Positions 1-64,000 of a stretch of DNA of 64,000 nt are shown here, piece after piece (position 1 is the first letter of the stretch; the number at the start of each line of letters is the position of its first letter). The notes beneath the pieces were generated by a model. That model ran no database searches. It was not told where the DNA came from and worked only from the letters and a program-made list of their open reading frames with translations. The translations under genes were made by a program, and so were the position numbers. This DNA comes from a virus, in IMG/VR virus record IMGVR_UViG_3300045988_036168. The stretch is one strand, 5' to 3'.

Positions 1-23
1 TGAGGGCCGGCATATCACATCAC

Positions 24-911
24 TCACTTTCCTGCCAGATATTCGGTGGCAAGCATTTCGATCAACTGCCAGCGGTTCTTGCTCGTGATGGCACCGTCCT
101 TCTCGGCCTTCTTGATGGCCTTCGTAATGGTAGCTGCAGACTCCGCAGGGATGGCGTTGCTGCCGAAAATCTTCGTCAGATACGTCCACTCCTCGTCGTC
201 CTTGAAGCCGACCTCGTCCATCTTCTCCGTGACGCTCTCGATCATGGAGTGGATGGCGGCGCCGACGTTGCGGATGTCGGAGAACTTCTGGTAGCGGGCC
301 AGCGCCTCGATGAACTGCTTGCACTGCTCGTAGGGCGCGACACCGATAATCTCAGGTGCCGAGGACTCAAGATTCTTCACCAGCGCATCCATGTCCTTCA
401 CCTGATGCGGCAGGAACGAAAACGTGATGTTCTTGAAGTCGAAATGCACCGCCGGGGACAGCAGCTTATCGTACTGCTCCAGAGGCTCCTCCATGATGTC
501 CTTGCCGATGAAGCTCTCCAGCATATCATCCACGTCGTCGAGCATCTTGCAGATCTCGCGCAGGATGGACGGGTCATCGAAACCGCTGATGGCGTTGTGT
601 GCCAACTGCTTCGATGCGATCTTGGAGCGGGACAGGCCGCTCACGTCGATGATGGCGATAATCTCCTTCATGCCGGCGGCGCGGGCGCTCTTGATGCGGT
701 GGTGGCCGGAGATAATCTCCAGAACGCCGTCTTTCTCCACCAGCAGGGGCAGGCTCTCAAGCTGGCCGCGGTTCTTGATGTTCGCGGTGAGCTGATCCTG
801 CATTTCCTTCCTCATGATGCGGGCGTTGATGTCCTGCTCCCGCACCTTATCAAGCTGGACTTTGGCGATAATCAGGCCGGTGCCCATGTCGTAAATCTTC
901 TCGTAGCTCAT
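24..911 (-). CDS. ParB/sulfiredoxin-like nuclease-domain protein
   Basis: ORF 24..956 trimmed to ATG 911 (ATGA overlap with stop of upstream MTase gene). LEIISGHHRIKSARAAG matches the ParB N-terminal GxxR box. Confidence 0.75.
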   Translation of the reverse strand: MSYEKIYDMGTGLIIAKVQLDKVREQDINARIMRKEMQDQLTANIKNRGQLESLPLLVEKDGVLEIISGHHRIKSARAAGMKEIIAIIDVSGLSRSKIASKQLAHNAISGFDDPSILREICKMLDDVDDMLESFIGKDIMEEPLEQYDKLLSPAVHFDFKNITFSFLPHQVKDMDALVKNLESSAPEIIGVAPYEQCKQFIEALARYQKFSDIRNVGAAIHSMIESVTEKMDEVGFKDDEEWTYLTKIFGSNAIPAESAATITKAIKKAEKDGAITSKNRWQLIEMLATEYLAGK

Positions 912-2302
912 TGCTGTGCTCTCTTCTGCTGCCATTGTTTCTCCCTCCTCAGCCATTCGGCCAACGTAGCCTTCTCGTCACGGCCAGCCACAAGGGCGGC
1001 CTCATAGGTCAGCTTGTACCCGTTCTTCGCGTCCTCCTGCCGGTTGACCAGCTTCATGATGCCGCGAACCTCTTTGTTCTCGGCGTACTTCGTGAGCATG
1101 GCTGTACGCATCTTCGTGACCTTCTCTTGGTCGATGTCGTCGAGCAGCGTGTCCACGAAGCTCTGGTTCTGGGCCAGCATATAGCAGAGACGGCCGAGGC
1201 GGTACAGCTTGTGCGGTGCCTTCATGACGTACCACACAAAGATGGAGTCCGCAGCCATCTTCGAGATGCCGAAGACCGCGGCCACATAGCCGTCGATCAG
1301 GACAGCACGGTTGTAGGTCGCCTGCGAGCCTACGAAGTTGTGCGTCCAGAGCATCCGGTAATACTGCGCGTTGGCGCCGGCGATCTGGATAATTCGGATG
1401 TCGCTGTCCTCTGTGATCTCATAGTCGAGCGGGAGCATACTGCATTTCAGAGGCTCCAGCTTGCCCTCCTGCGGGCGCTTGATTTTCTTCCCTTTGGCAA
1501 GGGCCACGGCTTCCTCTTCCCTGTTCGTCGTGATGTACGAGTTCAGGTCGGCGCGTGTCCCAGAGCGGGCAAAGATGGTGTGGCCGACGGCCTCACCTGC
1601 CCGTTTCTCCTGATAGCACAGGAGCAGAGCGGGAGCGTCCATCATCATGTCATAGAGCTGCTGATGGCCGGTCTCAGGGTCGAACATACCGTAGGGTGGC
1701 TCTTTCCAAGTCATCTTTCCCTGCGTGTCGTAGAACTTCTCATAGCCGGCGAAATACGTCGGCGGATTCGCCACGATGATCGTATGCGGGTCGTCCTTCA
1801 CCTCACGGAGATGATCCCACATATCCAGCGGGCGGTAGCTCATACCACCGAGCAGGCTCTTCGTGGCCTCAAGCTGTCGGCGTATGCTCTCGATGTGCTC
1901 TTCACGCCTGTCGTGCAGGTCGCGCAGGATGTTGTGGAAATACTCGTTCCCTGCGCTCTTCGATGTCCGCAGATAGATTTGCGCGTACAGAGCTACGGCC
2001 GGGTCTAACAGCTCTTCATCGGAGAAGCCCTGCGCGTGGATCTGCAGCGGTTCGAGAGACTGGCCCGTGATGGCGTAGCCCATCACCGAGGTCATCATGT
2101 TCACGTCGCTGGTTTCGATCTGCTCAGGCTTGAACCCCGACTGGACTGCCAGATTCGCCATAGCGAATGTACCGGCGCATGGCTCTACGAACCGCGTGTA
2201 CCCAGAACGCCGAGCGGTCTTAATGAGCTCAATCAAAAACTTCTGCTCAACACCGTTCAGGCACCCGAGGAACATCGCTCCGGGGTCCATAAAAAACGCC
2301 AT
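908..2302 (-). CDS. N6-adenine DNA methyltransferase with about 200-aa C-terminal extension
   Basis: 464-aa ORF. FVEPCAGTFAM (SAM-binding motif I-like) and IVANPPTYFAG (NPPY catalytic motif). AGGAGG RBS upstream of the ATG. Confidence 0.75.
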   Translation of the reverse strand: MAFFMDPGAMFLGCLNGVEQKFLIELIKTARRSGYTRFVEPCAGTFAMANLAVQSGFKPEQIETSDVNMMTSVMGYAITGQSLEPLQIHAQGFSDEELLDPAVALYAQIYLRTSKSAGNEYFHNILRDLHDRREEHIESIRRQLEATKSLLGGMSYRPLDMWDHLREVKDDPHTIIVANPPTYFAGYEKFYDTQGKMTWKEPPYGMFDPETGHQQLYDMMMDAPALLLCYQEKRAGEAVGHTIFARSGTRADLNSYITTNREEEAVALAKGKKIKRPQEGKLEPLKCSMLPLDYEITEDSDIRIIQIAGANAQYYRMLWTHNFVGSQATYNRAVLIDGYVAAVFGISKMAADSIFVWYVMKAPHKLYRLGRLCYMLAQNQSFVDTLLDDIDQEKVTKMRTAMLTKYAENKEVRGIMKLVNRQEDAKNGYKLTYEAALVAGRDEKATLAEWLRREKQWQQKRAQQ

Positions 2303-2332
2303 TGTACTGACCTCCTATCGGTTTCGAGAACA

Positions 2333-2367
2333 CGAAAAAGAGGCGGCGGCCTTGCGGTCGTCACCTC
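2333..2367 (-). terminator. Intrinsic terminator/attenuator between nucleosidase and MTase genes
   Basis: Minus strand GAGGTGACGACC-GCAA-GGCCGCCGCCTC (12-position stem, 2 mismatches, GNRA loop) followed by TTTTTCGTG. Starts 18 nt after the stop at 2385. Confidence 0.45.
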
Positions 2368-2384
2368 TCAGTCGCGGTCTTCAC

Positions 2385-3056
2385 TTACATCTCGTCGATC
2401 AGCTTATCGACGATGTCCAGACAGGTCATCGCTGTCCTGCCCTTCTCATTCCAGTATTCCGCAGCGCCACCCCTAACGCTGTCGGCTACCGTTTTCACCA
2501 TCAGGCACGGAACGTCGTTGCGGTCGCAGGTCAGCAGGATCGCCGCCGCTTCCATATCGCACACATCCGCGCCGAACTCTTTGTTGAGCCAGAGCTTTTC
2601 CTCGGCCTTGCCCATGAACTTATCGCCAGAGGCGCAGCACACATGACGCAGGTTCGGGAACACTCGGCTTGCCATCTCCATAAGCCGTTCATCGGTCTGG
2701 AGCCGCCAGTCTGGGTACTCCATGTATTGACCAACAGGCACACCGTCCACGTCGGATAGGTCGTACTGCCAATGCACCACGCAGTCAACGAGGCAAGGCT
2801 CGTCGGCCATCAGGTCTTCTCTGCAGCCTCCCACTACGCCGTAATTAAGAACCGCAGCGACTTCGTAGCGGTCGATAAGGTATTGTGTTGCGGCGGCCGC
2901 GAAAATCTCACCTGCGCCGCTATACAGGGCGTAGACTTGGCTTTTGGCGGTTTGATAAAGCACTGTGCCGTAGCCGTCGTTCAAATCGTAGCCTTCGCCG
3001 TATTTCTGGCGCATGGCCTCTTCCTCGACCGCTACGATCAGTCCGATCTTCCTCAT
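2385..3056 (-). CDS. mtnN: MTA/SAH nucleosidase-family (PNP/UDP fold) protein
   Basis: ORF 2385..3185 trimmed to ATG 3056 with GGAG RBS. KIGLIVAVEEE, YSGAGE, NYGVVGG, ASGDKF, CDMEAAA and VKTVAD align with the MtnN/Pfs catalytic motifs. Confidence 0.7.
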   Translation of the reverse strand: MRKIGLIVAVEEEAMRQKYGEGYDLNDGYGTVLYQTAKSQVYALYSGAGEIFAAAATQYLIDRYEVAAVLNYGVVGGCREDLMADEPCLVDCVVHWQYDLSDVDGVPVGQYMEYPDWRLQTDERLMEMASRVFPNLRHVCCASGDKFMGKAEEKLWLNKEFGADVCDMEAAAILLTCDRNDVPCLMVKTVADSVRGGAAEYWNEKGRTAMTCLDIVDKLIDEM

Positions 3057-3074
3057 GGAGTCACTCCTCGATGC

Positions 3075-3105
3075 AAGAGAAAAGGCAGCCGGTTCGCCGA
3101 CTGCC
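3075..3105 (-). terminator. Intrinsic terminator closing the tRNA-like array
   Basis: Minus strand GGCAGTCGG-CGAA-CCGGCTGCC (9 bp including one G:U) followed by TTTTCTCTT. Confidence 0.6.
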
Positions 3106-3117
3106 TTTCTCGTATTC

Positions 3118-3191
3118 TGGACCGGGCCCCAGCTTGCGAGGCTGGAACGCCTGCCGGGGAGGCAGGAATGATGCACTTTCACCAAGCCCGG
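3118..3191 (-). ncRNA. Non-canonical tRNA-shaped RNA, unit A (74 nt, loop CUCCCCG, encoded U-CCA)
   Basis: Minus strand folds as CCGGGCT-TG-GTGA-AAGTGCA-TCAT-T-CCTGC-CTCCCCG-GCAGG-CGTT-CCAGC-CTCGCAA-GCTGG-GGCCCGG-T-CCA. This is a full cloverleaf, paralogous to units B and C. Confidence 0.6.
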
Positions 3192-3194
3192 ATA

Positions 3195-3267
3195 TGGACC
3201 GGGAATCCGCTTACGGGGCGGAAACTCTCGACAGGATGCCGAGCGTGATACCTTTCGCTATTCCCGG
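3195..3267 (-). ncRNA. Non-canonical tRNA-shaped RNA, unit B (73 nt, loop CAUCCUG, encoded U-CCA)
   Basis: Minus strand folds as CCGGGAA-TA-GCGA-AAGGTA-TCAC-G-CTCGG-CATCCTG-TCGAG-AGTT-TCCGC-CCCGTAA-GCGGA-TTCCCGG-T-CCA. There is one C:A mismatch in the D stem. Confidence 0.6.
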
Positions 3268-3292
3268 ATGTTGCCCCGATGGTCGGGGCCTA

Positions 3293-3369
3293 TGGCACGG
3301 ACGGTTGGGAATCGAACCCACCACACGCGGTTTTGGAGACCGTGTCGCCACCTTGGGACATTCGCCCGT
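3293..3369 (-). tRNA. tRNA-Trp (anticodon CCA), slightly aberrant
   Basis: Minus strand ACGGGCG..CGGT-CTCCAAA-ACCG..GTGGG-TTCGATT-CCCAAC-CGTCCGT-G-CCA. Has the bacterial Trp-type anticodon loop, A1:U72, G73 and a canonical T loop. Irregularities: a 1-nt bulge in the T stem, an A:C mismatch in the anticodon stem, and an irregular D-arm junction. Confidence 0.65.
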
Positions 3370-3372
3370 ATA

Positions 3373-3446
3373 TGGACCGGAACCCTACTTGCGAGGTAGG
3401 AACTCCCTCAAGGATAGAGGGCGTGATGCTCTTTCACCAGTTCCGG
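3373..3446 (-). ncRNA. Non-canonical tRNA-shaped RNA, unit C (74 nt, loop UAUCCUU, encoded U-CCA)
   Basis: Minus strand folds as CCGGAAC-TG-GTGA-AAGAGCA-TCAC-G-CCCTC-TATCCTT-GAGGG-AGTT-CCTAC-CTCGCAA-GTAGG-GTTCCGG-T-CCA. All four stems are perfect. Confidence 0.65.
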
Positions 3447-3454
3447 GTATCTGA

Positions 3455-3611
3455 TGTGCGGGCGGGGATTTGTCACCCCGCATAGCACAGGCAGCGTACA
3501 ACGTGCTTTCTTCCCGTCCGAGGTAGCTACTTAACCCCAATAGGTCTGCGTTCTGTTGTGCCCTTCTGCGCCGCATACCCTTGCTGCGTCTACCTATTCC
3601 GCCACCGCACA
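3455..3611 (-). ncRNA. 157-nt structured RNA with tRNA-Leu-like 5' D-arm and closing acceptor-like helix
   Basis: Minus strand TGTGCGG-TG-GCGGAATAGGTAGACGC...CGGGG-TGACAAAT-CCCCG-CCGCACA. Has a 7-bp terminal helix, a type-II tRNA-like D-arm, about 100 nt of inserted sequence and no encoded CCA. Confidence 0.35.
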
Positions 3612-3626
3612 TCACCGGCCTGCCGG

Positions 3627-4082
3627 TTACAGCAGGCTCAGTTGCTCAACTTTCTCTTCAGGCGGTTTTGCCGCCTTAGGCTGCTTCAAAGCGTCAGTCT
3701 CAGGCATCTCCTCGATGACCTCGCCGGTGTGGGCCAGCCACCACTCCGCAAACAACGTGCGGTGGCACCAGTTCTCAGGCTTACGGATGTCCTCAAAGCA
3801 GAGCAGAACCAGCTTCTTGTCCTCCTCCTGAGCCTTGGCGTCAAGCCGCTGGACGATGCCGATAATCTTATCGACGCCGATCTTATCCAGCTTCTTGAAA
3901 TACTCGGCCTTGTACTCCTCATAGCCCAGCTTCAGCATATCGTACCGCGGAGCCAGCGCGTAGCACTGTTCACGGATCTCGTACCCAGTTGAAAATCTGG
4001 GCTTGCCGACGCTGATGCCGACGGGATAATACCCATCGTTTCGGAGTTCCTTGTTGCTATACCGACCTGTCATAATTGCCAT
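3627..4082 (-). CDS. DUF488 (YeaO-like) family protein
   Basis: 151 aa. The LLCFED...CHR motif and overall pattern are typical of DUF488. AGGAGG RBS. Confidence 0.65.
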   Translation of the reverse strand: MAIMTGRYSNKELRNDGYYPVGISVGKPRFSTGYEIREQCYALAPRYDMLKLGYEEYKAEYFKKLDKIGVDKIIGIVQRLDAKAQEEDKKLVLLCFEDIRKPENWCHRTLFAEWWLAHTGEVIEEMPETDALKQPKAAKPPEEKVEQLSLL

Positions 4083-4110
4083 GTGATTGCCTCCTGAATA
4101 TCTTTACTTT

Positions 4111-4138
4111 ATTGTACCATACGGCCTACCTAAAGCAA
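4111..4138 (-). promoter_or_regulatory. Sigma-70-type promoter with TAGGTAGG box (drives DUF488 gene and RNA locus)
   Basis: Minus strand TTGCTT-TAGGTAGGCCGTATGG-TACAAT (16-nt spacer), about 25 nt upstream of the ATG at 4082. Confidence 0.55.
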
Positions 4139-4368
4139 GGTTTTACGGTGTCGCTACGCATTTTTGTGACCTTGTTCGGATGCCTCGCGCCTCGCTGTGG
4201 CAGGCTGTGAAATCCCTTTTTAGGGGTGACACATACCCAGCCGATGGCCCTCCGCCTCACCGTTCCGCCGTCGTGGCGTTTTCGATGCAGGTTTCAGGCC
4301 CTCAGGCGCCGTGTGGTTGTGATACTCAGGGGTTCTCACCAAGCAGCGCCTTGCTGGGTCTGTTGCGC

Positions 4369-5538
4369 TTACTTGATGGCTTCGAGCAGCTTCTCCGCGG
4401 TGTCCGTCTGCTCCCAAGTACGCTCCTCGCCGATGACGTTGCCGAAGTGTCCGTAGGCGGAAGTGTTCTTGTAGACGGGCTTGCGAAGGTCAAGCCAGTT
4501 GATAATGCCTCTGGGGGTCAGATCATAGACGGCCTCGACGGCGTCGCAGATCTTATCCTCGGCGTACTTGCCGGTGCCGTAGGTATCGACTCGGATGCTC
4601 ACGGGCTGCGGTACACCGATTGCATAGGCGAGCTGGACCTGACACTTATCAGCGATTCCGGCAGCCACGATGTTCTTTGCGATGTGGCGGGCTGCATACG
4701 CTGCAGAGCGGTCAACCTTGGTGGGGTCTTTACCAGAGAAGGCGCCACCACCGTGCGCGGCATAGCCGCCGTAGGTGTCAACGATGATCTTACGTCCGGT
4801 GAGGCCCGAGTCCGCGGCAGGGCCACCCTTGACAAATCGGCCCGTGGGATTGATGAACAGGCTGTAAGTGACCACGTCCATATCAGGCCGATAGGTCAGC
4901 AGTTCGTCGAGGACAGGCTTGATGACGTGTTTCTGCAGGGGTTCGATCAGATCCTCCGGGGCAACACATTCCTCATGCTGGGTAGAGATGACGACGGTGT
5001 CAACCCGTACCGGGTTGCCCCCCTCGTCATACTCCACCGTTACCTGTGTCTTGCCATCGGGGAGGATGTGAGGGATCGTGCCATCCTTTCTCTTCTTCAT
5101 CAGCAGGTATGCCATCTTATTCGCCAGCGTGATAGGCAGGGGCATCAGATCCGGTGTCTCGTTACAGGCGTAGCCGAACATCATTCCCTGATCCCCCGCT
5201 CCGCCGACTCCATCGTTGGTTCCCATTGCGATGTCGGGACTCTGCTCGTCGATAGCTACCATCACCGCGCAGGTGTTGCCGTCAAATCCCGCCTTGGGGC
5301 TGTCATAGCCGATGTCCTTCAGGACGCCGCGGGCGATACCGGCAAAGTCGATGTAGTGCTCCGTGCTGATCTCGCCCATGACCAGCACCATGCCGGTCGT
5401 GCAGCAGGTCTCGCAGGCCACACGGCCATTCGGGTCATGCTTCATGACCTCGTCGAGCACTGCGTCAGAGATGCGGTCGCACACTTTATCGGGATGGCCT
5501 TCCGTGACCGATTCCGAAGTGAAGAGTATCTTGCTCAT
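4369..5538 (-). CDS. metK: S-adenosylmethionine synthetase
   Basis: 389 aa. [36 protein letters not shown] and [19 protein letters not shown] are hallmark MetK motifs. AAGGAGG RBS. Confidence 0.97.
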
Positions 5539-5722
5539 GCGTTGAACCTCCTTGTTGTCTTTCCGTTTCGTCTGGATTTCTTGTCACCCTCGGACTCTCC
5601 AGATTTTCTATGCTACACGATAATACAGGTTGATGGTGAACTTCAATCCCGTTCGCTCCCCATCAATTCTTGTTACTCTCTTTTTGTCTCTTTTCCTGTC
5701 TTTTACTCCCCGATACAGGTAT

Positions 5723-6010
5723 TCAAATGCGCTCACGGTGGACGGCTTCGCCGTGGAAGCAACACCCGCAGTAAACCCAGACGCCATCCTTGAAGGCGAA
5801 CGTCATAAACGTCGGGCGCCAGCGGCCATTCTCGTCTACCATGTGGTCGTATGCCTCGCCCACCTGCAGATACCCGCTCGACATGGATGCGGGCGGGACG
5901 CAGTCGCGGAAGTCATTGACAATCTGCTCGTCCACGGTGTCTCCGGGCTGTGCCGCTTTGTAGAAGTCCCCGGCCGCCGCCCAAACCTCCCGAGTGATGT
6001 GTTTGCTCAT
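5723..6010 (-). CDS. hypothetical protein (95 aa)
   Basis: ORF-track ORF, co-directional, 4-nt overlap with the upstream gene. No recognisable motif. Confidence 0.55.
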   Translation of the reverse strand: MSKHITREVWAAAGDFYKAAQPGDTVDEQIVNDFRDCVPPASMSSGYLQVGEAYDHMVDENGRWRPTFMTFAFKDGVWVYCGCCFHGEAVHRERI

Positions 6011-6534
6011 GCCTTATCCTCCTTGATGTAGTTTTCATTGAGCCAGTCGATCCATCCAGAGATACCTCCGCAGGCGTCCAGCACGTCATCCGCGTCATCC
6101 ACGATGCTCGATCCGTGCCAATGCCCCTTCGGGTCTTTCACGAATGCCTCGATCCAGCTATTGTTCTCAAATGCCACCTTGTTCTCAGCCGTTTCGTCTG
6201 CGTTGAGGGCGTCCCACAGCTCCGCGTCGCTCTTGAAGGTAGTCCTCAGAGTGTCAGATGCCGCCATGTTCATCGCGCCGGTGTTCTGCTTGTTCTTATA
6301 CAGGAAATCGTGGCCGTTCATGAAGCCGACGATCTCGACGTCTCCATGTACCTCGACGGACACCTCATAGCCCTTGTATCTCAGGCCACCGATATGGCCG
6401 CCGTACCACACGCAATCGAGGTGGTCATCGTCAATGAAAATGCTCTCCTCGGTCAGAAGCTCCGCGCCGAACGCCTTCGCGTCGGCCTGCATCTTGCGGT
6501 AGCGCCGCTCGATCTTATGCCGGCTCATAGCCAT
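6007..6534 (-). CDS. hypothetical protein (175 aa)
   Basis: ORF-track ORF in a coupled minus-strand operon. No recognisable motif. Confidence 0.6.
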   Translation of the reverse strand: MAMSRHKIERRYRKMQADAKAFGAELLTEESIFIDDDHLDCVWYGGHIGGLRYKGYEVSVEVHGDVEIVGFMNGHDFLYKNKQNTGAMNMAASDTLRTTFKSDAELWDALNADETAENKVAFENNSWIEAFVKDPKGHWHGSSIVDDADDVLDACGGISGWIDWLNENYIKEDKA

Positions 6535-7055
6535 CTCTCCTTCACCATCATATAGGCGTACACCGCCTTAACAGTTTCCTCCAGATTGCGGTTGCTGAAC
6601 CACGCATCCGCCATGACGTGCAGGTCCTCAAACTCCTTGGCATCGAACTGCAAGCGCTCTTTCACCGCCTCCGGTGCATCTCCGCGTTCGAGCATTCTCT
6701 CAGTTCTCTCCTCCTGTGGGGCATAGATGGCAATGACTACCACCTCTTTGCTGCCGGAATATCTCTCCCACATATACCGGATTCCAGCGGGGTCGATCAC
6801 ATAGATGTCGTTCTCCTCAATGACAGACTCCGGTACGCCGTAGCGGTAGCCGTTGTAAAGCGTAAACGCGCACATCTTGCCAGCCGCATCGAACTGCTCG
6901 GGCGTAACGAAGATATGGCCGGGTTCGCCATCGAAACGGGGCGGGCGCTCCGTGTATGACCAAACTTCCTTCAGGCCGTACCTCTGCGTCAGCTCGCGGG
7001 CGACGCTGGATTTTCCAGAACCGGACGGGCCGGCAAGCAGGTAGATGTTTTTCAT
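6525..7055 (-). CDS. Guanylate-kinase-like P-loop nucleotide kinase
   Basis: P-loop GPSGSGKSS plus SYTERPPRFDGEPGHIFV, which resembles the guanylate-kinase substrate motif. Confidence 0.7.
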   Translation of the reverse strand: MKNIYLLAGPSGSGKSSVARELTQRYGLKEVWSYTERPPRFDGEPGHIFVTPEQFDAAGKMCAFTLYNGYRYGVPESVIEENDIYVIDPAGIRYMWERYSGSKEVVVIAIYAPQEERTERMLERGDAPEAVKERLQFDAKEFEDLHVMADAWFSNRNLEETVKAVYAYMMVKERWL

Positions 7056-7056
7056 T

Positions 7057-7161
7057 CTATCTTTCCTCCGTCCTTGATTGCTCTGAGCGCGTCTTTAGCT
7101 CACGCAGAGAATGCTCGTGGTCGATCATCCACTGCAACTGGAACTTCTCGTAGTCGCTCAT
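7057..7161 (-). CDS. putative microprotein (34 aa)
   Basis: Not in the ORF track (under 60 aa). Its ATG overlaps the upstream stop as ATGA. Its TAG stop lies 1 nt before the kinase ATG, and the ORF carries that gene's GGAGGAAAG RBS. Confidence 0.4.
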   Translation of the reverse strand: MSDYEKFQLQWMIDHEHSLRELKTRSEQSRTEER

Positions 7162-7490
7162 GTTTCAGCTTCTCCTTTCTTCGGCCAGCTCGGCCCGCAG
7201 TTGAAAACGAGGTACAGGTGCTCACCGTAGTCCTCGATCCTGTCGCCAGACTCTTCGAGTCCATGCAGGTACGCCGTGTTCACCACGTCAACTGCGAGCC
7301 GCAGCTTTCTTGTGACGATGTGGAAATCGTACCCGACCAGCACGATTACCTGATGAATGTCATCAAGGAACCCGTTCAGGTCAAACTCCACATCGGTCAC
7401 ACCGTCGATGCCAAGTAGGTCGCATTCAAGTGATGCGCACTTCTCGGTGATGCCGTACCGTTCGGCGATCCGTGTAGTCTCGTCGTTCAT
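7158..7490 (-). CDS. hypothetical protein (110 aa)
   Basis: ORF-track ORF, 4-nt overlaps on both sides. Confidence 0.6.
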   Translation of the reverse strand: MNDETTRIAERYGITEKCASLECDLLGIDGVTDVEFDLNGFLDDIHQVIVLVGYDFHIVTRKLRLAVDVVNTAYLHGLEESGDRIEDYGEHLYLVFNCGPSWPKKGEAET

Positions 7491-7924
7491 CGAACCGCCC
7501 CTTTCACGTAGTACCGGCCAGCCTCCGCGACCGTGGTATCATCGAAGCAGTCGGTCATCGCACTACTGACCTTGCGGATCATCTCCGGGTCAAGGCCAGC
7601 ACGTTCCATTGCCATGATGGCGTAACCCTTGCAGGCGTCGTTGTTCCACGGTCCCTCAATCATCTGGGCCAGTACGCCAAGTCTTCCGGCTGCATAGCCC
7701 TCTGCTCGGATGCGCTCCACCGTCCTCTCGGGCAAGGCAATGCGCATGGATTTGCAGTCGAAGTCTTCGTCATCCGGGCTGCAGTCGAGCAGGCCAGCGA
7801 GCCTCTCTTCGATTGTGGCATCGTCCACCTCTTCCTCGATGTCCGTCGCCTCGAAGGCGTGATAGGTTTCGTAGGTGTCATGGCTTCTCTCTAAGCCGTA
7901 GTGCAGTTCAATTTCGTATGCCAT
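7487..7924 (-). CDS. hypothetical protein (145 aa)
   Basis: ORF 7487..7990 trimmed to ATG 7924, which is preceded by AAGGAGG. Confidence 0.6.
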   Translation of the reverse strand: MAYEIELHYGLERSHDTYETYHAFEATDIEEEVDDATIEERLAGLLDCSPDDEDFDCKSMRIALPERTVERIRAEGYAAGRLGVLAQMIEGPWNNDACKGYAIMAMERAGLDPEMIRKVSSAMTDCFDDTTVAEAGRYYVKGAVR

Positions 7925-7926
7925 AT

Positions 7927-8793
7927 TCACTCCTCCTTGCCGTACTGCTTGAATGTGCTCAGGTCGTATGCCCCAGCCACGCCGTTGCATTCGATCTCGC
8001 GGTCGATGAAATCCTGATCCGTCAGGCTGATGGTTCCGTCGTTACTCAGGTCTGCCGCCTTTTCTTCGGCATCTTCACGTCCGTCAGCCCAAATAATCAC
8101 GCTTCTGGACAGCGTTTCTCGGACTGTCACGCTGTACGGGCGCAGACCGTCCACCGGCGCGTCCGTGGACTCCATCCAGCCATTCGCAGCGTCCACGAAC
8201 TTGGCCGTCAGTTCCTCCGCTGTCACATGGAGCGTCGGCCGGTCGGCGGTAGGCTCAACGCCTACCCACTCAAACCACGGATGGTCCGCCTCGGTGACGC
8301 TGCCAAAACGGTCATCAGGCAAACCGACCTGCGACGGGATGAAGTAAACGCCTTCATCGAGGCTGTCCTCGATGGCCTTTTCCTGTTCCTCGCTCACGCT
8401 GCCGGCAATCACGACTTCGTGGCGAACCTTGTAGTTGTCTGCGTCGCGGTAAAGGTAGCTGATCTTGGTGTTGACCCGTGCCAGCCAGCCAAGCGTGTCG
8501 TTCATCGCTTCATCAAGCGACGCATACGGGTTTCGGACGTTGGCATTTTCATTGAAGCCGTTGACCACGTGCAACATGGCCTCCTCAATGCTCCGATAGC
8601 GCCTGCAGATGGTTTCCGCCGTTCCCTTGTGGTGCCCAGCAACCCCGAATGTGAACGGCTGGTAGCTGTCGTCCTCCTTGTGAATGCCGAGGCTCCAGTG
8701 CTTGTACTCGAAGAGCTCGTTGTGCCCTGCCTCCCAGCCGCCAGCCTCCTTGAGCCACTGCAGTATCAGTTCTTTTGTCAGGCGTCTGCTCAT
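7927..8793 (-). CDS. hypothetical protein (288 aa)
   Basis: Long co-directional ORF with GAGGAGG RBS. No confident domain. Confidence 0.65.
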   Translation of the reverse strand: MSRRLTKELILQWLKEAGGWEAGHNELFEYKHWSLGIHKEDDSYQPFTFGVAGHHKGTAETICRRYRSIEEAMLHVVNGFNENANVRNPYASLDEAMNDTLGWLARVNTKISYLYRDADNYKVRHEVVIAGSVSEEQEKAIEDSLDEGVYFIPSQVGLPDDRFGSVTEADHPWFEWVGVEPTADRPTLHVTAEELTAKFVDAANGWMESTDAPVDGLRPYSVTVRETLSRSVIIWADGREDAEEKAADLSNDGTISLTDQDFIDREIECNGVAGAYDLSTFKQYGKEE

Positions 8794-8904
8794 GCTTCTT
8801 CCTCCTCGTCTAAATTGTAGTGATGGATAACGGTCGGCTCGTCATGCCCAATGTCATATACGGTTGCCCGCAAGCCCCTTCCAAATCGTTAGATTTGGTG
8901 GGGG

Positions 8905-9375
8905 TTATTGACCAACAATTTTCGTGACCCATTCCGCCTTGATGAGCGGGATATGCGTTACTGGCAGCTCAAACATCTTACCGTTCGGCTTCAGCAAATC
9001 CCGTTTGGCAAGCGGCAAAATCATCGAATCTCCGAAGCCAAAAATAAGGTCGCTGAAACGGTAGAAATCTACTGTAAGTGTTGGAATCTCCTCCGGCACA
9101 TTCACCACCAGCATTTCTCTGCCGGGGAAATATGCCCCGGACGGCATACCGGCCTTTCGGACAGCTTCGCGAAGCGCATTAAGGTTCTCAAAGGCGTAGC
9201 CAAAGATAAGCCCCAGAGCACTTGTCGCGTTGTGCTCGTTAAACGTATCCAATAGATACCGATACGCTTTTGCATTCGGGTCTGCCAGAGGATGCTTCGA
9301 CCAATCAGGAACGACGTCCTTTCCGCATTTGATTGCGGATACCCTGCTGGCAGGCTGCGCTGTATAAAACCTCAT
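8905..9375 (-). CDS. hypothetical protein (156 aa)
   Basis: ORF-track ORF, 4-nt overlap with the upstream gene. Confidence 0.6.
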   Translation of the reverse strand: MRFYTAQPASRVSAIKCGKDVVPDWSKHPLADPNAKAYRYLLDTFNEHNATSALGLIFGYAFENLNALREAVRKAGMPSGAYFPGREMLVVNVPEEIPTLTVDFYRFSDLIFGFGDSMILPLAKRDLLKPNGKMFELPVTHIPLIKAEWVTKIVGQ

Positions 9376-9587
9376 GCCTGCTCTCCTGCGCCAAACAGAA
9401 ATGTCTCCTGCTGGCGGTAGTAGGCCAGCGCTTCTGAGAAGCGGCTTGCCGTAAACGTCTTCGTCTGCTGGGTGTGCGCCTTCTTGTTCCAGACATTGAC
9501 GGTCAGCTCGATATACTCCAGCTCGTAGTTGATGTTCAGGTTCATACTGATGTTGAAGTCCTGCTCGTCCCGGACTTTCAGAATCAT
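9372..9587 (-). CDS. hypothetical protein (71 aa)
   Basis: ORF 9372..9629 trimmed to ATG 9587, which is preceded by GAGGAGGG. Confidence 0.55.
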   Translation of the reverse strand: MILKVRDEQDFNISMNLNINYELEYIELTVNVWNKKAHTQQTKTFTASRFSEALAYYRQQETFLFGAGEQA

Positions 9588-9600
9588 GTCTTCTCCCTCC

Positions 9601-9900
9601 TCAATACTTACACTTGATGCCGAAGTCATTCTCGATACAACTCTGAATGAGCTGGCCCATTCGCCACACCTGATCCGATACGAGCGTGTAGCCGCCGATG
9701 CCCCAGTGCCACGAGAAGCTCTTGCCGTTCTTTCGGAACAACGTGCAGGTCACATCTCTTCCTTTCGTCAGGCGCATCATCACTTCATCGCCATTGAAGC
9801 AGCCGAGCGAGATCAGGTTCATTTCCTGCCCGTCTTTCACCTTCAGTACCACACAGGCATCGTTGTTTGACAACAGTTCCACCATGTCCTTCAGTTTCAT
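9601..9900 (-). CDS. hypothetical protein (99 aa)
   Basis: ORF 9601..9933 trimmed to ATG 9900, which is preceded by AAGGAGG. Confidence 0.55.
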   Translation of the reverse strand: MKLKDMVELLSNNDACVVLKVKDGQEMNLISLGCFNGDEVMMRLTKGRDVTCTLFRKNGKSFSWHWGIGGYTLVSDQVWRMGQLIQSCIENDFGIKCKY

Positions 9901-9913
9901 TTCGCATTCCTCC

Positions 9914-10210
9914 TTATCTCTTATGTACGGCATAGACCGTCATCCCTGCGCTGTTCTTCACAACGCGATCCTCGAACTCCTGCTCCGACATCGGTTCAAG
10001 ATAGAAGCGAACCGTATCCAGATTCCCGTCGCTGTCGTATTCCTTCACGCCGTACAGGACGTGGTCTGCGCCGGTCTCTTTCAGAATCTTGAGGGCTTCA
10101 GCCTCGAACTTCTGAAGCTCCCGCCCAACATCTCGGATCGGCATTTGCCCGAACGCTACCAGTCCGTTCTCTGTCCAATGTCTCCACCGAACCCAGCCGC
10201 CATTTTTCAT
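9914..10210 (-). CDS. hypothetical protein (98 aa)
   Basis: ORF-track ORF, 4-nt overlap with the upstream gene. Confidence 0.55.
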   Translation of the reverse strand: MKNGGWVRWRHWTENGLVAFGQMPIRDVGRELQKFEAEALKILKETGADHVLYGVKEYDSDGNLDTVRFYLEPMSEQEFEDRVVKNSAGMTVYAVHKR

Positions 10211-10575
10211 ACCGCATATCTCCTTCCGCTCAGGACATCGACCACCGTAGTTCCGGCACCGAAAGCCGATCTCATTTCGTGCATCTCTTCGCTGCTGGGC
10301 TGCCGACTGGCGTAACCTTTCAGAGCCTCCCGCACCTCTGCTTCGTAGGTGGCGCGAGTGGCGGACACGTTCACGCAGTCAGGAGCGACCAGCTCAACCT
10401 TTTCGAGCATATCGTCAGCCAGCGCACGGCCAATGCTGTTGCGGGCAACGCCGTCGGCGTCAATGGTAATCTTGCACGAGTCCAAGTCGGACTTCACGCG
10501 CTCAAGTTCCTTCTTGGCTTCGGTCTGCCAGAACTGGCCGAGCTTCCCGCTGAGTTCCATCTGAAATCTGGTCAT
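10207..10575 (-). CDS. hypothetical protein (122 aa)
   Basis: First ORF after the promoter at 10632-10659. AGGAGG RBS. Confidence 0.6.
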   Translation of the reverse strand: MTRFQMELSGKLGQFWQTEAKKELERVKSDLDSCKITIDADGVARNSIGRALADDMLEKVELVAPDCVNVSATRATYEAEVREALKGYASRQPSSEEMHEMRSAFGAGTTVVDVLSGRRYAV

Positions 10576-10631
10576 CGTTATTTCCTCCTACTGGTTATCT
10601 TAAATTATCCATCTGGTTATCTTATGAGTAT

Positions 10632-10659
10632 ATTATACTGCGTTACCTACCTAAGTCAA
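10632..10659 (-). promoter_or_regulatory. Sigma-70-type promoter with TAGGTAGG box
   Basis: Minus strand TTGACT-TAGGTAGGTAACGCAG-TATAAT (16-nt spacer). Followed by the ATTATCCA-containing box at 10604-10611. Confidence 0.65.
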
Positions 10660-10726
10660 TAGATTTACGTTAATTTTTCTATATTATTTCCATAATCATA
10701 AATTATTCCGTTAATGTTATCAGCAG

Positions 10727-10757
10727 GCAGAAAAAGAGCAGGCCGCAAAGCCTGCTC
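10727..10757 (-). terminator. Intrinsic terminator after the sigma-like regulator gene
   Basis: Minus strand GAGCAGGC-TTTGCGG-GCCTGCTC followed by TTTTTCT. Confidence 0.75.
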
Positions 10758-10765
10758 TCGGTTTC

Positions 10766-11284
10766 CTATTCAGTTTCGTCGTAGTCGTCGGGGTTCCACA
10801 TCAGGCCGTTATCTTCGATGTACTGGGCCATGCTCAATAAAGCTCTGCCGTGGAGTTTGAACACCCGCTTGCGGTACATATCCTCCCGTTCCAACAGATC
10901 CTCCTCGTCCCCGTACAGCAGATCCACCACATCGCCCCAGCTTGCCCCGTCGAGGTATCGGCTTCGGATGACAGCCCGCTCGTCGGAGTGTTTCAGCCGA
11001 CGGATGATTTTCTCGAAGAACATCCTCTCCCGCCGTCTGTGTTCCAGCGTCGCCCGGATGTCTTCCTCAAGGTCGAACTTCTGCTGCATCAAGTCTGAGA
11101 TGCGGTCGTTGGATGGGCTCGGCGATTTTGGCATATCCGTGAGGGCTTGGGCTCCCACGCCTACCAGCTTCGTCTCCAACCGCTCCAGCCTCTCGGACTG
11201 ATTTTCGATTTCACGCCTCAGATCACGGAGGTCTATCAGCCGTTGCTTGACGGCCTCGACGTCGTAGTGTTTTTCCTCGTTCAT
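10766..11284 (-). CDS. Sigma-70 region-4-like / DUF1492-type phage transcriptional regulator
   Basis: 172 aa. Coiled-coil N-terminus, MPKSPSPSNDRISD loop, and C-terminal SRYLDGASWGDV..RKRVFKLHGRALLSM resembling region-4 HTH regulators of Firmicutes phages. Confidence 0.5.
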   Translation of the reverse strand: MNEEKHYDVEAVKQRLIDLRDLRREIENQSERLERLETKLVGVGAQALTDMPKSPSPSNDRISDLMQQKFDLEEDIRATLEHRRRERMFFEKIIRRLKHSDERAVIRSRYLDGASWGDVVDLLYGDEEDLLEREDMYRKRVFKLHGRALLSMAQYIEDNGLMWNPDDYDETE

Positions 11285-11333
11285 AGAGTTCGGAAGCCCC
11301 GTTCACCTCACTTTCGCTCTGGCCCCGCGAGGC

Positions 11334-11666
11334 TCACGCCTGCTTGACCCACTCATACCTCTTCTCGAAGGGCTCAAAGTCCTTCTCTCCGAGGATGCCC
11401 TTCAAGTTCATGTCCATCTTGATCTGCCAATAGTCCTGCTCGTCACCCTTCTCCAGAGCGCCGTGGTACTTGTCGAAGACCTTGCCCCACGCCTCCACCA
11501 CGCGGCGGATGCGCTTCTCGCCGAAGACATCCTTCCCCATGACGGCTGGGTCGTTCAAGGTGAGAATGAGCGTATCGGTCATAAACTGGATGTACGTCTC
11601 TTTCTCAGCCTGCCGGTAGACGTTGACCGTGTTCCTCTGCCGTTGCAGGTATCCGTTCTTTCCCAT
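11334..11666 (-). CDS. hypothetical protein (110 aa)
   Basis: ORF-track ORF, co-directional. Confidence 0.55.
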   Translation of the reverse strand: MGKNGYLQRQRNTVNVYRQAEKETYIQFMTDTLILTLNDPAVMGKDVFGEKRIRRVVEAWGKVFDKYHGALEKGDEQDYWQIKMDMNLKGILGEKDFEPFEKRYEWVKQA

Positions 11667-11678
11667 GACTATCCCTCC

Positions 11679-12851
11679 TTATGACGATGCTTTGAAGTTG
11701 TAGATGGGCCTGATAATCTCCAGCACGTCGCAGGTCGGGCCGATGCAGCCCATGATCTCCTTCGTGTCCTTGTAGGCGAACGGCGCCTCGTCTATGGTGT
11801 CGTAGCTGATACAGGAGCTATGCACGTTCCGCATCGTCTCTCGGTAGGCTCCGAGAGAAATAGACTCTCGGGCTTTGCTGCGGGACATCAGGCGGCCAGC
11901 TCCATGCGGTGCCGACTGGTTCCAATCGTCGTTGCCCTTGCCGACGCAGATCAGAGAACCGTCGCGCATATTCATCGGAATAATCAGGCGCTCGCCCTTC
12001 TTAGCAGACACAGCACCTTTCCGCAGGATCATGCTCTCGTGGTCAATGTAGTTGTGCACGGTCGTAAACTGCTCCTGCGGGACGATGTGCATAGCTTTCA
12101 GGATGGCCTTTGCGATGGCCTGACGGTTGGCCTCCGCATAACGCTGGATGATCTCCATGTCGTTCAGGTAATCGTCCATCAGTTCGCCGGTCAGGTACGC
12201 GAGGTCGGGTGCCCCGAAGTCGCTGTGCTGTTTTCTCAGTTCTTCCAGCGCACCGGCGATTTCCTTCTGCCGGCCAGCAGCCTTGTACTCGGTGACAACA
12301 CGGCTGATTTCCTCACTGGTGGGCTTTGTCATGGCCTCCATCGCTCTGCGCTGGTGCCAGTTCGCCACCTCAAGGCCGAGCTTTCGGCTGCCGGTGTGGA
12401 TCACCAGCCAGAGGCCGCCGCTCTTATCCTTGTCAACCTCGATGAAGTGATTGCCACCGCCGAGCGTCCCGATGCTGAGGAGCGCACGGCTGTTGTCGAT
12501 GCCGACGCATTTCAGGCCGCTCAGGTCGAACCACTCCTTCGGGTAGTTGTGAGTACAGAAACCGGCCGGCACATTCCAGCGGATGGCCTTGTCCAGCTCG
12601 TCAAGGTCGAGCCTCACCCGCCCCAGCTTGACGGCCAGCATACCGCAGCCGATGTCCACGCCCACGAGGTTCGGGCAGACGCGGTCGTGAATGGTCATCG
12701 TCGTTCCGATAGTACACCCAGCGCCGGCGTGAACGTCGGGCATGATCCGTACCTTGGAGCCGTCACTCACGGGATGGCGGGACAGCTTCTCAATCTGCTC
12801 CGTCGCTTCCTGCTCGATGGTCTTCGCAAAAATCTTCACATCATTGGTCAT
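11679..12851 (-). CDS. rtcB: RtcB-family RNA ligase (3'-phosphate/5'-hydroxyl)
   Basis: 390 aa. MPDVHAGAGCTIG, GVDIGCGM, GGGNHFIE, HTGSRKLG and NQSAPHGAGR match the RtcB metal/GMP-binding motifs. Confidence 0.9.
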   Translation of the reverse strand: MTNDVKIFAKTIEQEATEQIEKLSRHPVSDGSKVRIMPDVHAGAGCTIGTTMTIHDRVCPNLVGVDIGCGMLAVKLGRVRLDLDELDKAIRWNVPAGFCTHNYPKEWFDLSGLKCVGIDNSRALLSIGTLGGGNHFIEVDKDKSGGLWLVIHTGSRKLGLEVANWHQRRAMEAMTKPTSEEISRVVTEYKAAGRQKEIAGALEELRKQHSDFGAPDLAYLTGELMDDYLNDMEIIQRYAEANRQAIAKAILKAMHIVPQEQFTTVHNYIDHESMILRKGAVSAKKGERLIIPMNMRDGSLICVGKGNDDWNQSAPHGAGRLMSRSKARESISLGAYRETMRNVHSSCISYDTIDEAPFAYKDTKEIMGCIGPTCDVLEIIRPIYNFKASS

Positions 12852-12863
12852 CGTCTTTTCCTT

Positions 12864-13637
12864 TCACTCGCTCCACGGAAACTCTGTGATAATGTCGTCA
12901 CCCCAAATGGGCTTCATACTGTCTTTCATGAACACCGGCTTCCCGGTCGAGCGAGCGTATTCGACAACAGCCTCGATCCACTCGCGTTTCGGAGTGACTT
13001 TGCCTTTCCGGTTTCCTGTTTCAGCTCCGAGTATGAACCAGTCGATGTTCTTCATCTCGTCAGCTACAATCTTTCCGTCGAACGAGCCGAGAACCGGCTC
13101 CATGCTCGCAAAGGTGTGGTGCCGATCAGACCAGAACATCGGCATTTCGTCATCGGTCGCCGTAGATCCGTACCAGTAATCATCCCCCTCCGGCAGCAAG
13201 CCAGCTTTGTAGAGGTCGATGTACCGCTGCGGGTTCTTTGTGAGGAACAGGTATCTGTGTCCGGGAGCTTCCTTGCAGGCGTCGAACACCTTCTTGATCC
13301 ACTCGTCAGGCACCCAGTCCCCGAACAGGTCGGCCATCGAACAAACGAAAATGGTCTTTCCAAGCCCCTTCGTCAACGGGTCGTTGAGGCGGTACTCGTG
13401 GAACGTCGGCGTAAAGCCGAAGGGGTAGGCCGCGTTTCTGGTGACACCGTCCTTGCTGGTGACGGTCAGGCGTTCCTTCAGGTACACCACGTTCTCGTCA
13501 GTCTCTCCACCGGCCGCACAGTCGCAGCCTTTGAAGCGGTTCGCGGTCGATCTGGCATAGCAATACGGACAGGAATGATAGCAGCCGCTCACGGGATTCC
13601 ATGTGCTGTCGCACCACTCGATCTTACTCTTTTCCAT
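12864..13637 (-). CDS. Phage Gp37/Gp68 (DUF5131) family protein with CX3CX2C cluster
   Basis: N-terminus KIEWCDSTWNPVSGCYHSCPYCYA is characteristic of this family. Confidence 0.75.
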   Translation of the reverse strand: MEKSKIEWCDSTWNPVSGCYHSCPYCYARSTANRFKGCDCAAGGETDENVVYLKERLTVTSKDGVTRNAAYPFGFTPTFHEYRLNDPLTKGLGKTIFVCSMADLFGDWVPDEWIKKVFDACKEAPGHRYLFLTKNPQRYIDLYKAGLLPEGDDYWYGSTATDDEMPMFWSDRHHTFASMEPVLGSFDGKIVADEMKNIDWFILGAETGNRKGKVTPKREWIEAVVEYARSTGKPVFMKDSMKPIWGDDIITEFPWSE

Positions 13638-13651
13638 TCGATGCTCTCCTA

Positions 13652-14089
13652 TCAGAACGGGAGTTCGCCGGCGTCATCATCGGCAATCTCCGAAAAATCT
13701 CCGCTTGGCTGCTGGTAGCCGTTGTCGTAACCGCCGCCATAGCCGCCGCCAGACCGATTGCCGCCGTCCTTGTTGCTGTCCCCGAAATAGACATTGTCAG
13801 CCACAACCTCCGCGCTGCGGCGGTTATTGCCCTCCTTGTCCTTCCAGTCGCGGATCTGGAGCCGGCCTTCCACGACGGCCATGCGCCCCTTCGTGAAATA
13901 CTTGCTCACGAACTCGGCGGTGTTTCTCCACGCGACCACGTCGATGAAGTCCGTTTCTTTCTCGCCGCCCTGCCCCTTGAAGTCGCGGTCAACGGCCAGC
14001 GCAAACGAGGTCACGGCCGTCCCGCTTCCGGTGCGCCGCAGTTCGGGGTCACGGGTCAATCTGCCCATCAAGATTATCTTGTTCAGCAT
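13652..14089 (-). CDS. ssb: Single-stranded DNA-binding protein
   Basis: MLNKIILMGRLTRDPELR OB-fold start, glycine-rich tail and acidic DDDAGELPF C-terminus. Confidence 0.92.
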   Translation of the reverse strand: MLNKIILMGRLTRDPELRRTGSGTAVTSFALAVDRDFKGQGGEKETDFIDVVAWRNTAEFVSKYFTKGRMAVVEGRLQIRDWKDKEGNNRRSAEVVADNVYFGDSNKDGGNRSGGGYGGGYDNGYQQPSGDFSEIADDDAGELPF

Positions 14090-14777
14090 TCTCGGTATCT
14101 TCCTTTCGTTTCAGTCTGTATAGCTTGCACAGGTGCTTATCCAGCAGGACGCCTCTCGTGAGGTGGTGCTTCTTCTGGAACGTCAGCCACCCTATTACGT
14201 GGACTTCGGAATGGTGCTCCCTGCAAAGCGGGAGCACCTCCATTCCCTCGTGAATGATCTCCTCGCGGTCGCGGCCCGCGCCGACATGATCGACGTGGTG
14301 CAGGTCGCACGGTTTCCCGCAGATGCAGCACTTCTTGCTCACCAAGCAAGCGTACACATAGTCCTGAACATCATCCACGAAATCGAGCAGAGAGAAGCTG
14401 CACGGAATGTCCCAGTCGAGGATGAACCGCACCAAAAACCGCTGGAACGCACACACAAGGCTCATAGGGGCGTTGCTCAGGGAGAACATCTGGTCAGCCG
14501 TCTCCTGCAGGTCTTCTGCGATGAACTTCAGCTTCATGTACTCCTTGGTCGGGTCAAGCCCCATGCCGGTGTAGTTCGAGATCTCTCGAATGAGCTTGTA
14601 ACAGGTGCGCCTCTGCTTATCGGACAGCGGGCGGCTGTCGATCATCTGGATATTGCACTCCTTGTACTCGCGCTTCAGGAGCATCGGCCAGTCGTCGTAG
14701 CGGGCCTTGATGGTCACGATGCCGTGCTTGTCGATGTCAACGATCCTACCTCGCACTATGTCGATTGGGCTTTTCAT
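14049..14777 (-). CDS. Phage HNH-type nuclease
   Basis: CCICGKPCDLHHVDHVGAGRDR ... LPLCREHHSEVH. Overlaps the ssb start by 41 nt. Confidence 0.6.
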   Translation of the reverse strand: MKSPIDIVRGRIVDIDKHGIVTIKARYDDWPMLLKREYKECNIQMIDSRPLSDKQRRTCYKLIREISNYTGMGLDPTKEYMKLKFIAEDLQETADQMFSLSNAPMSLVCAFQRFLVRFILDWDIPCSFSLLDFVDDVQDYVYACLVSKKCCICGKPCDLHHVDHVGAGRDREEIIHEGMEVLPLCREHHSEVHVIGWLTFQKKHHLTRGVLLDKHLCKLYRLKRKEDTENAEQDNLDGQIDP

Positions 14778-14810
14778 GCCAGCCCTCCTCTCTGCTCAAA
14801 TCGCGGTTCG

Positions 14811-15800
14811 TTACGCCTCGGGTTCGTCGTACTCGTAGCCGTTGGGCTCGTTCTCGTCAGCAGGCTCCTCGGTGACAGGCTCTTCCTCTGCGGCAGCGTC
14901 GGTCGCATCCGTCTCCTCGGTCGGCTCCTCTTCGCCCGAAGCCTCTTCCTCGGCGGCACCCTCCATGCCGACATGGGGAGAGTCGATGTCGAACAGAACC
15001 TCGCTGCAATCCTCACACTCAATGGAGATGTTCACGATCTCGTCATCGCCGTAGCCGACGCACACGACGGCGTGACCGACATGGGGGCTCAGCTTCTCAG
15101 CGGAGCAGTAGAACGGGTTCTCGGGGCTGGTCGCGGAGGACAGGACAACCTTGTTGCCCTGCGTACGGACGGTGTAATTGCCCATCGCCTCGGTGACGTT
15201 CATCGTCTCACCGATGAACTGGCGGAGCCAACCGAAGGGCTTGGACGGATCATGCGCGGGGTCGATGGCTTTCTCCTCAAACTCGCCAGCAGCGTCAGGA
15301 GTGGCATCCTCTGCGTCTGCGGGTGCAACTTCCTCTCCGTTGATGACGTGGCTCTCTGAGGCCGCAGGAAGCCCTCTGGGCCCTTCGTCAACGACGTCAT
15401 ATTGGGTGTTGGCGAAGTCAGCAGAATCGCCGTCACCATCAAAGAGTGTGGTCTGGCCGTTGTCGATGTCGCGGTAGAAATACTGGCCGCTGGCCTTATC
15501 GAAGACCAGCTCGAAGTTACCGGAGAAGCTGCCGCTCTTCTTCTCCTTGCGCTGGATGACGTAGGCGACGGTGTGGTCGAACTTCGGCTTCGTCACCTCT
15601 CTGGTCTGATGGCCGCCGGCCACGGTGTAGTCGGGGGCCGAGTCATCGGTGAGGGTGATTTTGACCTTAATGTTGATCTCGCCGGTGTTCTGCTCCGTCT
15701 CGATCATGCCAGCCAGCACGTCGCGGAGCGTGGTGTCGAAGTCAGCGCACAGGCTGTTGAAAGCCTCGCCTCTCAGGGACAGAGAATAGTCCTTGCTCAT
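14811..15800 (-). CDS. hypothetical protein with strongly acidic C-terminal tail
   Basis: ORF 14811..15818 trimmed to ATG 15800, 8 nt after AAGGAGG. The tail is rich in E/D/P/T. Confidence 0.6.
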   Translation of the reverse strand: MSKDYSLSLRGEAFNSLCADFDTTLRDVLAGMIETEQNTGEINIKVKITLTDDSAPDYTVAGGHQTREVTKPKFDHTVAYVIQRKEKKSGSFSGNFELVFDKASGQYFYRDIDNGQTTLFDGDGDSADFANTQYDVVDEGPRGLPAASESHVINGEEVAPADAEDATPDAAGEFEEKAIDPAHDPSKPFGWLRQFIGETMNVTEAMGNYTVRTQGNKVVLSSATSPENPFYCSAEKLSPHVGHAVVCVGYGDDEIVNISIECEDCSEVLFDIDSPHVGMEGAAEEEASGEEEPTEETDATDAAAEEEPVTEEPADENEPNGYEYDEPEA

Positions 15801-15814
15801 GGTATTTTCCTCCT

Positions 15815-16045
15815 TCATTTTGTCGTGTCGCGGATGTACTTGTTTCGGCAGGCTTCACAGCAGAAGTCGTGCCACTCGCCATCCACCTTCGTCGTGATCC
15901 ATCCGAGCCGCTCCCGCAGCTCTTTCCGGTGGGCCTTCGAGTCGATGTCCTCGCTATCGAACGGGAACGAAACGTCCTTGCCACAGCAGTCGCACGAGTA
16001 CACGGCTTCGCCTTCCCAATAGCCGCTAAACTCCAGATCTCTCAT
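15815..16045 (-). CDS. zinc-ribbon protein (76 aa)
   Basis: CDCCGK...CCEAC cysteine pairs. 4-nt overlaps with neighbours. Confidence 0.55.
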   Translation of the reverse strand: MRDLEFSGYWEGEAVYSCDCCGKDVSFPFDSEDIDSKAHRKELRERLGWITTKVDGEWHDFCCEACRNKYIRDTTK

Positions 16046-16755
16046 TCGTCCGTCCCATCCTCGCCCATGAAGACCGAGCCGGCCCGCATCGCTCTGCGCT
16101 GGATCTCCTCCAGCAGCGTCGCCGTGCTGATGCCGTCAAGGCTGGGCAGGCCATTGCCGCCGCAGCAGTCGCATTCGCCGCAGCAATCTTCCTCAACCTC
16201 GTCGTCCAAAGAGACCAAGAGGTCAGAGTTAAGAAGCAAAGCGGGGCGGATGCCGTTCGAGCTGGATGCGTAGTAGTTGACGTAGTAGCCATCGGTGCTG
16301 ACGTACCACACGAAGCTGGTGTCGTAGGTGATCGGGGAGCGGAGCCACCGACACGCCCAAGGCGTGACGAGCCAGTACCAGTCATCCTCGTTCAGCGGGA
16401 TCAACTCCTTGAACTGGCCGTACTGCCAGAGCGTCAGGGGCGCCGCCTTGACCGTGATGGTGCCGTAGCTCTTGCTACGGTCGGTGCAGCTCAGATCCAC
16501 CTCAAACGGGAGAATGGCCGCGGCCTCCTCCGATGTGCGAGGCAGGGCCTCCACCCACTTGTCGATGCGCTCCTTCAAGGTGGAGCGGGTGTAGTCGTTG
16601 CGGTTCTCCGCATCGTCCTTGTCGTTGAACGGGCAGGACTCCTTGCTCTGAGCCAGCAGGACGAACGTGGAGCCGTCGCGCTGTTCCATAACAACGAACT
16701 TTTCACCGGCGAAGTTGAAAATGCGGCCGGGGCTGAGTTTTGCGAGTTTCTTCAT
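16042..16755 (-). CDS. hypothetical protein (237 aa), DUF6273-like core
   Basis: WYWLVTPW..VWYVSTDGY..GIRPALLL pattern. Cys-rich acidic tail. Confidence 0.55.
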   Translation of the reverse strand: MKKLAKLSPGRIFNFAGEKFVVMEQRDGSTFVLLAQSKESCPFNDKDDAENRNDYTRSTLKERIDKWVEALPRTSEEAAAILPFEVDLSCTDRSKSYGTITVKAAPLTLWQYGQFKELIPLNEDDWYWLVTPWACRWLRSPITYDTSFVWYVSTDGYYVNYYASSSNGIRPALLLNSDLLVSLDDEVEEDCCGECDCCGGNGLPSLDGISTATLLEEIQRRAMRAGSVFMGEDGTDE

Positions 16756-16764
16756 GATTGCCTC

Positions 16765-17187
16765 CTATTCTGTTTCCTGAATTGTCACGACAACCCTCGG
16801 GTCGTCGCTGAAGAACTTTCTTACCTGTGCGTCTACAATCTGGGCGTCATCGTGATAGGCGATGTCGTTCAGGGAGTCGCACACGATTTTGCCGATGTTG
16901 TCGAAGTCGGGCTTCTTCATCGGTCTGATTTTCCGCTCGCGCATGAGCTGCGCTCTCTTTTTGCTGACACTTTTGGGGATGCCGTAGTACGCCGTGATGC
17001 GCACATCAAGCGGTGTGTCCTTGGGGAACTTGAAGTCGTTGCATTGACGGCGGTATTCGAGCCTGACGAGGTTCTCATAGCTGACCGTCTTCTCCGGTGT
17101 GTAGGGCTGAACAAACGCGCCAGCGTTTCGGAATCGCGGCCTGCCTTTGCCCGCCGGTTCTCCAAGGACGGAAAACTTCAGCTTCAT
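16765..17187 (-). CDS. rusA: RusA-family Holliday-junction resolvase
   Basis: ORF trimmed to ATG 17187. GKGRPRF, KKPDFDNIGKIVCDSLNDIAYHDDAQI. Confidence 0.85.
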   Translation of the reverse strand: MKLKFSVLGEPAGKGRPRFRNAGAFVQPYTPEKTVSYENLVRLEYRRQCNDFKFPKDTPLDVRITAYYGIPKSVSKKRAQLMRERKIRPMKKPDFDNIGKIVCDSLNDIAYHDDAQIVDAQVRKFFSDDPRVVVTIQETE

Positions 17188-17378
17188 TTTGGTATCTCCG
17201 CCCCCTCCACCATCGTCTCGCCAATCCAATACTTGACGAGGTATTCGTTGCTTCTCCCGTCCTTCTTCTGCTTCACGGGCTGGACGGAATACCCGTTTCG
17301 GAACAGGATCGAGGCGACCGTCACGCGGTCGGCTTCACTCCCGATTTTGAGGTAGAAGACCTCTTTACTCCCCACCAT
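17184..17378 (-). CDS. hypothetical protein (64 aa)
   Basis: ORF 17184..17423 trimmed to ATG 17378, which is preceded by GAGGAG. Confidence 0.5.
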   Translation of the reverse strand: MVGSKEVFYLKIGSEADRVTVASILFRNGYSVQPVKQKKDGRSNEYLVKYWIGETMVEGAEIPK

Positions 17379-17550
17379 GTTCAGACTCCTCGCTGAGTTT
17401 GAACTGCGGGCCCCACGTTGCAACGATGTGGCGACTCTCCTGATCGACGAACGCGAGCTTCCCGTCGTAAATCGTCATGTTCAGCTTGTACTTGATACAG
17501 GCTCTCTCGACGTCAGCGATAAGATGCTGTACCCGCTGCTTCATTTCCAT
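17365..17550 (-). CDS. hypothetical protein (61 aa)
   Basis: ORF 17365..17676 trimmed to ATG 17550, just downstream of the loader gene stop. Confidence 0.5.
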   Translation of the reverse strand: MEMKQRVQHLIADVERACIKYKLNMTIYDGKLAFVDQESRHIVATWGPQFKLSEESEHGGE

Positions 17551-17563
17551 TTGGCTTCTCCTT

Positions 17564-18451
17564 TCAGTCAATATCGAACAGCTTCTCCATCTCCGTGAAC
17601 CGCCGGCTGGCTTCCTTCTTCCGCCAACTCGGGCCGGTGAACTGCATCGAGTAGCAGGTCTCGAAGATGCGGTCATAAATGCGGCTGTACCGTCTGTCCT
17701 TCTCGTCCTTCATCTCGTCGATGGTCAGGTTCGTGGTCAGGAGCATCGGGAGCTTCCGCCGATACCGGCTGTCGATGATGTTGTAAATCTTCTCAAGCGC
17801 ATAATCGGTGTTGCGCTCAGCACCCAGATCGTCGAAGATGACCAGCTTCGCGCTGTTCATCCGGGCGATGATGTCGCTCTCCTTCTCCTCGCCGCCCTGA
17901 ATGAGTTCCAGCAGCTTCACAAGGGAGGTCATCATCACGGGGACGCCGCGGTTCAGCAGGTGGTTGGCGATACAGGCGGCCGCAAAACTCTTGCCCGTGC
18001 CAACGCTTCCCCAGAAAATCAAACCCTGATTTTTGGACACCATCTCGTCGAACGCCTCAGCGTATCGGCGGCACAGCTTCAGATTTCGGGCGTTGTACTT
18101 CGTGACTTGGAAGCTGTCGAAGGATGCCTCGCGGAGCTTTTCATCCATGAGGCTCGCCTTTTTCAGACGGGCGACACGCTCCATGTCCTTTTTGTTCTGC
18201 TCGGCCTGCTTCTCGGCAGCCTCCTTGTCGCGGTCGCACTTGCAGGAGCGGGTGGCCTTGAACGTCATCTTGTTCTCGGGGTTGCCCTCCATCGGAGCGG
18301 ACACCGTCACCATCCCCTGCCTCGGCTCGCCGCACTTCCCGCACATGAGCATTCCGTCATCGTCGAACCAATCGCCGTGGCGGATCTCCTGCCGTTCAAG
18401 CCCTTGGGCGGCAATACGGGGCAAAATGGTCTGCGGGTCAAATCCTTGCAT
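17564..18451 (-). CDS. DnaC/IstB-like AAA+ helicase loader
   Basis: Walker A GSVGTGKS, Walker B VIFDDLGAE, N-terminal zinc ribbon. Confidence 0.85.
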   Translation of the reverse strand: MQGFDPQTILPRIAAQGLERQEIRHGDWFDDDGMLMCGKCGEPRQGMVTVSAPMEGNPENKMTFKATRSCKCDRDKEAAEKQAEQNKKDMERVARLKKASLMDEKLREASFDSFQVTKYNARNLKLCRRYAEAFDEMVSKNQGLIFWGSVGTGKSFAAACIANHLLNRGVPVMMTSLVKLLELIQGGEEKESDIIARMNSAKLVIFDDLGAERNTDYALEKIYNIIDSRYRRKLPMLLTTNLTIDEMKDEKDRRYSRIYDRIFETCYSMQFTGPSWRKKEASRRFTEMEKLFDID

Positions 18452-18454
18452 TTG

Positions 18455-19321
18455 TCATTCCTCCCCGTATTCCGCAAACGGATTTTTGTTGTCGGGCACC
18501 GCGTCCTCGGGCGGCTGGGCTTTCTTCTTATCTGGCAGATAGTCAAGGAACGGCCGGCTGTCGCTCAGGAACGTCTTCGGGTGCTTGATGTACTGCTTCT
18601 CGGTGCCGAGCCTCTTGCACTGGGTCGCATAGTTCCGAGCGGCCATCAGCAGCTCCTCCGGGGAGAAGCCCTCATGGATGCGGGCCTGATACTTCTTGAA
18701 GGCGTTGCCTTTCTCAGCCTTTTTCGGGTATGCGTCCCAGAACTCGTCGAAGGTCGGCGTGTACTTTGGCGTTGCCGGTTCCGCAGGGGGCTTCGGCGGT
18801 TCAGGAGGCTCGGTCGGCGCTTTTTCGGCTGCGGGAGTCTCTCCCCCGTCGATTTTAAGCTGCTTTTCCTCGCCGTCCGCGGGACCGTCCGTGTGACCGT
18901 CCTTCGCCGCATCCGCTTTTTCCTCGTTTTGGGCCGCCGCTTTGCTGTTCCGCCGACTCTCGCGCTTGCGGGCAGCGTCGCGCTCTCGGGCATCCTTGGC
19001 CTTTTGCCATTGGGCTTGCCAAGTCTCCCAGTCGTGGATGCAGATTCCGCGAGGCGACCAGTCGAGCCAGCCGCTATCGAAGAGTGCATCCACGATTTTC
19101 TTCGGATCGAGCACACAACCTGCGCCGACGCCGTACAGGTATCGCTCGATGTCCTCTTTTTCTGCATACAGTATGAGCCCGTCCCTCTCAGCGTTCGTAA
19201 GCCCCCAGAACCACAAGAAGTTCAGGATGCCCGTCGCCTCGAACTTTGAGCAACCGAGCTGCTTATACAGATTCCGCAGCTTCGGCCCGTCGATACTTTC
19301 GTGTACGCTGATCCATGCCAT
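18455..19321 (-). CDS. Phage replisome organiser / DnaD-like replication protein
   Basis: The N-terminal ILNFLWFWGL pattern, charged low-complexity linker, C-terminal domain and position upstream of the loader all fit this role. Confidence 0.6.
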   Translation of the reverse strand: MAWISVHESIDGPKLRNLYKQLGCSKFEATGILNFLWFWGLTNAERDGLILYAEKEDIERYLYGVGAGCVLDPKKIVDALFDSGWLDWSPRGICIHDWETWQAQWQKAKDARERDAARKRESRRNSKAAAQNEEKADAAKDGHTDGPADGEEKQLKIDGGETPAAEKAPTEPPEPPKPPAEPATPKYTPTFDEFWDAYPKKAEKGNAFKKYQARIHEGFSPEELLMAARNYATQCKRLGTEKQYIKHPKTFLSDSRPFLDYLPDKKKAQPPEDAVPDNKNPFAEYGEE

Positions 19322-19366
19322 TTTCTCACCTGCCTGTCTGTATGACGGCTATGCCGTCGGATCGCA

Positions 19367-20296
19367 TCACTCTTTACCGGGGAAATCGGGCTGGTCGCTG
19401 GCAGGAACGGTATCGCTTGCTTCCTGCGGAGCTTCGGGTTCAGGCTTCTTCTCCTGAGCCATTTCCATGACCTTTTCGGTGATGCGGTGATACACAGACG
19501 TAGGCAGGCCCTCCGTGGACTCGTAGCCCTCGGCGGCCAGCAGGGATTTCAGGATGCCGTTCGCTTCCTGTCCGAAGGCGCTCGTCGCCATCTTGAAAAG
19601 CGTCTGACGCTGATCCTGCGTGATGGGTTCATCCTTTTCAGCCTCGGTCACTTCGCCGGTAGCAGGATCGACCACCAGAGCGAAGCCATCCGTCGGAAGC
19701 TCGCCCATGTCGAGGACTTCCTCCTGACTGTAAATGCCCATAATCATATCGGGGCAGTTCATGCGGCCAAAGAACGAAGCGGCGCGGTACTGGATCATCA
19801 CGTCGGGCATGGTCTTCCACTTGCTGCCGTTTTTGCTCGTCCAGCCTTCGTCGTTCGCCATATTCATCGTGATTTTCGGGCCGTAGACCTTGTGGCCGGA
19901 GTAATCCTCTGCCCAAGCGCGGCAGCTCAGGCCGCCGTCGGCTTTGTCGCGGCCGAACTCGAACTGCAGCTCGGTCTTATACCGGCGGCTGCTGTTAATC
20001 ATGGCGATGATCCACTGGCTCGACCACGCAGGGCGCCCGTTGACGATGTAGAGGTTCTGCATCACCATCATCGGACTGGTGTTGATGCGAGATGCCATCT
20101 CAATAGCGATCATGCAGTTGCCGACGTTTCCGTGGTACTCCTTGGGGACTACCGTAGACGACGCAAGGCACTGGGCCATGCGCAGAGCCGTATTGAAGCT
20201 CGCGCCGTCAGCGAAGACGCTCAAGGCTCCCCCGCCGGCCGTTTTCTGAGCCACAGCCCCAGCGGGCGCCGTGCTCAGTTTGTTTTCGTTGCTCAT
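19367..20296 (-). CDS. recT: RecT-family single-strand annealing recombinase
   Basis: NLYIVNGRPAWSSQWIIAMIN and KWKTMPDVMIQYRAASFFGR core motifs. Confidence 0.85.
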   Translation of the reverse strand: MSNENKLSTAPAGAVAQKTAGGGALSVFADGASFNTALRMAQCLASSTVVPKEYHGNVGNCMIAIEMASRINTSPMMVMQNLYIVNGRPAWSSQWIIAMINSSRRYKTELQFEFGRDKADGGLSCRAWAEDYSGHKVYGPKITMNMANDEGWTSKNGSKWKTMPDVMIQYRAASFFGRMNCPDMIMGIYSQEEVLDMGELPTDGFALVVDPATGEVTEAEKDEPITQDQRQTLFKMATSAFGQEANGILKSLLAAEGYESTEGLPTSVYHRITEKVMEMAQEKKPEPEAPQEASDTVPASDQPDFPGKE

Positions 20297-20321
20297 GTTG
20301 ACCTCCTGTTATTCTCCGGTT

Positions 20322-21068
20322 TTACCGGGTGCTGACGCTGGTGGTGTATGTTTCGCGGAACTTGATACCGGGTATCTCGACCTGGCCCTTGGACATCTTA
20401 ATCAGGCGGAGCACCGCAGCCTTATCGACCGGGCGCAGCTCAATGCCAACGAGGGACACGGGAACCTTAGACCAGTCGCACTCGGACTCGCAGATTTCCC
20501 ACGTCTTGCTCTGGGAGATGCCCTTGACCTTGGGCGTCTGATGCTGGACGCCACCGGCGATGGACACCCCTTCCATCATCTCGGCTTCGGCCATAGCGTA
20601 CTCTGCGCCAACAGCGTCACCGTTAGCCTCAGCTTCGGCAGCTTCATTCAGGTGGCGGTCGATCTCGGCCTGAGCCAGTCGGCGCATGGCCTCCTCCTGC
20701 TCACGGCGCTTGCGCTCCTGCTCCGCGCTGTACTCGTTCACCTTGGTCTTGACGATCTTCTCCGCCTTTTCCAGAGGCTCAATCATTTCCTTTCTGTGGT
20801 TCAGAACCTCGTCGTAGCTCTTCTTGGCGGACACGCGGAGAGGCTCCCAATAGTCATTGACCTGCTTCTGGGCCTGCTTGATCTGCTTCAGGAACAGGCC
20901 AGCGTCCTCGAAATCCGCTCCAGAGGCGACGACGACCGCTTCGGCCCGCTGCTCAATCAAGCTGACTTCTTTGCCGAGCTTGCTCTCTTCAGCGTTCATC
21001 ACGGTCACGTTCTCTTCTGCGGTGTCAAGGACAAGGGCATTGCTTCCGATGGTCTTTGCGTCGTTCAT
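20322..21068 (-). CDS. DUF1351-like phage protein
   Basis: ORF trimmed to ATG 21068, 8 nt after AAGGAG. Coiled-coil middle. Position next to recT is typical for this family. Confidence 0.45.
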   Translation of the reverse strand: MNDAKTIGSNALVLDTAEENVTVMNAEESKLGKEVSLIEQRAEAVVVASGADFEDAGLFLKQIKQAQKQVNDYWEPLRVSAKKSYDEVLNHRKEMIEPLEKAEKIVKTKVNEYSAEQERKRREQEEAMRRLAQAEIDRHLNEAAEAEANGDAVGAEYAMAEAEMMEGVSIAGGVQHQTPKVKGISQSKTWEICESECDWSKVPVSLVGIELRPVDKAAVLRLIKMSKGQVEIPGIKFRETYTTSVSTR

Positions 21069-21086
21069 ACTGACACTCCTTTTCAT

Positions 21087-21704
21087 TTATTTGTAAGACT
21101 GTTCATAGTCGTACAGACATTTCAGCGCCCCGACTACGCGGCATCTGGCGGGGTCTTTGGCCGGGAACTCGCGGAACGACCACTTCCCGTCCTTTTTCAG
21201 ATGCAGGATGTGCTTTCTCTGCGGTGTGATGCCGTGGGAAATAAGTGCCTGCGAGTAGGCTTCAAGCTGGACACCGCAGGCCATTTCCAGCAGCGTGTAC
21301 GTCGTCTTGAAGTCGATAAGCTCCAGCAGGCCGCCAATCTCGCAGAGCAGGTCAATCGTCCCGCCGTAGCGCATCAGCTTATGGTAGATGCGCACCTCAG
21401 AGCCGAAGACCCGCGGTTTATACTGCTTCCACCACTCCACGAAGCCGTTGAAGTAGCCGCGATGCTCCGACGGAATATCGTCGATGCCGAACTTGATCCA
21501 GTTCTCGATGCTGTTATGCACCGCAGAGCCTTTGATGGCGGCGTTCTCAAGCGTCCGCTTGCTGATACCGCCGTAGCACTGGTCTTTCAGCGGCTCCATC
21601 AGCTTCGACACGCTCGGGATGATGTCGCCGTTCAGCCGGTAGATATGGCTGGCCTCGTCGAAGGTCAGCTCGGGCAGTTCAGGAACCTCAACCGTCATAC
21701 CCAT
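21087..21704 (-). CDS. PD-(D/E)XK exonuclease (RecT partner)
   Basis: GTIDLLCE...LELIDFKTT gives the D..(D/E)xK signature. Lies upstream of recT. Confidence 0.65.
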   Translation of the reverse strand: MGMTVEVPELPELTFDEASHIYRLNGDIIPSVSKLMEPLKDQCYGGISKRTLENAAIKGSAVHNSIENWIKFGIDDIPSEHRGYFNGFVEWWKQYKPRVFGSEVRIYHKLMRYGGTIDLLCEIGGLLELIDFKTTYTLLEMACGVQLEAYSQALISHGITPQRKHILHLKKDGKWSFREFPAKDPARCRVVGALKCLYDYEQSYK

Positions 21705-21936
21705 CGGGAATGTCCTCCTCGCTCGCAGTTCTCCATTCTCCGCCCAGCTTCGGTATCAGGACGCAGAGCGGCAGGTCTTCCAAGCAGTCCTCGCACCACG
21801 CCTCACCGTCGATAATGCCGTATTCGTCGCCGGGAATAATCGGCTCTCCGCAGGAGCAGCAGTGCGTTACCGGCGTCGGGTCCGGAGCGTTCGGGCAGCC
21901 GCTCAGGCAAGGGCTGTGCATACAGATGTCGCACAT
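21688..21936 (-). CDS. Cys-rich zinc-ribbon protein (82 aa)
   Basis: CDIC..C..C and CCSCG..CEDC motifs. Confidence 0.5.
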   Translation of the reverse strand: MCDICMHSPCLSGCPNAPDPTPVTHCCSCGEPIIPGDEYGIIDGEAWCEDCLEDLPLCVLIPKLGGEWRTASEEDIPDGYDG

Positions 21937-22169
21937 AAGTTTCTCCTCCCAATCGCATTGATTCTCTCGCGCATCACATAATCTTCCAGCTCGTTTCTGA
22001 ACAGGAGCGGCACATACGCCTCGTCCTTGCCGTTCAGGTCTGCCTTGCGGACGGTGTGCTGCATGATGGCGACCATGTCATCCACATCGAACCAGAAGCC
22101 GGTCTCGTTCTGGACGTCCACGATGATGTTTCCCAGCTCCTCGGTGTTCAGCTTCGCCGTGTCGATCAT
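21903..22169 (-). CDS. hypothetical protein (88 aa)
   Basis: ORF trimmed to ATG 22169 (ATGA overlap with the upstream stop). Confidence 0.5.
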   Translation of the reverse strand: MIDTAKLNTEELGNIIVDVQNETGFWFDVDDMVAIMQHTVRKADLNGKDEAYVPLLFRNELEDYVMRERINAIGRRNLCATSVCTALA

Positions 22170-22894
22170 GCCAGCACCTCCGCCCATGCGTCCGCGTATT
22201 CCATCACCGTGCGGCTGTACGACGTGGTCGTGTAGCCTTTGCTGAAGACGTGCTCCTGAGCGCCGCCCTCGCCGTAGTTGTAACAAATCAAGGCTTTGTG
22301 CCAGTCCCCGTACTTCCCATACAGGTCGCTCAGGATGAACACGCCAGCGCGGATATTCTGGTACGGGTCAGTCAGATCCGTGACTCTGATTTTCTCGGAC
22401 AGCCATTCGGAATTGATGCTGTTGATCTGCATATAGCCGTAGCAGCTTCCGTTTGCGGCTGTGGCCGTGAACGAGCTTTCGGCCTGAATGACGCCCAGAG
22501 CCACGTTCTGAGGGACGCCGTATTCTTCGCAGACCGCAATCAGATGGCACTGCAGGTCGAAGTCCAGCGGGATCTCCTCATGCAGATAGCCTTGCTCCAG
22601 CAGAGCGGCCTCGATTTTCTCGTTCTCGTCCTCTTCCTCTACGGGTTCCGGTTCCTGAGTAGGCTCTGCCGTCATCTGGACGTGCTGATATGTACTGTCG
22701 TGCTCTGCGACCAGCAGAACCGGCTCAGCCTGCAATGCGGGCGGCTGCGGTGTTGGTTCGGGCACCGTTTCGGCTGCCCCCCCCCCTGTCAGGGCTACGA
22801 TGCTGGCCGTGGTCATCGCCAGCACGGCCGCTGTGGTCGCCAGCTTGATTCGCAAGATGCGGCGGCGTCTTCTTCGCCGTTCCATTCGGGTCAT
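22166..22894 (-). CDS. Membrane-anchored lytic transglycosylase (SLT domain)
   Basis: N-terminal TM helix. GVIQAESSF, YGYMQIN and ALICYNYG are SLT motifs. Confidence 0.8.
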   Translation of the reverse strand: MTRMERRRRRRRILRIKLATTAAVLAMTTASIVALTGGGAAETVPEPTPQPPALQAEPVLLVAEHDSTYQHVQMTAEPTQEPEPVEEEDENEKIEAALLEQGYLHEEIPLDFDLQCHLIAVCEEYGVPQNVALGVIQAESSFTATAANGSCYGYMQINSINSEWLSEKIRVTDLTDPYQNIRAGVFILSDLYGKYGDWHKALICYNYGEGGAQEHVFSKGYTTTSYSRTVMEYADAWAEVLA

Positions 22895-23025
22895 GATGCT
22901 TTGTCCTCCTTTGTTTTCTCAGGTGTCGCGCAGAACGGGGCCAGATCCAACGGTTTCATCCGCCGAATGGCCTCCGCAAGCTCCCGTGGGCTTTTGATGC
23001 CATACTCTTCCGCGAGTATAGCCAT
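22894..23025 (-). CDS. putative microprotein (43 aa)
   Basis: Not in the ORF track. Its stop overlaps the SLT gene ATG as ATGA. RBS is weak. Confidence 0.35.
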
Positions 23026-23029
23026 CAGA

Positions 23030-23545
23030 CTACTTTGATCCATGGGCATCACCATCTTCGTTCAGAGCCATCTCTCCGATGGTCTTCAGCTCGCTCACGG
23101 TCTTTGCCAGATCGTCGAGGTAGGCCAAAACCTCTTGAAGCGCCGGTTTCTCGTCTTCGGTGATTTTCCCGTCAGCCGCGATGTCAAGGAGCGTGTCCTT
23201 GACATCTCCGAGCTTTTCGGTCTTCAGGCTCTTCAGCAGCTTGACCGTCACGCGGTCAATGCCCACCACTTCATCGGAGAGCGAATGCCTGCATCCAATC
23301 GGGCACTCGTTCAAGCAGTAGTGGTTCAGCAGCCACGGGGCGTTGTACCTGTCAGCCATGAGCACCGCCTTATCGACCGGCATGAACTTTGTGTTCCCCA
23401 GCTCTGCATCTGCCAGCGAAGATACCGACATTCCGAGTTGCTCAGCCGCGCTCTCACGGCTACATAGCCTGTCATCATATTCAGCAGCCTTTTTTCTGGC
23501 TTGATACCACGGATTTCCCGCCGCTTTCGTAGCGTCACGTCCCAT
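23030..23545 (-). CDS. HTH (XRE-like) regulator with Cys-rich middle domain
   Basis: SRESAAEQLGMSVSSLADAELG looks like an HTH. CLNECPIGC cluster. Confidence 0.55.
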   Translation of the reverse strand: MGRDATKAAGNPWYQARKKAAEYDDRLCSRESAAEQLGMSVSSLADAELGNTKFMPVDKAVLMADRYNAPWLLNHYCLNECPIGCRHSLSDEVVGIDRVTVKLLKSLKTEKLGDVKDTLLDIAADGKITEDEKPALQEVLAYLDDLAKTVSELKTIGEMALNEDGDAHGSK

Positions 23546-23653
23546 TTTCTCTGAGCCTCCAATCGCCTATAATTACCGTAGTGGCAAGATAAATTATCCA
23601 ATCGGCTAATCATCGGGCAAAAAAATATACACCGACGCCGATGATGGCCTCGA

Positions 23654-23872
23654 TTAACCAGTTGGCAACTTGCCGTCGAAGAAAAAGTCGTTCACCTGCG
23701 CATTGTTCAGCGTGAGCAGGCTGGCGACCTCCGGGACTTCATCCAAGGTAAACTCTACTTCGCCTCTCTCTTTTCTCCCATAGGAGACTTCCGTGAGGCC
23801 GAGCTTCTCTGCCATGTACTTCTGCGTAAATCCAAGCCTTGCGCGGGCTCCCTTGATTTCGAGTGGTTTCAT
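23654..23872 (-). CDS. Cro-like XRE-family HTH regulator (72 aa)
   Basis: ORF trimmed to ATG 23872. ARARLGFTQKYMAEKLGLTEVSYGRKERG. Divergent from the CI-like gene. Confidence 0.75.
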   Translation of the reverse strand: MKPLEIKGARARLGFTQKYMAEKLGLTEVSYGRKERGEVEFTLDEVPEVASLLTLNNAQVNDFFFDGKLPTG

Positions 23873-23926
23873 AATGTTCACCCCTTTCAGCCTATCTTTT
23901 TTTGAAGATAATTGACCTATGTGATT

Positions 23927-23955
23927 ATTATAATTATCCACGTGGCTAATGTCAA
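23927..23955 (-). promoter_or_regulatory. Early (Cro-side) promoter
   Basis: Minus strand TTGACA-17 nt-TATAAT. The spacer contains TGGATAAT (the ATTATCCA box at 23933-23940). Confidence 0.6.
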
Positions 23956-23986
23956 TAGTTTTTTGCAGTTTTATCGCAAAAAATGT

Positions 23987-24015
23987 TTGCGATTTTACCC
24001 AAAGAGCTTTACAAT
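23987..24015 (+). promoter_or_regulatory. Repressor-side promoter
   Basis: Plus strand TTGCGA-17 nt-TACAAT, 42 nt upstream of the ATG at 24057. Confidence 0.6.
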
Positions 24016-24056
24016 GGCTAATACAAACAATCACGCTGGCAAAGGAGAAGCACATC

Positions 24057-24395
24057 ATGGAACTCGAACTCGATTTTACCGCCTTCAAGAAGAACCTGCG
24101 CGACCTAATTGAAAGCAGGGGTCTCTACGCCAAGGACATCGCCGCAGAGATCAACGTCTCAACGCCTACCCTGTCGAGATACCTTCAGGGCGTCCGTGAA
24201 CCCGAACTCAAGTACGTCGTTCGGCTCGCCCGCTACTTCGGCGTTTCTGTTGACTGGCTGCTGGGCCTCAGCAACGACCGCTACGAGGCAGTCCCCACAG
24301 AAGTCCGCGAGTTTGCCACTCTGTACGCTCTGGCCTCGCCAGATGACCGTACCATCGTCGAAACTGTACTCAAAAAATATCGAGAGGAGAACTAA
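24057..24395 (+). CDS. CI-like XRE-family repressor (112 aa)
   Basis: ORF trimmed to ATG 24057 (AAGGAG RBS). AKDIAAEINVSTPTLSRYLQGVREP is the HTH. Confidence 0.75.
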   Translation: MELELDFTAFKKNLRDLIESRGLYAKDIAAEINVSTPTLSRYLQGVREPELKYVVRLARYFGVSVDWLLGLSNDRYEAVPTEVREFATLYALASPDDRTIVETVLKKYREEN

Positions 24396-24397
24396 CC

Positions 24398-25315
24398 ATG
24401 ATCTTCGGCAAAGACTTGGGACGTTCTGCCTTCTTTGCCGAAATCGGCTCGGAGGTTGAACGTCTGGACAGCATCCCCAGCAACTACACAAGCCTCGTCT
24501 GCATTGGGCAGGGCGTCAGCCTCACCGATACCGTAGGACGTGAGTATCGCATCGACCTGTTCATCTCGCCCACCGGCTGTATCGCCGTTCGGCTCCCCCC
24601 TCCCCTTGCCGGTGCGTCGCCGACCGACGCCGATCCCAAGCATCTACGCCGCGTTGCCTCCATTGTGCGGGCGTGGAGCGTGGAGCAGCTCAACGAGGTC
24701 TGTGCCGACCATTTCTACCACGCCGAAGGACAGGCCGCCGACATCATCGACGTCCTCGTTCGCGCCGGTCTTGCGGGTTTCTCCGACAAAGGCAATGTCA
24801 GCAAGGCTCTCGCCGCAACGCTGGCCGGTGGCGAATTACTCTTCGAGGTCATCGACTCAGCCTCCGCACACAAGGTCTTTACCAGCCGTGAACTCATTGA
24901 CCGATTCTCTGCCGCAAAAGGCGTTGACCCAGACGACGTGACCGAGTTCATCGGTGCCCTCGAAGTCATGGACGGCTTCAGCGCCGTCTCCATCGGCCGC
25001 GAGATCATCGTTCAATATGCTCCGCTCGGCGACGGCCGCCCGTACCAGCTCTTCAAGTTCACCATCGGGCAGCATCGCTCGGACGTGGTGGCCGAGCCCC
25101 GTGTCACCCGACACCAGCTCCAGAGCAACGGGCGAGGTCCTGCCGAGGCCGACAGTTTCTTTGAGGCCCTCATTCCCTATGCGGACACGGCCTCAATGCA
25201 GCCTGCACCAGACGGCTCCATCAGTGTCTTGCCTCTCAGCATTGACGCCCTGATGGATGGCACGATGGGGCTTGTGGCAGCGGCCAGAGGCTTCGCAAAA
25301 GCAGTCTCGCAATAA
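24398..25315 (+). CDS. hypothetical protein (305 aa), lysogeny-module orphan
   Basis: Starts 2 nt after the repressor stop. No recognisable motif. Confidence 0.65.
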   Translation: MIFGKDLGRSAFFAEIGSEVERLDSIPSNYTSLVCIGQGVSLTDTVGREYRIDLFISPTGCIAVRLPPPLAGASPTDADPKHLRRVASIVRAWSVEQLNEVCADHFYHAEGQAADIIDVLVRAGLAGFSDKGNVSKALAATLAGGELLFEVIDSASAHKVFTSRELIDRFSAAKGVDPDDVTEFIGALEVMDGFSAVSIGREIIVQYAPLGDGRPYQLFKFTIGQHRSDVVAEPRVTRHQLQSNGRGPAEADSFFEALIPYADTASMQPAPDGSISVLPLSIDALMDGTMGLVAAARGFAKAVSQ

Positions 25316-25363
25316 AAACACATACGGGGCATCGCAGCAGCGGTGCCCCAAAACTATATCTAA

Positions 25364-25418
25364 CGGTTACGTTACGTTTACGGTATAGGTTACGGTTACG
25401 GTATGGTTACGGTTATAC
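25364..25418. repeat. About nine degenerate tandem copies of the hexamer GGTTAC
   Basis: CGGTTAC GTTAC GTTTAC GGTATA GGTTAC GGTTAC GGTAT GGTTAC GGTTAT. Confidence 0.8.
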
Positions 25419-25420
25419 AC

Positions 25421-25452
25421 GGAACGTCCGTGGATTTTTGGTCGGACGTTCC
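25421..25452. promoter_or_regulatory. Perfect 10-bp inverted repeat with 12-bp spacer (candidate attP core or operator)
   Basis: GGAACGTCCG-TGGATTTTTGGT-CGGACGTTCC, ending 31 nt upstream of the recombinase ATG. Confidence 0.4.
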
Positions 25453-25483
25453 TATGGAATATCCCGAAAAAGGAGGACTTCGT

Positions 25484-27202
25484 ATGGCTTCTCGCATCGC
25501 CGAGAAACTGGCCGCGAAGAAGGCGGCCATCTATATTCGCGTTTCTACTCATTGGCAGGTGGACAAAGACTCCCTCAAAGTTCAGCGCCGCGAACTTATC
25601 GCCTATGTCACGCTGGTGCTGGGCATCACCGACTACGTCGTGTTTGAAGACCCCGGCTACTCGGCCAAGAACACAGACCGCCCAGAATATCAGGCCATGA
25701 TGGATCGCATCCGCGCAGGCGAGTTTACCCACCTTGTCGTCTGGAAGATTGACCGTATCAGCCGCAACCTGATTGACTTCGCCGCCATGCACGACGAACT
25801 GCAGTCCCTCGGTGTCACCTTCGTCTCCAAGAACGAGCAGTTCGACACCTCCTCCGCCATCGGTGAGGCCATGATGCGCATTATCCTGATTTTCGCCGAG
25901 CTGGAGCGCAAGACCACCGCCGAGCGCGTCACGGCCGTCATGCTCTCCCGTGCCTCAGACGGTCAATGGAATGGTGGCCGTGTTCCCTTCGGCTATTCGT
26001 GGTCGAAGGAAACAAAGACATTCTCCATCGTCCCCGAGGAGGCAAAGGCCATCCGCCGCATGGCCGAACTGTACGAGCAGTACCAGTCCTTGCTCTATGT
26101 CGCCAAGTACCTCAACGACGCCGGTATCGTCACGAAGACGGGCGGCCAATGGACGCCAACCACGGTGCGCACCATCCTGACAAACCCGTGGTACATCGGC
26201 CAGTATGTCTATAACGTCCACTCAGACGGCAAGGGCATCGAGAAGCGCGACTCTGACGAATGGATCACCGTCGAGAACCACCACGAACCCATTCTGAACG
26301 AAGATGTATTCTGCCGCATGAAGTTCCTGCTGACTCGGAACAAGCGCGGCGGCGTTCCCTCTCACAAAACATACGTCAGGAAGAACATCCACGTCTTTGC
26401 TGGCCTGCTCCGCTGCGGTCAGTGCGGCTCCAACATGACAGCCAACCTCGACCGGCGGCGAGCGAACGGCTTCCGCCCCTCCCAATACGCCTGCGGCAGC
26501 CGGCGGCGCAAAGGAACCTCCTGCACCAACAAGTACATCTCCGACACCACGCTCGGCCCGTTCGTCCTGAACTACGTCGCCAACATCATCAGAGCCTCCA
26601 AGAACTTTTCTGAGACCACGACGCCCGATGTTCTGGAGCGTAAGCTGCTCCGCGGCGAAGCGTTCGAGGACGTGGCCTCCGTCAGCACCGACGCTCTGGG
26701 CCAGCTTCTCGATGCGTTCCGATCCGCCGGTGACGCCGTGGAGTACCGCCCGCAAATCGCCTTCTCCGGTGATGACAACTCCATCCGTGAAATTGACACC
26801 CTCCGCGCTCGGCGCCGCAAGCTCGACAACGCCCTCGCTCGTTTGAACGCCCTGTACCTCTACGACGACGAAGCCATGCCAGAGAAAGACTTCGTCATGC
26901 AGCGCGGCCAGATCACCAAACAGCTCGAAGAAGTCAATGCCCGCATTGAGGAACTGCAGAACCAAGAGTCCAGCGAGGAACTGGGCGACGACTTCATCGG
27001 CAAGGCCAGCTACTACATCATGGCGAACAAGCTGATCGAAGACCGCTACATCGACTACGAGAAGTACATCCGAGCCATTGACCCCTCTATCCCGCGCAGC
27101 TTCCTCCAGCAGATCATAGACCACATCGTCGTGAACGATGGCCGCGTCACCTCCATCACATTCAAGAACGGTGCGACCCACACATTCACCTACAAGACAT
27201 GA
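25484..27202 (+). CDS. Large serine recombinase (integrase)
   Basis: 572 aa from ATG 25484 (AGGAGG RBS). AAIYIRVSTHWQ carries the catalytic Ser. Also has a recombinase domain, a CGQCGSNMTA zinc ribbon and a C-terminal coiled coil. Confidence 0.92.
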   Translation: MASRIAEKLAAKKAAIYIRVSTHWQVDKDSLKVQRRELIAYVTLVLGITDYVVFEDPGYSAKNTDRPEYQAMMDRIRAGEFTHLVVWKIDRISRNLIDFAAMHDELQSLGVTFVSKNEQFDTSSAIGEAMMRIILIFAELERKTTAERVTAVMLSRASDGQWNGGRVPFGYSWSKETKTFSIVPEEAKAIRRMAELYEQYQSLLYVAKYLNDAGIVTKTGGQWTPTTVRTILTNPWYIGQYVYNVHSDGKGIEKRDSDEWITVENHHEPILNEDVFCRMKFLLTRNKRGGVPSHKTYVRKNIHVFAGLLRCGQCGSNMTANLDRRRANGFRPSQYACGSRRRKGTSCTNKYISDTTLGPFVLNYVANIIRASKNFSETTTPDVLERKLLRGEAFEDVASVSTDALGQLLDAFRSAGDAVEYRPQIAFSGDDNSIREIDTLRARRRKLDNALARLNALYLYDDEAMPEKDFVMQRGQITKQLEEVNARIEELQNQESSEELGDDFIGKASYYIMANKLIEDRYIDYEKYIRAIDPSIPRSFLQQIIDHIVVNDGRVTSITFKNGATHTFTYKT

Positions 27203-27207
27203 GAAAA

Positions 27208-27236
27208 GCCCCGGCCTCATATACTGAGGTCGGGGC
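27208..27236 (+). terminator. Hairpin terminator after the recombinase gene
   Basis: GCCCCGGCCTCA-TATAC-TGAGGTCGGGGC (12 bp, one G:U) followed by the U-poor CATCTTAT. Confidence 0.5.
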
Positions 27237-27398
27237 CATCTTATGCAGTCTATGCAGTATCGCCGCAACATTATGCGTCAAAAAAGTTGTTCAATTTTAT
27301 AAGCATCCCCTCAAAGCTAACGATGCGTGATGCTTTCCGGTTATCCACGCGGCTTTTTCTGCTTTTTGCGCCGGTTAAGCCGTTTTCCTCGAAAACCT

Positions 27399-27515
27399 TT
27401 ATTTTTCGGGCTTTTCGCCGTTTTCAGCCTTGGATGGCATCACGTCTCCAATGAACATCGCATCACCGATGCTCACGCGAAGTGTGATTTTCGGATTTTC
27501 TGCATAGTAATTCAT
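27399..27515 (-). CDS. putative microprotein (38 aa)
   Basis: Not in the ORF track. ATG lies 4 nt after GGAGGG. No homology clue. Confidence 0.25.
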   Translation of the reverse strand: MNYYAENPKITLRVSIGDAMFIGDVMPSKAENGEKPEK

Positions 27516-27593
27516 CGTTCCCTCCATACTTTGCAGATGCAAGGCGCAGCAGTCAAGACCGCCGCGCCACATTCTGCAATCTTTCTCGTATTT

Positions 27594-27812
27594 TCAGACG
27601 GTGGGTGTCTGGGGCTGCTTCCCTATTTCGGAGCAGAACGCCAGATAGTCGTCCACTGCCTTATGAAACTCTTCCTCCAAGCCCTCTGCATTTGCGGACT
27701 CGAAGTTCACTAAGTCGTTGATGCCGAGGAGCCTTCCGAAGAAGGCCCCGTCCTCGGCGGAGTATTCGGGCCTTGCCGAATACCCCTTGTACGTCATCGC
27801 TGCCTGCTCCAT
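27594..27812 (-). CDS. HicB-family antitoxin, N-terminal domain only (probably truncated)
   Basis: YKGYSARPEYSAEDGAFFGRLLGINDLVNFESANAEGLEEEFHKAVDDYLAFC matches the HicB-like fold. The ORF stops before the expected C-terminal DNA-binding part. Confidence 0.55.
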   Translation of the reverse strand: MEQAAMTYKGYSARPEYSAEDGAFFGRLLGINDLVNFESANAEGLEEEFHKAVDDYLAFCSEIGKQPQTPTV

Positions 27813-27815
27813 AGT

Positions 27816-28091
27816 TCAGAACAGGTCACTGTGGGTTCCAGTTCTGGACAGCAGCAGCAAAAGCTCCTGCTCCCTGTACTGGTACACCAGCAGCCAATCG
27901 GGCGTGATATGGCACTCACGGAAACCGCCGTAATCGCCGGTCAGGAGGTGGTCTTTGTACTTCTCGTCGAGCTTCATGCCGTTGGCAAGCAATTCGATCA
28001 CCTCGAAAATAAGCCTCTGGTCGTACCCACGTTTCTGCACCAGCTTCATATCCTTCTTGAAGCGGGTGGACATCCTCACATCGTACTTCAT
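27816..28091 (-). CDS. YafQ/RelE-family toxin
   Basis: HLLTGDYGGFRECHITPDWLLVYQY..LLLLSRTGTHSDLF. 4-nt overlap with the antitoxin gene. Confidence 0.85.
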   Translation of the reverse strand: MKYDVRMSTRFKKDMKLVQKRGYDQRLIFEVIELLANGMKLDEKYKDHLLTGDYGGFRECHITPDWLLVYQYREQELLLLLSRTGTHSDLF

Positions 28092-28363
28092 GCCTCCAAA
28101 GCCCTCTTCAGGTCTTCCATACTGTGGAAGGTCTCATACTGCTCAGGGTGGTTTACCATGTCATCAGCTTCCCGCATAGCGGCGATGGTGTCCGCATTGG
28201 GAACCTCGCGCTGAATGGAAAACGGGATGCAATTCTCGCGGATCGACTGCCGCAGAAAGATGTTGATTGCGGTGGACAGGTCAAGGCCGAAGTCTGCGAA
28301 CAGAGCTTGAGCCTGTGCTTTCACATCGGCGTCAATGGAAATGCTGGTTGATACTTTCGCCAT
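28088..28363 (-). CDS. DinJ/RelB-family antitoxin
   Basis: ISIDADVKAQAQALFADFGLDLSTAINIFLRQ is the RHH N-terminus. Confidence 0.85.
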   Translation of the reverse strand: MAKVSTSISIDADVKAQAQALFADFGLDLSTAINIFLRQSIRENCIPFSIQREVPNADTIAAMREADDMVNHPEQYETFHSMEDLKRALEA

Positions 28364-28394
28364 CTGAAATCACTCCTTTAATTTCTTTGAGTAT

Positions 28395-28422
28395 ATTATA
28401 TCATATTATACCTCGAAGTCAA
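28395..28422 (-). promoter_or_regulatory. Promoter of the DinJ-YafQ cassette
   Basis: Minus strand TTGACT-16 nt-TATAAT. Confidence 0.55.
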
Positions 28423-28442
28423 TATGTTATACATATTTTGTG

Positions 28443-28479
28443 GCAAGAAAGCAAAGAGGCCGGGAAAATCCCGGCCTCT
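28443..28479 (-). terminator. Intrinsic terminator ending the long 44.8-28.5 kb unit
   Basis: Minus strand AGAGGCCGGG-ATTT-TCCCGGCCTCT followed by TTGCTTTCTT. Confidence 0.7.
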
Positions 28480-28486
28480 CCCCTAC

Positions 28487-28759
28487 TCAGTCTTCGGTTT
28501 TCAAGGTGCCAACGCACCGCCGAACATCGTTGACGGCGTAGATGGCATCCACCACTCGGCAATCTCCAGCCAGACGGTCGAGGTCATCCGACACCTTCCT
28601 GATGGCGTCCCAAAGGGCATAGAAGGCATCCGTTGCCATGTCGGCTCGCGCTCTGTCAGCCGGCGCCACATCCAGCTCCAGATAGGTATTCTCGAAAGCA
28701 AACATGATGGCCTCCACCTTTGCGATGTCGAAAATTGCCTCGTTCAGATTTCTGTTCAT
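28487..28759 (-). CDS. hypothetical protein (90 aa), paralog of 54553..54825
   Basis: ORF trimmed to ATG 28759. Shares FE.TY..LD...AFY...AG...AI.AVN with the 54.5-kb gene. Confidence 0.55.
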   Translation of the reverse strand: MNRNLNEAIFDIAKVEAIMFAFENTYLELDVAPADRARADMATDAFYALWDAIRKVSDDLDRLAGDCRVVDAIYAVNDVRRCVGTLKTED

Positions 28760-28920
28760 TTTCTTTACTCCTTCGTGATGTATTGGCACTCGTACACCGG
28801 GGTAAAGACTTCATTCATAGCGGCACTGTCGGCTGCTCTCATGGGTGGGGAGTTGTTACGGGCCCTGTGCGAGCGTCGAGAGCAACGTCCGTGCCTCTTT
28901 TTTGCTTTCCGCTTCTGTAT

Positions 28921-29352
28921 TTACTTTGCAACGTGAGCCGTCACGAATCGGCCCAGCATTTCTCTCGCGTCCTCCACCCTGCCGGCAGCACAGACGTCGA
29001 AGATGTACGCGCAGTCCTTGGCTGACATGATATGCTCTGGTAGCGTGTCGTCGCGGATCGTGTCGAGGAACAGCTCCTCGCGCTCATGGAGTGTCAGGTG
29101 CGTCTCCCGAACTATGCGGCAAATCTGCTTTGCGAGGCGATCCGCAATGACTGGCTCAGCGTACACGCCGCTCGTGACGAAGTAGAACGTCAGCATTCCC
29201 AGCTTCAGGGCATCGGTGTATCGCTTCTCACTCTCAAGGATCTCAGCCATCTCCATCAGCCATTCGACAGCCTGCGCGATCTGGCCGGCGCGGATGCAGT
29301 CGTTGTACTGTCGTGCGGCGGCCTCGTAGCCACCGTGCTCGCCTGTTGTCAT
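28921..29352 (-). CDS. hypothetical protein (143 aa)
   Basis: ORF trimmed to ATG 29352, 7 nt after GGAGGG. Confidence 0.55.
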   Translation of the reverse strand: MTTGEHGGYEAAARQYNDCIRAGQIAQAVEWLMEMAEILESEKRYTDALKLGMLTFYFVTSGVYAEPVIADRLAKQICRIVRETHLTLHEREELFLDTIRDDTLPEHIMSAKDCAYIFDVCAAGRVEDAREMLGRFVTAHVAK

Positions 29353-29451
29353 AGTCATTCCCTCCGTTATCAAAGAGGCCAAAAGCGTTCGCAAAGCCTC
29401 TGTATTTGTGATTATACCACCAGTAAATGTGATTGTGAAGTCAGGACACCG

Positions 29452-29676
29452 TCAGGAATCGCCTGAAGCCGTCAGTAACGTGTCCGTTTCATTTCCGTGG
29501 GTGTGTGGGTGGGTATCTGTAAAATCGTCGCACGCGGCCTCTACGCCGCTTTTACGCAGGCCGTCTATGATGGCCTCTTCCGATGGGAAGAAACGGAGAG
29601 CTGCCGACTCGTTTCCGTTGATACGCACCGACAGCTCTCCAGTATCAGGCCACGAAAACCGCAGCTCACTTTTCAT
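29452..29676 (-). CDS. hypothetical protein (74 aa)
   Basis: ORF-track ORF. Overlaps the upstream gene end. Confidence 0.5.
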   Translation of the reverse strand: MKSELRFSWPDTGELSVRINGNESAALRFFPSEEAIIDGLRKSGVEAACDDFTDTHPHTHGNETDTLLTASGDS

Positions 29677-30415
29677 CAGGGTCGTCCATCACGCACTGCT
29701 CCCCGTTGGGGAACATCTGACTTCCAATGCGATTGTACTCCTCGAAAATCTTGTCGAACGCCTCCTGCCAGACCTCGTCGTGGTCGTGCTCAACGCCGAC
29801 CGCTACATGGGCAAGTTCGTGTGCAAGGATTTCGACCGCGTTGGCGACCTCAAGGCTCGGCTTGACGAAGACAGCATCAGATCCATCATCGGCAAAGTCA
29901 GTCAGGCCGTACACGGGCTTGCCATCCTCTTCGTCGCGGATCTGCGGCTCCCAGTAAATCTCGCAGTCCTTGTCTGGGTACAACTTCTTGAACGCTCCCC
30001 AGACCATAGCGAACATATCGTTCTGGAACGGCGCGATCAGCCGGTTTTTCAGATCCAGCGGAGAGAGCCGCGTCTCCTCGTACATCCGCAGGCGCTCTCT
30101 GGTCTCTGCGAAGGCCCACGCCATCGTGTAGAGCAGGGCAACCACGCCCTCAATCGTATCAATGCCGTCGAACAGCCACTCAGAGGTCGCACACGAAAGC
30201 TCCAAATCGTCTTTGAGGCGTACATTCTCCAAGGTTTCGGGGCTGTACTTCTGCAGAATGTCCCGCGTCACGTTGCTCAGGGTCGCGTCTGAGAAGTCAG
30301 GCGCCGGCCCATAGCCGCGGACGTAAACCTCTTCGTCCTTGATGAACACCAAGTTCAGCGCCGCCTCCACATTGTCCTGCGGGTCGTCGGTCACAATGGG
30401 CACATACTTTTTCAT
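29666..30415 (-). CDS. Putative zinc metallopeptidase (HExxH)
   Basis: ILAHELAHVAVG motif near the C-terminus. No other domain recognised. Confidence 0.5.
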   Translation of the reverse strand: MKKYVPIVTDDPQDNVEAALNLVFIKDEEVYVRGYGPAPDFSDATLSNVTRDILQKYSPETLENVRLKDDLELSCATSEWLFDGIDTIEGVVALLYTMAWAFAETRERLRMYEETRLSPLDLKNRLIAPFQNDMFAMVWGAFKKLYPDKDCEIYWEPQIRDEEDGKPVYGLTDFADDGSDAVFVKPSLEVANAVEILAHELAHVAVGVEHDHDEVWQEAFDKIFEEYNRIGSQMFPNGEQCVMDDPDEK

Positions 30416-30678
30416 TTCGCTTCCTCCTTCTCCTGCTCCCAGCGCAGGAACTCAACGCTTCCGATGACCCACTTCAGGGTCTTCCCGCCGTACATTTTCT
30501 GCAACTGCTCAAACACGTTTTCGGGGACGCTGAAGCTGTCGCAGACGCAGACCGCCGGCACCTCGCCACGGCTGTTGCGCACCAGTACCAGATCATCCTT
30601 CTTCAAGTCTCTCTCCTCGGGTACTCCGAAAAGGTAGTGCTGCGCATCGTTCAGGTGATGCACGATGACGATTTTCAT
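30412..30678 (-). CDS. hypothetical protein (88 aa)
   Basis: ORF-track ORF, 4-nt overlaps on both sides. Confidence 0.55.
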   Translation of the reverse strand: MKIVIVHHLNDAQHYLFGVPEERDLKKDDLVLVRNSRGEVPAVCVCDSFSVPENVFEQLQKMYGGKTLKWVIGSVEFLRWEQEKEEAK

Positions 30679-31016
30679 TTGAAATCACCTCCTTCGTCGC
30701 GGATCAAGCCTTGCATACGGGCCGCAGACAGCAGTTCTCCGAGCACCGCCTGCATCTTCCGAGGCCGATCCTCTTCGCTGGCACGGTTTGCCTCCGCAGC
30801 CCGCCACGCCAGTTGGCTGAGCACCCCTCTCAGGTGGATCATCCGGTCGTGGTCTTCCTTGGCAGAGGCAGCCATTCGCAACGCCTCCGCCATATCCTCG
30901 TTGTTCCGTCTGGCCGTGTCGTAACGGGTAATGCCAGTCTCCTGATAGTTCTGGAACGCCGTGTCAGCCTTGCGCTGATACCGTTCCGCCAGCTCCAACA
31001 ATTTCTTTTCGTCCAT
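30675..31016 (-). CDS. hypothetical protein (113 aa)
   Basis: ORF-track ORF, helical/charged. Confidence 0.55.
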   Translation of the reverse strand: MDEKKLLELAERYQRKADTAFQNYQETGITRYDTARRNNEDMAEALRMAASAKEDHDRMIHLRGVLSQLAWRAAEANRASEEDRPRKMQAVLGELLSAARMQGLIRDEGGDFK

Positions 31017-31029
31017 GTCTTGCTCCTTT

Positions 31030-32892
31030 CTACACCGCCACCATGTCCAGCAGGGCGGCCATTGTCGTGATGGTGTCGCCTACTTTGGCGACGTATTCGG
31101 GGAAGTTTGCCCTTGCAACAGCCGCAGCCATCGGCGGGCAGACGGCGTTGCCACAGCGGGCGACCTGTTCGTTCTTCGGGTACGGGTTGCCCATGTAATC
31201 GCGGTCGATGATGTAATCGGGTGGGAACCCCATCGCATTGTAAAGCTCTCTCGGGGAGAGCATCCGCAGGCCGATGTCTGCGATGAAGTAGAGCGTCCCG
31301 CCGATGCTCAGAAGCAGCAGGTCGTCATCGGCCAGCTTATAACCGCAGTAGCGGTTCAGCAGTTCGCGGATCAGCGGCCAACGATACAGGTTCTCGTCCG
31401 GGCCAGCCTTGCAAAGCAGCGTGTCGCAGAGGGCGAAGGTTCCTCCGCCGCAAGCCTTTTTCTGGCCCGCGCCTGCCGTTACGGTCTGCATCGGTTCTGC
31501 AGGGCTGCTCCCCAAGTTGTCTCCCTTGAACTTCACCACATGGGCCGCGCACACCGCATTGTGGTCGATGGCCGTCACCGTCGGAAGCGGCTCTTCCATC
31601 TTCTCGCCGACCACACCGCTGTAATACTTCACCAGATTTGCGCAGGTCAGACCGTAGCGGTTCGAGGCATCCACGGTGGGGATTGGAGCGCCGAGGCCAG
31701 AGGCTCGGACGTTTTCTGTCTGCTCGGTATGGTACTGAATGAGCGAGGGCGCCACGATACCGCCCGTATGCTTGGCGGTAATGGTTTTGTATGGGCCACG
31801 CACATCGGCGACGTGGCCGCCTCCTGCGTGATTACATTCGGCCAGATATGGGGTTACAAGCATCTGGTTCCCTGCTGTCGTCACGGTATGTACCGGATCA
31901 CCGGCAGGCGCTCCGACGCTGTTGCTGGTGTTCGTCGCCGTGAACGGTGCCAGCACCGGCTTGCAGAGGTTGTGCTTGCCGCTCCCGACCACCGTAGGCA
32001 GCGGTTCCTCAATGTCGTGTACCCGTGGGGCCTGTCCCTTTCGTTCTCCATAGCCGGTCGGGACGATATACGGCTGGCCGCTCTTGATGGTGAATTTATC
32101 CACGCCGCGGATGATGCGCCGCATGGTGTTGTCCGCCAAAGGCCGCACCGCCTTCAAATTGTACCGCTCCTTGATTTCCTCCTTGGTGTCGAAGATGGAC
32201 GGGCAAGGTAGGCTCCAGTCGATGATTTCCGCCGCACTGCGCCACGGTTTCAGCCTGCCGCTCTTCACGGCTTCGCTGTCCCGCGGAGCGTGGGTCGGTT
32301 CGGGCCACACAATGGGCTTTCCGTCGCAACGGGCAATCAGGACAAACCGCTTGCGGCTGGTCGGTGCGCCATAATCAGCCGCCACCAGCTCACGCCATTC
32401 GACCTCGTAGCCGAGATCCCGAAGCTGACCGATGAACTTTCTGAACGTCGTGCCTGCCAACTTCTTTACAGGCTTGCCCTTTCTGACCGGCCCCCATGTC
32501 TGGAACTCTTCGACATTTTCGAGGAAAATCACTCGTGGCCGCACCAAAGCGGCCCATCTCAGGGTGATCCACGCAAGGCCGCGGATTTTCTTGTCAACGA
32601 GAGCTGCGCCCTTAGCCTTGCTGAAATGCTTGCAGTCGGGCGAGAACCACGCACCGCCCACGGGACGCCCGCGGCATACGTCACGCGGGTCAACATCCCA
32701 AACGGACGCCTGATAATGCTCCGTGTACGGGTGGTTCGTCTTGTGCATCAGGATCGCCGCAGGGTCGTGGTTGATGGCCGCCGCCACCGTAATGCCGAGG
32801 CCGACCTCCATGCCCGTCGATGCGCCGCCACCGCCCGCGAAGCTGTCAACGAAGATTTCGTCGTCGATGCCGATTTGTGCGCAATTTCTCAT
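31030..32892 (-). CDS. DNA (cytosine-5)-methyltransferase, long form (620 aa)
   Basis: FAGGGGAS (motif I), SPDCKHFS (motif IV-like), IFLENVEEF (motif VI), TSRKRFVLIA (motif VIII). Confidence 0.88.
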   Translation of the reverse strand: MRNCAQIGIDDEIFVDSFAGGGGASTGMEVGLGITVAAAINHDPAAILMHKTNHPYTEHYQASVWDVDPRDVCRGRPVGGAWFSPDCKHFSKAKGAALVDKKIRGLAWITLRWAALVRPRVIFLENVEEFQTWGPVRKGKPVKKLAGTTFRKFIGQLRDLGYEVEWRELVAADYGAPTSRKRFVLIARCDGKPIVWPEPTHAPRDSEAVKSGRLKPWRSAAEIIDWSLPCPSIFDTKEEIKERYNLKAVRPLADNTMRRIIRGVDKFTIKSGQPYIVPTGYGERKGQAPRVHDIEEPLPTVVGSGKHNLCKPVLAPFTATNTSNSVGAPAGDPVHTVTTAGNQMLVTPYLAECNHAGGGHVADVRGPYKTITAKHTGGIVAPSLIQYHTEQTENVRASGLGAPIPTVDASNRYGLTCANLVKYYSGVVGEKMEEPLPTVTAIDHNAVCAAHVVKFKGDNLGSSPAEPMQTVTAGAGQKKACGGGTFALCDTLLCKAGPDENLYRWPLIRELLNRYCGYKLADDDLLLLSIGGTLYFIADIGLRMLSPRELYNAMGFPPDYIIDRDYMGNPYPKNEQVARCGNAVCPPMAAAVARANFPEYVAKVGDTITTMAALLDMVAV

Positions 32893-33218
32893 ATCTTCAA
32901 CTCCTCCTCGTGCGGCTGAAGGAACCGGAAGGTCGCCGAGAGCTGCAGATCGTTGTTTTTTTCTTCCTGCCTCTCGTAAACGACAGCGTCGTGTTCCATC
33001 ACATATTCCGCAATGTTGTGCGCAGTCTCCGCTCGGAGCATCTTCTCCATTTCAGCCTCGTGCGTTCTGGCAAAGGCAGGCACGATTTTCACCGTCCTGA
33101 CTGTCTGGATGTCGTAATGGAGAGCCTGCACGATGGGCGCAGAAAACATCGCCTCTGCGCGTGTCAGGCCGCCGAGCGCATGGATGATTTTTGCCTTCAG
33201 CCTGTCAATCCATTTCAT
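32889..33218 (-). CDS. hypothetical protein (109 aa)
   Basis: ORF-track ORF, 4-nt overlap with the upstream gene. Confidence 0.55.
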   Translation of the reverse strand: MKWIDRLKAKIIHALGGLTRAEAMFSAPIVQALHYDIQTVRTVKIVPAFARTHEAEMEKMLRAETAHNIAEYVMEHDAVVYERQEEKNNDLQLSATFRFLQPHEEELKI

Positions 33219-33726
33219 GTGCGGCCTCCTTCATCAGCTTCCCGTTCTGAACTCGGTATGCTTTGTCGTCCCAATACTCAGTCGCGCCGACCTTGCGGGT
33301 TTCATTACCGTAAAACTTCTTCCACGACGGCAAGCTGTCGTTCACGGCGTCGAAATGCAGGCCCCATCTGGCACAGGCTTCGAGCGCGTTCTCAAGCAGC
33401 TCTCCCTCTCGGCACGTCCAGAGAATGAGTCCCGCGCCAGCGATCTGCTCTGCCGCCGCTGCGACGATAATCTCCCAGTTCGGAGCGCCAATGTCTGGGT
33501 ATGCGTTTGCGCAGAGGCAACCGTCAAAGTCGATGGCGATTGCCTTCTGCAGCGTCTGCGCGTACTGTTTCCGACGCTCTTCGTCGTCTGCCCGCATCTG
33601 CTCCAATACCTCCTTTGCCAGTTTCGTCGTGCATCCTCTGCCCTCTCTTAATTTCTCCAGCGGGCATTCCCTGCAGTTCGGCTCAGCACAGCACCTCAGC
33701 GCCTTCACGATAACCCCTCGTCTCAT
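33205..33726 (-). CDS. HAD-superfamily phosphatase-like protein with N-terminal Cys cluster
   Basis: ORF trimmed to ATG 33726 (ATGA overlap). IAIDFDGCLC, LILWTCREG, FDAVND. Confidence 0.55.
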   Translation of the reverse strand: MRRGVIVKALRCCAEPNCRECPLEKLREGRGCTTKLAKEVLEQMRADDEERRKQYAQTLQKAIAIDFDGCLCANAYPDIGAPNWEIIVAAAAEQIAGAGLILWTCREGELLENALEACARWGLHFDAVNDSLPSWKKFYGNETRKVGATEYWDDKAYRVQNGKLMKEAAHEMD

Positions 33727-34409
33727 GCCAGCGCCTCCTCTCTGCCGATCTGCTGGAACTTGTAGACGAAGACCCACGGGTTCGCATACCATCCCAACTC
33801 GTCGAGTTGGTCTGCAGAGATTGTGCTGTTCCAGAGATCCCGAAAATCCATGCGCATCGCTCTGTACGGCTGGTTCCGGTCAATGCCTTCAGCCTTTAAC
33901 CCGCCGCCGTTGATGTCTCCGAGCCTCTCCACGGAAACGTCCACGATTTTCAGGAATGTCCTCGCCGCCTCTTTTGGCATGAAAATCGAGGGGTTCCACT
34001 TGGAGTCGGTACTCCACTTAGCGATAAACTGGTCAAATGCCTCTCTGGATTCCGAGTCGGAGCATCCGCCGGGGAACTGGATTTTCCCGAGCGGGCCACC
34101 TGCTCGGAACTCGATCTTTGCATCCGCCTCGAAGCGGTGCGCAGACTGAACGTGCCACGTCTCTCTGATATAGAGCACGTCGCCGAACCAGAACTTCGGC
34201 TTGACGGTCTCCGCCCAGTCGCAGAAGACGCCGCCGGCCCCGTTGTTTCCGCACATCAGGTCGAACGTCCGGTTCTCTTCATCGCAGTCGAGGACGAACC
34301 GTGCGCCCTCGGGCTGCGGGAGAACTACGCGCCGCGTCTCAGTTTTTTTGCCGGCCATGATTTTCTGCACCATCTCCGTATTGAACAGGATCGGTTTCAG
34401 CTTTGCCAC
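33723..34409 (-). CDS. ASCH/PUA-like domain phage protein
   Basis: KPILFNTEMVQKIMAGKKTETRRV is an N-terminal motif common to ASCH-type phage proteins. Confidence 0.55.
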   Translation of the reverse strand: MAKLKPILFNTEMVQKIMAGKKTETRRVVLPQPEGARFVLDCDEENRTFDLMCGNNGAGGVFCDWAETVKPKFWFGDVLYIRETWHVQSAHRFEADAKIEFRAGGPLGKIQFPGGCSDSESREAFDQFIAKWSTDSKWNPSIFMPKEAARTFLKIVDVSVERLGDINGGGLKAEGIDRNQPYRAMRMDFRDLWNSTISADQLDELGWYANPWVFVYKFQQIGREEALA

Positions 34410-34412
34410 TTG

Positions 34413-34643
34413 CTATCCCTCCTTCTTGTAAAGCGGGTCATCCTTGCCGAGCACGGGGTAGTCTACCTGCCCGCCTTTTTTGATGACGACCCGATATTTT
34501 TTGTTGATCCCCCGCCGCGCCCGGTTTGCCAAGACGTAAAAGCCGTCGAGGCTGGCGCATCCAAGGGCTTTCCGACACTCGGCCGCGTTGCCTCTGGTCA
34601 GCAGTTCGCCGCTGTATCGGTCATAGATTTCGTAATAATTCAT
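34413..34643 (-). CDS. hypothetical protein (76 aa)
   Basis: ORF-track ORF, coupled to neighbours. Confidence 0.5.
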   Translation of the reverse strand: MNYYEIYDRYSGELLTRGNAAECRKALGCASLDGFYVLANRARRGINKKYRVVIKKGGQVDYPVLGKDDPLYKKEG

Positions 34644-35032
34644 CGCTCCACCTTCTCAATGCTGTCCATCGGCACCAACCGCTTCTTGTTCTCGGCGTAG
34701 TAAACGATGGCGAACGGCTTCGGGTTGATTGAGCTACATTGAAAGCCGCTTCTTCCGTACGGAGGGTCATTCCACTCACAAAAAAGTTCCGTGCAGAGCC
34801 ATGTCACGCCGACGAAGACTCCGGTGAACAAAGCCGTTTTCGTGACGAACTTCTCGCAGGACTCGTAATCTTCAATCTCCTCGCCCTCCGTTGCGTCTTT
34901 CCTCCACAGTAGCGCCTTTCCTGCGTCTCCGTTGTCGATCTCGAAGTGATTGCCGCTCGGTCTGATGTATGCGCTGCATGATACTCGATCTCCGAGCCGC
35001 AGCTTCGACATTTCAGTCGTACTCGTAGTCAC
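34640..35032 (-). CDS. hypothetical protein (130 aa)
   Basis: ORF-track ORF. Confidence 0.55.
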   Translation of the reverse strand: MTTSTTEMSKLRLGDRVSCSAYIRPSGNHFEIDNGDAGKALLWRKDATEGEEIEDYESCEKFVTKTALFTGVFVGVTWLCTELFCEWNDPPYGRSGFQCSSINPKPFAIVYYAENKKRLVPMDSIEKVER

Positions 35033-35207
35033 CCAGTTTCACCTCCGTTTCGCAGTCGGGGCATTCGACGTAGCCCCAGTCGTCGCCCCAGCACTCAGGG
35101 ACATCGAGTTCTCGCCACGGAACCGTGACTTCTCTGCCACAGTGCGGGCAAGTAAATGTGACCGATACCGGCTTCACGTCGATGTGGAAGCCTACCGCTT
35201 TGCTCAT
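35013..35207 (-). CDS. zinc-ribbon protein (64 aa)
   Basis: ORF trimmed to ATG 35207 (AAGGAGG RBS). CPHCG...CPDC. Confidence 0.5.
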   Translation of the reverse strand: MSKAVGFHIDVKPVSVTFTCPHCGREVTVPWRELDVPECWGDDWGYVECPDCETEVKLGDYEYD

Positions 35208-35345
35208 GGCCACGCCTCCTTTCTCTGTGGTATTTTGAATTAGCCAAGCGGCAACCAGAGGGTAGAGCAAGGCTCTACATCCTCTGGAGCATCACGCAAT
35301 GATGAAAGTATTGCCGTCCACGGCTGGAATCGCTCTATTCGGGTC

Positions 35346-36107
35346 TTACATCGGCTTTCTGATCTTGACGATGCGGGTAACGACATCTGTGCCACTTTCG
35401 CGGAACGCCCCCGGCTCCAGCTTGATCGTCTGAGCATACACGCTGCCGAGGAAGTCTCTGAACTCTACGGACTTCTTATCGCTGCGGAAGAACGTGCTCT
35501 CGCACATGATTGCAACCAGAACGCCGCCGGCATCCAGCAAATCGTAGGCATGGCGCACATGGTCGATGTCCTGATGGCGCGTAAAGGGCGGGTTCATCAC
35601 GACGCGGTTGATAGCGCCGATTTCCTTCTTCGTCACGTCCAGAAAATCGCGGTAGCTCACGCCATAGGGCTTCTCGGACAGATACCGCTTCATGTCGGTG
35701 TTCAGCTCGAAACAGCACATACCGGCGGGCAAATGCTCCCAAATGACATCCGCCAGTTGGCCGTTGCCGCAGGACGGCTCCAGTACCTCGGATGCGCTGT
35801 CGATCTCTGCCATCTCGCACATTCGCTCGGCGACGGCGCGGGGCGTCGGGAAGAACTGATACTCGCGCTTCAGGTCTTTCACTTCCTGCGTGAGCATGAC
35901 GTTCTCCAGCATCTCCGCCACATTGTCATCCTCAGCGAAGACGTGGGCCTTTGCCTTTCGGTTCCACTTGCCGCCCATGTTCTCCAGAACCTTGTTGACC
36001 TCCGTGTAGGTCTTGCGGTCAAGCTGAACACTCGGCAGGTAAAGCAGGTTTCCGTCCGCTCTGCACTCGCCCAGCACGTTCAGCACATTCTCAGGGATCT
36101 TTGCCAT
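35346..36107 (-). CDS. N6-adenine DNA methyltransferase (gamma-type)
   Basis: FFPTP, LEPSCGNGQL (motif I), VVMNPPF (motif IV). Confidence 0.85.
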   Translation of the reverse strand: MAKIPENVLNVLGECRADGNLLYLPSVQLDRKTYTEVNKVLENMGGKWNRKAKAHVFAEDDNVAEMLENVMLTQEVKDLKREYQFFPTPRAVAERMCEMAEIDSASEVLEPSCGNGQLADVIWEHLPAGMCCFELNTDMKRYLSEKPYGVSYRDFLDVTKKEIGAINRVVMNPPFTRHQDIDHVRHAYDLLDAGGVLVAIMCESTFFRSDKKSVEFRDFLGSVYAQTIKLEPGAFRESGTDVVTRIVKIRKPM

Positions 36108-36121
36108 TTGTTTCGTCCTCC

Positions 36122-36460
36122 TTATTTTTTCACCGGCCGCGCTCCGATGAACTCCTCGGCCAGTTGTTGATACTCTTCTGGCGTGATATACCCACGCCGC
36201 TTCTGCTGCTTCCAGTAGGCCATGATCTCGTCGTACCGAGTCTTCAGCGAGGCGTATCGTCCATAGGCGCCGTTCAGCTCATGGCAGATCCGCTCCAGCT
36301 CAACTCGCTTCTCCGCGAAGTTCTCAGCCAGTTCAAGGCTCGGTGCCCGTCCAAGTCTCGCAGACCCACAGGCGCAACACATCTTCGGCGCTATGCCCTG
36401 CACGGCAAAGGCAGCTCCGCAGTCAAGGCATATCCACTTTTGCTGCCGTCCTCTTGCCAT
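36122..36460 (-). CDS. zinc-ribbon protein (112 aa)
   Basis: CLDCG...CCACG followed by a helical tail. Confidence 0.55.
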   Translation of the reverse strand: MARGRQQKWICLDCGAAFAVQGIAPKMCCACGSARLGRAPSLELAENFAEKRVELERICHELNGAYGRYASLKTRYDEIMAYWKQQKRRGYITPEEYQQLAEEFIGARPVKK

Positions 36461-36475
36461 TCAGGCTACCTCCTA

Positions 36476-36715
36476 TCACACAGGTTTTTTCCACCGGCAT
36501 CCGCGGCAGGCTCCTTCGTGTTCCTGCTTGTACTTACCGCACATATAGCACAGTTCATTGACAGCCGTGCGGTACTCTTGCTCCAGCTTGCGGATCTCGG
36601 CCGGTTCGCGTTCTGTGTCTTCATAGTCGGCCAGCCGGTAAAACACAGCCTCAACCGTCGTGCTGGTCGGCTGCGATACCGTGCCGTCGCTGTTGCGTAT
36701 CGTCAGGCGTTCCAT
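36476..36715 (-). CDS. hypothetical Cys-containing protein (79 aa)
   Basis: ORF trimmed to ATG 36715, which overlaps the upstream stop. Confidence 0.5.
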   Translation of the reverse strand: MERLTIRNSDGTVSQPTSTTVEAVFYRLADYEDTEREPAEIRKLEQEYRTAVNELCYMCGKYKQEHEGACRGCRWKKPV

Positions 36716-36717
36716 CG

Positions 36718-37161
36718 TCACACCTCCTGATACCGGATGGGCCTCTCGCCGCGTTCGTCGAAGTCGAGGCAGGCTTTTTTCGACTGGCAACAATAAAGCG
36801 GCGTCCCAGCTCGCGGGTAATGCTTGTTCTTGCGAACCTCGCAGATGCCTGACGCCTTCATAGGCTCTCTGAGGAAGTGATGGCACTGCCCGCAACATTG
36901 GCCGAGGCTCTCAGGTCTGACCTTCAGCCGCCCCTCCTTCTCCGCTTTGAGCAGGTCGAGAACGTGCTGAAGGCTCATGCCGTCGCGGATCAGCTCGTCC
37001 TCAAACTTCCTGTACTCCGCGCAGGCTTCAGCCGGGATGTTGGCATCCTCGTACATTTTCAACACTCCGAGCGCCTTTTCAACCGTTTTGATCTCCTCAG
37101 GCTCAAAGCAAAAATCCTGCTCATTGATGATGTCTTGCAGCCTCTTCGCGTATTTCTCCAT
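36718..37161 (-). CDS. hypothetical protein (147 aa)
   Basis: ORF-track ORF with a C-terminal Cys cluster. Confidence 0.55.
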   Translation of the reverse strand: MEKYAKRLQDIINEQDFCFEPEEIKTVEKALGVLKMYEDANIPAEACAEYRKFEDELIRDGMSLQHVLDLLKAEKEGRLKVRPESLGQCCGQCHHFLREPMKASGICEVRKNKHYPRAGTPLYCCQSKKACLDFDERGERPIRYQEV

Positions 37162-37162
37162 C

Positions 37163-37504
37163 TCAATACTCCTTTACTTCCGGTTCGTCGAGCCGTGCGC
37201 CGCAATGCTGGCAGAACGGCTCTGTGCAATTCACTTCTTCTCCGCAGTTGGAACAATGCGCATCTCCCAGCCAGTCGATGACGAGGTGTGCGTGGATCTG
37301 CTCCGGTCGGCACTCAATGATACTGCCGCCCTTGCTCGCTCTCCTGTTCCACACTTCGATTTTGTCCGCCTTAATTACAAAACCGGAAAGAACGCAGCCG
37401 TTGTACCAGTGCTTCCACTCCCCACGGTTTGCCGTTCTCATGATTGCGCCCATAGGCTTATTGTCTGCGCCACAGAACGGGCAGGGCTTCAGTTTTACTT
37501 CCAT
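37163..37504 (-). CDS. Lar-family restriction-alleviation-like protein fused to a zinc ribbon
   Basis: ORF trimmed to ATG 37504. KLKPCPFCG ... VWNRRA matches the Lar family. C-terminal CSNCG..CQHCG. Confidence 0.6.
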   Translation of the reverse strand: MEVKLKPCPFCGADNKPMGAIMRTANRGEWKHWYNGCVLSGFVIKADKIEVWNRRASKGGSIIECRPEQIHAHLVIDWLGDAHCSNCGEEVNCTEPFCQHCGARLDEPEVKEY

Positions 37505-37725
37505 TGTTCCGCCTCCATCTGCTCTATCTGGGCGCACAGTTCATCCGTTACGTCATTACCGTAGCTGAGTTCTTCGTAACCCCAGCCACCGCCATCGCTC
37601 AATTTCTCCACATCTATCCCGTTCCGTTCCAACCAGAGTCCCACTTCACGGTCAAGATTGCTTGCCATTCCTGCGTAGAGTGCAATCCGGTGCATCTTCT
37701 CGCGGATATGCTTCGGCACTTTCAT
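37495..37725 (-). CDS. hypothetical protein (76 aa)
   Basis: ORF trimmed to ATG 37725. Confidence 0.5.
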   Translation of the reverse strand: MKVPKHIREKMHRIALYAGMASNLDREVGLWLERNGIDVEKLSDGGGWGYEELSYGNDVTDELCAQIEQMEAEQWK

Positions 37726-37745
37726 TCCGTTTCTTCGCACTCCTC

Positions 37746-38420
37746 TCAATCGCAGTCCACATACCACCATCCGGTGCATCTGTCTTCTTCGCCAGACCGT
37801 GCATCTTCTACCGGGTCGTAATACCCGGTATGAAAAACAACTTCTTCGCCCTGTGCGGCGTAGAGCTGGAAAAGCAGGTCGCACATGGCGTCCACAATGG
37901 CTTCCGTCTTACACATCAGCTCGTCGCCGTTTCCCCAAACCTCGCCATCTGAATAGTCCCGCATCCGACTCAGGAACAACTCGAACCAGTCGATTTTTTC
38001 CCGCGCGTCAATGTGTTTGACGGGCGGATGGTCTGCCGCCCAGAAGTCAACTCCTTGGAAGTTATCAGCGTCGAGGATATACTCGCCATTTTTCCAGCGG
38101 CGTTCAACTTCGCGCAGGGCCGCCTCCTCGCTTTCTGCCTCCACCGCCACCTGTGTCTCAAGTGTCTCGCGGATGTTGATGCTGAACTCTTTCTTCTGCG
38201 GCTGATTCTTCCAGCACTCAGGGCAAAGCACGTTGTCCGTTTCGGACAGCATCTTTCTGAAATCCTCTTCGCCGCAGGCTTTCTTGAAACAGTTCGTGCA
38301 GAAGTGTTTCCCGCACCGTTCGCACTCCCACACATCCCCGCGGTGGTCGTCGTGCGCGTCCCACTTTTCACGGAACCCGCAGATGTCGCACTCGTATTCG
38401 TCACTTCCCATTAAGTACAT
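37746..38420 (-). CDS. Zinc-ribbon protein with DpnD/PcfM-like domain
   Basis: ORF trimmed to ATG 38420 (GAGGAGG RBS). IRETLETQVAVEAESEEAALREVERRWKNGEYILDADNFQGVDF. Confidence 0.5.
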   Translation of the reverse strand: MYLMGSDEYECDICGFREKWDAHDDHRGDVWECERCGKHFCTNCFKKACGEEDFRKMLSETDNVLCPECWKNQPQKKEFSINIRETLETQVAVEAESEEAALREVERRWKNGEYILDADNFQGVDFWAADHPPVKHIDAREKIDWFELFLSRMRDYSDGEVWGNGDELMCKTEAIVDAMCDLLFQLYAAQGEEVVFHTGYYDPVEDARSGEEDRCTGWWYVDCD

Positions 38421-38430
38421 ATCGTCCTCC

Positions 38431-38706
38431 TCAGTAATCGAAACAGGCCATATAGAAGTGAATTTTCCCATCCTTGATTTCGTGGGTGCAGCACTTCCAC
38501 AGGTCGTGGTAGAGGAACCACACGGTTCCCATCTCGTTCAGGTATTCCAGATTGAAGTCCTTCAGGTACTTTCTGAGGACGTCGTTCACGCTCTCGCTGC
38601 CCTTCTGCAGTTCCAGAGGAACATTGAACCACGGAACCTCTGCGGTGATGGGGCCACGGGGCTTGCGCTTCTGGAAGTCAGCGCACAGATCATCAAACCT
38701 CGCCAT
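38431..38706 (-). CDS. hypothetical protein (91 aa)
   Basis: ORF-track ORF. Confidence 0.55.
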   Translation of the reverse strand: MARFDDLCADFQKRKPRGPITAEVPWFNVPLELQKGSESVNDVLRKYLKDFNLEYLNEMGTVWFLYHDLWKCCTHEIKDGKIHFYMACFDY

Positions 38707-38989
38707 CGTCCCCGCCTCCGCAATATTCGTTGTAGATGCGCTTCAGCTCTCGCGCAACGATGCCGTCCTCAATGTCCTCCAACAGATCATCGAGATTCCA
38801 CCGCGCCAACTCAAGCCGCTGCCTTACCTGCTCTTTGTTGGCGCGGCGGTATTCCGCTGGCAGGTCGGGGGCATTTTTGAGGATGCTCTGGCACAGCTCG
38901 ATTTCGCCGCAAAGCTCTTCGAGCCGATGGGCCACCCGCGAAACCATGCAGTCGTCATGCACGAGCAGGGTCTTTCCTTTTCCAATCAT
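38693..38989 (-). CDS. hypothetical protein (98 aa)
   Basis: ORF-track ORF. Confidence 0.55.
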   Translation of the reverse strand: MIGKGKTLLVHDDCMVSRVAHRLEELCGEIELCQSILKNAPDLPAEYRRANKEQVRQRLELARWNLDDLLEDIEDGIVARELKRIYNEYCGGGDDGEV

Positions 38990-39294
38990 TCCGCATTCTC
39001 CTTTCCTACGAAAATGCCGGCGTACACAGCGCCGTCAATCAGGTAATGGTAGAACTGATGTCCCTCAGGAACCTCGTCTACCGCCAGCTTCGTCTTCCGC
39101 ATCACCAGCGGATGGGTGCCGACCATGACAACATACTCGCCATCTGGCACGAGCTGCTTCATCCACTCGCTCGGCTTTTCCGAGCTGTGCGTCGTGTGGT
39201 CGAACAGGCTGATAGCCGGTGTTCCCGTAATGGGCAGAGGTGCAAAGAACGTCATCTGTTCCCACGCTCCACCGGCAATCATGCCGTTACTCAT
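38986..39294 (-). CDS. hypothetical protein (102 aa)
   Basis: ORF trimmed to ATG 39294. Confidence 0.5.
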   Translation of the reverse strand: MSNGMIAGGAWEQMTFFAPLPITGTPAISLFDHTTHSSEKPSEWMKQLVPDGEYVVMVGTHPLVMRKTKLAVDEVPEGHQFYHYLIDGAVYAGIFVGKENAE

Positions 39295-39538
39295 ACTGCG
39301 CACGTCCCTTCTTGGCCTCGGCCATGATTTCCTCGATGTTGTTTCGGAGCAAGAAGCGGTAGTCCTGCATCCGCTCCTCCAAAATCTCGGCCGCCTCTCT
39401 GCGAACAGCCTCAGGTGTGATGCTCTCACAGTTGCAATGTACGGCCAGAATCAGATCCTTGAACGTGAACCCGTCGAGGATGTTGTCCTCGGCGCTCACA
39501 TCGTCGCCCAGCTTCCATCTCTTGCTTTCAGTCTCCAT
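39287..39538 (-). CDS. hypothetical protein (83 aa)
   Basis: ORF trimmed to ATG 39538, 7 nt after GGAGGA. Confidence 0.5.
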   Translation of the reverse strand: METESKRWKLGDDVSAEDNILDGFTFKDLILAVHCNCESITPEAVRREAAEILEERMQDYRFLLRNNIEEIMAEAKKGRAQYE

Positions 39539-39899
39539 CCCTGTTTCCTCCAAATACCGCCTCAATGGCTTCGTACCAAGTCGTATTCTCGCCGACGTTG
39601 CAATCGGTCTTCTGGAAGAAGTAGCTCACGATCTCAGGGATGCTCTCCTTAGCCTCCTCGAAGGTGATGCCGTAACTGGTTTCAAACTCTTTCTCGTATT
39701 CGGCTCGGTCTTCGTCGGAAACGGCGTCCAGATCTTCGATACCGAACGCATACGAGGTCAGCATACGGAGCGCGTCCGCTTTGCGATACTGCATCTCCTG
39801 ATACCGGTACGCCGCCTCGATTTCTTCCGGGGCCATCCGGTAGGACTTGCCATAATACTCGAAGTCGATCAGCTCTCTGGTGTTTTCCATCGTAATCAT
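39528..39899 (-). CDS. hypothetical protein (123 aa)
   Basis: ORF trimmed to ATG 39899 (ATGA overlap). Confidence 0.55.
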   Translation of the reverse strand: MITMENTRELIDFEYYGKSYRMAPEEIEAAYRYQEMQYRKADALRMLTSYAFGIEDLDAVSDEDRAEYEKEFETSYGITFEEAKESIPEIVSYFFQKTDCNVGENTTWYEAIEAVFGGNRDGD

Positions 39900-40858
39900 T
39901 TTGCTTCCTCCTGAATTACCTTCTGAACCAGCTCGTTCATGCAGTCGAAAAACCGCTGTGAGCAGGCAGCGCCTTTGGCCTTGTAATACTGCAGACCGTC
40001 GCACCTGCCGTCTTTGATGGTGACGTTCGCCAGCTTGCTGCAGATCCAACCCTGCGTTCTCAGGGGAACGCCCACTTTGTACCGGCGCATGAGGAGCAAA
40101 ACAATCGGCTCGTTGTGTCCGACATCCCCCACGCGGTAGTCGATGCGGTCGTTGTTCAGGCGCCCACCCTCTCGGATGATTTTGACGGCTGCCTCGATCT
40201 CCTGCTTTGCCTTTGCATTTATCTCCTCGGCCTCTCGGTGCCGCTTCTCCGCCTCTTCTGCGGCTATTTTTTCTTTCTCTTTCTGGATGTACTCCTGATG
40301 GGCCTCAGACAGCTTCACGCACTCGTCTAACTTGTTCAAGACGCAGGCTCCGACATAATCGGGATGTGTCAGGCCGCCGTTCTTCTCGCTCTGGAGATAG
40401 AACTTAACGTGGCTTGCAAGTTGCTTACTGATGCTGGCAACCCACCTCTCAGGCTGGCTCCCAAGGCGCGTAACGACTTCTTCCTCTCGCTTCATTGCCT
40501 CGGACACGCTGGTCGGCTGGTTCCACCCATCCCGTTCTCTCAGCTCATTGAAGAAGGCGATCCGCCCCTCTTTGCTGCCGTACAGTTCGTTCACCGCGGG
40601 CAGGTAGCCGCAGTTGTCGATCATCTGGAACTCCGTCATGCGCAACGGAATCAGGTAATTGTTCACCTCAACGTGCAGTATATAGCGGTCATTGTCGCAC
40701 CGCGGGTACTCTATCTCAGGCTTTCCGTCCTTGCGCCACAGCCGATAGGTCGTGGTTCCGTCGGCAACCTCCTTGATGAACACAGCTCGCATCCGACGGC
40801 CGGTGCGATTATACATACCGCCGTCGAACAGCGGTGTCATCAATTTTACTTCAGGCAT
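39896..40858 (-). CDS. hypothetical protein (320 aa)
   Basis: Long coupled ORF with a central coiled coil. No domain recognised. Confidence 0.65.
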   Translation of the reverse strand: MPEVKLMTPLFDGGMYNRTGRRMRAVFIKEVADGTTTYRLWRKDGKPEIEYPRCDNDRYILHVEVNNYLIPLRMTEFQMIDNCGYLPAVNELYGSKEGRIAFFNELRERDGWNQPTSVSEAMKREEEVVTRLGSQPERWVASISKQLASHVKFYLQSEKNGGLTHPDYVGACVLNKLDECVKLSEAHQEYIQKEKEKIAAEEAEKRHREAEEINAKAKQEIEAAVKIIREGGRLNNDRIDYRVGDVGHNEPIVLLLMRRYKVGVPLRTQGWICSKLANVTIKDGRCDGLQYYKAKGAACSQRFFDCMNELVQKVIQEEAK

Positions 40859-40860
40859 CT

Positions 40861-41412
40861 TTATCCCTCCCTAAAATTCGGATTGAAGGTGTCGCTGTAC
40901 GCGGCTGTTTCATTCCAGTCGTCGTACCGCACCTTCTCGGTTTGCTTCCCATGTCGGAACGTGATGTTCGGGCGGATGTGGTTCCCATCTTCCCACCAGC
41001 CCTGATGCTTATAGCAGGTCAGCCAGCGGGCAAACGGTTCTCTGCAAAGCTGCCGCATGAGGTATCCGCCATTATCCATTCTTCGCCAGATCTCTGTATC
41101 TGTACCTTCCAAGACGCACACAAACTCGACATCAACCGTCTTTGGCGGATTCCGGGTCGTGTCATTCTTGTAGGCGTTCCATGACACCTTCGGGAACCAT
41201 TCGTCGCAGAGCTTGCTATACTCCATCGTCGAGTTCTCAGCGATATACCGCTCACCGAGTACGTCGATTTCTTCCTCTTTCATGTAGAGCTTGCCAGAGT
41301 TGCCGTCGGCGTCGGTGAATACGACCGTCTTGCGCCCCGTCAAAACGGCGCTGTTGTTGCCTCCGTACGGGGCCGCCTCTTCGGGCGTGATGTCTCTGAT
41401 CTCGATTTGCAT
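40861..41412 (-). CDS. hypothetical protein (183 aa)
   Basis: ORF-track ORF. Confidence 0.6.
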   Translation of the reverse strand: MQIEIRDITPEEAAPYGGNNSAVLTGRKTVVFTDADGNSGKLYMKEEEIDVLGERYIAENSTMEYSKLCDEWFPKVSWNAYKNDTTRNPPKTVDVEFVCVLEGTDTEIWRRMDNGGYLMRQLCREPFARWLTCYKHQGWWEDGNHIRPNITFRHGKQTEKVRYDDWNETAAYSDTFNPNFREG

Positions 41413-41416
41413 ATCC

Positions 41417-41821
41417 TCACCTCCATTGAAGCGAACGCATAAACGGAAGGGCTTTCTTCATTCGTTCAACCTCTCTCCACCTCGAACTCCCCGGCTGCGC
41501 CGTCTTATTCTTCTCAACGTAGCGTTCCATTTCCTCCAGAGTTCCGGGACCGTATCCAATAGCGTCGAGGATGGTCTTGGCTCCATCGCAACGTATGGCC
41601 TTCAGCGAATCGAGGTCGATGCTCCGACCGCCCGGAAACGGCTGATACTGTGACAGCCGGCACAGTGGGAGATACTTTCCTGCTATTGGATAGCGGATGT
41701 TCCAGACCATATAGCCATGCGGTACGGCGTTCACGATCTCGTATGTATGCTCAGGGAACGTGCCGAGCCGTTCTGTGACGCGCCGGCCGTCCGCAGAGAA
41801 CGTTACTTCATACTCGTTCAT
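41417..41821 (-). CDS. hypothetical protein (134 aa)
   Basis: ORF trimmed to ATG 41821. Confidence 0.55.
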   Translation of the reverse strand: MNEYEVTFSADGRRVTERLGTFPEHTYEIVNAVPHGYMVWNIRYPIAGKYLPLCRLSQYQPFPGGRSIDLDSLKAIRCDGAKTILDAIGYGPGTLEEMERYVEKNKTAQPGSSRWREVERMKKALPFMRSLQWR

Positions 41822-41834
41822 CTTCCGCTCCTCC

Positions 41835-42275
41835 TTAGAACGAAAATCCCGCCGCTTCGCGTAGCTCCTTTGCCGCCACCTCAAGCCCGTGTCGGAGCCG
41901 CTCGTCGTTTTCGATCCGCTCCATCGTAAAGCCGCAGGCTTCCACGGTTTCCTCGACCTCACAGGTGTAGGTGTACTCGTGATCGCGAAGCTCGTACAGA
42001 AACATATCCTTGATGAACCCATCTCCGGTTTCATCTGCCTGGATGGCGTCCTCCACTTCCTTGAAGTTTCGGGCCAGCGTATCGGCAATCATCTGCGCAT
42101 CTTTGGCGAGGCAGAAGCCGCCGCCAAAGGTATTGCAGAGCTTATCGGTGTCGTTCTTCGTAAGCCCCAGTTCCTTCAGGACTTCGTCGAAGCGTTCCTC
42201 TGTGAACGCCCAGTAAATCGGAAGTGCGTTGACTTCCTCCTGATGGCGTTTCTTCATTTCTGCGTATGTGTTCAC
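41835..42275 (-). CDS. hypothetical protein (146 aa)
   Basis: ORF trimmed to GTG 42275, 9 nt after AAGGAGG. Confidence 0.5.
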   Translation of the reverse strand: MNTYAEMKKRHQEEVNALPIYWAFTEERFDEVLKELGLTKNDTDKLCNTFGGGFCLAKDAQMIADTLARNFKEVEDAIQADETGDGFIKDMFLYELRDHEYTYTCEVEETVEACGFTMERIENDERLRHGLEVAAKELREAAGFSF

Positions 42276-42463
42276 CGTTCGATGGCCTCCTTTGCATTTT
42301 CGTTGACCGTTATCGGCGTCGTATGGTGAAGCCGCGTCCGCTTCACCATGAACTTCTTCTTGCAGTAGAAACACGGAACCTTGTAGTTCCCGTTCCATCC
42401 TACCATGTTCGCTCTCCCGCAATGTGGGCAATCAATGATGCCAAGCACCGGCTTGTTCGCCAT
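42272..42463 (-). CDS. zinc-ribbon protein (63 aa)
   Basis: ORF trimmed to ATG 42463. CPHCG...CFYC. Confidence 0.5.
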   Translation of the reverse strand: MANKPVLGIIDCPHCGRANMVGWNGNYKVPCFYCKKKFMVKRTRLHHTTPITVNENAKEAIER

Positions 42464-42477
42464 AGCTCGTTCCCTCC

Positions 42478-43254
42478 TCAATACCAAATCAGGTTGATAC
42501 CGCCGAGCTGCTCCACGCGGCCGGTCATCGCCTCCACGTCCACAAGTTTCTTTGGCAGCCGCTCGTCTTCGTTCCACGCTCGGATCAGTTTCTCCAACTC
42601 CTTATCGGGAGCTGGTACGGCGAAGTCGCACCCGAAATTGTAGACCATCTGATCGAGCAACTCCTCGTAGATGCCTTCCTTGCCGGCCACAACCTTCTTT
42701 CTCTGGTCGCCGTGAAAATTGATGCTGCCGAGGAACAGTCGCCCGTGCATCATCTTCAGCGCCCGCAACTGTTCGCGGTTCCAGTCGTTGTATGTGGCAT
42801 CAGCTTCTCTCGGTTCCAGATACCCGCCGGTGCTGCGGATGTAATCGAACTGCATCTTTCTGGCGAATGCGAACGTGATGCTGCCCTCCAGCTTGGTCTT
42901 CCAGTCCAGACTTCTCAGGTTCAGTTTTCCGTTGTTTGCCCAGCCCATGTCGAGCTGGCCGTTTGCGTCGCTGTTCTCGAACGACCAGAAATGGTCACGA
43001 TACACGCACTCGCTGTTGACGTTCACGCCCCTGTCCTTGGCCTCAGAGCGGGAATAGCGAACCGGCTGACGGTCAACCTCGCGGTTGTGCTCCTCGTCCT
43101 CCTTCAGATAGAACAAAACCGTGTTCTTATCTCTCTCGGCCCCGTGATAGCTCGGGCGATAAGCGACCACGCCCAGCTTCTCCGCGATCTCGTCGAGGGT
43201 TTTCTGCTGCTGCGTGTACCAGACGTCAGCCGCCGTTACCAACTTCATCGTCAT
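42478..43254 (-). CDS. hypothetical protein (258 aa)
   Basis: Long ORF-track ORF. No domain recognised. Confidence 0.65.
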   Translation of the reverse strand: MTMKLVTAADVWYTQQQKTLDEIAEKLGVVAYRPSYHGAERDKNTVLFYLKEDEEHNREVDRQPVRYSRSEAKDRGVNVNSECVYRDHFWSFENSDANGQLDMGWANNGKLNLRSLDWKTKLEGSITFAFARKMQFDYIRSTGGYLEPREADATYNDWNREQLRALKMMHGRLFLGSINFHGDQRKKVVAGKEGIYEELLDQMVYNFGCDFAVPAPDKELEKLIRAWNEDERLPKKLVDVEAMTGRVEQLGGINLIWY

Positions 43255-43381
43255 CCTCTCCTTTCAAGGTCATTTCGTCTGTGAATATCAGTCGGCCGCA
43301 TCCGTTGCAAACGAACCCGCCGCTGTCGAGCCTGATCCAATCAGTGCAACCGCACTCCGGGCAGGCCGCGAAAATCTTCAT
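43226..43381 (-). CDS. putative zinc-ribbon microprotein (51 aa)
   Basis: Not in the ORF track. ATGA overlap with the upstream stop. CPECG...CNGCG. Confidence 0.45.
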   Translation of the reverse strand: MKIFAACPECGCTDWIRLDSGGFVCNGCGRLIFTDEMTLKGEDDDEVGNGG

Positions 43382-43635
43382 GCCGCCATCCTCCGTTCGT
43401 AGTCCTTGATTTCCTCAAGCGTCAGCCACTCAGGCTTGCCGCTTTCTGGGAAGCTCCACCAAAGGGCTTTCATGTACTCGATATGGTCGGCTACGTTGCC
43501 GGCCCAAAGATACTTCGTGACTCGGTTGCCGCACCCGAGGAAATACTCGCAATCCTGCTTCATACGGTCGAGCATCTGGTATCTGAGCTGCAGGCTCCAC
43601 GCCAGAACCGTGCCGACCTTATCAGCCACGGCCAT
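43378..43635 (-). CDS. hypothetical protein (85 aa)
   Basis: ORF trimmed to ATG 43635 (TAATG overlap). The YQMLDRMKQDCEYFLG..KPEWLT pattern recurs in mobile-element proteins. Confidence 0.5.
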   Translation of the reverse strand: MAVADKVGTVLAWSLQLRYQMLDRMKQDCEYFLGCGNRVTKYLWAGNVADHIEYMKALWWSFPESGKPEWLTLEEIKDYERRMAA

Positions 43636-44282
43636 TACTGTTCGCCTCCAACCAGTGCTTTCCACCCCGGCTCCTCACCGAGCCACATCGCCCGCAGCCA
43701 GTCGTTCTCGCAGAAGTACCGGCGATAGTGGCTCGGCATCGAGTTCACCGCGAAATTGCGGATCTGGCGCTTGCGCTCCTTGCCGGTCTGCAAGCGAGCC
43801 TCCCAGCCGATAAGCTCGGCCTGAGACTCGTTGATGAACTGGCGGTTTCCGTCGACCTCAATACCGATGCGCTCCTCCGTGCAACCGGAGTATGGATTGC
43901 GGCAGGTGCCGCACCAAAAGACCTTGCCAACACTTCCCTTCTTAAACTTGCGGCCGGCGATCACGCGCACTGTATCGCCGACGTGGATTTTCATGGCCTG
44001 CATCCGGTTCGTGCGCCCGTCAAACAGGGACTTGCCGAGCGTCTTCCAGTAGTGGTAGACCTTGCGGAGCACCTCAGGCGTGGCGTCGATCTCAGCGCGG
44101 CCACTGCAGGCGCAGCGGGTGGTGTCGAATAGAACCTTGTCGATGGTCTGCTTCTCTTCGTTCCAGCAGATTGCGTACCAGTCGGAATCGTCGTAGCCGT
44201 TGTGCTCGTACCAGTCGAGGACGCAGCCCTCGTAGTCAGGGGTGTGACCGTCCCCGTAGACGTTGGTGAAAATAGCCATCAC
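43635..44282 (-). CDS. hypothetical protein (215 aa)
   Basis: ORF-track ORF. Confidence 0.6.
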   Translation of the reverse strand: MMAIFTNVYGDGHTPDYEGCVLDWYEHNGYDDSDWYAICWNEEKQTIDKVLFDTTRCACSGRAEIDATPEVLRKVYHYWKTLGKSLFDGRTNRMQAMKIHVGDTVRVIAGRKFKKGSVGKVFWCGTCRNPYSGCTEERIGIEVDGNRQFINESQAELIGWEARLQTGKERKRQIRNFAVNSMPSHYRRYFCENDWLRAMWLGEEPGWKALVGGEQ

Positions 44283-44830
44283 TTGCCCTCCTTCATCATC
44301 AGGTCGTACAGCTTAGCCTTCAGCTCCATGATCGTCATGTCGCGGTCGTGAACCTCCGCTTCGAGCTGGCCGATTTTCTTCTGAGCGGCCTGCTCAGCGT
44401 CAACAGCCTCCCGGCATCTTCTGTGTTCCACATCGCGGTCATCCTTGGCCCGTTTCAGTTCTCCGTTCAGCTCCTTGACCTGCTGGTGAAGCATCTTGTT
44501 CTCTTCCAGCGCATCAATGACCGGGAAGTTGCTGTGCTGATTGTAGAAGCGGGTCGCATCCTCCCAGCTCCAGATCTTAAAAGCTACCTGATAGAAATAC
44601 TTGCTCAGTCCAACGCGGCCAGAGGAATAAGTACCACGCGGATCAGGTTCGCCGTCGAACCCATTCAGGCGGCCGTTGTCATTGGCGAGCCGAATAAGCT
44701 CTTTCACTTCGCTGCGACCGAAAATGTCTTGCGCTCTGCAAATGTCCTCAGGCTTGGTGCTCAGACCGTGTGCCGCTACTTCCTTCAGAAGTTCCTCTGC
44801 GGTTTTGATGCTGTCATACTGGCTTGCCAT
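44279..44830 (-). CDS. hypothetical coiled-coil protein (183 aa)
   Basis: First ORF after the promoter at 44926-44953. AAGGAGA RBS. Confidence 0.6.
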   Translation of the reverse strand: MASQYDSIKTAEELLKEVAAHGLSTKPEDICRAQDIFGRSEVKELIRLANDNGRLNGFDGEPDPRGTYSSGRVGLSKYFYQVAFKIWSWEDATRFYNQHSNFPVIDALEENKMLHQQVKELNGELKRAKDDRDVEHRRCREAVDAEQAAQKKIGQLEAEVHDRDMTIMELKAKLYDLMMKEGK

Positions 44831-44925
44831 ATCGCTGTCTCCTTTTCTTTGTAAGAAAACCGGAGACTTTCCTGAACTGTTGCTCTGGCTATCTCCGATT
44901 ATCCATCTGGTTATTTTGTAACTTT

Positions 44926-44953
44926 ATTATACTGCGATACCTACCTATGTCAA
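44926..44953 (-). promoter_or_regulatory. Sigma-70-type promoter with TAGGTAGG box
   Basis: Minus strand TTGACA-TAGGTAGGTATCGCAG-TATAAT. Lies inside a 57-bp block (44915-44971) identical to 53884-53940. ATTATCCA box at 44898-44905. Confidence 0.65.
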
Positions 44954-45009
44954 TATGTTTTCGTTAATTTTTATGAAGAAATTTTCTATCTATATACGTT
45001 TCGCGATAT

Positions 45010-45126
45010 GCCCGTAAACAGCCCGTACAGGGCCTATACCGCCTCGTAGCGTCAGCGGTGTGAATGGATGCAGAGGGCCGTGACGGTCGTGTGCGTGGCC
45101 GTACGGGGTGCAGCGGGTGTACGGGG
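45010..45126. repeat. GC-rich non-coding tract with GTACGGG-type repeats
   Basis: GCCCGTA at 45010 and 45021. GTACGGGG at 45101 and 45119. The palindrome CCGTACGG lies at 45099-45106. Confidence 0.6.
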
Positions 45127-45135
45127 CATTTGGGT

Positions 45136-45172
45136 ATAAAAAATCACCCTCCCGGTCGTAACCGAGAGGGTG
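45136..45172 (-). terminator. Intrinsic terminator after the HTH gene
   Basis: Minus strand CACCCTCTCGG-TTACGA-CCGGGAGGGTG followed by ATTTTTTAT. Confidence 0.75.
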
Positions 45173-45186
45173 GCTTCATCGTGCGC

Positions 45187-45684
45187 TTATTCTTTTTTCG
45201 GCCCCTTTTCGATCTGGGTGCCATACTTCTCCACGAATGCGGCGGCGACGCTGGATTGGACTGTCCGCAGCCTGTCCTTGGACGTGTCCGTGTGATACTC
45301 CGCCATGAAATACCGGCCTTCGCTGTCAACGTACAACTCAGCGGCTTCGCCGTCTGCATTGAACTCGTTGACGCCGTCCTCATAAAAGCTGTTCGAGATG
45401 GCCTCCGCAGCCGCGGTATCGAACGTAATCTTGTCGCAGTTACCGCACAGCCTGCGGCCGTGCCCGCTGACGTGAGGCTTCAGGATCTCGCCAGTCTTGC
45501 GCATCGTGAAGGTCACATCGACGCCGAGAACGTCCATGAGTGCCAAAAACTCGTCAGCCCTGATGCTGTTCCGGTTCAAACGCAGGTTGAAGTTCTGCGG
45601 AGTCCAACCCATTTGACGGGCGAGCCACGCCTGCGAGTTCTTCGTTTTCGCCAGAGCTGCATCCATAAGTTCTCTCGATGTCAT
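45187..45684 (-). CDS. HTH-domain regulator (165 aa), monocistronic
   Basis: ORF trimmed to ATG 45684 (GGAGGTG RBS). NSQAWLARQMGWTPQNFNLRLNRNS looks like an HTH. Has its own promoter and terminator. Confidence 0.6.
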   Translation of the reverse strand: MTSRELMDAALAKTKNSQAWLARQMGWTPQNFNLRLNRNSIRADEFLALMDVLGVDVTFTMRKTGEILKPHVSGHGRRLCGNCDKITFDTAAAEAISNSFYEDGVNEFNADGEAAELYVDSEGRYFMAEYHTDTSKDRLRTVQSSVAAAFVEKYGTQIEKGPKKE

Positions 45685-45720
45685 ATCTTCACCTCCGTTT
45701 CGAGTATCTCTGTGCTTGCT

Positions 45721-45749
45721 ATGATACATCGAAACAGATGCAAAATCAA
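45721..45749 (-). promoter_or_regulatory. Promoter of the monocistronic HTH gene
   Basis: Minus strand TTGATT-17 nt-TATCAT. Confidence 0.55.
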
Positions 45750-45802
45750 GATTTTCTTTGCCAGCATTATCGTTTCCGTTCATATCGTGGAAATTACTCC
45801 CC

Positions 45803-46159
45803 CTAAATCTTCGGAATAGTGCCGCCGTACACGCCGGCCATTTTCAGTTTCCGCAGCGTCCCAATCTGCTTCCGGTTAATGCTGAGGCCGTAGCAGCAGT
45901 CGTTGTTCCACACAGCCACAGCATTTGCCTGCATACAAAGCCACGTCAGGAAGTCGTAGTAATACTCCCGAGGGCACAGGTCGTTCAGTTCTTGCCGCGA
46001 TACGCCCTTCTTCTGGCAGGCTAAGGCGATCAGCTTCTCTTGGTGCGACGGAACCGCGTATTCCACAGTCCCATCCTCCAAAATCACGACCTCCAAATAC
46101 TGCACATACGTCTGCTTGTGCTTTTCGAGATCGAACGCGCAGTAGATGTCATAGGCCAT
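45803..46159 (-). CDS. hypothetical protein (118 aa)
   Basis: ORF-track ORF. Confidence 0.55.
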   Translation of the reverse strand: MAYDIYCAFDLEKHKQTYVQYLEVVILEDGTVEYAVPSHQEKLIALACQKKGVSRQELNDLCPREYYYDFLTWLCMQANAVAVWNNDCCYGLSINRKQIGTLRKLKMAGVYGGTIPKI

Positions 46160-46163
46160 CGTG

Positions 46164-46694
46164 TCAGGCCCCCGCCGGTGCCGTCGGGATGAACCCGCGG
46201 ATCAGATCCTCGTACAGTCTGCGGTATGTATCACGTTCAGCCTTTACCGTCGCCAGTTCCAAAGCGGCCTTTGTATCGGTCTCCTTGCTGACGACAGCTT
46301 CCCGCTTTTCGACCTGCTGTTCGCGTTCCTTCAGGCGCTCGATCAGGCCGGGGTACTTCTTGAGGCCCAGAGCCGTCGCAACCGCGATGTCGATGTCGCG
46401 CATCTCCTCCGCCGTACAGCGCCCGATGTAATTGCCGAGCCGTTCCAGCGATACCGTATTGATCTGCTCACACATGACCGTGCTCGCCCTTCCTGTACTC
46501 AGGATCTCAACGTGGGTCGGCAGATTGCTCTTCGGCTGCGTCGTGCAAAAGGCCACCTGCACGGTTTCGGAGTAGCGGTTCCCTTCGTCACAGGAAACAA
46601 CCACGCCGGGACGCCCCGTATGTTCCTCGCTTCCGACCTGAATGCCGAACTTGTGGACATAGAAGATGTCGCCACGTCTGATGCTGAAGCTCAC
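46164..46694 (-). CDS. MazF/PemK-fold toxin-like protein with coiled-coil C-terminal extension
   Basis: RGDIFYV..GRPGVVVS..TTQPKSNLPTHVEI..VMCEQINTVSLERL, plus a helical tail of about 65 aa. Confidence 0.7.
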   Translation of the reverse strand: MSFSIRRGDIFYVHKFGIQVGSEEHTGRPGVVVSCDEGNRYSETVQVAFCTTQPKSNLPTHVEILSTGRASTVMCEQINTVSLERLGNYIGRCTAEEMRDIDIAVATALGLKKYPGLIERLKEREQQVEKREAVVSKETDTKAALELATVKAERDTYRRLYEDLIRGFIPTAPAGA

Positions 46695-47101
46695 ACTCCA
46701 TCTCTCCCTTCAAAATATCGGCTTCGCTCTTCCGGTGTAGGCCAGTCTGGGTCGATGCCACGCTTGCGGCGGTTGCGTCGCCAGCCGTTGTAGACCTTCA
46801 CATCGCGTTCGTCAATGCTGTACCCGACGCCGCGTTCGGCGCGGTCGTGGACTAACAGCGGGCGCGGATAGTTCGGGTTCCGCGCCCTCAGAACCTCGTA
46901 TGCGCCAACAGGCTCTTCGAGCTTCCATCCGCTTTGCTTCAGGTATGTTTTGAGGTCGGACAACATCCCGTGCCTGACCGTCACTCTGTTCTTCATCTGC
47001 TCCTCCATTTCCTGCTTCCGGTAAAACCGCTCTCGGTCGAGGAAGCCTTTCGTGGCGTAGTATTCGCCAGCATCCATGCCGCAAAAATCAGCCTCGCTCA
47101 T
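46691..47101 (-). CDS. hypothetical protein (136 aa)
   Basis: ORF-track ORF, 4-nt overlap with the MazF-like gene. Confidence 0.55.
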   Translation of the reverse strand: MSEADFCGMDAGEYYATKGFLDRERFYRKQEMEEQMKNRVTVRHGMLSDLKTYLKQSGWKLEEPVGAYEVLRARNPNYPRPLLVHDRAERGVGYSIDERDVKVYNGWRRNRRKRGIDPDWPTPEERSRYFEGRDGV

Positions 47102-47205
47102 TCGTCATCCTCCATCGGGTGCCAATGGTAGCTGCAGTCCGGGTTCTCGCATTCTCCGTTGAACATGAGTTGTCCACACAGCGGGCAGGTCGTCACTTCA
47201 TACAT
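47098..47205 (-). CDS. putative zinc-ribbon microprotein (35 aa)
   Basis: Not in the ORF track. CPLCG..CENPDC. Its stop overlaps the next ATG as ATGA. Confidence 0.4.
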   Translation of the reverse strand: MYEVTTCPLCGQLMFNGECENPDCSYHWHPMEDDE

Positions 47206-47419
47206 CTGAGATTCCACAGCTTTTCTCCTCCTTGTCCGTCAGCCGCTTCAACGCGGCCGCTTGCTCTTCGATAAGGTCTGCGGCAGCCTTTGCCACCGTG
47301 CCGGCGCATTTGAACCGTGCTGGCCGCTCAAACGCAGGGCATTGCTCCTTCGGGCAGCGTCCTGTTTCGATGGCCGATTGATGGCATCGAAGCGCCAAAA
47401 GAACTTCTTGCGGTGTCAT
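47198..47419 (-). CDS. hypothetical Cys-containing protein (73 aa)
   Basis: ORF trimmed to ATG 47419, which overlaps the MTase stop. Confidence 0.5.
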   Translation of the reverse strand: MTPQEVLLALRCHQSAIETGRCPKEQCPAFERPARFKCAGTVAKAAADLIEEQAAALKRLTDKEEKSCGISDV

Positions 47420-48192
47420 CAGCCCACCTCCTTGCTGTGGCTTCTGCAGCACTCGCGGAGGCGGGTGCGCATCACGTCGCAATACTGCTTTTCATTCTCA
47501 ATGCCTATGTACTGCCGCCCCGTTCTGCAGCAGGCAACACCGATGGAGGCACTTCCAGCGCAGCAGTCGAGCACGACCTCGCCGGGGTTGGTATATGTGA
47601 GCACCAGTCTCTCGCACAGCCATACCGGCTTCTGCGTCGGGTGCAGGTGGCTCGTCTGCTTATCGCTGGGGCCTTTGACAACACTTCGCGGGTAGCGGTC
47701 TGTGTTGCCGCCGCCCTTGACTTCCTTCGTCGCCTTCTGGTAGATCTCAGTGCGGTTCTGCGTGTCGATGTAATGGGTGTAGCTGTTCACCGGCTGATGG
47801 CCGTCCGTCTTCTGCGGGTTGTACGTCGGCTGGCGGCGGTAGAAAATCAGGATGTTCTCATGCGCCCGCATGGGCATTCGCTTCGCATTTAGATGGCCGG
47901 TGGCGTTGCTCTTCTCCCAGATCCACTCGTACCGCAGATTTCTCAGGTTGCTGCATCCCAGCACCTTGTCGAACGGCGTCTGCGCAAACAGAGCTACCGC
48001 TCCATCCTTTTTCACGACGCGGTCGGCTTCGCTCCAGAACGCATCAAGGTCAATCGGCGTGTCCCACTTGCAGTTTGTTCGCCCATACGGCAGATCCGTG
48101 AAAAGGAAATCCACGCTTCCCGCCGGCAGGAGCCGCATCCCGTCGATGCAGTCTCCCAAATAGGTCTTATAGTTCCAGTCTTTGCGCTCCAT
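47419..48192 (-). CDS. Beta-class N6-adenine/N4-cytosine DNA methyltransferase
   Basis: FLFTDLPYG (DPPY motif), HPTQKP, VLDCCAGSASIG (motif I). Confidence 0.9.
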   Translation of the reverse strand: MERKDWNYKTYLGDCIDGMRLLPAGSVDFLFTDLPYGRTNCKWDTPIDLDAFWSEADRVVKKDGAVALFAQTPFDKVLGCSNLRNLRYEWIWEKSNATGHLNAKRMPMRAHENILIFYRRQPTYNPQKTDGHQPVNSYTHYIDTQNRTEIYQKATKEVKGGGNTDRYPRSVVKGPSDKQTSHLHPTQKPVWLCERLVLTYTNPGEVVLDCCAGSASIGVACCRTGRQYIGIENEKQYCDVMRTRLRECCRSHSKEVG

Positions 48193-48204
48193 GTGGCACC
48201 ACCC

Positions 48205-48438
48205 TCACTCGAAGTACCCGCAGGGCGGCTCGTCACAGTAAGCCTCGCGGTCGTGTTCTTCACACCACCCGACACCGTTTGCGTCCTCGTCCCCGAATCG
48301 CTGGCATCCACCGCAGCACATCTCCCGCGGCTCTTTCAGGGCGTGTAAGGCAATGCCGATTGCTGTGTCCAGCTCAGACTCAAAGCAGCCCTTGCTCTGC
48401 TCTCGTTCAATGATGGCGATTGCGTCGCTTCGTTTCAT
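48205..48438 (-). CDS. Cys-rich protein (77 aa)
   Basis: ORF-track ORF. CCGGCQ..C..C. Confidence 0.5.
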   Translation of the reverse strand: MKRSDAIAIIEREQSKGCFESELDTAIGIALHALKEPREMCCGGCQRFGDEDANGVGWCEEHDREAYCDEPPCGYFE

Positions 48439-48441
48439 CCA

Positions 48442-48609
48442 TCACGCCTCCTTCGCGTCGTAGTGCTCGCACCCTACCGATACGTCGAGGCTTTTCTTGG
48501 CGTTCTCGACCTCGTTGTAGCGCCCGGTGACGATGAACATATTGAAGATCGCCAACGACCGCTTCAAGCAGACGTCAACGTGGCGGCAATTCTGACACTT
48601 TCGTTCCAT
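48442..48609 (-). CDS. putative Cys-containing microprotein (55 aa)
   Basis: Not in the ORF track. AAGGAGG lies 8 nt upstream of ATG 48609. Fills the gap between flanking genes. Confidence 0.5.
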   Translation of the reverse strand: MERKCQNCRHVDVCLKRSLAIFNMFIVTGRYNEVENAKKSLDVSVGCEHYDAKEA

Positions 48610-49275
48610 TTACTCCGCCTCCTTGTAGCAGTAGTCGGTGCATCCGTCATCGTTCAGGCCCGGAGCCCTGCCGGTGACGAACGGCGCTTTGCAGATCCCG
48701 TCAGGATTGAACACGCAATGCTCGGAATCGCACTCGCAGCACAAGCTCGTCAAGAACAATGCCTGTGCAACCTCTCGATCCTTTGGCTCGCCCACGAGCA
48801 GCAGCTTTGCAACGCCGCGGCTGTATCGTTCGTCGAACCATTCCCAGACCTCCTCCCGGTTCGTTCCAGCCGGGAAGCAAAGGAACTGAGCCTCGATTTC
48901 TTCCGTCTCGGGGTTCATTGGCACATCCCCAAACTCAGCCCAGAGCCGCTCCAGCCGCTTGTCTCGCTCTTTCAGCGTCGGGATTGCCTTTGCTCTCTGC
49001 TCGTTCAGGTAGGCTTCATAGTATGCGTACTCGTCCTCGAAGGTTTCGCCGCTCTTTCGGAACTCGTCAAGCGTGTTGCAAATCAGGCCGACCACATCAG
49101 CCTCGGGCGTTGCCTTGACGTATTCGTCAGGGTCGAGTTCCTCCGCTTTCAGGTGCCCAAAGTAGAACCAGTTGTCGCCGATCTGGCAGACAGTCCCATG
49201 ATCCATATTCGGATCTTTGACGAAGCGAACGCTTCCGTTGCGGATGCCTTCGCGCACCATATCCTCAGTAATCAT
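48610..49275 (-). CDS. hypothetical protein (221 aa)
   Basis: ORF-track ORF with a C-terminal Cys cluster. Confidence 0.6.
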   Translation of the reverse strand: MITEDMVREGIRNGSVRFVKDPNMDHGTVCQIGDNWFYFGHLKAEELDPDEYVKATPEADVVGLICNTLDEFRKSGETFEDEYAYYEAYLNEQRAKAIPTLKERDKRLERLWAEFGDVPMNPETEEIEAQFLCFPAGTNREEVWEWFDERYSRGVAKLLLVGEPKDREVAQALFLTSLCCECDSEHCVFNPDGICKAPFVTGRAPGLNDDGCTDYCYKEAE

Positions 49276-49667
49276 CCAAACGTCACCTCCCCGAACAAAG
49301 CGAGCTGCACAATCTCGTCAGCGCAGGCAGCGTCGATTTGGCAGCAGTCAACAGTGCCGTCTTTCTGCACAGCCCCGTATTCGTCGAGGCCCTGCTCGAC
49401 CCACAGCTTGAAGCCATTCAGGAACTTCTCCAGATCCAGCTCCCACTTCTCGTCGATGTCCTCGACGTCGTGGAGAACCAGGGCGCCGCCGCGGGCAATC
49501 TGCTCATGCCCCCAGTCGGCACAGCGCCGTTCTTCCACAACCTCGGCTTCGGAGCACCAGTAGTTGATGCCGCCCTCCAAAGCCGCAACCATGATGTCGT
49601 CGATGTCCTCGACCGTCAGTTTGACATCGCGCTCAGTGTGAACGCTGAAGGTTTGCTTCTTCTCCAT
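49272..49667 (-). CDS. hypothetical protein, tandem paralog 1
   Basis: ORF trimmed to ATG 49667 (GAGGAGGG RBS). Shares EDID.I..AL.GG..W ... QLALFGE with the upstream gene. Confidence 0.55.
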   Translation of the reverse strand: MEKKQTFSVHTERDVKLTVEDIDDIMVAALEGGINYWCSEAEVVEERRCADWGHEQIARGGALVLHDVEDIDEKWELDLEKFLNGFKLWVEQGLDEYGAVQKDGTVDCCQIDAACADEIVQLALFGEVTFG

Positions 49668-49678
49668 GTTGTCCCTCC

Positions 49679-50047
49679 TCAAAACTTCGTTTCTCCGAAA
49701 AGGGCGAACTGCACGATCACGTCCGCCTCGTTCGTTGTCAGGTCATCCAGAACCAGCCGTTCATCCTCAATGCGGATGTGGCAGCTCTCCTCTATGTACT
49801 GCTTGATTCCAGCGGTCAGCTTCGCCTTGTCCAGCTCATACCACGTTCCATCGGTTCCTCGGATGGCAATTTCGCCGCCGTTGGACACCTGCTCGCAAAC
49901 TCGCTTGCCCAGAATGTTGCCAACGGCCATCACGCGGTCGGCCCAGCCAGCGATGCCGCCGGCGTTCAGAGCCTCAAACAAAATGACGTCAAGATCTTCC
50001 TTCGTGATCTGTACCGCCACTTCCGCTCTCAGGTTGATGTTGTTCAT
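49679..50047 (-). CDS. hypothetical protein, tandem paralog 2
   Basis: EDLDVILFEALNAGGIAGW ... QFALFGETKF. GGAGG RBS. Confidence 0.55.
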   Translation of the reverse strand: MNNINLRAEVAVQITKEDLDVILFEALNAGGIAGWADRVMAVGNILGKRVCEQVSNGGEIAIRGTDGTWYELDKAKLTAGIKQYIEESCHIRIEDERLVLDDLTTNEADVIVQFALFGETKF

Positions 50048-50339
50048 CCAGATACCTCCTCATTTCTTCCGCATCATCGCGGACTTGTTCGTTGAGCCAC
50101 CGCTTCAACTCAGATCGCTCCCACGATTGCTTCTGCATCGGGCGTACCGGCACCATCGCAGCAATGCCGCCCGTATCTCTGGCAAGCCCTTTAAGAGCGT
50201 CGCACCTTTCCTGTGTGGCGGGTACATCCTCAAAAACCAGCGTTGTGCTGCCGCCAGATGTATATACCGACTTTACCGTGAACGGTTGGTCACTGATGTT
50301 GACGATGTCGCCCGGTTGCAAATCGGCTACCGTCTTCAC
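49989..50339 (-). CDS. hypothetical protein (116 aa)
   Basis: ORF trimmed to GTG 50339, 1 nt after the upstream stop. The 3' end overlaps the next gene by 59 nt. Start is uncertain. Confidence 0.4.
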   Translation of the reverse strand: MKTVADLQPGDIVNISDQPFTVKSVYTSGGSTTLVFEDVPATQERCDALKGLARDTGGIAAMVPVRPMQKQSWERSELKRWLNEQVRDDAEEMRRYLDEQHQPESGSGGTDHEGRS

Positions 50340-50340
50340 G

Positions 50341-50685
50341 TCACTCGTCCTCCTCGTCGTCGATTTCAGGCAGAGCCGAACTCGGGTGCTGCCAGTCGCA
50401 GTACCAGAACAGGTGTCTGGCCTTCTCCACGTCCCCGCCGCACTCTTCAATGAAGTCGTTGCCGGTGTAGCAGCAACCGACGATTTCCTCCACGTCCTCC
50501 GGGCCGTTCGCGGGTTCCGTGACCGGAATCAGGTTCAGGGCAAGGTCGGGAATGTAAATGATGTCGTCGCCCTGTTCAAATCGAGCAGCCTTGAAGATTT
50601 CACAATCCTGACCGTTTCTGAACGCGAACAGGTTGTCCATGATGGCTCCGCCGAGCAATTTCTCGCGCAATTCTGCCTTTGTCAT
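50341..50685 (-). CDS. hypothetical acidic protein (114 aa)
   Basis: ORF trimmed to ATG 50685 (ATGA overlap). Confidence 0.5.
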   Translation of the reverse strand: MTKAELREKLLGGAIMDNLFAFRNGQDCEIFKAARFEQGDDIIYIPDLALNLIPVTEPANGPEDVEEIVGCCYTGNDFIEECGGDVEKARHLFWYCDWQHPSSALPEIDDEEDE

Positions 50686-51191
50686 TCCTGAGTGCCTCCT
50701 CTGCAAAGACTTTCGCCACAGCCGGGGCAGTAGTCGGGGTAATCGGGAGCGTCGCAGTCCTCATACCAGATGTGGTTGCACCGGAGGCATCTATACTGCC
50801 GCAGTTCCACGTCCTCGGCAGGCCCGTCGCCTGTCTCGTATTTTCTCTGTGCTTTTGCCGCCTGAGCGGCTTCCTTTTCCCCGGCCAGCCACATCATGCA
50901 CTCGGTCAGGTCGGGGAACTCTTCCGTCCAAGCGTCGCCGGTGCTATTGTCGATGCCGATGTACTCAACGCCAGTCTCCAGCACGAACAGGCCACGAGGC
51001 CCGCGGTGTTCGATGATGGCGTTTGCCTCCTGCTGGCTGACGTATTTGAACCACCGATAGTCCTCATGTACCACGCCGCAGTTGGGGCAAACCCAAAGTG
51101 GGACGTTGTTGCGCTTCCCGAACCTGCCAAAGTAGATGTCCCGTGAAACGTAGCTTCCGCAGTCATAGCATCTTGTAGCCTGAGCTATCAT
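50682..51191 (-). CDS. double zinc-ribbon protein (169 aa)
   Basis: ORF trimmed to ATG 51191 (AAGGAGG RBS). CYDCG..CPNCG and CLRCN..CPGCG. Confidence 0.55.
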   Translation of the reverse strand: MIAQATRCYDCGSYVSRDIYFGRFGKRNNVPLWVCPNCGVVHEDYRWFKYVSQQEANAIIEHRGPRGLFVLETGVEYIGIDNSTGDAWTEEFPDLTECMMWLAGEKEAAQAAKAQRKYETGDGPAEDVELRQYRCLRCNHIWYEDCDAPDYPDYCPGCGESLCRGGTQE

Positions 51192-51204
51192 TTCCACACC
51201 TCCT

Positions 51205-51393
51205 TCAGTTCCAGCACAAGTTTCGGATCTCTCGATCAGAAAGTCCAATCGTTCCATCCAACATCTCGGTCAGGAAGTCGTACTGTTCGTCGCCTCCCAT
51301 GCGGTCGGCGTACTCCAAAACGTTTCGGAGGATGCGAGCCGCAGCGCCGTCAATGTCGAACTCTTCCAACAGCCACTCATACGCCTTTTCCAT
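51205..51393 (-). CDS. hypothetical protein (62 aa)
   Basis: ORF trimmed to ATG 51393, just after the upstream TAA. Start is uncertain. Confidence 0.45.
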   Translation of the reverse strand: MEKAYEWLLEEFDIDGAAARILRNVLEYADRMGGDEQYDFLTEMLDGTIGLSDREIRNLCWN

Positions 51394-51394
51394 A

Positions 51395-52315
51395 TTAGCG
51401 GCCACCAGCCCTTTCGTATTCATGCACCGTCCGGTGCTCGCCGTCGTCTTCAACATAGGGGCGGTGGATGTCGAACCCGTGGTCGAGCATCACCTGCTGC
51501 ACCGCATCGACAGCCTCGCCGATGTGGTACATATCCCAGTCGAACTCGTCCTCGTCCTGTTCCAGAAGAACCAGCAGGAACCGGTACATAGCGTTGTCGA
51601 TCTCGTCCAGACGCTCAATCTGGCGAGGCGACAGCTCTGCTCGGTCATCTTCGTCATCAGACTTGCCTTGCAGCACATCCTCCATCGCAGACGCCAGCTT
51701 GTTCAGCATCAGTTTGATGTCATCAGCATCCTTCACAAGCGTCTTGAGGTCAGGGACGCCGGACACCCGTCCCTGTGCTTCAATCCACATCTTGGCGTGT
51801 TCCTCAGCGTCGAAGCCATTCGCATAGGAACGAATCTCGCGCACCATGTCGTCCGCGTTGCGGACGTCGCTCGCGCTGATGTCGAAAGAGAAATCTTCAC
51901 CGGCGGGGCTGTTCTGGATGAACTCCCATTCGGTGTCGCTTTCGCGGACGCACCAGCCAAGCTCCTCGGCTTTATCGAGCAGATCGTCGATGTTCACGTC
52001 GTTCCCCAACTCACCGAGGTCAATCTCGATGACGGGCATCTCCTGGCTGAGGCCCACACAGTATTCGCACCAAGCGTCAGTCGGTTCGTCCGTGTCTTCG
52101 TCGTAATCGCAGAGGGCAAGGCTTTCGATGCCAGCGGCCTGCGCAATCTCGCGCATCACGTCTCCATAGCAGGAGCCGTTGCGCTCGAAGCCACGCATCC
52201 GCTCTTTGATGCTCTGCTCAATGTCGTCGGCCTGTTCCTGCGGAACGACCATAACGCTGTCCATCCAGCGGTTCATTTCGGATTTGCACCGAATGGCTAC
52301 CATGTTTTCACTCAT
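51395..52315 (-). CDS. hypothetical, strongly acidic protein (306 aa)
   Basis: Long ORF rich in D/E throughout. No domain recognised. Confidence 0.65.
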   Translation of the reverse strand: MSENMVAIRCKSEMNRWMDSVMVVPQEQADDIEQSIKERMRGFERNGSCYGDVMREIAQAAGIESLALCDYDEDTDEPTDAWCEYCVGLSQEMPVIEIDLGELGNDVNIDDLLDKAEELGWCVRESDTEWEFIQNSPAGEDFSFDISASDVRNADDMVREIRSYANGFDAEEHAKMWIEAQGRVSGVPDLKTLVKDADDIKLMLNKLASAMEDVLQGKSDDEDDRAELSPRQIERLDEIDNAMYRFLLVLLEQDEDEFDWDMYHIGEAVDAVQQVMLDHGFDIHRPYVEDDGEHRTVHEYERAGGR

Positions 52316-52498
52316 ATCGTCTGTCCTTTCCTACACATCCGCATTGACGCGGACGTAATTTCAAATTAGCCGCATGGAAACCAACACCCGTAGAAGCCCC
52401 TGAGAGGCTCTGTATGGCACGTTTCCGTGCGGTGGTGAAAGTGTATGCTTTTCGCCGTAGAGCACGTTCTCGGTCTTGTGCGTCGGTTTTGGCAGGTG

Positions 52499-52783
52499 TT
52501 ACGCCTTGCTGTTGGGACTGCTCAGTAGCTCCAGCTCTCTCTCGATGGTCTCGTCGAGCCTGTGCGAGAGGTTCTGGGTGAGCCACAAATCGGTCGGCGT
52601 GTACTCCGTAACATCTTCCCCAGTCTGCCGGTAGAAGCCATCCATCGCCGCCTGACCCATGCCGTACTCAGCTCTGCTCTCTCGCCAAGCATCAGTCAGC
52701 TTGACCCGATGCCTCTGAAGCTGTTCGAGCGTCATCCGCCCGATGTCCTCGGTAAGCAGCTTCCTCGCCTGTGCTATCTTCAT
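52499..52783 (-). CDS. hypothetical protein (94 aa)
   Basis: ORF-track ORF. GGAGGA RBS. Confidence 0.55.
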   Translation of the reverse strand: MKIAQARKLLTEDIGRMTLEQLQRHRVKLTDAWRESRAEYGMGQAAMDGFYRQTGEDVTEYTPTDLWLTQNLSHRLDETIERELELLSSPNSKA

Positions 52784-52795
52784 CTGTGCTTCCTC

Positions 52796-52975
52796 CTACA
52801 AGATGCCGAGCTGCCGGTTACGGTTATGTACGTCAACGCCGATCTCACCGATGGCGGCGAGCAGGTCGCGCTTCTCTTCTGTGTCGTTGGACTTCTCCCA
52901 GCGGTCGATAGCCTCCTTCAAGGCGTCGATGTAGCTGGCATTCGTGCGGAGCAACTCCACCGCCGTCTTATTCAT
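52796..52975 (-). CDS. putative protein (59 aa)
   Basis: Just below the ORF-track cutoff. ATGA overlap upstream. Its TAG stop is followed by the GGAGGA RBS of the next gene. Confidence 0.55.
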   Translation of the reverse strand: MNKTAVELLRTNASYIDALKEAIDRWEKSNDTEEKRDLLAAIGEIGVDVHNRNRQLGIL

Positions 52976-53346
52976 TCCGACGCCTCCATTTCATCGACCA
53001 GTTCCCACCGGGTCTTGTACTGCTTCTGGATTTTCCAGTCAACGATGCGCATATCGTTGGCGGTGTCCTCGTCAATCACAATGTCGATGCCGAAGCCGCC
53101 ACACATCTGCGTCTGGGTATGGGTGCCTTTGCTGCGTTCGCGGATCAGCGCGTTCAGAGCATCGACTGCGGCCTGCTGGCTCTTGAACGTATGGCGGCCG
53201 ACCCAGTTCATTTCCTGCCAGCCCTTCGCCATGTTCTCCAAAATCCAGAACCCGCGGCCGCTGCGCTTCATCCACGCATCCTGATAGAGAACGCGCCATA
53301 CCGGAATCAGTTCCACGCCGTCAACAACGATCTTCTTGTCTTCCAT
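52972..53346 (-). CDS. hypothetical protein (124 aa)
   Basis: ORF trimmed to ATG 53346. Confidence 0.55.
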   Translation of the reverse strand: MEDKKIVVDGVELIPVWRVLYQDAWMKRSGRGFWILENMAKGWQEMNWVGRHTFKSQQAAVDALNALIRERSKGTHTQTQMCGGFGIDIVIDEDTANDMRIVDWKIQKQYKTRWELVDEMEASE

Positions 53347-53348
53347 GT

Positions 53349-53609
53349 TTACGCTTCCTTTCTGGAGCAAAGCTCCGGTTGATACTGCAGAACCTCTTCG
53401 ATGATGTGCTTGGCCTTGACGATGCCGAACTCCTGAAGAAGCTGCTGCGGCGTGTAGATGTCCGCCATCCTGACCGACCGGCGGCCGGTCGTGTACGCTT
53501 TCTTGAGCGCCGTCTTGCTGGTGTACTCGGTGCTGAACGCCCAGCGCATATACTCGGAACCGCACTGGTTGTTGCCGCTACGCTTGACGAAGTAATACGC
53601 CTTCCCCAT
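53349..53609 (-). CDS. hypothetical protein (86 aa)
   Basis: ORF-track ORF. Confidence 0.55.
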   Translation of the reverse strand: MGKAYYFVKRSGNNQCGSEYMRWAFSTEYTSKTALKKAYTTGRRSVRMADIYTPQQLLQEFGIVKAKHIIEEVLQYQPELCSRKEA

Positions 53610-53620
53610 AGCTGTTCTCC

Positions 53621-53848
53621 TTATCCGTAAATCTGAGTGACGATCTCAACGCCGGCATTGATGGCTGCCGGGATGTCCGTCCCGAGCTGCCGGTAGAAGT
53701 CAGGATGAACAATGCACTCATAAGCTCTGCACATCGTATCTCTCTGCTCCGCCGTGATGTTGATGCGGAAACCCTTTGCAATCCGAAGGGCCTCTTTGAA
53801 GTTGCCCGCGGCTACGGCTTCGCGCACGATGTCAGATTTACGTTTCAT
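53621..53848 (-). CDS. hypothetical protein (75 aa)
   Basis: First ORF after the promoter at 53895-53922. Confidence 0.55.
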   Translation of the reverse strand: MKRKSDIVREAVAAGNFKEALRIAKGFRINITAEQRDTMCRAYECIVHPDFYRQLGTDIPAAINAGVEIVTQIYG

Positions 53849-53894
53849 GGTCTCCGTCCCTTTCTAATTAGCCGGTTGGTTAATTTGTAACTTT

Positions 53895-53922
53895 ATTATA
53901 CTGCGATACCTACCTATGTCAA
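53895..53922 (-). promoter_or_regulatory. Sigma-70-type promoter with TAGGTAGG box
   Basis: Minus strand TTGACA-TAGGTAGGTATCGCAG-TATAAT. The 57-bp block 53884-53940 is identical to 44915-44971. Confidence 0.65.
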
Positions 53923-53990
53923 TATGTTTTCGTTAATTTTACAAATTATTTTTCTGTATCATATTCACATACGTTTATATTCGACAGGCA

Positions 53991-54027
53991 GAAAAAGACG
54001 GCCCCGGCACAAGGCCGAGGCCGCCCA
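53991..54027 (-). terminator. Intrinsic terminator after the antirepressor-like cassette
   Basis: Minus strand GGCGGCCTCGGC-CTTGT-GCCGGGGCCGTC (12 bp, two G:U) followed by TTTTTCT. Confidence 0.7.
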
Positions 54028-54028
54028 C

Positions 54029-54556
54029 TCACGCTTCTGCGGTCACTATGTACTTTTTGAGCTCAAGCAGCTCCAACAAAATCGCGTCGATTCGCCGGTT
54101 GATGGCGTCGCTTCCAGCTTTAGGGGGAGGTGTCGGCTTCTCGGGGACAGCTACCTGCGTCGGTGCTGGCAGCTCCGTCGGCGTCTGCTCGTCTGGCTTT
54201 CCCAGCTTACAGGCGAACACCTTGCCCTCGATCCATGCCCTCGTTTCCTTGCTGCATCCGAAGATGTCCAAAATCATCCGCCCGCAGCGTTCGGTCACGA
54301 AGTACATCGGCACAGACCGGCGGGATGCGCCACCCGTCTTCCCGTTGACCGGAAAAGGCAGTTTCACCAGCTTCACGTCGCTCTCGCTCTTTGCTTCGCG
54401 CTGGCACCACTTGGTCGGATAGGCGCAGCCACAGGCGGCCAGCAGATCCCGTGCCGCATACATCGTCTCGCCTTCGTTCAGGAGAACGCGGACTGCGCTT
54501 CCCTCCTGCTCCACAACGGCTACTCTGCCAATGAAGCTCTTGACGGTCTCGCTCAT
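54029..54556 (-). CDS. Possible Bro-N/antirepressor-like protein with Pro-rich linker
   Basis: VRVLLNEGETMYAARDLLAACGCAYPTKW and MYFVTERCGRMILD..SKETRAWIEGKVF loosely follow the Bro-N pattern. Weak call. Confidence 0.4.
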   Translation of the reverse strand: MSETVKSFIGRVAVVEQEGSAVRVLLNEGETMYAARDLLAACGCAYPTKWCQREAKSESDVKLVKLPFPVNGKTGGASRRSVPMYFVTERCGRMILDIFGCSKETRAWIEGKVFACKLGKPDEQTPTELPAPTQVAVPEKPTPPPKAGSDAINRRIDAILLELLELKKYIVTAEA

Positions 54557-54825
54557 ACCGCACCGCCTTTCTCCGCTTCACGGTTCGCAAAGTTCACCGC
54601 GAAGATGGCGTTGCAGACCTCCATGTGGCCGGCGAACTCTTCCATCTCACCCATCAGCGCGTGAACTCTGTCCTTGATCTCGTAGAAGGCCAAGGCGCCT
54701 CTGTCCCTCTTCTCTGCCTCTCCCTCGGCCATGTCGAGGAAGTAGAAGTAGGTGGACTCGAACATCTCCAGAAATACATCCAGCTTTGCCGCGTCCGCTC
54801 TCAATTTGTCGGGGGTCGTCATCAT
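54553..54825 (-). CDS. hypothetical protein (90 aa), paralog of 28487..28759
   Basis: Same length and shared motifs FE.TY, AFY, AG, AI.AVN. AAGGAG RBS. Confidence 0.55.
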   Translation of the reverse strand: MMTTPDKLRADAAKLDVFLEMFESTYFYFLDMAEGEAEKRDRGALAFYEIKDRVHALMGEMEEFAGHMEVCNAIFAVNFANREAEKGGAV

Positions 54826-54850
54826 AAGTGTATTGCTCCTTTCGTCGTTC

Positions 54851-54879
54851 TTGACAGCGGCCGGCAGCCATGTTACACT
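54851..54879 (+). promoter_or_regulatory. Plus-strand promoter facing the 54983-55010 promoter
   Basis: TTGACA-17 nt-TACACT, located in the 5' leader of the minus-strand cassette. Confidence 0.5.
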
Positions 54880-54885
54880 TACCTT

Positions 54886-54968
54886 GCTCAGAGGTGTGTA
54901 ACGCAGTCACAGGTGGCTGCCGAACCGCCGGAACCCTTGGTGTTGCAAGCACTGAGGGTTCTTTTTTG
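54886..54968 (+). ncRNA. Predicted cis-antisense sRNA of about 83 nt
   Basis: Starts downstream of the 54851-54879 promoter. Ends at GAACCCT-17 nt-AGGGTTC + TTTTTTG (54931-54968). No ATG/RBS inside. Fully complementary to the minus-strand leader. Confidence 0.45.
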
Positions 54969-54982
54969 TTTCCTGTGATTTG

Positions 54983-55010
54983 ATTATAACATTTTACCTA
55001 CCTAAAGCAA
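54983..55010 (-). promoter_or_regulatory. Sigma-70-type promoter with TAGGTAGG box (antirepressor-like cassette)
   Basis: Minus strand TTGCTT-TAGGTAGGTAAAATGT-TATAAT. Followed by a structured leader of about 150 nt. Confidence 0.6.
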
Positions 55011-55060
55011 GATAGGTGCGCGGTAATAACATTTAACCGTTCGGATAACAGCAAAAACGC

Positions 55061-55091
55061 GAAAAAGCCCTGCGTCAGACGACGCGGGGCT
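55061..55091 (-). terminator. Intrinsic terminator after the XRE gene
   Basis: Minus strand AGCCCCGCGTC-GTCT-GACGCAGGGCT followed by TTTTCG. Confidence 0.7.
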
Positions 55092-55120
55092 ATGCTCGTT
55101 TTTACGCTCATATACTTTGC

Positions 55121-55474
55121 CTATCTCTCTTTCAGAATGACCCCGGCCATCTCCGCAAGCATCTCAATCTGGGACGGTGTCGGATCGGACTCAGAAAAAA
55201 TTTTTTGAATTTTTTCGGCCTCCGTGCCTTCCACGAGGTCTGGCAGGATATAATTCGGTGAAACTCGTAATTCGCGGCATAAAGTGGCGAATACCGGCAG
55301 GCTCGGCAACTTCTTTCCGCCCTCAATCTGGCGCAGATACGTCGAATTGATGTTGCAAGCCTCTGCCAGCTTCTCAGCCGTCAGGCCGCGGTCTTTTCGG
55401 GCTTTGTTGATTCTCGTTCCAAATAGCTTCTTGTCCACTTTTTGCTCCTCCAATAATGTATGCCGTCGGTTCAT
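55121..55474 (-). CDS. XRE-family HTH regulator
   Basis: RINKARKDRGLTAEKLAEACNINSTYLRQIEGGKKLPSL. The start could be 55474 or 55489. Confidence 0.75.
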   Translation of the reverse strand: MNRRHTLLEEQKVDKKLFGTRINKARKDRGLTAEKLAEACNINSTYLRQIEGGKKLPSLPVFATLCRELRVSPNYILPDLVEGTEAEKIQKIFSESDPTPSQIEMLAEMAGVILKER

Positions 55475-55503
55475 ACCACCTCTTCTCATAGCTTACAGCC
55501 CCG

Positions 55504-55532
55504 TTGACGCTCACGAAATCCACTGTTAGAAT
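55504..55532 (+). promoter_or_regulatory. Promoter of the PD-(D/E)XK orphan
   Basis: TTGACG-17 nt-TAGAAT, 48 nt upstream of the ATG at 55581. Divergent from the XRE gene. Confidence 0.6.
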
Positions 55533-55580
55533 ATAGGCCATGAGCCAGTAGACTATACCACATGAACGGAGGATATTTTC

Positions 55581-56666
55581 ATGGGTCTTTCAGGGTCTAA
55601 ACTCTACCGCCTTTCCGGTGGCACCGTCATCCCGGCCAGCGAGGCTCTATATCCCGCAGAGGCCGATCTTCAGCAGCTTATTGCAGAAAATCCGCAACTG
55701 CTGCTCAGCTCCCCCAATGAGGGCCAGCGCCTTTACCTGTTGCGTCGAGAACAGCCCGTGCGCGATGCTCCAGATGGGCCAGCCCTTTTCTCCATTGACC
55801 ATCTCTTCATTGACCAAGACGGTCTTCCCGTGCTCGTCGAGGTGAAGCGGAGCACCGACACCAGAATCCGCCGCGAGGTCGTAGGCCAGATGCTCGACTA
55901 CGCCTCCCGTATGCGGGCGTGGAGCGCCAGCGAACTCAGGTCGTCCGCGTCGCTTCTGGATGTTCCAGATGATCTATGGGCCGCTCTCGACGGCAATCTG
56001 AAGGCCGAGCGGATGCGGCTGATTTTCGCGGCAGACTCTATCCCTGGCTCCTTGGCCTCCATGATCGACTTCCTCGACCGCAGCATGGACGCTATCGAGG
56101 TCTGCGGCGTCGAGATTAAGCGGTACGTTTCCGAGGACGGTGCCGAGCTGATCTCCTCCACGATTGTCGGCGGTGGCAATTCGCCTGTCAAGCGGGCTGC
56201 CAGATACTCCACTATCTGGGACGCCGACAGCATGGCCGAGCAGCTCAACCAGCGCGAAAACTCAGCCATCGTTCCGGTTGTCGCCGCTCTCACATCGTTC
56301 GCCTCCAGCGCCGGTCTGCAGATCAGTTATGGCCGCGGGACGAAGTTTGGCGTGTGCAGGGCGCTTCGGAACGGCCGCAAGGTATTTAGTGTGACCTCGT
56401 GGGAAAAGGGCCATACGGGTCTCAGGACAGCCGTTGAGGTATCTTTACCGTCGTTGGTAGACCAGACCTGCGGCACGTTCGAGGAAGGTGCGCTACGCTC
56501 CATGCTCCTGACGTTCCCCGACGCTTCCCCAGCCGACGCCGAGCAATTCATCTTCGGCTCCAGCCAGTTCCAGTATATCGACCTGCGATTACTTGCAGAG
56601 CCATCAAACCTCTCGCATTTCCAGAACGCCATCACTCAAATCGTTCAGGCCATCCCTGAAGAATAA
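55581..56666 (+). CDS. NucS/EndoMS-like PD-(D/E)XK nuclease-domain protein with uncharacterised 230-aa C-terminal region
   Basis: AEADLQQLIAENPQLL ... FSIDHLFIDQDGLPVLVEVKRSTDTRIRREVVGQMLDYA gives the D..(D/E)xK core. GGAGGA RBS. Confidence 0.6.
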   Translation: MGLSGSKLYRLSGGTVIPASEALYPAEADLQQLIAENPQLLLSSPNEGQRLYLLRREQPVRDAPDGPALFSIDHLFIDQDGLPVLVEVKRSTDTRIRREVVGQMLDYASRMRAWSASELRSSASLLDVPDDLWAALDGNLKAERMRLIFAADSIPGSLASMIDFLDRSMDAIEVCGVEIKRYVSEDGAELISSTIVGGGNSPVKRAARYSTIWDADSMAEQLNQRENSAIVPVVAALTSFASSAGLQISYGRGTKFGVCRALRNGRKVFSVTSWEKGHTGLRTAVEVSLPSLVDQTCGTFEEGALRSMLLTFPDASPADAEQFIFGSSQFQYIDLRLLAEPSNLSHFQNAITQIVQAIPEE

Positions 56667-56670
56667 GAAA

Positions 56671-56710
56671 AGCGGCTACGCCCCGAAATGGAGCATAGCC
56701 GCTATTTTAC
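56671..56710 (+). terminator. Intrinsic terminator after the PD-(D/E)XK gene
   Basis: AGCGGCTA-17 nt-TAGCCGCT followed by ATTTTAC. Confidence 0.55.
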
Positions 56711-56788
56711 TGCCCTCTGGAGCCGCTGGAACGTCGCAGAATGATGGATTGTATGCCGGCGGCAACGTAAATCGACCTACGCTGGTCT

Positions 56789-57304
56789 TTACCGATGCCA
56801 CAGCTCCTCGGAAACCTCGACCGACTCTTCTTTGAGTGCAGAGAGCCGTTCCTCGAACTCGTATTCCGTGATTTCGCCCGTCTTCCGCAGGCCGCGGAGT
56901 ATCGAGATCTCCTGCGGGATCTCCGCATAGCGTTTCCGCAGGTGGTCAATGCGGGAGTCCTGCTTCGCAATCTCCTGCCGCCACCCTTCCCAGAGCGGCG
57001 TCGTGAACTCCTTCCATTCCAACTCAGGCAGCGTCACGCTCAGGTCATCCCTCGCCTTGTCGTCCACGTTCAGTGGCGGATGGAGCCGCAGGATGTAGTA
57101 GATCTCGTACAGGTTCATATCCGCTTCGCTCCCCAACTCCGCATACTCGATCTTCGTCACCTGCTCTATGTTGACGGTGCGGTGCATCGGCTTGCTGAAC
57201 AGGTGGCCGCGTATTCTGCTCTGCAGCGGCTGCTTGGTGCGGCCAACGTACACGAGGCAGCCCCCGTACCAGATCCGATAAATCAGGAACCCTTGCACCC
57301 TCAT
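56789..57304 (-). CDS. GIY-YIG nuclease-domain protein (free-standing homing-endonuclease-like)
   Basis: ORF trimmed to ATG 57304. FLIYRIWYGGCLVYVGRT..SRIRGH..NLYEIYYI. Confidence 0.6.
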   Translation of the reverse strand: MRVQGFLIYRIWYGGCLVYVGRTKQPLQSRIRGHLFSKPMHRTVNIEQVTKIEYAELGSEADMNLYEIYYILRLHPPLNVDDKARDDLSVTLPELEWKEFTTPLWEGWRQEIAKQDSRIDHLRKRYAEIPQEISILRGLRKTGEITEYEFEERLSALKEESVEVSEELWHR

Positions 57305-57534
57305 TTGACGCACCTGAAACCAGCAAATTGTGCCAGACCCGCACTCCCGTCCGGGCATTTGCAGGGAATGTGCATCGGCACGTTATTTCGCGTGAACGGG
57401 TTCGCTGCGAGCTGCTGATGCTGGATCACTTTGCCGAGCAGGGCCGGGAGCATTTCCGTCGGCACCTCCTGAGGCTGTGATCTGGACAACAGCCGACCGC
57501 ACAACGGGCATTTGTAAACCGGCTGATACTTCAT
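57301..57534 (-). CDS. zinc-ribbon protein (77 aa)
   Basis: ORF trimmed to ATG 57534. CPLCG...CKCPDG. Confidence 0.5.
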   Translation of the reverse strand: MKYQPVYKCPLCGRLLSRSQPQEVPTEMLPALLGKVIQHQQLAANPFTRNNVPMHIPCKCPDGSAGLAQFAGFRCVK

Positions 57535-58325
57535 TCCGCATACCCCTCCGGTCGTTGCTCCCAATACGCAGAACGCTGCGCAATCGCCATGTCGATCAGC
57601 CAGAACTTTTCACGTTCATCCATCAGGACATCGACCGACCATTGCCCTGTCAGTCCTTGCACATCCCGCATTGCATCAGCGACCTTATCCTGAATGGCGT
57701 CCTTGAAGTGCGCGTACACGCCTTCCAATCTCTCTCGCTCATGCTCAAAAACGATCTTGTCGGTGGCATGGTACAGGTGCGGGTAAACGTAGTCGTAGTC
57801 CCAATAGTTCGCGGTGAAAATCGGCTCTCTGGTGTCGAAGTCGTAGAACACGCGGAACTCGGGCCGTAAGGGTAGGCCGTTGTAGATGCAAGGCGTCATC
57901 CCCACGGAACTTTCGATGAACTTTCGCACCACGATTTCGCCCGCGCCTTCTGCTCCGCAGCATATCGCCTCGTAGTTGATTAGGATGATCGCCCGGTACA
58001 GCTCATGCAGGCCGTACAGGTTGCACGTCCCATTCGCATTGAACTTGTTGCTGAAGCGGCCATTCTTGACGAACACATGGCCGGTCAGCCCCATCTCTTT
58101 CAGCTTCGGGATGACGCGCTCCTCCAGATACACCTTGACAACCTCTTCGTCCTCCTTCGGGTGCTCCATGTAGAACGCCTCATAGAGCCGTTTCGCGTAT
58201 TCCGGTTCCTTCTCCGCACTCGGCAGTTTCGTGTAGAACGTCAGCGGTGTCGGGATGCCGCAGTCCTTAATTTTCGGATACCAGAAGCTAAAGTCGTTCT
58301 CGTGTTCTCTCGTGTAGTCAAACAT
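57531..58325 (-). CDS. Possible ATP-grasp-like enzyme
   Basis: ORF trimmed to ATG 58325 (AAGGAGG RBS). GHVFVKNGRFSNKF and WSVDVLMDEREKFWLIDMA resemble phage ATP-grasp proteins. Weak call. Confidence 0.4.
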   Translation of the reverse strand: MFDYTREHENDFSFWYPKIKDCGIPTPLTFYTKLPSAEKEPEYAKRLYEAFYMEHPKEDEEVVKVYLEERVIPKLKEMGLTGHVFVKNGRFSNKFNANGTCNLYGLHELYRAIILINYEAICCGAEGAGEIVVRKFIESSVGMTPCIYNGLPLRPEFRVFYDFDTREPIFTANYWDYDYVYPHLYHATDKIVFEHERERLEGVYAHFKDAIQDKVADAMRDVQGLTGQWSVDVLMDEREKFWLIDMAIAQRSAYWEQRPEGYAE

Positions 58326-58572
58326 CTTTTGTCTCCTCCTTTTCGTATTCGGTGAACTCCTCCGGCGTGTCGAGGAACTGCACTTGCTGGGCCTCCACCA
58401 GCCCAACCGTGCCATCCCGGCTTTCCAGTACGGCATAGGCGCCAGCAACAACACCACCGCCATGCCCGCCACGTAGGGGCGACGGCGGCACGATCTGCGA
58501 GATTTGCGTGAACCCGTGGAACAGGTAGAGCTCTTCGCCCACTTTGCACGGGCGCAGCTTGTTTGTGTTCAT
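58318..58572 (-). CDS. hypothetical protein (84 aa)
   Basis: ORF-track ORF. Confidence 0.5.
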   Translation of the reverse strand: MNTNKLRPCKVGEELYLFHGFTQISQIVPPSPLRGGHGGGVVAGAYAVLESRDGTVGLVEAQQVQFLDTPEEFTEYEKEETKDV

Positions 58573-58583
58573 TCTTGCCCTCC

Positions 58584-58979
58584 TCAGTATTTCAGTCGCA
58601 CACCCTCAGGCAGCGGCGGCATCTCACGCCAGAACCTCGGCACCCACACAAACGGAACGAACGTCGGGCGTTCAGAGCCGCAAAGCCTTTGCCACACGCA
58701 GCTAAAGATGTGACCGTACGAGTCCTTCGTCAAGACCTCTTGCCCCTCCCGTGGCTTTTGTTCTTTGAGCGTGTGCCATCCATCCTCCAGCATTGGCATC
58801 CACCATTTCACATGAACGTCCGGTTCCAAACCGTCCGGACGGAAGAGCGGCGGTTCCTTCGGGTCGTATACCACGAGGGAGCCATCGGTCACATGGCCCC
58901 ATTTGCTGATAATCAGAACCCTCTCGCCAGCGGGAGGCAACGCCTCCTTTGTGGCCGTCCATCCGTTTGCCATCATCAA
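58584..58979 (-). CDS. DUF551-like phage protein
   Basis: The W..TKEALPPAGERVLI pattern is typical of DUF551. Confidence 0.45.
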   Translation of the reverse strand: MMMANGWTATKEALPPAGERVLIISKWGHVTDGSLVVYDPKEPPLFRPDGLEPDVHVKWWMPMLEDGWHTLKEQKPREGQEVLTKDSYGHIFSCVWQRLCGSERPTFVPFVWVPRFWREMPPLPEGVRLKY

Positions 58980-59395
58980 CCTCCATCGCCGAGCATAAGC
59001 TGGCCGGTCTGGAACACCTCATAGAGTGTCTTCTCATTTCGGTCAATCAGCTTCGGGAAGAACAGCTCGTCCATCGTGGCCTGCTCCGTCTCCACGAGGG
59101 CGACCTGCGCGGCGATCCAGTCCTTCAGGTTGCGCCACGCGATGCGCTCGGCTTGTTCGTCGTCGCACTTGGTACGCTCTTTTGCCATCACTGCCTTAAC
59201 GCCGTCCGGTCGTGCTTCCAGTCGGAAACCATGCAGGGAGCCGCAGCAGTCCAGCGCGAATGTGACTGCCGTGACTTTGCCGTTTTCGGCGTAGTCCATC
59301 ATCACCTTTCGTGCTCCGTGCGCGGCGAGGATGCCTTGGATCTCGCCGACGGTCTGAACCGCCGGCACCTTGGTCGTGTAGTTCTTAATCGGCAT
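58976..59395 (-). CDS. hypothetical protein (139 aa)
   Basis: ORF trimmed to ATG 59395 (GAGGAGG RBS). Confidence 0.55.
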   Translation of the reverse strand: MPIKNYTTKVPAVQTVGEIQGILAAHGARKVMMDYAENGKVTAVTFALDCCGSLHGFRLEARPDGVKAVMAKERTKCDDEQAERIAWRNLKDWIAAQVALVETEQATMDELFFPKLIDRNEKTLYEVFQTGQLMLGDGG

Positions 59396-59409
59396 CTGCA
59401 GTCCTCCTC

Positions 59410-60009
59410 TCAGTCGATGAACCGGATGTTCTCCGCCGCCGTGCTCCACACCTTGCCGTGCTCGTCCTCGACAATGCCCGTTGTGACAGGGACGGCCCCA
59501 TTATCGAACTCCTCGAACGTGCTTCCCCATGTGTGGAACCATGCGACAAATTCATCCTCGCGCCACCCGTCGTTCGTGCGCTCATACACATGGGCGATGC
59601 ACTTACGGCAGGTCGGCACGGGTGGCTTCCCGCGCAAAGGCCCTCCCTCCTGCCACGGGCGGAACTGCTGGATCTTTTCCAGCAGGCCCTTCGGATTGCC
59701 GTCGAAGAGCAAGGCTCGGTCATCGACATAGACCTTCGCAGGTGGCTTTTCCGCCGCCACATCGTCAACCTCAATGCCGTTCTCCCGAAGGTAGCGCCGC
59801 ACCGCTCCCATGCCCTCAGGCGTGGCGCATCTGGTGGACACGACCACCACTCTGTACCCCGCGGCTCTGATCCGCTTGATTTCTTCGTCAATGAGCGACA
59901 CGGGCGGGTCGGGTACAACGCCTGCGCCCTGCCAGCCACTCACATAGGAATGGATGACGCCGTCAAAATCCAGCACCACATTCGGCTGATACTTCATCTC
60001 CCAAGCCAT
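59410..60009 (-). CDS. HAD-superfamily phosphatase-like protein with C-terminal extension
   Basis: VVLDFDGVIHSY (DxD motif I), VVVVSTR, KVYVDDRALLFDG. Confidence 0.6.
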   Translation of the reverse strand: MAWEMKYQPNVVLDFDGVIHSYVSGWQGAGVVPDPPVSLIDEEIKRIRAAGYRVVVVSTRCATPEGMGAVRRYLRENGIEVDDVAAEKPPAKVYVDDRALLFDGNPKGLLEKIQQFRPWQEGGPLRGKPPVPTCRKCIAHVYERTNDGWREDEFVAWFHTWGSTFEEFDNGAVPVTTGIVEDEHGKVWSTAAENIRFID

Positions 60010-60437
60010 TACTGCGCCTCCTTGCCAGTTCCAGTGCTGCCCCAGCCGCCGCGGTTCGGGTTGCCGAGATCCTCGACCTGCTCGAACTCAACAGGCTCGT
60101 CCTGCTTCACGAGGCGGAACTGGCAGATGCGCGTCCCCTTCGGGATTTCCGTATGACGGATGGCAACCGCCGGGAAGCCCCAGATGTCATCGTTACCGCA
60201 GTAGCTATGCTCGATGATGCCCACGCTGTTCGCCATGATGACGCCGAAGTTCTTGCAGGTCGAGCTTCTGGGAACGACCTGCGCATAGTAGCCGGCAGGA
60301 AGTTCCATCGCAATGCCGAGCGAAATGATTTTGCAGTCCAACGGCTCCAGAACGATGTCCTCGGCGGTGTAAAGGTCAACCCACTCGCCATGTGACTCGG
60401 GCAGCGGGTTCCCGTGCGTGTTGATTTTGACTTTCAT
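60009..60437 (-). CDS. dut: dUTP diphosphatase (YncF/YosS-like)
   Basis: ORF trimmed to ATG 60437 (AAGGAGG RBS). WVDLYTAEDI, VVPRSST, GIIEHSYCGNDD, RGGWGSTG. Confidence 0.88.
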   Translation of the reverse strand: MKVKINTHGNPLPESHGEWVDLYTAEDIVLEPLDCKIISLGIAMELPAGYYAQVVPRSSTCKNFGVIMANSVGIIEHSYCGNDDIWGFPAVAIRHTEIPKGTRICQFRLVKQDEPVEFEQVEDLGNPNRGGWGSTGTGKEAQ

Positions 60438-60438
60438 G

Positions 60439-60987
60439 TTAAGCCCTCCTTGATGTTTCGTATCTGTAATCGTAGCCATCGAGCCTGTACGGGTCTTTCA
60501 CTTCACCCGTACATCTGGCCCAGATGGCGTTTTGACTGATGTAGTTCTTCTTGGCCGCCTCTCGTCCAGAAGAGTAAATGGCGACCACTTGACCGTCCTG
60601 ATCGACCTTCATCACGGCCTTGCGCCGGTTTGCGCTGGAGATTTTGCCGCTGACCTGCTTGCTGGCGAACGACAGGTTCACCAGCTCGCAATCCATCTTT
60701 GCGCCGTTTCGATGGATGATGTTGTACCCCGGCCTGCGACCTCCCATGAAGGCGTCGGCCATGAGCCACACAACAGGCACATCTACTTTTCGGTTGTCCG
60801 CTGTCCGCATCTTCACGCAGGCGCGGGTTCGTCCGCTGATGTACGGCTTCAGGACGTACCACTCGCCACTCTCCAGTTCCTTTCGGACGACTGCCTCGCG
60901 GTTGATTTGGTATCGGAAGCGATAGCCGGGGATTTCTACCCATTCCGCGCTGTCAGGAGTTTGGCTTTTACACCGCTTCGCGCTCAT
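60439..60987 (-). CDS. HNH homing endonuclease (NUMOD4 + HNH_3 + C-terminal HTH-like module)
   Basis: WVEIPGYRFRYQINREAVV (NUMOD4), IIHRNGAKMDCELVNL (HNH_3), VVAIYSSGREAAKKNYISQNAIWARC. Confidence 0.8.
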   Translation of the reverse strand: MSAKRCKSQTPDSAEWVEIPGYRFRYQINREAVVRKELESGEWYVLKPYISGRTRACVKMRTADNRKVDVPVVWLMADAFMGGRRPGYNIIHRNGAKMDCELVNLSFASKQVSGKISSANRRKAVMKVDQDGQVVAIYSSGREAAKKNYISQNAIWARCTGEVKDPYRLDGYDYRYETSRRA

Positions 60988-61577
60988 GCCTTGTCTCCGG
61001 TTTCGTCCAGATAGGTCGCCTGCAGATCGGCGATGTGCAGCAAGACGGCCAGCGGGAACTTGTCAAAGGCGTTGCCAACGCTGTACCCGCCGCCTTGGAA
61101 GTCGTTATCCGAGAACCCCATGTGCCAACGGATTGCCATAGCCTCCTCGCGGCTCAGGCGCATAAACCCAGAGATGATGTAGACGCTCTTCTCACCATGC
61201 CCGTAGGGCAGCTTGTCATCGACCACATAGAACGGGTACTGTTCCCACCTGCCCTGATCGTTCTTGCGGTTGCGCATCTCGACCGCGTAGAAGTTCGCCT
61301 TGCAGATGTCGTGAAGCAGACCGCAAACCGCAATCGTCTCCATCGACGGCTCATTGAAGCCCGGAGTGATGGTCGCCTCGTTGGCACAAATTGCCTTCAT
61401 CCGTTCAAATACATGGAGGCTGTGCTCAAGCAACCCGCCGGGGCTGGACAGGTGGAAACGGGTGCTGGCCGGTGCCGTAAAGAAGTCCGAGGACTCGATC
61501 CACGCCAGCAGCTTGTCAGCGCCCGGTCGCGTGATATTCTCTGTGTACGCCTTGATAAACTTGTCTTTCATGCTCAT
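60984..61577 (-). CDS. HD-domain phosphohydrolase
   Basis: HLSSPGGLLEHSLHV, GLLHDICK, YGHGEKS, LHIADL. Confidence 0.75.
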   Translation of the reverse strand: MSMKDKFIKAYTENITRPGADKLLAWIESSDFFTAPASTRFHLSSPGGLLEHSLHVFERMKAICANEATITPGFNEPSMETIAVCGLLHDICKANFYAVEMRNRKNDQGRWEQYPFYVVDDKLPYGHGEKSVYIISGFMRLSREEAMAIRWHMGFSDNDFQGGGYSVGNAFDKFPLAVLLHIADLQATYLDETGDKA

Positions 61578-61584
61578 ATCCTCC

Positions 61585-61743
61585 TCAAAAATACATCATG
61601 CTCAGTGCCCAAGACGCCAGATGCAGAACGCCCGCAGCCGCGAACAGCGCGATATAGACGTGCTTACCTCTGCCGCTCTCGCCGATGACGCCGACGGTTG
61701 CCAGCACCATCACGATCATCGTAAACACCTGAAAGAACCTCAC
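61585..61743 (-). CDS. putative small membrane protein (52 aa from GTG, or 44 aa from an internal ATG)
   Basis: Not in the ORF track. Two hydrophobic segments (MIVMVLATVGVIG, VYIALFAAAGVLHLASWAL). Its stop precedes the GGAGGA RBS of the HD gene. Confidence 0.4.
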   Translation of the reverse strand: MRFFQVFTMIVMVLATVGVIGESGRGKHVYIALFAAAGVLHLASWALSMMYF

Positions 61744-62099
61744 TTCACATACGCCCCCTTCCATGCTTCGATTGCTTCATCGCAGAACTCGCCGTCGCAC
61801 TGACCGACAACGCCCTTTCTGCCCTCGCAGTATTCGCACAGATCCGTTTCGAGCATATCGACGATCTGGTCATCGGTCATGTCCCCGTAATACTCGCCAT
61901 TGGTGAGCTTCACCGCTATGAAAACGCGCCCGCTGTCGATAGCCTGCTGGCAGGTCCTCAACTTCCATTCCAACAGCACAGCCTTGTGCATCGTCTTCGT
62001 TGTGCGATGACCACAATGGACGATGAACCAGTCATGCTCCAGAAGTTCGGCCACGCTGTCAACGCGGTCTCCCTGTTTGTACTTTCTCTTCATTTTCAT
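61740..62099 (-). CDS. hypothetical protein (119 aa)
   Basis: ORF trimmed to ATG 62099 (AGGAGG RBS). Confidence 0.55.
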   Translation of the reverse strand: MKMKRKYKQGDRVDSVAELLEHDWFIVHCGHRTTKTMHKAVLLEWKLRTCQQAIDSGRVFIAVKLTNGEYYGDMTDDQIVDMLETDLCEYCEGRKGVVGQCDGEFCDEAIEAWKGAYVK

Positions 62100-62107
62100 G
62101 TTACCTC

Positions 62108-62956
62108 CTAAAATCCGTTCCATATTTGCTTGCCGTGATACTCGAAGCATTCGGCATCGCAGCAGTCTTCGGGAGTCAGATCCGCAAGCCGCTTTCGGCT
62201 GCGGGAGATGAACAGGTCGGAGTCCATAGGCGGCTTCGGGTTCTTATCCCTCAGCAGCTCGTCTACCTCCAGCAGCTTCGCGTAAGTCTGCGGCTGGTGT
62301 TCCTTGAGGTTCTCGAAGAAATAGTTTCGGTGGAACGGGCAAAAGCAGCAGGCGGACGCCTTGGTGTCCAGCCCCCAGACATCCAGTATGTAGGCGTAGT
62401 TGTCAGCCCTCGTCAGCTCCATGTCCACCAACGGGAAACGGTTCACAAACATCGGGTTCGGGCTGTCCTTGCACCGCTGTTTTTCCTCGAAGCTGAACCC
62501 CATGTGCATCTCGTGGGCCTTCTTGTCCTCGTCGCGGAGCCGCTGGCCTTTCTTGTAGCCGAGCACTTCCCAGCGGACGAACTTTGAGATGCGCTCCACC
62601 TTGTAGTCGAGGGTGCAGTTTCGCGGCATCCTTGACTTGTGACCGTCATCCCGCAGCGTCCACCATGGGATGCTGACCGTGCGGCGTCTCCCGAAGTTCT
62701 GCATCAGATCCCGATGCAGCAGCGCGTCCAGCATCTCATATCGAATACCGGCGGCGTCGCAGGCTCGGTGTACGAACTCGGCCTGTTGCATGACCCACGG
62801 CGGCTCGAAGCCGAGGTCGCAGAAGACGACCAGATCGTAAACCGGAACCAGCGGGTACGGGCGTTCGTGGCCTTTGCGCTCGGCGTCCACATTCTCACAG
62901 GACATCAGGGCCAAGGCCGTCGATTGCATTCCCGCACCGAAGGACAAAATCTTCAC
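62108..62956 (-). CDS. PAPS-reductase/PP-loop ATP-pyrophosphatase-like protein
   Basis: ILSFGAGMQSTAL is an N-terminal PP-loop variant common in phage PAPS-reductase-like proteins. Also has a CCFCPF cluster. Confidence 0.65.
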   Translation of the reverse strand: MKILSFGAGMQSTALALMSCENVDAERKGHERPYPLVPVYDLVVFCDLGFEPPWVMQQAEFVHRACDAAGIRYEMLDALLHRDLMQNFGRRRTVSIPWWTLRDDGHKSRMPRNCTLDYKVERISKFVRWEVLGYKKGQRLRDEDKKAHEMHMGFSFEEKQRCKDSPNPMFVNRFPLVDMELTRADNYAYILDVWGLDTKASACCFCPFHRNYFFENLKEHQPQTYAKLLEVDELLRDKNPKPPMDSDLFISRSRKRLADLTPEDCCDAECFEYHGKQIWNGF

Positions 62957-63609
62957 GTTTGCCCCTCCACGCTTTCCCCGCGCCGGAACTCAGCGGCCAT
63001 CATGTCGGCAGCCTCGCGGCTGATGCCGATTGCCTCGAACTGCTGGTAAATCTCCTCGCAGTCTTCAGGGGCCGCAGAGACCAGCGCAAAGGTCAATTCA
63101 GCATCCGTCGGAGCAGGCTTCTCGGGTTGTTCCTCAGCTTCAGCCTCAAGGTGCCGTGCTACCCTCTCCATGTATTCCTCGATCTTCGGCTTTCCGAACT
63201 CGACCACAGCCGTCATATAGTCCTCGTGCTCGGAAGCGTTTTCCTCGAACTCGCGGCTCCAGTTCAAAATGTGGTGGAACAGGTCGCGGCTGTCGATTTC
63301 TGCGCCGTTCGAGCCGAGCATCTGCGCCGCCAGCGCAGAGAGGTCATAGACGCACTCGCAAAGGCGGATCTCGCTGTCTTCACCCACCGTGGTCACGAAC
63401 TTCTCGCCGGCGTCGCTGTAACCACAGGTCTTGCAGTCCCAGACGTCTTCCCTGTCCGGTTCGTGCGTGACCTCGATGCAGTCATTCAGGCACCGAACGA
63501 ACGTGCCGCTGTCATCCAGTTCCCAGTCCTGCGTAACGTGCGCCGTCGCGCAAAAGGTCTTTCCGCCGCAACGTGGGCAGCGCAGAACCTCATTTTCTTT
63601 CAAAATCAT
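62953..63609 (-). CDS. zinc-ribbon protein with acidic tail (218 aa)
   Basis: ORF trimmed to ATG 63609 (GGAGGAG RBS). CPRCGG...CKTCG. Confidence 0.55.
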   Translation of the reverse strand: MILKENEVLRCPRCGGKTFCATAHVTQDWELDDSGTFVRCLNDCIEVTHEPDREDVWDCKTCGYSDAGEKFVTTVGEDSEIRLCECVYDLSALAAQMLGSNGAEIDSRDLFHHILNWSREFEENASEHEDYMTAVVEFGKPKIEEYMERVARHLEAEAEEQPEKPAPTDAELTFALVSAAPEDCEEIYQQFEAIGISREAADMMAAEFRRGESVEGQT

Positions 63610-63955
63610 CACTTGCTCCTCCATCACTCAGGCGCTTTTTCAGCCCTGCATATACTCCCTCAAGGGTTTCAACGAGTCCATCTGCCTCAAGGCTGTCCGT
63701 CGAAACCAGCCTGCAATCGCTCATGCTGATGTCGTCGATCAGATGGACGCCGTAGAACTGTTCGTCAGGCTCCAAACCGGCCTTGTTCTCAATCAGCGCC
63801 GCCGTTATCTCTCCGTTCTGTTCTTTCTCGGCCTTTGCCACGAGGAAGTAGGTCGAAGAGCGGTCGCCGTTGACCGTGGTTGGGCCGTTGCCCAGATCCG
63901 CCATCATCGCCTCTGCCAGTTCTTTCGGGGCGATTGCAAAATTGAACCTTTTCAT
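63590..63955 (-). CDS. hypothetical protein (121 aa)
   Basis: ORF trimmed to ATG 63955 (ATGA overlap with the upstream partial gene). Confidence 0.55.
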   Translation of the reverse strand: MKRFNFAIAPKELAEAMMADLGNGPTTVNGDRSSTYFLVAKAEKEQNGEITAALIENKAGLEPDEQFYGVHLIDDISMSDCRLVSTDSLEADGLVETLEGVYAGLKKRLSDGGASDDFERK

Positions 63956-64000
63956 CCCTGGAGCCACCCTTCCATTTCTTCCTTGAAGTAGTCCTCGTCG
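63952..64000 (-). CDS. 3' end of a gene that continues beyond the window
   Basis: The in-frame reading ...DEDYFKEEMEGWLQG-stop ends in an ATGA overlap with the next gene. Confidence 0.4.
   Translation of the reverse strand, partial: DEDYFKEEMEGWLQG

Follow-up and report, generated by a model that had tools for sequence, protein, structure and literature searches.

A cis-antisense RNA (countertranscript) switch with two convergent sigma-A-type promoters probably lies in the leader of a two-gene operon carried by a temperate prophage, whose host is an Oscillospiraceae bacterium. The operon was examined in the window, the whole 64,000-nucleotide stretch analysed from the viral record IMGVR_UViG_3300045988_036168. 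A minus-strand sense promoter, P_s, is predicted to drive genes for a 90-aa and a 175-aa protein, and an opposite-strand promoter, P_as, is predicted inside the same transcription unit. The predicted RNA from P_as most likely holds down the operon. About ten related phage lineages share the head-on layout, which argues that a switch of this known general kind is probably real, and the locus is probably a further example of control by a cis-antisense RNA with convergent promoters. An earlier note on this DNA had proposed head-on promoters and a short untranslated plus-strand RNA fully antisense to the leader; this prediction gains strong comparative support, and the promoters, helices, hairpins and terminators that it listed were all located where it placed them. 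The features of the locus, with the basis for each, are as follows.

53990-54026, minus strand: intrinsic terminator closing the operon, after the 175-aa gene (scan)
54029-54556, minus strand: gene for the 175-aa protein (alignment, AlphaFold2, Foldseek)
54553-54825, minus strand: gene for the 90-aa acidic protein, pI 4.6, net charge -8 (open reading frame)
54826-54976, minus strand: 5' leader of 151 nt, ahead of the ATG at 54825 (fold and alignment)
54851-54879, plus strand: antisense promoter P_as, TTGACA-17-TGtTACACT (scan and conservation)
54886-54968, plus strand: predicted non-coding antisense RNA of about 83 nt (fold, conserved shape)
54930-54967, plus strand: intrinsic terminator of the antisense RNA, hairpin and T6 (scan, strand-specific pairing)
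54983-55010, minus strand: sense promoter P_s (consensus match, sequence and coordinates)
55033-55048, no strand assigned: 16-bp palindrome TTATCCGAACGGTTAA, at -72 to -57 of P_s, one of six sites
55062-55093, minus strand: intrinsic terminator of the XRE gene (scan; conserved, with both arms changed in relatives)
55121-55438, minus strand: XRE-family helix-turn-helix regulator of 105 aa (HTH_19 and HTH_3 matches at about 1e-11)

To our knowledge, almost no regulatory RNAs have been described in phages of strictly anaerobic gut Firmicutes. Sequence alone suffices to define the antisense module; many human-gut metagenomes contain it in conserved form, and it is a compact natural example that pairs convergent promoters with an antisense RNA. 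Should the operon prove to govern the induction of the prophage or its transcription programme, this RNA would offer a means of acting on lysogeny among abundant gut bacteria.

The sense promoter combines the -35 hexamer TTGCTT (55010-55005) with an extended -10 element, TGt-TATAAT (54991-54983), and its spacer holds a TAGGTAGG element (54997-55004). Transcription from it probably starts at A54976. The TATAAT hexamer shows no variation across relatives; two lineages carry TTGACA at -35, and these are exactly the ones without the TG extension. The antisense promoter matches the consensus at 10 of 12 positions and has a TG ahead of its -10 element. It sits within the 3' arm of SL2, the long second hairpin of the leader, about 10-40 nt upstream of the ribosome-binding site (RBS), and is directed at P_s. 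Its hexamers, TG and 17-nt spacing are constant in 26 distinct leaders from five lineages, amid a spacer and flanks that vary. The TTGACA, the 17-nt spacing and TGnTACACT are likewise constant in L089-L091, giving eight alignable lineages in total. The TGTCAA and AGTGTA motifs could owe some of their conservation to a role in leader helices rather than in a promoter, because alignment columns 134-138 pair with columns 61-65. The promoter and terminator calls are consensus matches that, within the window alone, do not rise above chance (promoter-like sites, 6 versus 3.1 ± 1.4 expected; terminator-like sites, 9 versus 5.4 ± 2.3 expected), and their significance comes from conservation in relatives, not from the window itself.

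The predicted antisense RNA is complementary to leader positions of about +9 to +91 and folds into a 5' tail, a stem-loop (A) and a terminator hairpin (-36.8 kcal/mol, z = -3.4). This shape is found in nine of nine representatives with differing stem sequences, and 97.7% of cells in the RNA alignment are paired; for stem-loop A the support is qualitative, with no formal covariation counts, because MAFFT misaligns the apical part of SL2. No RBS or open reading frame was found inside the 83 nt. A trans-acting target in the window was considered and rejected, the longest complementarity being at most 14 nt.

The terminator of this RNA consists of a 15-pair hairpin (54930-54962) followed by TTTTTT (54962-54967). 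It stops about 9 nt from the sense start, so that the two transcription units would overlap across nearly the whole upstream leader. When the hairpin is read on the plus strand, 11 of 338 cells are mismatched, versus 70 of 338 when it is read on the minus strand; the difference arises because the G.U pairs exist on the plus strand only. The T-run is also specific to the plus strand, and the same wobble asymmetry can be read by eye in L085 and L088. On the side that feeds the hairpin there is no nearby plus-strand gene, the nearest ending at 27202, and the terminator would therefore serve the short antisense RNA only. A strand-specific wobble-pair signature of this kind may help elsewhere to tell on which of its two strands an inverted repeat is being selected.

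Matches in IMG/VR were almost all 91-100% identical in protein and thus uninformative for covariation; diversity was taken from metagenome contigs. The annotated phage collection held no near match, the distant one being 125 bp in Faecalibacterium phage FP_Brigit, and the module is also present, with a 100%-identical 175-aa protein, on chromosome AP018533.1, a complete genome carrying the label Clostridiales bacterium CCNA10. The most distant comparisons come from L085 and L087, in which the 175-aa homologue is 24-25% identical and the leaders cannot be aligned. The layout nevertheless recurs there from different sequence: a sense promoter with a GGTAGG spacer, an A-run and GC-rich hairpin, and an antisense promoter near the RBS. 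The counterpart of P_as is TTGACA-17-TACAAT in L087 (11 of 12 matches) and carries TGaTATAAT in L085, and in both lineages 8-15 nt separate the end of an equivalent hairpin and T-run from the sense start. In L083 (35% identity) the leader is short and lacks the antisense module. Judged by eye from the alignments, lineages differ most in the 5' portion of the antisense RNA and in its target, so control would be lineage-specific.

These observations are consistent with a model of two layers. In the first, transcriptional interference, a polymerase bound at or leaving one promoter would collide with or occlude the other; this is proposed because the start sites lie only about 90 bp apart. In the second, RNA pairing, the 5' end of the antisense RNA maps to the loop region of SL2, and pairing from this loop would extend into a duplex of about 80 bp, destroying both SL1 and SL2. 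The mRNA would then become a substrate for double-strand-specific cleavage, or the stretch preceding the RBS would be reshaped. We infer that a weak or repressed P_s, as in a lysogen, would keep the operon firmly off, and that the operon would flip on when P_s outruns P_as. The predicted RNA stops about 44 nt short of the RBS (54836-54842), the two overlapping in none of the alignable lineages, and the scan found no terminator-like site on the sense (minus) strand from 54976 to 54826; a translation block or attenuation is thus not evident as a read-out. Attenuation was rejected as a model because the leader has no sense-strand terminator. Leader folds in which the 5' arm is sequestered create no hairpin with a U-run, and no leader peptide is evident.

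The layout has several known counterparts. In coliphages 186 and P2, convergent phage promoters likewise lie less than 100 bp apart, but both drive protein-coding operons of the main lysis-lysogeny switch, whereas one arm here is a short RNA. Replication or transposase genes are controlled through a leader peptide, an attenuator or the RBS by the plasmid countertranscripts of R1 (CopA/CopT), pIP501, pT181 and ColE1 and by IS10 RNA-OUT. These established examples share with the predicted RNA a length of about 80-100 nt, stem-loops with a single-stranded end, complementarity to a leader, a stem-loop target and a variable recognition region that sets specificity; they differ in that no attenuator or leader peptide is evident here and that the antisense terminator abuts the sense promoter. 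Head-on promoters with overlapping transcripts also occur in the prgQ/prgX region of the Enterococcus plasmid pCF10, where modelling shows that transcriptional interference and antisense pairing together give switch-like behaviour (PMC4519249). There the antisense transcript encodes PrgX and pairing drives a sense-strand attenuator, whereas the RNA predicted here is non-coding and self-terminated and meets no attenuator. Interference of elongation from one convergent promoter with the other is a general mechanism (PMC5001618, PMC5423467).

The nearest phage comparison is P22 immI, whose logic the earlier note had invoked together with a 'weakly Bro-N-like' product as a possible antirepressor. 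On such a reading, which we regard as unlikely, the cassette would be a secondary immunity unit in which the 175-aa protein serves as antirepressor and inactivates the CI-like repressor, and the antisense RNA, possibly with the XRE regulator, silences this protein in the lysogen. The N-terminal domain of the 175-aa protein spans about 115 aa and is followed by a linker, variable and rich in proline, and by a single conserved C-terminal helix. An AlphaFold2 model built from 63 diverse sequences reached a pLDDT of 86 (an earlier model from 21 close homologues, at pLDDT 53, was unusable). Searched with Foldseek against BFVD, it gave 14 matches at E <= 1e-3, mostly with Bro-N, 'Repressor domain' or Ant N-terminal names, the alignments spanning about 105-110 residues at 4.6-6 Å rmsd. 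A fold search of the PDB returned weak matches, the best being a Ski/Dachshund domain at E of about 0.2. The model thus gives the N-terminal domain a Bro-N-like fold, at the level of fold only: no Pfam profile, Bro-N (PF02498) included, matches any of the 21 family members even at E <= 10, and no other sequence model detects this domain. Sequence searches of Pfam, NCBIfam, PADLOC and the PDB gave no match for the protein, and its sole family match is the uncharacterised phrog_34000. No antirepressor family of Pfam, NCBIfam or PHROGs matched, and no ANT/KilAC C-terminal domain is present.

Bro-N is a general phage DNA-binding domain and no marker of antirepressors; it is common in phage proteins whose functions are many or unassigned. 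It also figures among the N-terminal domains of phage Ant/AriS-type regulators (PMC9043618), and this, with the Ant N-terminal domains among the Foldseek matches, speaks for an antirepressor. The setting adds to that side. The prophage has a separate CI/Cro/integrase module, with the main CI/Cro switch 31 kb from the cassette, so that to speak of a second regulated cassette is fair. The palindrome TTATCCGAACGGTTAA next to P_s occurs at six sites in the window (12 matches over both strands versus 0.53 expected), of which one occupies the spacer of the Cro promoter and three cover +5 to +20 relative to other TAGGTAGG promoters, and relatives carry a palindrome at the same place upstream of P_s. 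The CI or Cro repressor of the prophage probably binds it as an operator, and so a putative CI/Cro-type operator adjoins the cassette promoter. Assigning the operator to XRE or CI by protein comparison was also attempted, and no assignment was possible because their helix-turn-helix regions share only 26% identity.

A dangerous inducer would need tight antisense control, and the P22 system offers the precedent. In the 1987 work of Liao et al. and of Wu et al. (Genes Dev), the sar promoter reportedly lies inside the transcription unit facing back to the sense promoter, and sar is said to cover the ant RBS and the arc-ant junction. By base-pairing with ant mRNA, sar blocks its translation (PMC13397905). 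The present locus resembles immI (Pant/Psar, sar) in belonging to a temperate phage, in having a short untranslated RNA from an internal promoter aimed at the sense promoter, and in negative control of a gene silent in the lysogen, here predicted from sequence. However, the predicted RNA lies wholly in the untranslated leader and leaves the RBS outside, Arc/Mnt-type (ribbon-helix-helix) repressors are absent, with an XRE helix-turn-helix regulator upstream instead, and there is no sequence similarity. Nor does the protein have an Ant-type domain make-up: its C-terminus is the linker and single helix, in place of any Ant C-terminal domain. The surroundings are not typical of immunity either, with nucleotide-metabolism and methyltransferase genes beside the cassette and sugar-modification genes adjoining it in the distant relatives L085 and L087. 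The immI comparison is therefore partly supported: it applies only loosely, to a phage cassette that antisense control would keep tightly silent, and fails on RBS coverage, Arc/Mnt and the Ant C-terminal domain.

The leader itself is conserved in its fold. It comprises an A-rich 5' start, SL1 (54931-54961) and the long SL2 (54853-54929), with the RBS AAAGGAG unpaired in the fold. The minimum-energy fold (-52.2 kcal/mol, z = -2.8) contains the GAACCCT/AGGGTTC (54931-54961), CGGCAGCCA/TGGCTGCCG and GTTACAC/GTGTAAC helices, and the two-hairpin shape recurs in nine representative sequences from five lineages. Across the leader alignment 97.3% of cells are paired, both-sided changes occur at five pairs, and the covariation score, behind which stand few independent lineages, was reached by 0 of 500 shuffles. 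Compensatory changes in SL2 include one pair found as GC (11), CG (7) and AU (2) and another found as CG (19) and UA (7), and the SL2 G.U pairs at columns 62/137 and 64/135 exist on the sense strand only. Such genuine covariation in the sense orientation, and the position of the P_as hexamers inside or beside leader helices, would fit a conserved cis-acting mRNA leader, either a protein- or ligand-binding or a stability element, of which the antisense promoter and terminator are by-products and from which no functional plus-strand RNA arises. We consider this quite improbable. It leaves unexplained why the hexamers, TG and 17-nt spacing stay constant amid a varying spacer, why the T-run and the SL1 wobble pairs are specific to the plus strand, and why promoter- and terminator-like elements are remade from other sequence in L085 and L087. 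Rfam also provides no family for such an element: there was no match at the gathering score in the whole window, and a relaxed scan of 54700-55150 gave chance-level matches only (E above 1).

As a separate observation on the leader, when the 5' arm of SL2 is sequestered, the 3' arm is predicted in several lineages to pair with codons of about 9-16 of the 90-aa gene; any conservation of this pairing could not be told apart from the amino-acid constraint.

The 90-aa protein has no membrane segment and no match in Pfam, PHROGs, NCBIfam or PADLOC. Its stop codon overlaps the start of the 175-aa gene, the pair being apparently translationally coupled, and the 90-aa gene accompanies every 175-aa homologue, even at 24-35% identity. 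The TAGGTAGG element in the spacer of P_s is present in five copies in the window versus 0.21 expected, all at the same promoter position as in P_s, and the next such promoter lies just beyond the operon terminator (53922-53895); a GGTAGG spacer element is also found in the cassette promoter of the most distant relatives. It is conceivable, as a speculation to which we give a slim chance, that TAGGTAGG/GGTAGG is recognised by the Bro-N-fold protein, alone or jointly with the acidic 90-aa protein. The cassette would then act as a master gate for transcription throughout the phage, and the lineage-variable antisense RNA would give each lineage its own RNA-based 'immunity' specificity over the gate. 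If true, this would amount to an RNA-specified layer of heteroimmunity in phages of gut Clostridia.

Least credible is a toxin-control or abortive-infection module, in which one or both proteins would be toxic and an RNA like a type I antitoxin or addiction RNA would block their synthesis in the lysogen: the architecture is that of antisense-controlled prophage toxin loci, a candidate defence nuclease lies nearby and the gene pair is tightly conserved, but neither protein resembles the small hydrophobic type I toxins (maximum 19-residue hydropathy below 1.0) or has a PADLOC match, and the RBS and coding region, which type I antitoxins usually cover, are left uncovered by the antisense RNA.

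For the cis-antisense switch that we favour, the membership of the XRE gene in the cassette is uncertain. An XRE regulator with its own terminator directly upstream had been described, and both are present; the terminator insulates P_s. The gene most likely starts at GTG 55438 with the RBS GGAGGAG, which fits the 102-111 aa called in relatives, so that the boundary drawn earlier at 55474 falls outside the true gene, on its upstream side. XRE and the candidate defence nuclease (PADLOC PDC-S11) form a divergent pair. The XRE gene is absent beside the cassette in L085 and L087 and adjoins it in lineages down to 35% identity, and the protein shows weak RstR-like and CapH-like matches.

The face-to-face promoters, leader, two genes and strong terminator described in the earlier note were all located within the window:

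55010-54983, minus: sense promoter, TTGCTT-TAGGTAGG-...-TGtTATAAT
54825-54553, minus: gene for the 90-aa protein
54556-54029, minus: gene for the 175-aa protein, overlapping the 90-aa gene by four bases
54026-53990, minus: strong terminator of the operon
54851-54879, plus: antisense promoter inside the leader, TTGACA-17-TACACT with TG before the -10
54930-54962, plus: antisense terminator hairpin of 15 pairs, followed by T6

The sense leader is 151 nt long with a folding energy of -52.2 kcal/mol (z = -2.8), and the predicted 83-nt antisense RNA has a folding energy of -36.8 kcal/mol (z = -3.4). Promoter consensus matches alone are within chance in the window (six promoter-like sites found versus 3.1 expected), and relatives of the cassette were therefore compared. 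Homologues of the 175-aa protein were found at 54-94% identity, with a profile search extending down to about 20%, and the relatives' contigs share a block in which an opposite-strand variable gene and an XRE gene are followed, after a gap of ~290 nt, by genes for proteins of 83-90 aa and 165-175 aa. Seventy-four leaders were extracted (38 distinct over 342 nt, 26 over the leader proper), representing five lineages to which three more were later added. In L083, a lineage at 35% identity, the leader is short and lacks the antisense module; where the 175-aa homologue is only 24-25% identical, a gap of 300-460 nt and a gene for a protein of 88-96 aa still precede it.

Sequence comparison shows selection acting on the antisense promoter. 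Both hexamers (as the complements of TTGACA and TACACT), the extended -10 TG and the 17-nt spacing were unchanged in all 26 distinct leaders, within which the spacer varies (window, GCGGCCGGCAGCCATGT; contig L016, GGCGTCCGCAGCTATGA; contig L026, GCCGGAGGCAGCCGTGG). All 14 promoter positions were invariant, versus about 43% of alignment columns overall, and TTGACA-17-TGnTACACT was also kept in lineages L089, L090 and L091. Selection likewise acts on the antisense hairpin, on the plus strand. When 13 of its pairs were compared, 11 of 338 cells were mismatched on the plus strand versus 70 on the minus strand, because many plus-strand G.U pairs become C.A on the other strand. Three distinct substitutions, each changing one partner of a pair and found in different lineages, preserve pairing solely in the plus orientation, and the T-run behind the hairpin is found only on that strand. 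The nearest plus-strand gene on the side feeding transcription into the hairpin ends at 27202, and thus the antisense terminator serves the short RNA alone.

The sense leader folds into a first stem-loop (SL1) and a long second one (SL2) in all nine representative sequences. Across its alignment 97.3% of cells are paired, with both-side changes at five pairs; the covariation score was reached by none of 500 shuffles, and pairing was lost when partners were slid along the alignment. Helix 61-65/134-138 contains G.U pairs that are possible only in the sense orientation, and SL2 thus belongs to the mRNA. The antisense RNA, starting inside the SL2 loop, could not form SL2; in the same nine sequences it folds into a short tail of 3-7 nt, then a stem-loop and then the terminator. 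The sequences of its upper stems vary (GCAGUCA/UGGCUGC, UCGCAG/CUGCGG, UCACGG/CCGUGA), a comparison that is qualitative because MAFFT misaligns this variable part.

Although no alignment to the window is possible for the leaders of two distant lineages, L085 and L087, the layout recurs in them. Their sense promoters (TTGACT-16-TGtTATAGT and TTGACT-16-TGcTACGAT, respectively) carry a GGTAGG element in the spacer, and an A-run leads into a GC-rich hairpin, the predicted antisense terminator, which ends 8-15 nt from the sense start. The antisense promoter is TTGACA-17-TACAAT in L087 (11/12 matches) and TGaTATAAT in L085, giving predicted antisense RNAs of 120 nt and 94 nt, respectively. In L085 and a further distant lineage, L088, reading by eye again places the wobble pairs on the antisense strand. 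Given conservation of this kind, the convergent promoters and the antisense RNA very probably form a genuine regulatory module.

How would the module act? About 90 bp separate the sense start from the antisense one, and the predicted antisense RNA terminates roughly 9 nt from the former. Polymerases leaving the two promoters must therefore meet, which would provide a setting for transcriptional interference, a general mechanism (PMC5001618, PMC5423467). Complementarity of the antisense RNA to the leader is complete from about +9 to about +91, with the 5′ end of the RNA facing the SL2 loop. Beyond interference alone, duplex-dependent cleavage or leader remodelling would be the remaining routes. 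With the 5′ arm of SL2 made unavailable, as if bound by antisense RNA, the 3′ arm (54826-54870, minus) was predicted in several lineages to pair with codons ~9-16 of the 90-aa gene (54780-54805); this could be a route to translational control or an artefact of conserved DAAKLD codons. Attenuation and direct occlusion of the ribosome-binding site are unlikely, since no sense-strand terminator was found within the leader and the predicted antisense RNA stops short of that site. No trans target of the antisense RNA was found within the window.

The 90-aa protein, with a pI of 4.6, is acidic and non-hydrophobic, and family searches returned no match. In the 175-aa protein a conserved N-terminal domain (~115 aa) is joined by a variable, proline-rich linker to a C-terminal helix that is also conserved. 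Its proposed likeness to Bro-N is borne out by the predicted fold of the N-terminal domain, not by sequence models, none of which recognised Bro-N or another named family. A structure model built from 63 diverse sequences (pLDDT 86) found its best matches among viral structure predictions mostly in Bro-N, 'Repressor domain' and Ant N-terminal entries, 14 at E <= 1e-3. Phage Ant/AriS-type regulators draw on several interchangeable N-terminal domains, Bro-N among them, and in the study concerned SOS-inhibitory activity mapped to the C-terminal ANT/KilAC domain (PMC9043618). This domain is absent from the 175-aa protein, and so 'antirepressor' is a guess.

The module belongs to the well-known countertranscript control class, shared with P22 sar, plasmid CopA-type RNAs and pCF10 prgQ/prgX. 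No Rfam family covers it and no known system is related to it in sequence, in agreement with the earlier note's view that its components are unrelated in sequence to those of P22. The proposed resemblance to P22 immI itself was not upheld: the module lies outside that family because several defining features were checked and found missing, including ANT/KilAC and an antisense RNA reaching the ribosome-binding site.

Two motifs recur around promoters of the window:

4125-4132, 10646-10653, 44940-44947, 53909-53916, 54997-55004, minus: TAGGTAGG, directly behind the -35 hexamer of sigma-A-like promoters
10605-10620, 23594-23609, 23934-23949, 44899-44914, 53868-53883, 55033-55048, both strands: 16-bp palindrome TTAWCC-N4-GGNTAA

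The five TAGGTAGG copies (0.21 expected) all lie on the minus strand, and in every relative, even the very distant ones, the equivalent promoters carry TAGGYAGG or GGTAGG; TAGGTAGG is probably the site of a phage or host factor. Three of these promoters share a ~100-bp repeat (about 10560-10700, 44850-44990 and 53830-53960) running from AAAATTAACG through TTGACA-TAGGTAGG-...-TATAAT to a downstream palindrome; the repeats resemble duplicates of a single strong and repressible promoter cassette, each copy placed at the head of a different transcription unit. The six palindrome sites (12 matches when both strands are counted, versus 0.53 expected) are probably CI/Cro operators. One fills the spacer of the Cro promoter (consensus TTGACA-17-TATAAT, minus, about 23955-23927), three occupy positions +5 to +20 relative to other TAGGTAGG promoters and one occupies -72 to -57 relative to the cassette promoter. 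If the palindrome is the CI/Cro operator, the cassette would be tied to the lysogeny circuit, at an unusual position for repression.

The window is a temperate phage of 56.8% G+C with almost all genes on the minus strand. Its lysogeny module spans 23660-27202:

23872-23660, minus: Cro-like HTH gene, opposite in strand to the CI-like gene
23949-24395, plus: CI-like XRE repressor, whose true start may be further downstream
24398-25315: 305-aa protein without family match
25403-27202, plus: large serine recombinase, 599 aa

RecT, an exonuclease and a DnaC-like loader are also encoded. A 100%-identical 175-aa protein occurs in the Clostridiales bacterium CCNA10 chromosome (AP018533.1) and an Oscillibacter MAG; among annotated phages searched, the sole match was a faint one in Faecalibacterium phage FP_Brigit. 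An RtcB-like RNA ligase, at least three DNA methyltransferases and a ParB-like nuclease-domain protein (11679-12851, 31030-32892, 35346-36107, 47419-48192, 24-956) suggest heavy investment in counter-defence and RNA repair.

The XRE protein beside the cassette shares only 26% identity with the CI-like protein. Its mechanically called ORF from ATG 55489 (122 aa) is probably too long (region 55439-55489); a GTG at 55438 behind a GGAGGAG ribosome-binding site gives 105 aa, and relatives' calls are 102-111 aa. The gene is absent beside the cassette in L085 and L087. In the window it is divergently paired with a nuclease-like gene:

55504-55532: promoter of the 361-aa gene, TTGACG-17-TAGAAT
55581-56666, plus: 361-aa gene

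The 361-aa protein matches PADLOC defence candidate PDC-S11 (E = 1.9e-9), and Shedu SduA_C and NucS weakly, and has a PD-(D/E)xK-like motif, DQDGLPVLVEVKR. A DUF4236 gene takes the same position in L083 and L089, and the site therefore resembles a defence or moron slot with exchangeable content. The contigs of the most distant relatives may be phage or bacterial, and in them sugar-modification genes adjoin the cassette (L085, 3758-6492; L087, 4070-6195; L088, 1676-4487): a PglD-like acetyltransferase, PIG-L deacetylase, WbqC, DegT aminotransferase and epimerase/dehydratase, which may point to modification of phage DNA or surface glycans. Upstream of the cassette in the window lies a 189-aa GIY-YIG plus SHOCT protein (56789-57358, minus), and beyond it a nucleotide-metabolism run (58976-63627, minus) with a dUTPase, HNH endonuclease, HD phosphohydrolase and PAPS-reductase-like protein.

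What the first reader, a model, noticed from the sequence alone, without database searches (positions are those of the whole stretch)
55121..56710. Opposite-strand, XRE-linked orphan with an N-terminal NucS-like PD-(D/E)XK domain, a candidate lysogen-expressed defence gene
The gene at 55581-56666 is one of only four plus-strand genes in the window. It has its own strong promoter (TTGACG-17-TAGAAT, 55504-55532), divergent from an XRE gene, and its own terminator. This moron-like organisation is typical of prophage-encoded superinfection-exclusion or defence genes. Its N-terminus (EADLQQLIAENPQLL ... IDHLFIDQDGLPVLVEVKR ... GQMLDYA) shows the PD-(D/E)XK D..(D/E)xK core in the NucS/EndoMS style. 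The remaining 230 aa or so match nothing I recognise. The nuclease domain is N-terminal, so the architecture does not fit Shedu-like or Mrr-like arrangements, which have C-terminal nuclease domains.
Basis: partly seen in the sequence, partly recalled or inferred. Interest (0 to 1): 0.68.

Follow-up and report, generated by a model that had tools for sequence, protein, structure and literature searches.

The report
Phage-carried Madara-like defence nuclease variant
A temperate gut phage carries a self-contained, backwards-facing gene for a DNA-cutting enzyme whose cutting half belongs to a recently validated anti-phage family (PDC-S11/"Madara"). Its other half is a different, undescribed probable DNA-sensing module, so this is a new variant of a known kind of defence gene rather than an orphan.

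Summary
ORF 55581-56666 (+, 361 aa) is real and under purifying selection. It has a conserved near-consensus promoter, a ribosome-binding site and a bidirectional terminator, and it is divergent from an XRE gene.

Residues ~8-196 form a NucS-type PD-(D/E)XK nuclease (D73, E87-x-K89, Q103xxxY107). It is not an orphan: more than 3,800 homologues exist, and all 40 tested hit the PADLOC candidate family PDC-S11. A September 2026 preprint shows that E. coli PDC-S11 ("Madara") is a modification-dependent restriction nuclease with the same N-terminal nuclease layout.

I retrieved Madara. Only the nuclease halves align. The window's C-terminal domain (208-358) matches neither Madara's C-terminus, DUF4268, Pfam nor PADLOC. 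Its confident model weakly resembles the YjbR "double-wing" DNA-binding fold. The same domain is also fused to GmrSD, HEPN and kinase effectors.

The gene is a lone inverted insert in at least four phage lineages. Its slot is empty or holds other cargo in related phages, where the XRE gene persists.

Best reading: a phage-borne, single-gene, probably modification-sensing restriction nuclease. This is a new variant of a known kind, of moderate interest.

The parts
55581..56666 (+). Gene for the 361-aa two-domain nuclease (stop codon included)
   Evidence: The ORF is listed. It has >3,800 homologues of ~360-380 aa. Across 17 alleles in closely related phages, dN/dS is 0.07 for the N-terminal domain and 0.13 for the C-terminal domain. 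The AF2 model has mean pLDDT 89.8 and shows two domains.
55602..56168 (+). N-terminal NucS-type PD-(D/E)XK nuclease domain (residues ~8-196). Catalytic D73 is at 55797-55799, E87 at 55839-55841, K89 at 55845-55847, and Q103/Y107 at 55887-55901.
   Evidence: These residues are invariant columns of alignment A1. Foldseek hits NucS 2vld (E 1.8e-4, prob 1.0) and EndoMS 5gke. PADLOC PDC-S11 model PDLC04916 matches residues 10-195 at E 1.9e-9. hhalign against E. coli Madara aligns residues 8-201 with Madara 3-190 and puts D73 on D63.
56169..56201 (+). Flexible interdomain linker (residues ~197-207)
   Evidence: pLDDT is below 50 for residues 200-207. The columns are poorly conserved and gapped in A1.
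56202..56654 (+). C-terminal alpha/beta domain (residues ~208-358), a candidate nucleic-acid or invader-sensing module. W213 is nearly invariant.
   Evidence: The stand-alone AF2 model has pLDDT 95.6 and pTM 0.89. Foldseek gives only weak hits: YjbR 2fki (prob 0.97, E 0.049) and YdhG-like 9t2w. There is no Pfam or PADLOC hit. Its profile finds 2,471 representative proteins, including fusions to GmrSD, HEPN, CBS, a kinase and DUF4268.
55504..55532 (+). Sigma-70-type promoter of the nuclease gene: -35 TTGACG, 17-nt spacer, extended -10 TGtTAGAAT
   Evidence: Found by the scan. Both hexamers are conserved in L095, L112 and L113 (nuclease 45% identical) while the spacer diverges.
55568..55572 (+). 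Ribosome-binding site GGAGG, 8 nt before the ATG
   Evidence: Read directly from the sequence.
56671..56703 (.). GC-rich hairpin that probably terminates in both directions. It would end the nuclease transcript and stop minus-strand backbone transcription from running antisense into the gene.
   Evidence: One search reports 14 pairs (9 GC) with a T-run on the minus strand. ATTTTA follows the hairpin on the plus strand.
55121..55438 (-). Divergent XRE-family HTH gene (105 aa from GTG 55438; the longest ORF runs to 55489). It is a backbone regulator next to the cargo slot, and possibly a repressor of the cargo promoter.
   Evidence: Pfam HTH_19 and HTH_3 hit at E ~1e-11. It is called as 105 aa on related contigs. 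Related phages retain it with an empty slot or with other cargo.
55439..55580 (.). 142-bp divergent control region between the XRE gene and the nuclease gene
   Evidence: Conserved blocks ATGTATGC, CATAGCTTAC, TTGAC, GTTAGAAT and GTGAGC-A-TAGACTA are shared with phages of 45% nuclease identity. Operator function is inferred, not shown.
55060..55085 (-). Terminator-like hairpin and T-run after the XRE gene, which would make the XRE transcript monocistronic
   Evidence: One search reports a 5-bp stem with 4 GC pairs at 55085-55072, followed by a tail AGGGCTTTTT.

Best explanation
The gene encodes a stand-alone (single-gene) defence nuclease of the PDC-S11/Madara type, carried as an autonomous inverted cassette by a temperate phage of gut Oscillospiraceae-like Clostridia.

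Proposed mechanism:
1. The gene is transcribed from its own near-consensus promoter, possibly tuned by the neighbouring XRE protein. A bidirectional terminator insulates it from the phage backbone.
2. The C-terminal alpha/beta domain recognises a feature of incoming foreign DNA, most likely a modified or hypermodified base. This mirrors the C-terminal sensors of Madara, END nucleases and other Type IV enzymes.
3. The N-terminal NucS-type PD-(D/E)XK domain (D73, E87, K89, Q103, Y107) then cuts that DNA, probably as a dimer.
4. The lysogen, and so the prophage, is protected from superinfecting phages.

Shown here: the gene, its signals and its selection; the nuclease fold and intact catalytic residues; homology of the nuclease half to PDC-S11/Madara; a distinct, mobile C-terminal domain; no conserved partner gene; recurrent location as a phage insert and in defence-like islands.

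Inferred: defence activity, modification dependence, dimerisation, XRE control, and expression in the lysogen.
For: Nuclease half:
- Invariant D73, E87-V-K89 and Q103xxxY107.
- Foldseek top hits are NucS and EndoMS.
- PADLOC PDC-S11 at E 1.9e-9, and 40 of 40 family members hit (best 2.4e-20).
- The E. coli BREX-adjacent nuclease WP_001240363.1 has D63 where the preprint's D63A mutation lies, and it matches a PDC-S11 model end to end at 4.7e-114.
- hhalign aligns that protein with the window family over the whole nuclease domain, with catalytic residues in register (E 2.7e-5).

Precedent:
- Madara restricts glucosyl-hmC T4 but not T4(C), and D63A abolishes defence.
- END-Mag, a NucS-like nuclease fused to iEndoIII, restricts phages with modified G.
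- PDC-S11 models share only the N-terminal ~230 residues, so variable C-termini are a property of the family.

Sensor half:
- The C-terminal model is confident and weakly resembles the YjbR double-wing fold.
- The same domain sits at the C-terminus of a GmrSD Type IV enzyme and is fused to HEPN, CBS, a kinase and DUF4268.
- DUF4268 has itself been proposed as a substrate-recognition motif of modification-dependent nucleases.

Context:
- It is a lone inverted gene in four separate phage lineages.
- In relatives of this phage the slot is empty or holds other cargo.
- Cellular homologues lie next to a Type IIG R-M enzyme with an integrase, or next to WYL regulators.
- No neighbour is conserved, with at most 7 of 80 loci sharing one, so there is no cognate methyltransferase.
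- The phage is temperate, as shown by a large serine recombinase.
- dN/dS of 0.07-0.13 indicates purifying selection.
Against: - No functional data exist for this protein or for any member with this C-terminal domain.
- The C-terminal domain has no detectable similarity to Madara's C-terminus (hhalign probability 0.1%), to DUF4268 (1%), or to any Pfam or PADLOC model.
- The YjbR fold match is weak (E 0.049, TM 0.43-0.55). McrB-N, EVE and SRA were not among the top 50 fold hits.
- Fusions of the domain to HEPN RNases and a protein kinase fit a general trigger sensor as well as a modified-base reader.
- The match to PDC-S11 covers only half of the HMM.
- The phage encodes several DNA methyltransferases, so its own DNA is probably modified. 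A Type IV activity would have to spare those marks.
- The other cargoes found in the same slot are not recognisable defence genes.
Confidence: 0.55

Rival explanations
1. It is a defence nuclease, but not a modified-base reader. In this reading the C-terminal domain senses another infection cue, such as free DNA ends, a phage protein or a nucleotide signal. It then releases a non-specific nuclease, either as abortive infection or in a Shedu-like manner.
For: The same C-terminal domain is fused to HEPN_Swt1, Hypoth_Ymh, CBS and a protein kinase, which are effectors and sensors typical of abortive-infection systems. The nuclease core also resembles SduA (Foldseek 8ps5 prob 0.77; SduA_C E 0.009). 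The Madara authors themselves leave open 'a non-specific abortive response'. A neighbouring XRE gene or WYL regulator suggests a toxic product that needs control.
Against: The closest validated relatives by nuclease domain, Madara and END-Mag, are modification-dependent. The domain is also fused to GmrSD, a Type IV enzyme. The best fold match is a DNA-binding double-wing fold.
Confidence: 0.2
2. It is a phage housekeeping nuclease that serves the phage's own lytic cycle. Possible roles are host-DNA degradation, recombination or repair in the manner of NucS/EndoMS, or processing of replication intermediates. In this reading it is not a defence gene.
For: It sits in a region rich in DNA and RNA metabolism genes: GIY-YIG, HAD, dUTPase/DCD, HD, RecT and RtcB. 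The nuclease fold is that of a repair enzyme.
Against: It is transcribed against the whole backbone from its own promoter and is insulated by terminators. It is dispensable, because the slot is empty in L138 and holds other cargo in L139, L141 and L129. It lacks the NucS N-terminal domain (NCBIfam NucS 17 bits against a cut-off of 216). Homologues occur mostly in cellular genomes, in variable island-like contexts. In another phage it sits inside the tail module.
Confidence: 0.1
3. It is a selfish element. Either it is a free-standing homing endonuclease, or it is a toxin-antitoxin-like addiction pair in which the XRE protein acts as antitoxin or repressor. In both cases it persists through its own mobility or through post-segregational killing.
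For: It is inserted singly at different sites in unrelated phages. In L129 only a 29-codon remnant remains, which points to cassette turnover. The XRE protein hits antitoxin-type HTH models at sub-threshold scores.
Against: There is no conserved partner in 80 cellular loci, and XRE neighbours occur in only ~4 of 80. The XRE gene persists without the nuclease (L138). Within this phage group the gene is syntenic and vertically inherited, with 45% identity against 56-65% for flanking proteins. That pattern does not fit recent homing. The two-domain sensor-effector layout is typical of restriction enzymes.
Confidence: 0.07

Closest known systems
Madara (PADLOC candidate PDC-S11), the E. coli ECOR34 BREX-adjacent nuclease; near-identical allele WP_001240363.1
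   Same: Both are single-gene systems of ~330-360 aa. Both have an N-terminal NucS-type PD-(D/E)XK domain, a linker and a C-terminal accessory domain. The catalytic D, ExK and QxxxY motifs align in register: D73=D63, E87/K89=E78/K80, Q103/Y107=Q91/Y95. The window protein hits PDC-S11 HMMs. Neither has a cognate methyltransferase.
   Different: Identity over the nuclease domain is only ~19%. The C-terminal domains show no detectable similarity. Madara's is described as EVE-like, whereas this one is weakly YjbR-like and matches none of the PDC-S11 models. This gene is carried by a phage and is divergent from an XRE gene. Madara is chromosomal, lies next to BREX and is silenced by H-NS.
END-Mag (MDV2503288) and the END nucleases
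   Same: END-Mag has a NucS-like PD-DExK nuclease fused to a C-terminal sensor of non-canonical bases. It illustrates the modular nuclease-plus-sensor logic of Type IV enzymes.
   Different: Its sensor is an inactivated EndoIII/Ogg1 HhH domain. No such fold or family was found here.
NucS/EndoMS mismatch endonuclease (PDB 2vld, 5gke)
   Same: It is the best structural match for the catalytic domain. It shares the D/ExK/QxxxY active site and the strand-helix-strand element that follows it.
   Different: NucS has its DNA-binding and dimerisation domain at the N-terminus and its nuclease at the C-terminus, and it binds a clamp. Here the order is reversed, the NucS N-domain is absent, and the HMM scores fall far below the family cut-offs.
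Shedu (SduA, DUF4263)
   Same: The PD-(D/E)XK core is related (SduA_C E 0.009; Foldseek 8ps5 prob 0.77). Both are single-gene defences with a variable sensor domain.
   Different: The Shedu nuclease is C-terminal with N-terminal sensors. The Pfam score here is 16.6 bits against a gathering cut-off of 27.
MdgA/MdgB and GmrSD-DUF4268 modification-dependent nucleases
   Same: Relatives of the window protein are encoded next to, or fused with, DUF4268. The window's C-terminal domain also occurs at the C-terminus of a GmrSD enzyme. MdgA degrades T4 DNA but shows much reduced activity on T4-GT7 DNA.
   Different: The window protein has no DUF4268, and its C-terminal domain is unrelated to DUF4268 at profile level.
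YjbR/MmcQ 'double-wing' DNA-binding domain (PF04237; PDB 2fki)
   Same: It is the best, though weak, fold match for the C-terminal domain. Published work relates this fold to McrB-N and the T4 MotA C-terminal domain, and reports fusions to EVE and to nucleases.
   Different: There is no Pfam hit even at E<=10. TM-scores are only 0.43-0.55. The window domain is about 35 residues longer and has extra helices.

Membership tests
PDC-S11 / Madara | N-terminal NucS-type PD-(D/E)XK nuclease with catalytic D, ExK and QxxxY | tested here: met
   D73, E87, K89, Q103 and Y107 are invariant. They align in register with Madara D63, E78, K80, Q91 and Y95 (hhalign E 2.7e-5). Foldseek hits NucS at E 1.8e-4.
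PDC-S11 / Madara | Significant match to a PADLOC PDC-S11 model | tested here: met
   PDLC04916 matches at E 1.9e-9, and 40 of 40 family members hit it (best 2.4e-20). However, only profile positions 9-182 of 358 are covered, which is the nuclease half.
PDC-S11 / Madara | Madara-type (EVE-like) C-terminal domain | tested here: not met
   hhalign of the C-domain profile against the Madara C-terminus gives probability 0.1%. The C-domain alone hits no PADLOC model, whereas Madara's C-terminus hits PDLC04909 and PDC-S57. Fold search finds YjbR/YdhG rather than PUA/EVE.
PDC-S11 / Madara | Single-gene system without a conserved partner or methyltransferase | tested here: met
   The largest shared neighbour cluster covers 7 of 80 genome loci. 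The gene is a lone inverted gene in four phage lineages.
PDC-S11 / Madara | Restricts phages with modified DNA, and defence is lost in a catalytic-Asp mutant | not testable with these tools
   This needs phage-challenge and mutant assays. It has been shown only for E. coli Madara.
Type IV (modification-dependent) restriction enzymes | Nuclease fused to a separate DNA or modification-recognition domain, with no cognate methyltransferase | tested here: inconclusive
   The two-domain layout and the absence of a partner are met. DNA or modification recognition by the C-domain rests only on a weak YjbR-like fold match and on a fusion to GmrSD.
NucS/EndoMS | Full NucS architecture (N-terminal DNA-binding domain plus C-terminal nuclease) scoring above the family cut-off | tested here: not met
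   NCBIfam NucS scores 17.3 and 14.8 bits against cut-offs of 216 and 252, and covers only residues 24-115. The domain order is reversed.
Shedu (SduA) | C-terminal DUF4263/SduA_C nuclease scoring above the Pfam gathering score | tested here: not met
   PF14082 scores 16.6 bits against a cut-off of 27 and covers profile positions 4-60 of 159. The nuclease here is N-terminal.
YjbR/MmcQ (PF04237) | Sequence match to PF04237, or a clear match to its fold | tested here: inconclusive
   There is no Pfam hit at E<=10. Foldseek against 2fki gives prob 0.97, E 0.049, and TM 0.43 (query) and 0.55 (target).
DUF4268 (PF14088) | Sequence or profile match to DUF4268 | tested here: not met
   There is no Pfam hit. 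hhalign of A3 against a DUF4268 alignment gives probability 1%. The two domains occur side by side as separate units in P0199, P0238, P0260 and P0123.
R-M controller (C) protein / dedicated XRE partner | A small HTH gene consistently paired with the nuclease gene | tested here: not met
   The HTH fold is confirmed. However, the XRE gene persists with an empty slot (L138) or with other cargo (L139, L141). It is absent beside the homologues in three other phages. It was detected in only ~4 of 80 cellular loci.

The most novel reading that the evidence does not exclude
The C-terminal domain may be a previously undescribed, widespread class of invader-DNA sensor, possibly a reader of modified bases. 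It matches at least 2,471 clusters at 50% identity. At sequence level it is distinct from EVE, DUF4268 and Madara's C-terminus, and no SRA, McrB-N or iEndoIII fold appeared among the fold-search hits. It is shuffled among NucS-like, GmrSD, HEPN and kinase effectors. Under this reading, temperate gut phages repeatedly capture the NucS-like version as a self-contained insert, to exclude competing phages with hypermodified DNA from their lysogens.
Probability: 0.35. Interest if true: 0.65.

Novelty: new variant of a known kind. Interest (0 to 1): 0.47.

Why it matters
If the reading is right, three things follow.

1. PDC-S11/Madara becomes a modular superfamily: one NucS-type nuclease core combined with interchangeable C-terminal sensors. 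That extends it well beyond its single characterised E. coli member. The variant described here is one of the largest uncharacterised branches, found in Clostridia, Actinomycetota, Chloroflexota, Planctomycetota, Alphaproteobacteria and methanogenic archaea.

2. The C-terminal domain would be a new candidate sensor module. It recurs with GmrSD, HEPN and kinase effectors, and its ligand is unknown and can be tested.

3. Temperate phages of the human and animal gut would be shown to carry such nucleases as autonomous inserts in a variable slot. That bears on phage-phage competition and on how common DNA hypermodification is among gut phages.

An enzyme with a new modification specificity would also be useful as a reagent for mapping modified bases.

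Tried and rejected
- PDB sequence searches with the protein, the family profile and the C-domain profile gave only spurious hits to designed repeat proteins, XPD and similar entries.
- PHROGs had no family for the nuclease.
- GenBank phages gave no DNA or tblastn match. Plasmids gave only 'hypothetical protein' hits, in Rhodococcus and a few other genera.
- Rfam found no family anywhere in the window.
- The BFVD fold search with the C-domain returned only weak hits to uncharacterised Bacillus phage G proteins.
- Homology of the C-domain to DUF4268 and to Madara's C-terminus was tested and rejected at profile level.
- The idea that the XRE gene is a dedicated partner, antitoxin or controller was rejected from slot comparisons.
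- The chance-ORF or pseudogene idea was rejected on dN/dS of 0.07-0.13 across 17 alleles and on the size of the family.
- My GC3-based gene caller wrongly preferred antisense ORFs inside the gene, because they share the third codon position. I did not use it as evidence.
- The alternative cargoes in the slot could not be identified as defence genes.
- The Madara preprint holds no reference list or supplements. I therefore recovered the Madara sequence indirectly through the E. coli HS BREX locus.
- I looked for the XRE gene's own promoter in the intergenic region. Only an unverified extended -10-like TGGTATAGT was seen on the minus strand near 55552-55560. It is imperfectly conserved, and I make no claim for it.
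Full report
**1. The observation**

The plus-strand ORF 55581-56666 (361 aa) is present as described. A GGAGG ribosome-binding site lies 8 nt upstream of its ATG.

The promoter scan recovers TTGACG-17-TAGAAT at 55504-55532, with a TG extension. It also finds a 14-bp GC-rich hairpin at 56671-56703, just after the stop codon. That hairpin carries a T-run on the minus strand, so it would also stop backbone transcription from the gene at 56789-57304 before it runs antisense into the nuclease gene.

Consensus matches alone are weak evidence: 4 sites were found against 1.2 +/- 0.9 in shuffles. Conservation is stronger. The -35 TTGAC and the TGTTAGAAT -10 are both kept in related phages (L095, L112, L113) whose nuclease is only 45% identical, while the spacer differs.

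The divergent ORF at 55121-55489 is an XRE/HTH_3 protein (E ~1e-11). Its probable start is the GTG at 55438 behind an AGGAG, giving the 105-aa product called on related contigs. It has its own terminator-like hairpin at 55085-55072.

The gene is functional. Seventeen distinct alleles from closely related phages give dN/dS of 0.07 for the N-terminal domain and 0.13 for the C-terminal domain.

**2. The genome around it**

The window is a phage. It encodes:
- an RtcB ligase, RecT and DNA methyltransferases;
- proteins matching PHROG families of unknown function;
- a tRNA-Trp;
- dUTPase/DCD, HD, an N6/N4 methyltransferase and a PemK-like toxin, as annotated on near-identical contigs.

It also carries a 599-aa large serine recombinase on the plus strand (25403-27202), next to a second XRE gene. 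The phage is therefore temperate.

Fourteen IMG/VR viral contigs of 30-103 kb carry the same nuclease gene at 94-99% identity. Nothing similar exists among 50,697 GenBank phage records. The closest cellular homologues, at 37-40% identity, are in Oscillospiraceae MAGs, which suggests the host group.

**3. The protein: N-terminal half**

The protein is not an orphan. More than 3,800 proteins match it, nearly all 360-380 aa long, unnamed and without Pfam domains. Relatives occur in at least 526 species-representative genomes from Clostridia, Actinomycetota, Chloroflexota, Planctomycetota, Alphaproteobacteria and methanogenic archaea.

In a 40-sequence alignment the invariant columns are E27, Q31, E57, D73, E87-V88-K89-R90, R98-E99, Q103, Y107, F149/A151/D152 and E178. 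This is a PD-(D/E)XK site with the QxxxY motif, followed by a conserved strand-helix-strand.

The AlphaFold2 model has mean pLDDT 89.8 and shows two domains joined by a disordered linker at 200-207. Foldseek's best PDB matches are NucS from P. abyssi (2vld, E 1.8e-4, prob 1.0) and EndoMS (5gke). Weaker matches are SduA, Card1 and PaqCI. HMM hits to NucS and SduA_C are far below the family cut-offs.

That domain extends to about residue 196.

**4. The link to a known defence family**

PADLOC's candidate family PDC-S11 matches at E 1.9e-9 over residues 10-195. All 40 aligned family members hit the same model, the best at 2.4e-20.

A bioRxiv preprint of 11 September 2026 (10.64898/2026.09.05.749240) shows that PDC-S11 of E. 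coli ECOR34, renamed Madara, restricts glucosyl-hmC T4 and other Tevenvirinae but not T4(C). It reports that D63A abolishes defence. It describes an N-terminal NucS-like nuclease joined by a linker to a C-terminal 'EVE-like' domain.

A related precedent is END-Mag. This is a NucS-like nuclease fused to an inactivated EndoIII sensor, and it restricts phages with modified guanine (PMC12191111).

**5. Direct comparison with Madara**

The preprint gives no accession. I located the E. coli HS BREX locus and found a frameshifted remnant divergent from brxA that carries a D...ELK...QxxRY motif. I then searched all complete E. coli genomes with that DNA; 556 of 5,426 have the locus. This yielded an intact 332-aa 'PDDEXK family nuclease', WP_001240363.1. 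Its residue 63 is the Asp of RRID63LLAID, which matches the published D63A mutation.

This protein hits PDC-S11 model PDLC04909 end to end (4.7e-114). It hits the other PDC-S11 models only over residues 1-~230. PDC-S11 is therefore a shared nuclease core with variable C-termini.

Profile-sequence alignment with the window family covers the whole nuclease domain (A1 8-201 against Madara 3-190, E 2.7e-5, 19% identity). The catalytic residues are in register: D73=D63, E87/K89=E78/K80, Q103/Y107=Q91/Y95. Nothing aligns beyond that.

**6. The C-terminal domain**

Modelled alone, residues 205-361 give pLDDT 95.6 and pTM 0.89. The domain runs as two helices, a four-stranded meander, three helices, two strands and a long helix.

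Results of the comparisons:
- no Pfam hit at E<=10 and no PADLOC hit;
- no PDB sequence match;
- no profile similarity to Madara's C-terminus (probability 0.1%);
- no profile similarity to DUF4268 (probability 1%).

Foldseek gives only weak matches: YjbR (2fki, prob 0.97, E 0.049, TM 0.43/0.55) and a YdhG-like protein. BFVD was uninformative.

An exhaustive HMMER search with the C-domain profile finds 2,471 representative proteins at E<=1e-3. Most have the canonical ~370-aa layout. The domain also occurs in other architectures:
- at the C-terminus of a GmrSD Type IV enzyme (P0143);
- with CBS, HEPN_Swt1 and DUF7662 (P0173);
- with Hypoth_Ymh (P0225);
- with a protein kinase (P0221);
- repeatedly just before DUF4268 (P0199, P0238, P0260, P0123).

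DUF4268 is a known GmrSD accessory domain (PMC4619093). It has also been proposed as a substrate-recognition motif of the modification-dependent nucleases MdgA and MdgB (10.1101/2025.02.28.640651).

The C-domain is thus a mobile module that keeps company with Type IV and abortive-infection effectors. What it binds is unknown.

**7. Genomic context**

Across 80 cellular loci no neighbour is conserved; the largest shared cluster covers 7 of 80. An XRE neighbour was detectable in only ~4 of 80. This fits a single-gene system with no cognate methyltransferase.

Individual contexts include:
- an operon with a PD-(D/E)XK-DUF4268 protein, beside a Type IIG R-M enzyme, an integrase and a DUF2399/Toprim protein;
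- positions directly after WYL-WCX regulators;
- a position beside an SNF2-type helicase.

Homologues of 37-40% identity are lone genes, inverted against all their neighbours, in three further unrelated phages. One has a terminase, a portal protein and a SAM synthetase. One has a serine recombinase, an ATP-grasp enzyme and an ornithine decarboxylase. In the third the gene sits inside the tail module.

**8. The slot in this phage group**

I used the downstream GIY-YIG gene as an anchor. Relatives of the window phage show the following:
- the nuclease in the same place (14 close relatives, plus L140 at 45% identity);
- an empty slot, with GIY-YIG followed by the XRE gene 230 bp later (L138);
- other inverted cargo in L139 (430-aa and 133-aa unknowns);
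- other inverted cargo in L141 (a 208-aa protein with a D...EVK motif, plus a DUF4236 protein);
- a 29-codon remnant of the nuclease followed by methyltransferase-like cargo (L129).

Those alternative cargoes are not recognisable defence genes.

Flanking proteins between the window and L095 are 56-65% identical, against 45% for the nuclease.

The XRE gene therefore belongs to the backbone beside a variable cargo slot. It may still regulate the cargo promoter, and the 142-bp control region has conserved blocks. It is not a dedicated partner.

**9. Interpretation**

The best-supported reading is a phage-borne, single-gene restriction-type nuclease of the PDC-S11/Madara kind (confidence about 0.55). 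A C-terminal sensor would direct or license an N-terminal NucS-type nuclease against superinfecting DNA, most probably DNA with modified bases.

Rivals are:
- a differently triggered or abortive nuclease (0.2);
- a phage housekeeping nuclease (0.1);
- a selfish or addiction element (0.07).

None of the functional steps was or could be tested here.

**10. Novelty and score**

The claim of an orphan with an unprecedented architecture does not hold.

The nuclease core belongs to a family that is already catalogued and has now been validated. The C-terminal domain, the size and phyletic spread of this branch, and its recurrent capture by temperate gut phages are undescribed. I file it as a new variant of a known kind, with interest 0.47.

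Noticed in passing
window 54851-54972 (+): A promoter-like site (TTGACA-17-TACACT with TG, 54851-54879) is followed by two stable hairpins and a strong intrinsic terminator (54930-54962 plus a T-run). All of this lies on the plus strand, in the 295-bp gap between two minus-strand genes. It is a candidate ~85-nt small RNA (MFE -36.8 kcal/mol, z -3.16). There is no Rfam match.
   Followed up: partly
window 23654-27202: This is a lysogeny module. It holds a 599-aa large serine recombinase on the plus strand (25403-27202; Resolvase, Recombinase and Zn_ribbon_recom domains), an unknown 305-aa plus-strand ORF (24398-25315) and a second XRE-type HTH gene (23654-24088, minus strand). The phage is therefore temperate.
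   Followed up: partly
L138, L139, L141, L129 (relatives of window 55439-56790): The interval between the GIY-YIG gene and the XRE gene is a variable cargo slot. It is empty in L138. L139 holds a 430-aa and a 133-aa unknown. L141 holds a 208-aa protein with a D...EVK PD-(D/E)XK-like motif plus a DUF4236 protein. In L129 it is replaced by methyltransferase-like cargo, leaving a 29-codon nuclease remnant.
   Followed up: partly
L119:20195-20602 (E. coli HS) and L120:2547-3407 (E. coli ST131 EC958): In E. coli HS, the source of the BREX system used in the Madara preprint, and in EC958, the Madara/PDC-S11 gene divergent from brxA is a frameshifted pseudogene truncated by IS1. Intact alleles, annotated 'PDDEXK family nuclease' or 'membrane protein', occur in other strains. 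The locus is present in 556 of 5,426 complete E. coli genomes.
   Followed up: partly
P0143, P0173, P0199, P0221, P0225, P0123; L091:6036-7004: The window protein's C-terminal domain is a mobile module. It is fused to GmrSD, to CBS with HEPN_Swt1, to Hypoth_Ymh and to a protein kinase, and it often lies directly before DUF4268. In L091 a PD-(D/E)XK-like DUF4268 protein is co-transcribed with a homologue of the window protein.
   Followed up: partly
window 11679-12851 (-), 59410-60009 (-), 3293-3369 (-): The phage encodes an RtcB-type RNA ligase (PHROG E 3.6e-129). It also has a protein with a weak, sub-threshold hit to the HAD domain of 'Swiss Army Knife' RNA-repair proteins (E 4.9e-4, below the Pfam cut-off), and a tRNA-Trp. 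Together these could be an RNA-repair kit against host anticodon nucleases.
   Followed up: no
window 56789-57304 (-): The gene immediately downstream of the nuclease cassette has sub-threshold hits to a GIY-YIG nuclease domain and to a C-terminal SHOCT motif. It is widely conserved in related viral contigs (52 loci).
   Followed up: partly
window 46164-46694 (-) and 47419-48192 (-), 31030-32892 (-): The phage carries a PemK/MazF-like toxin gene and at least two DNA methyltransferases: an N6_N4 type of 257 aa and a 620-aa methyltransferase. Its own DNA is therefore probably methylated, which bears on self-avoidance by any modification-dependent nuclease.
   Followed up: no
L096 (phage carrying homologue P0052): Another phage that carries a homologue encodes an ornithine/arginine decarboxylase, a PylC-like ATP-grasp enzyme, an acetyltransferase and a GLF/amino-oxidase-like protein next to the gene. 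This set could be a DNA-hypermodification pathway.
   Followed up: no
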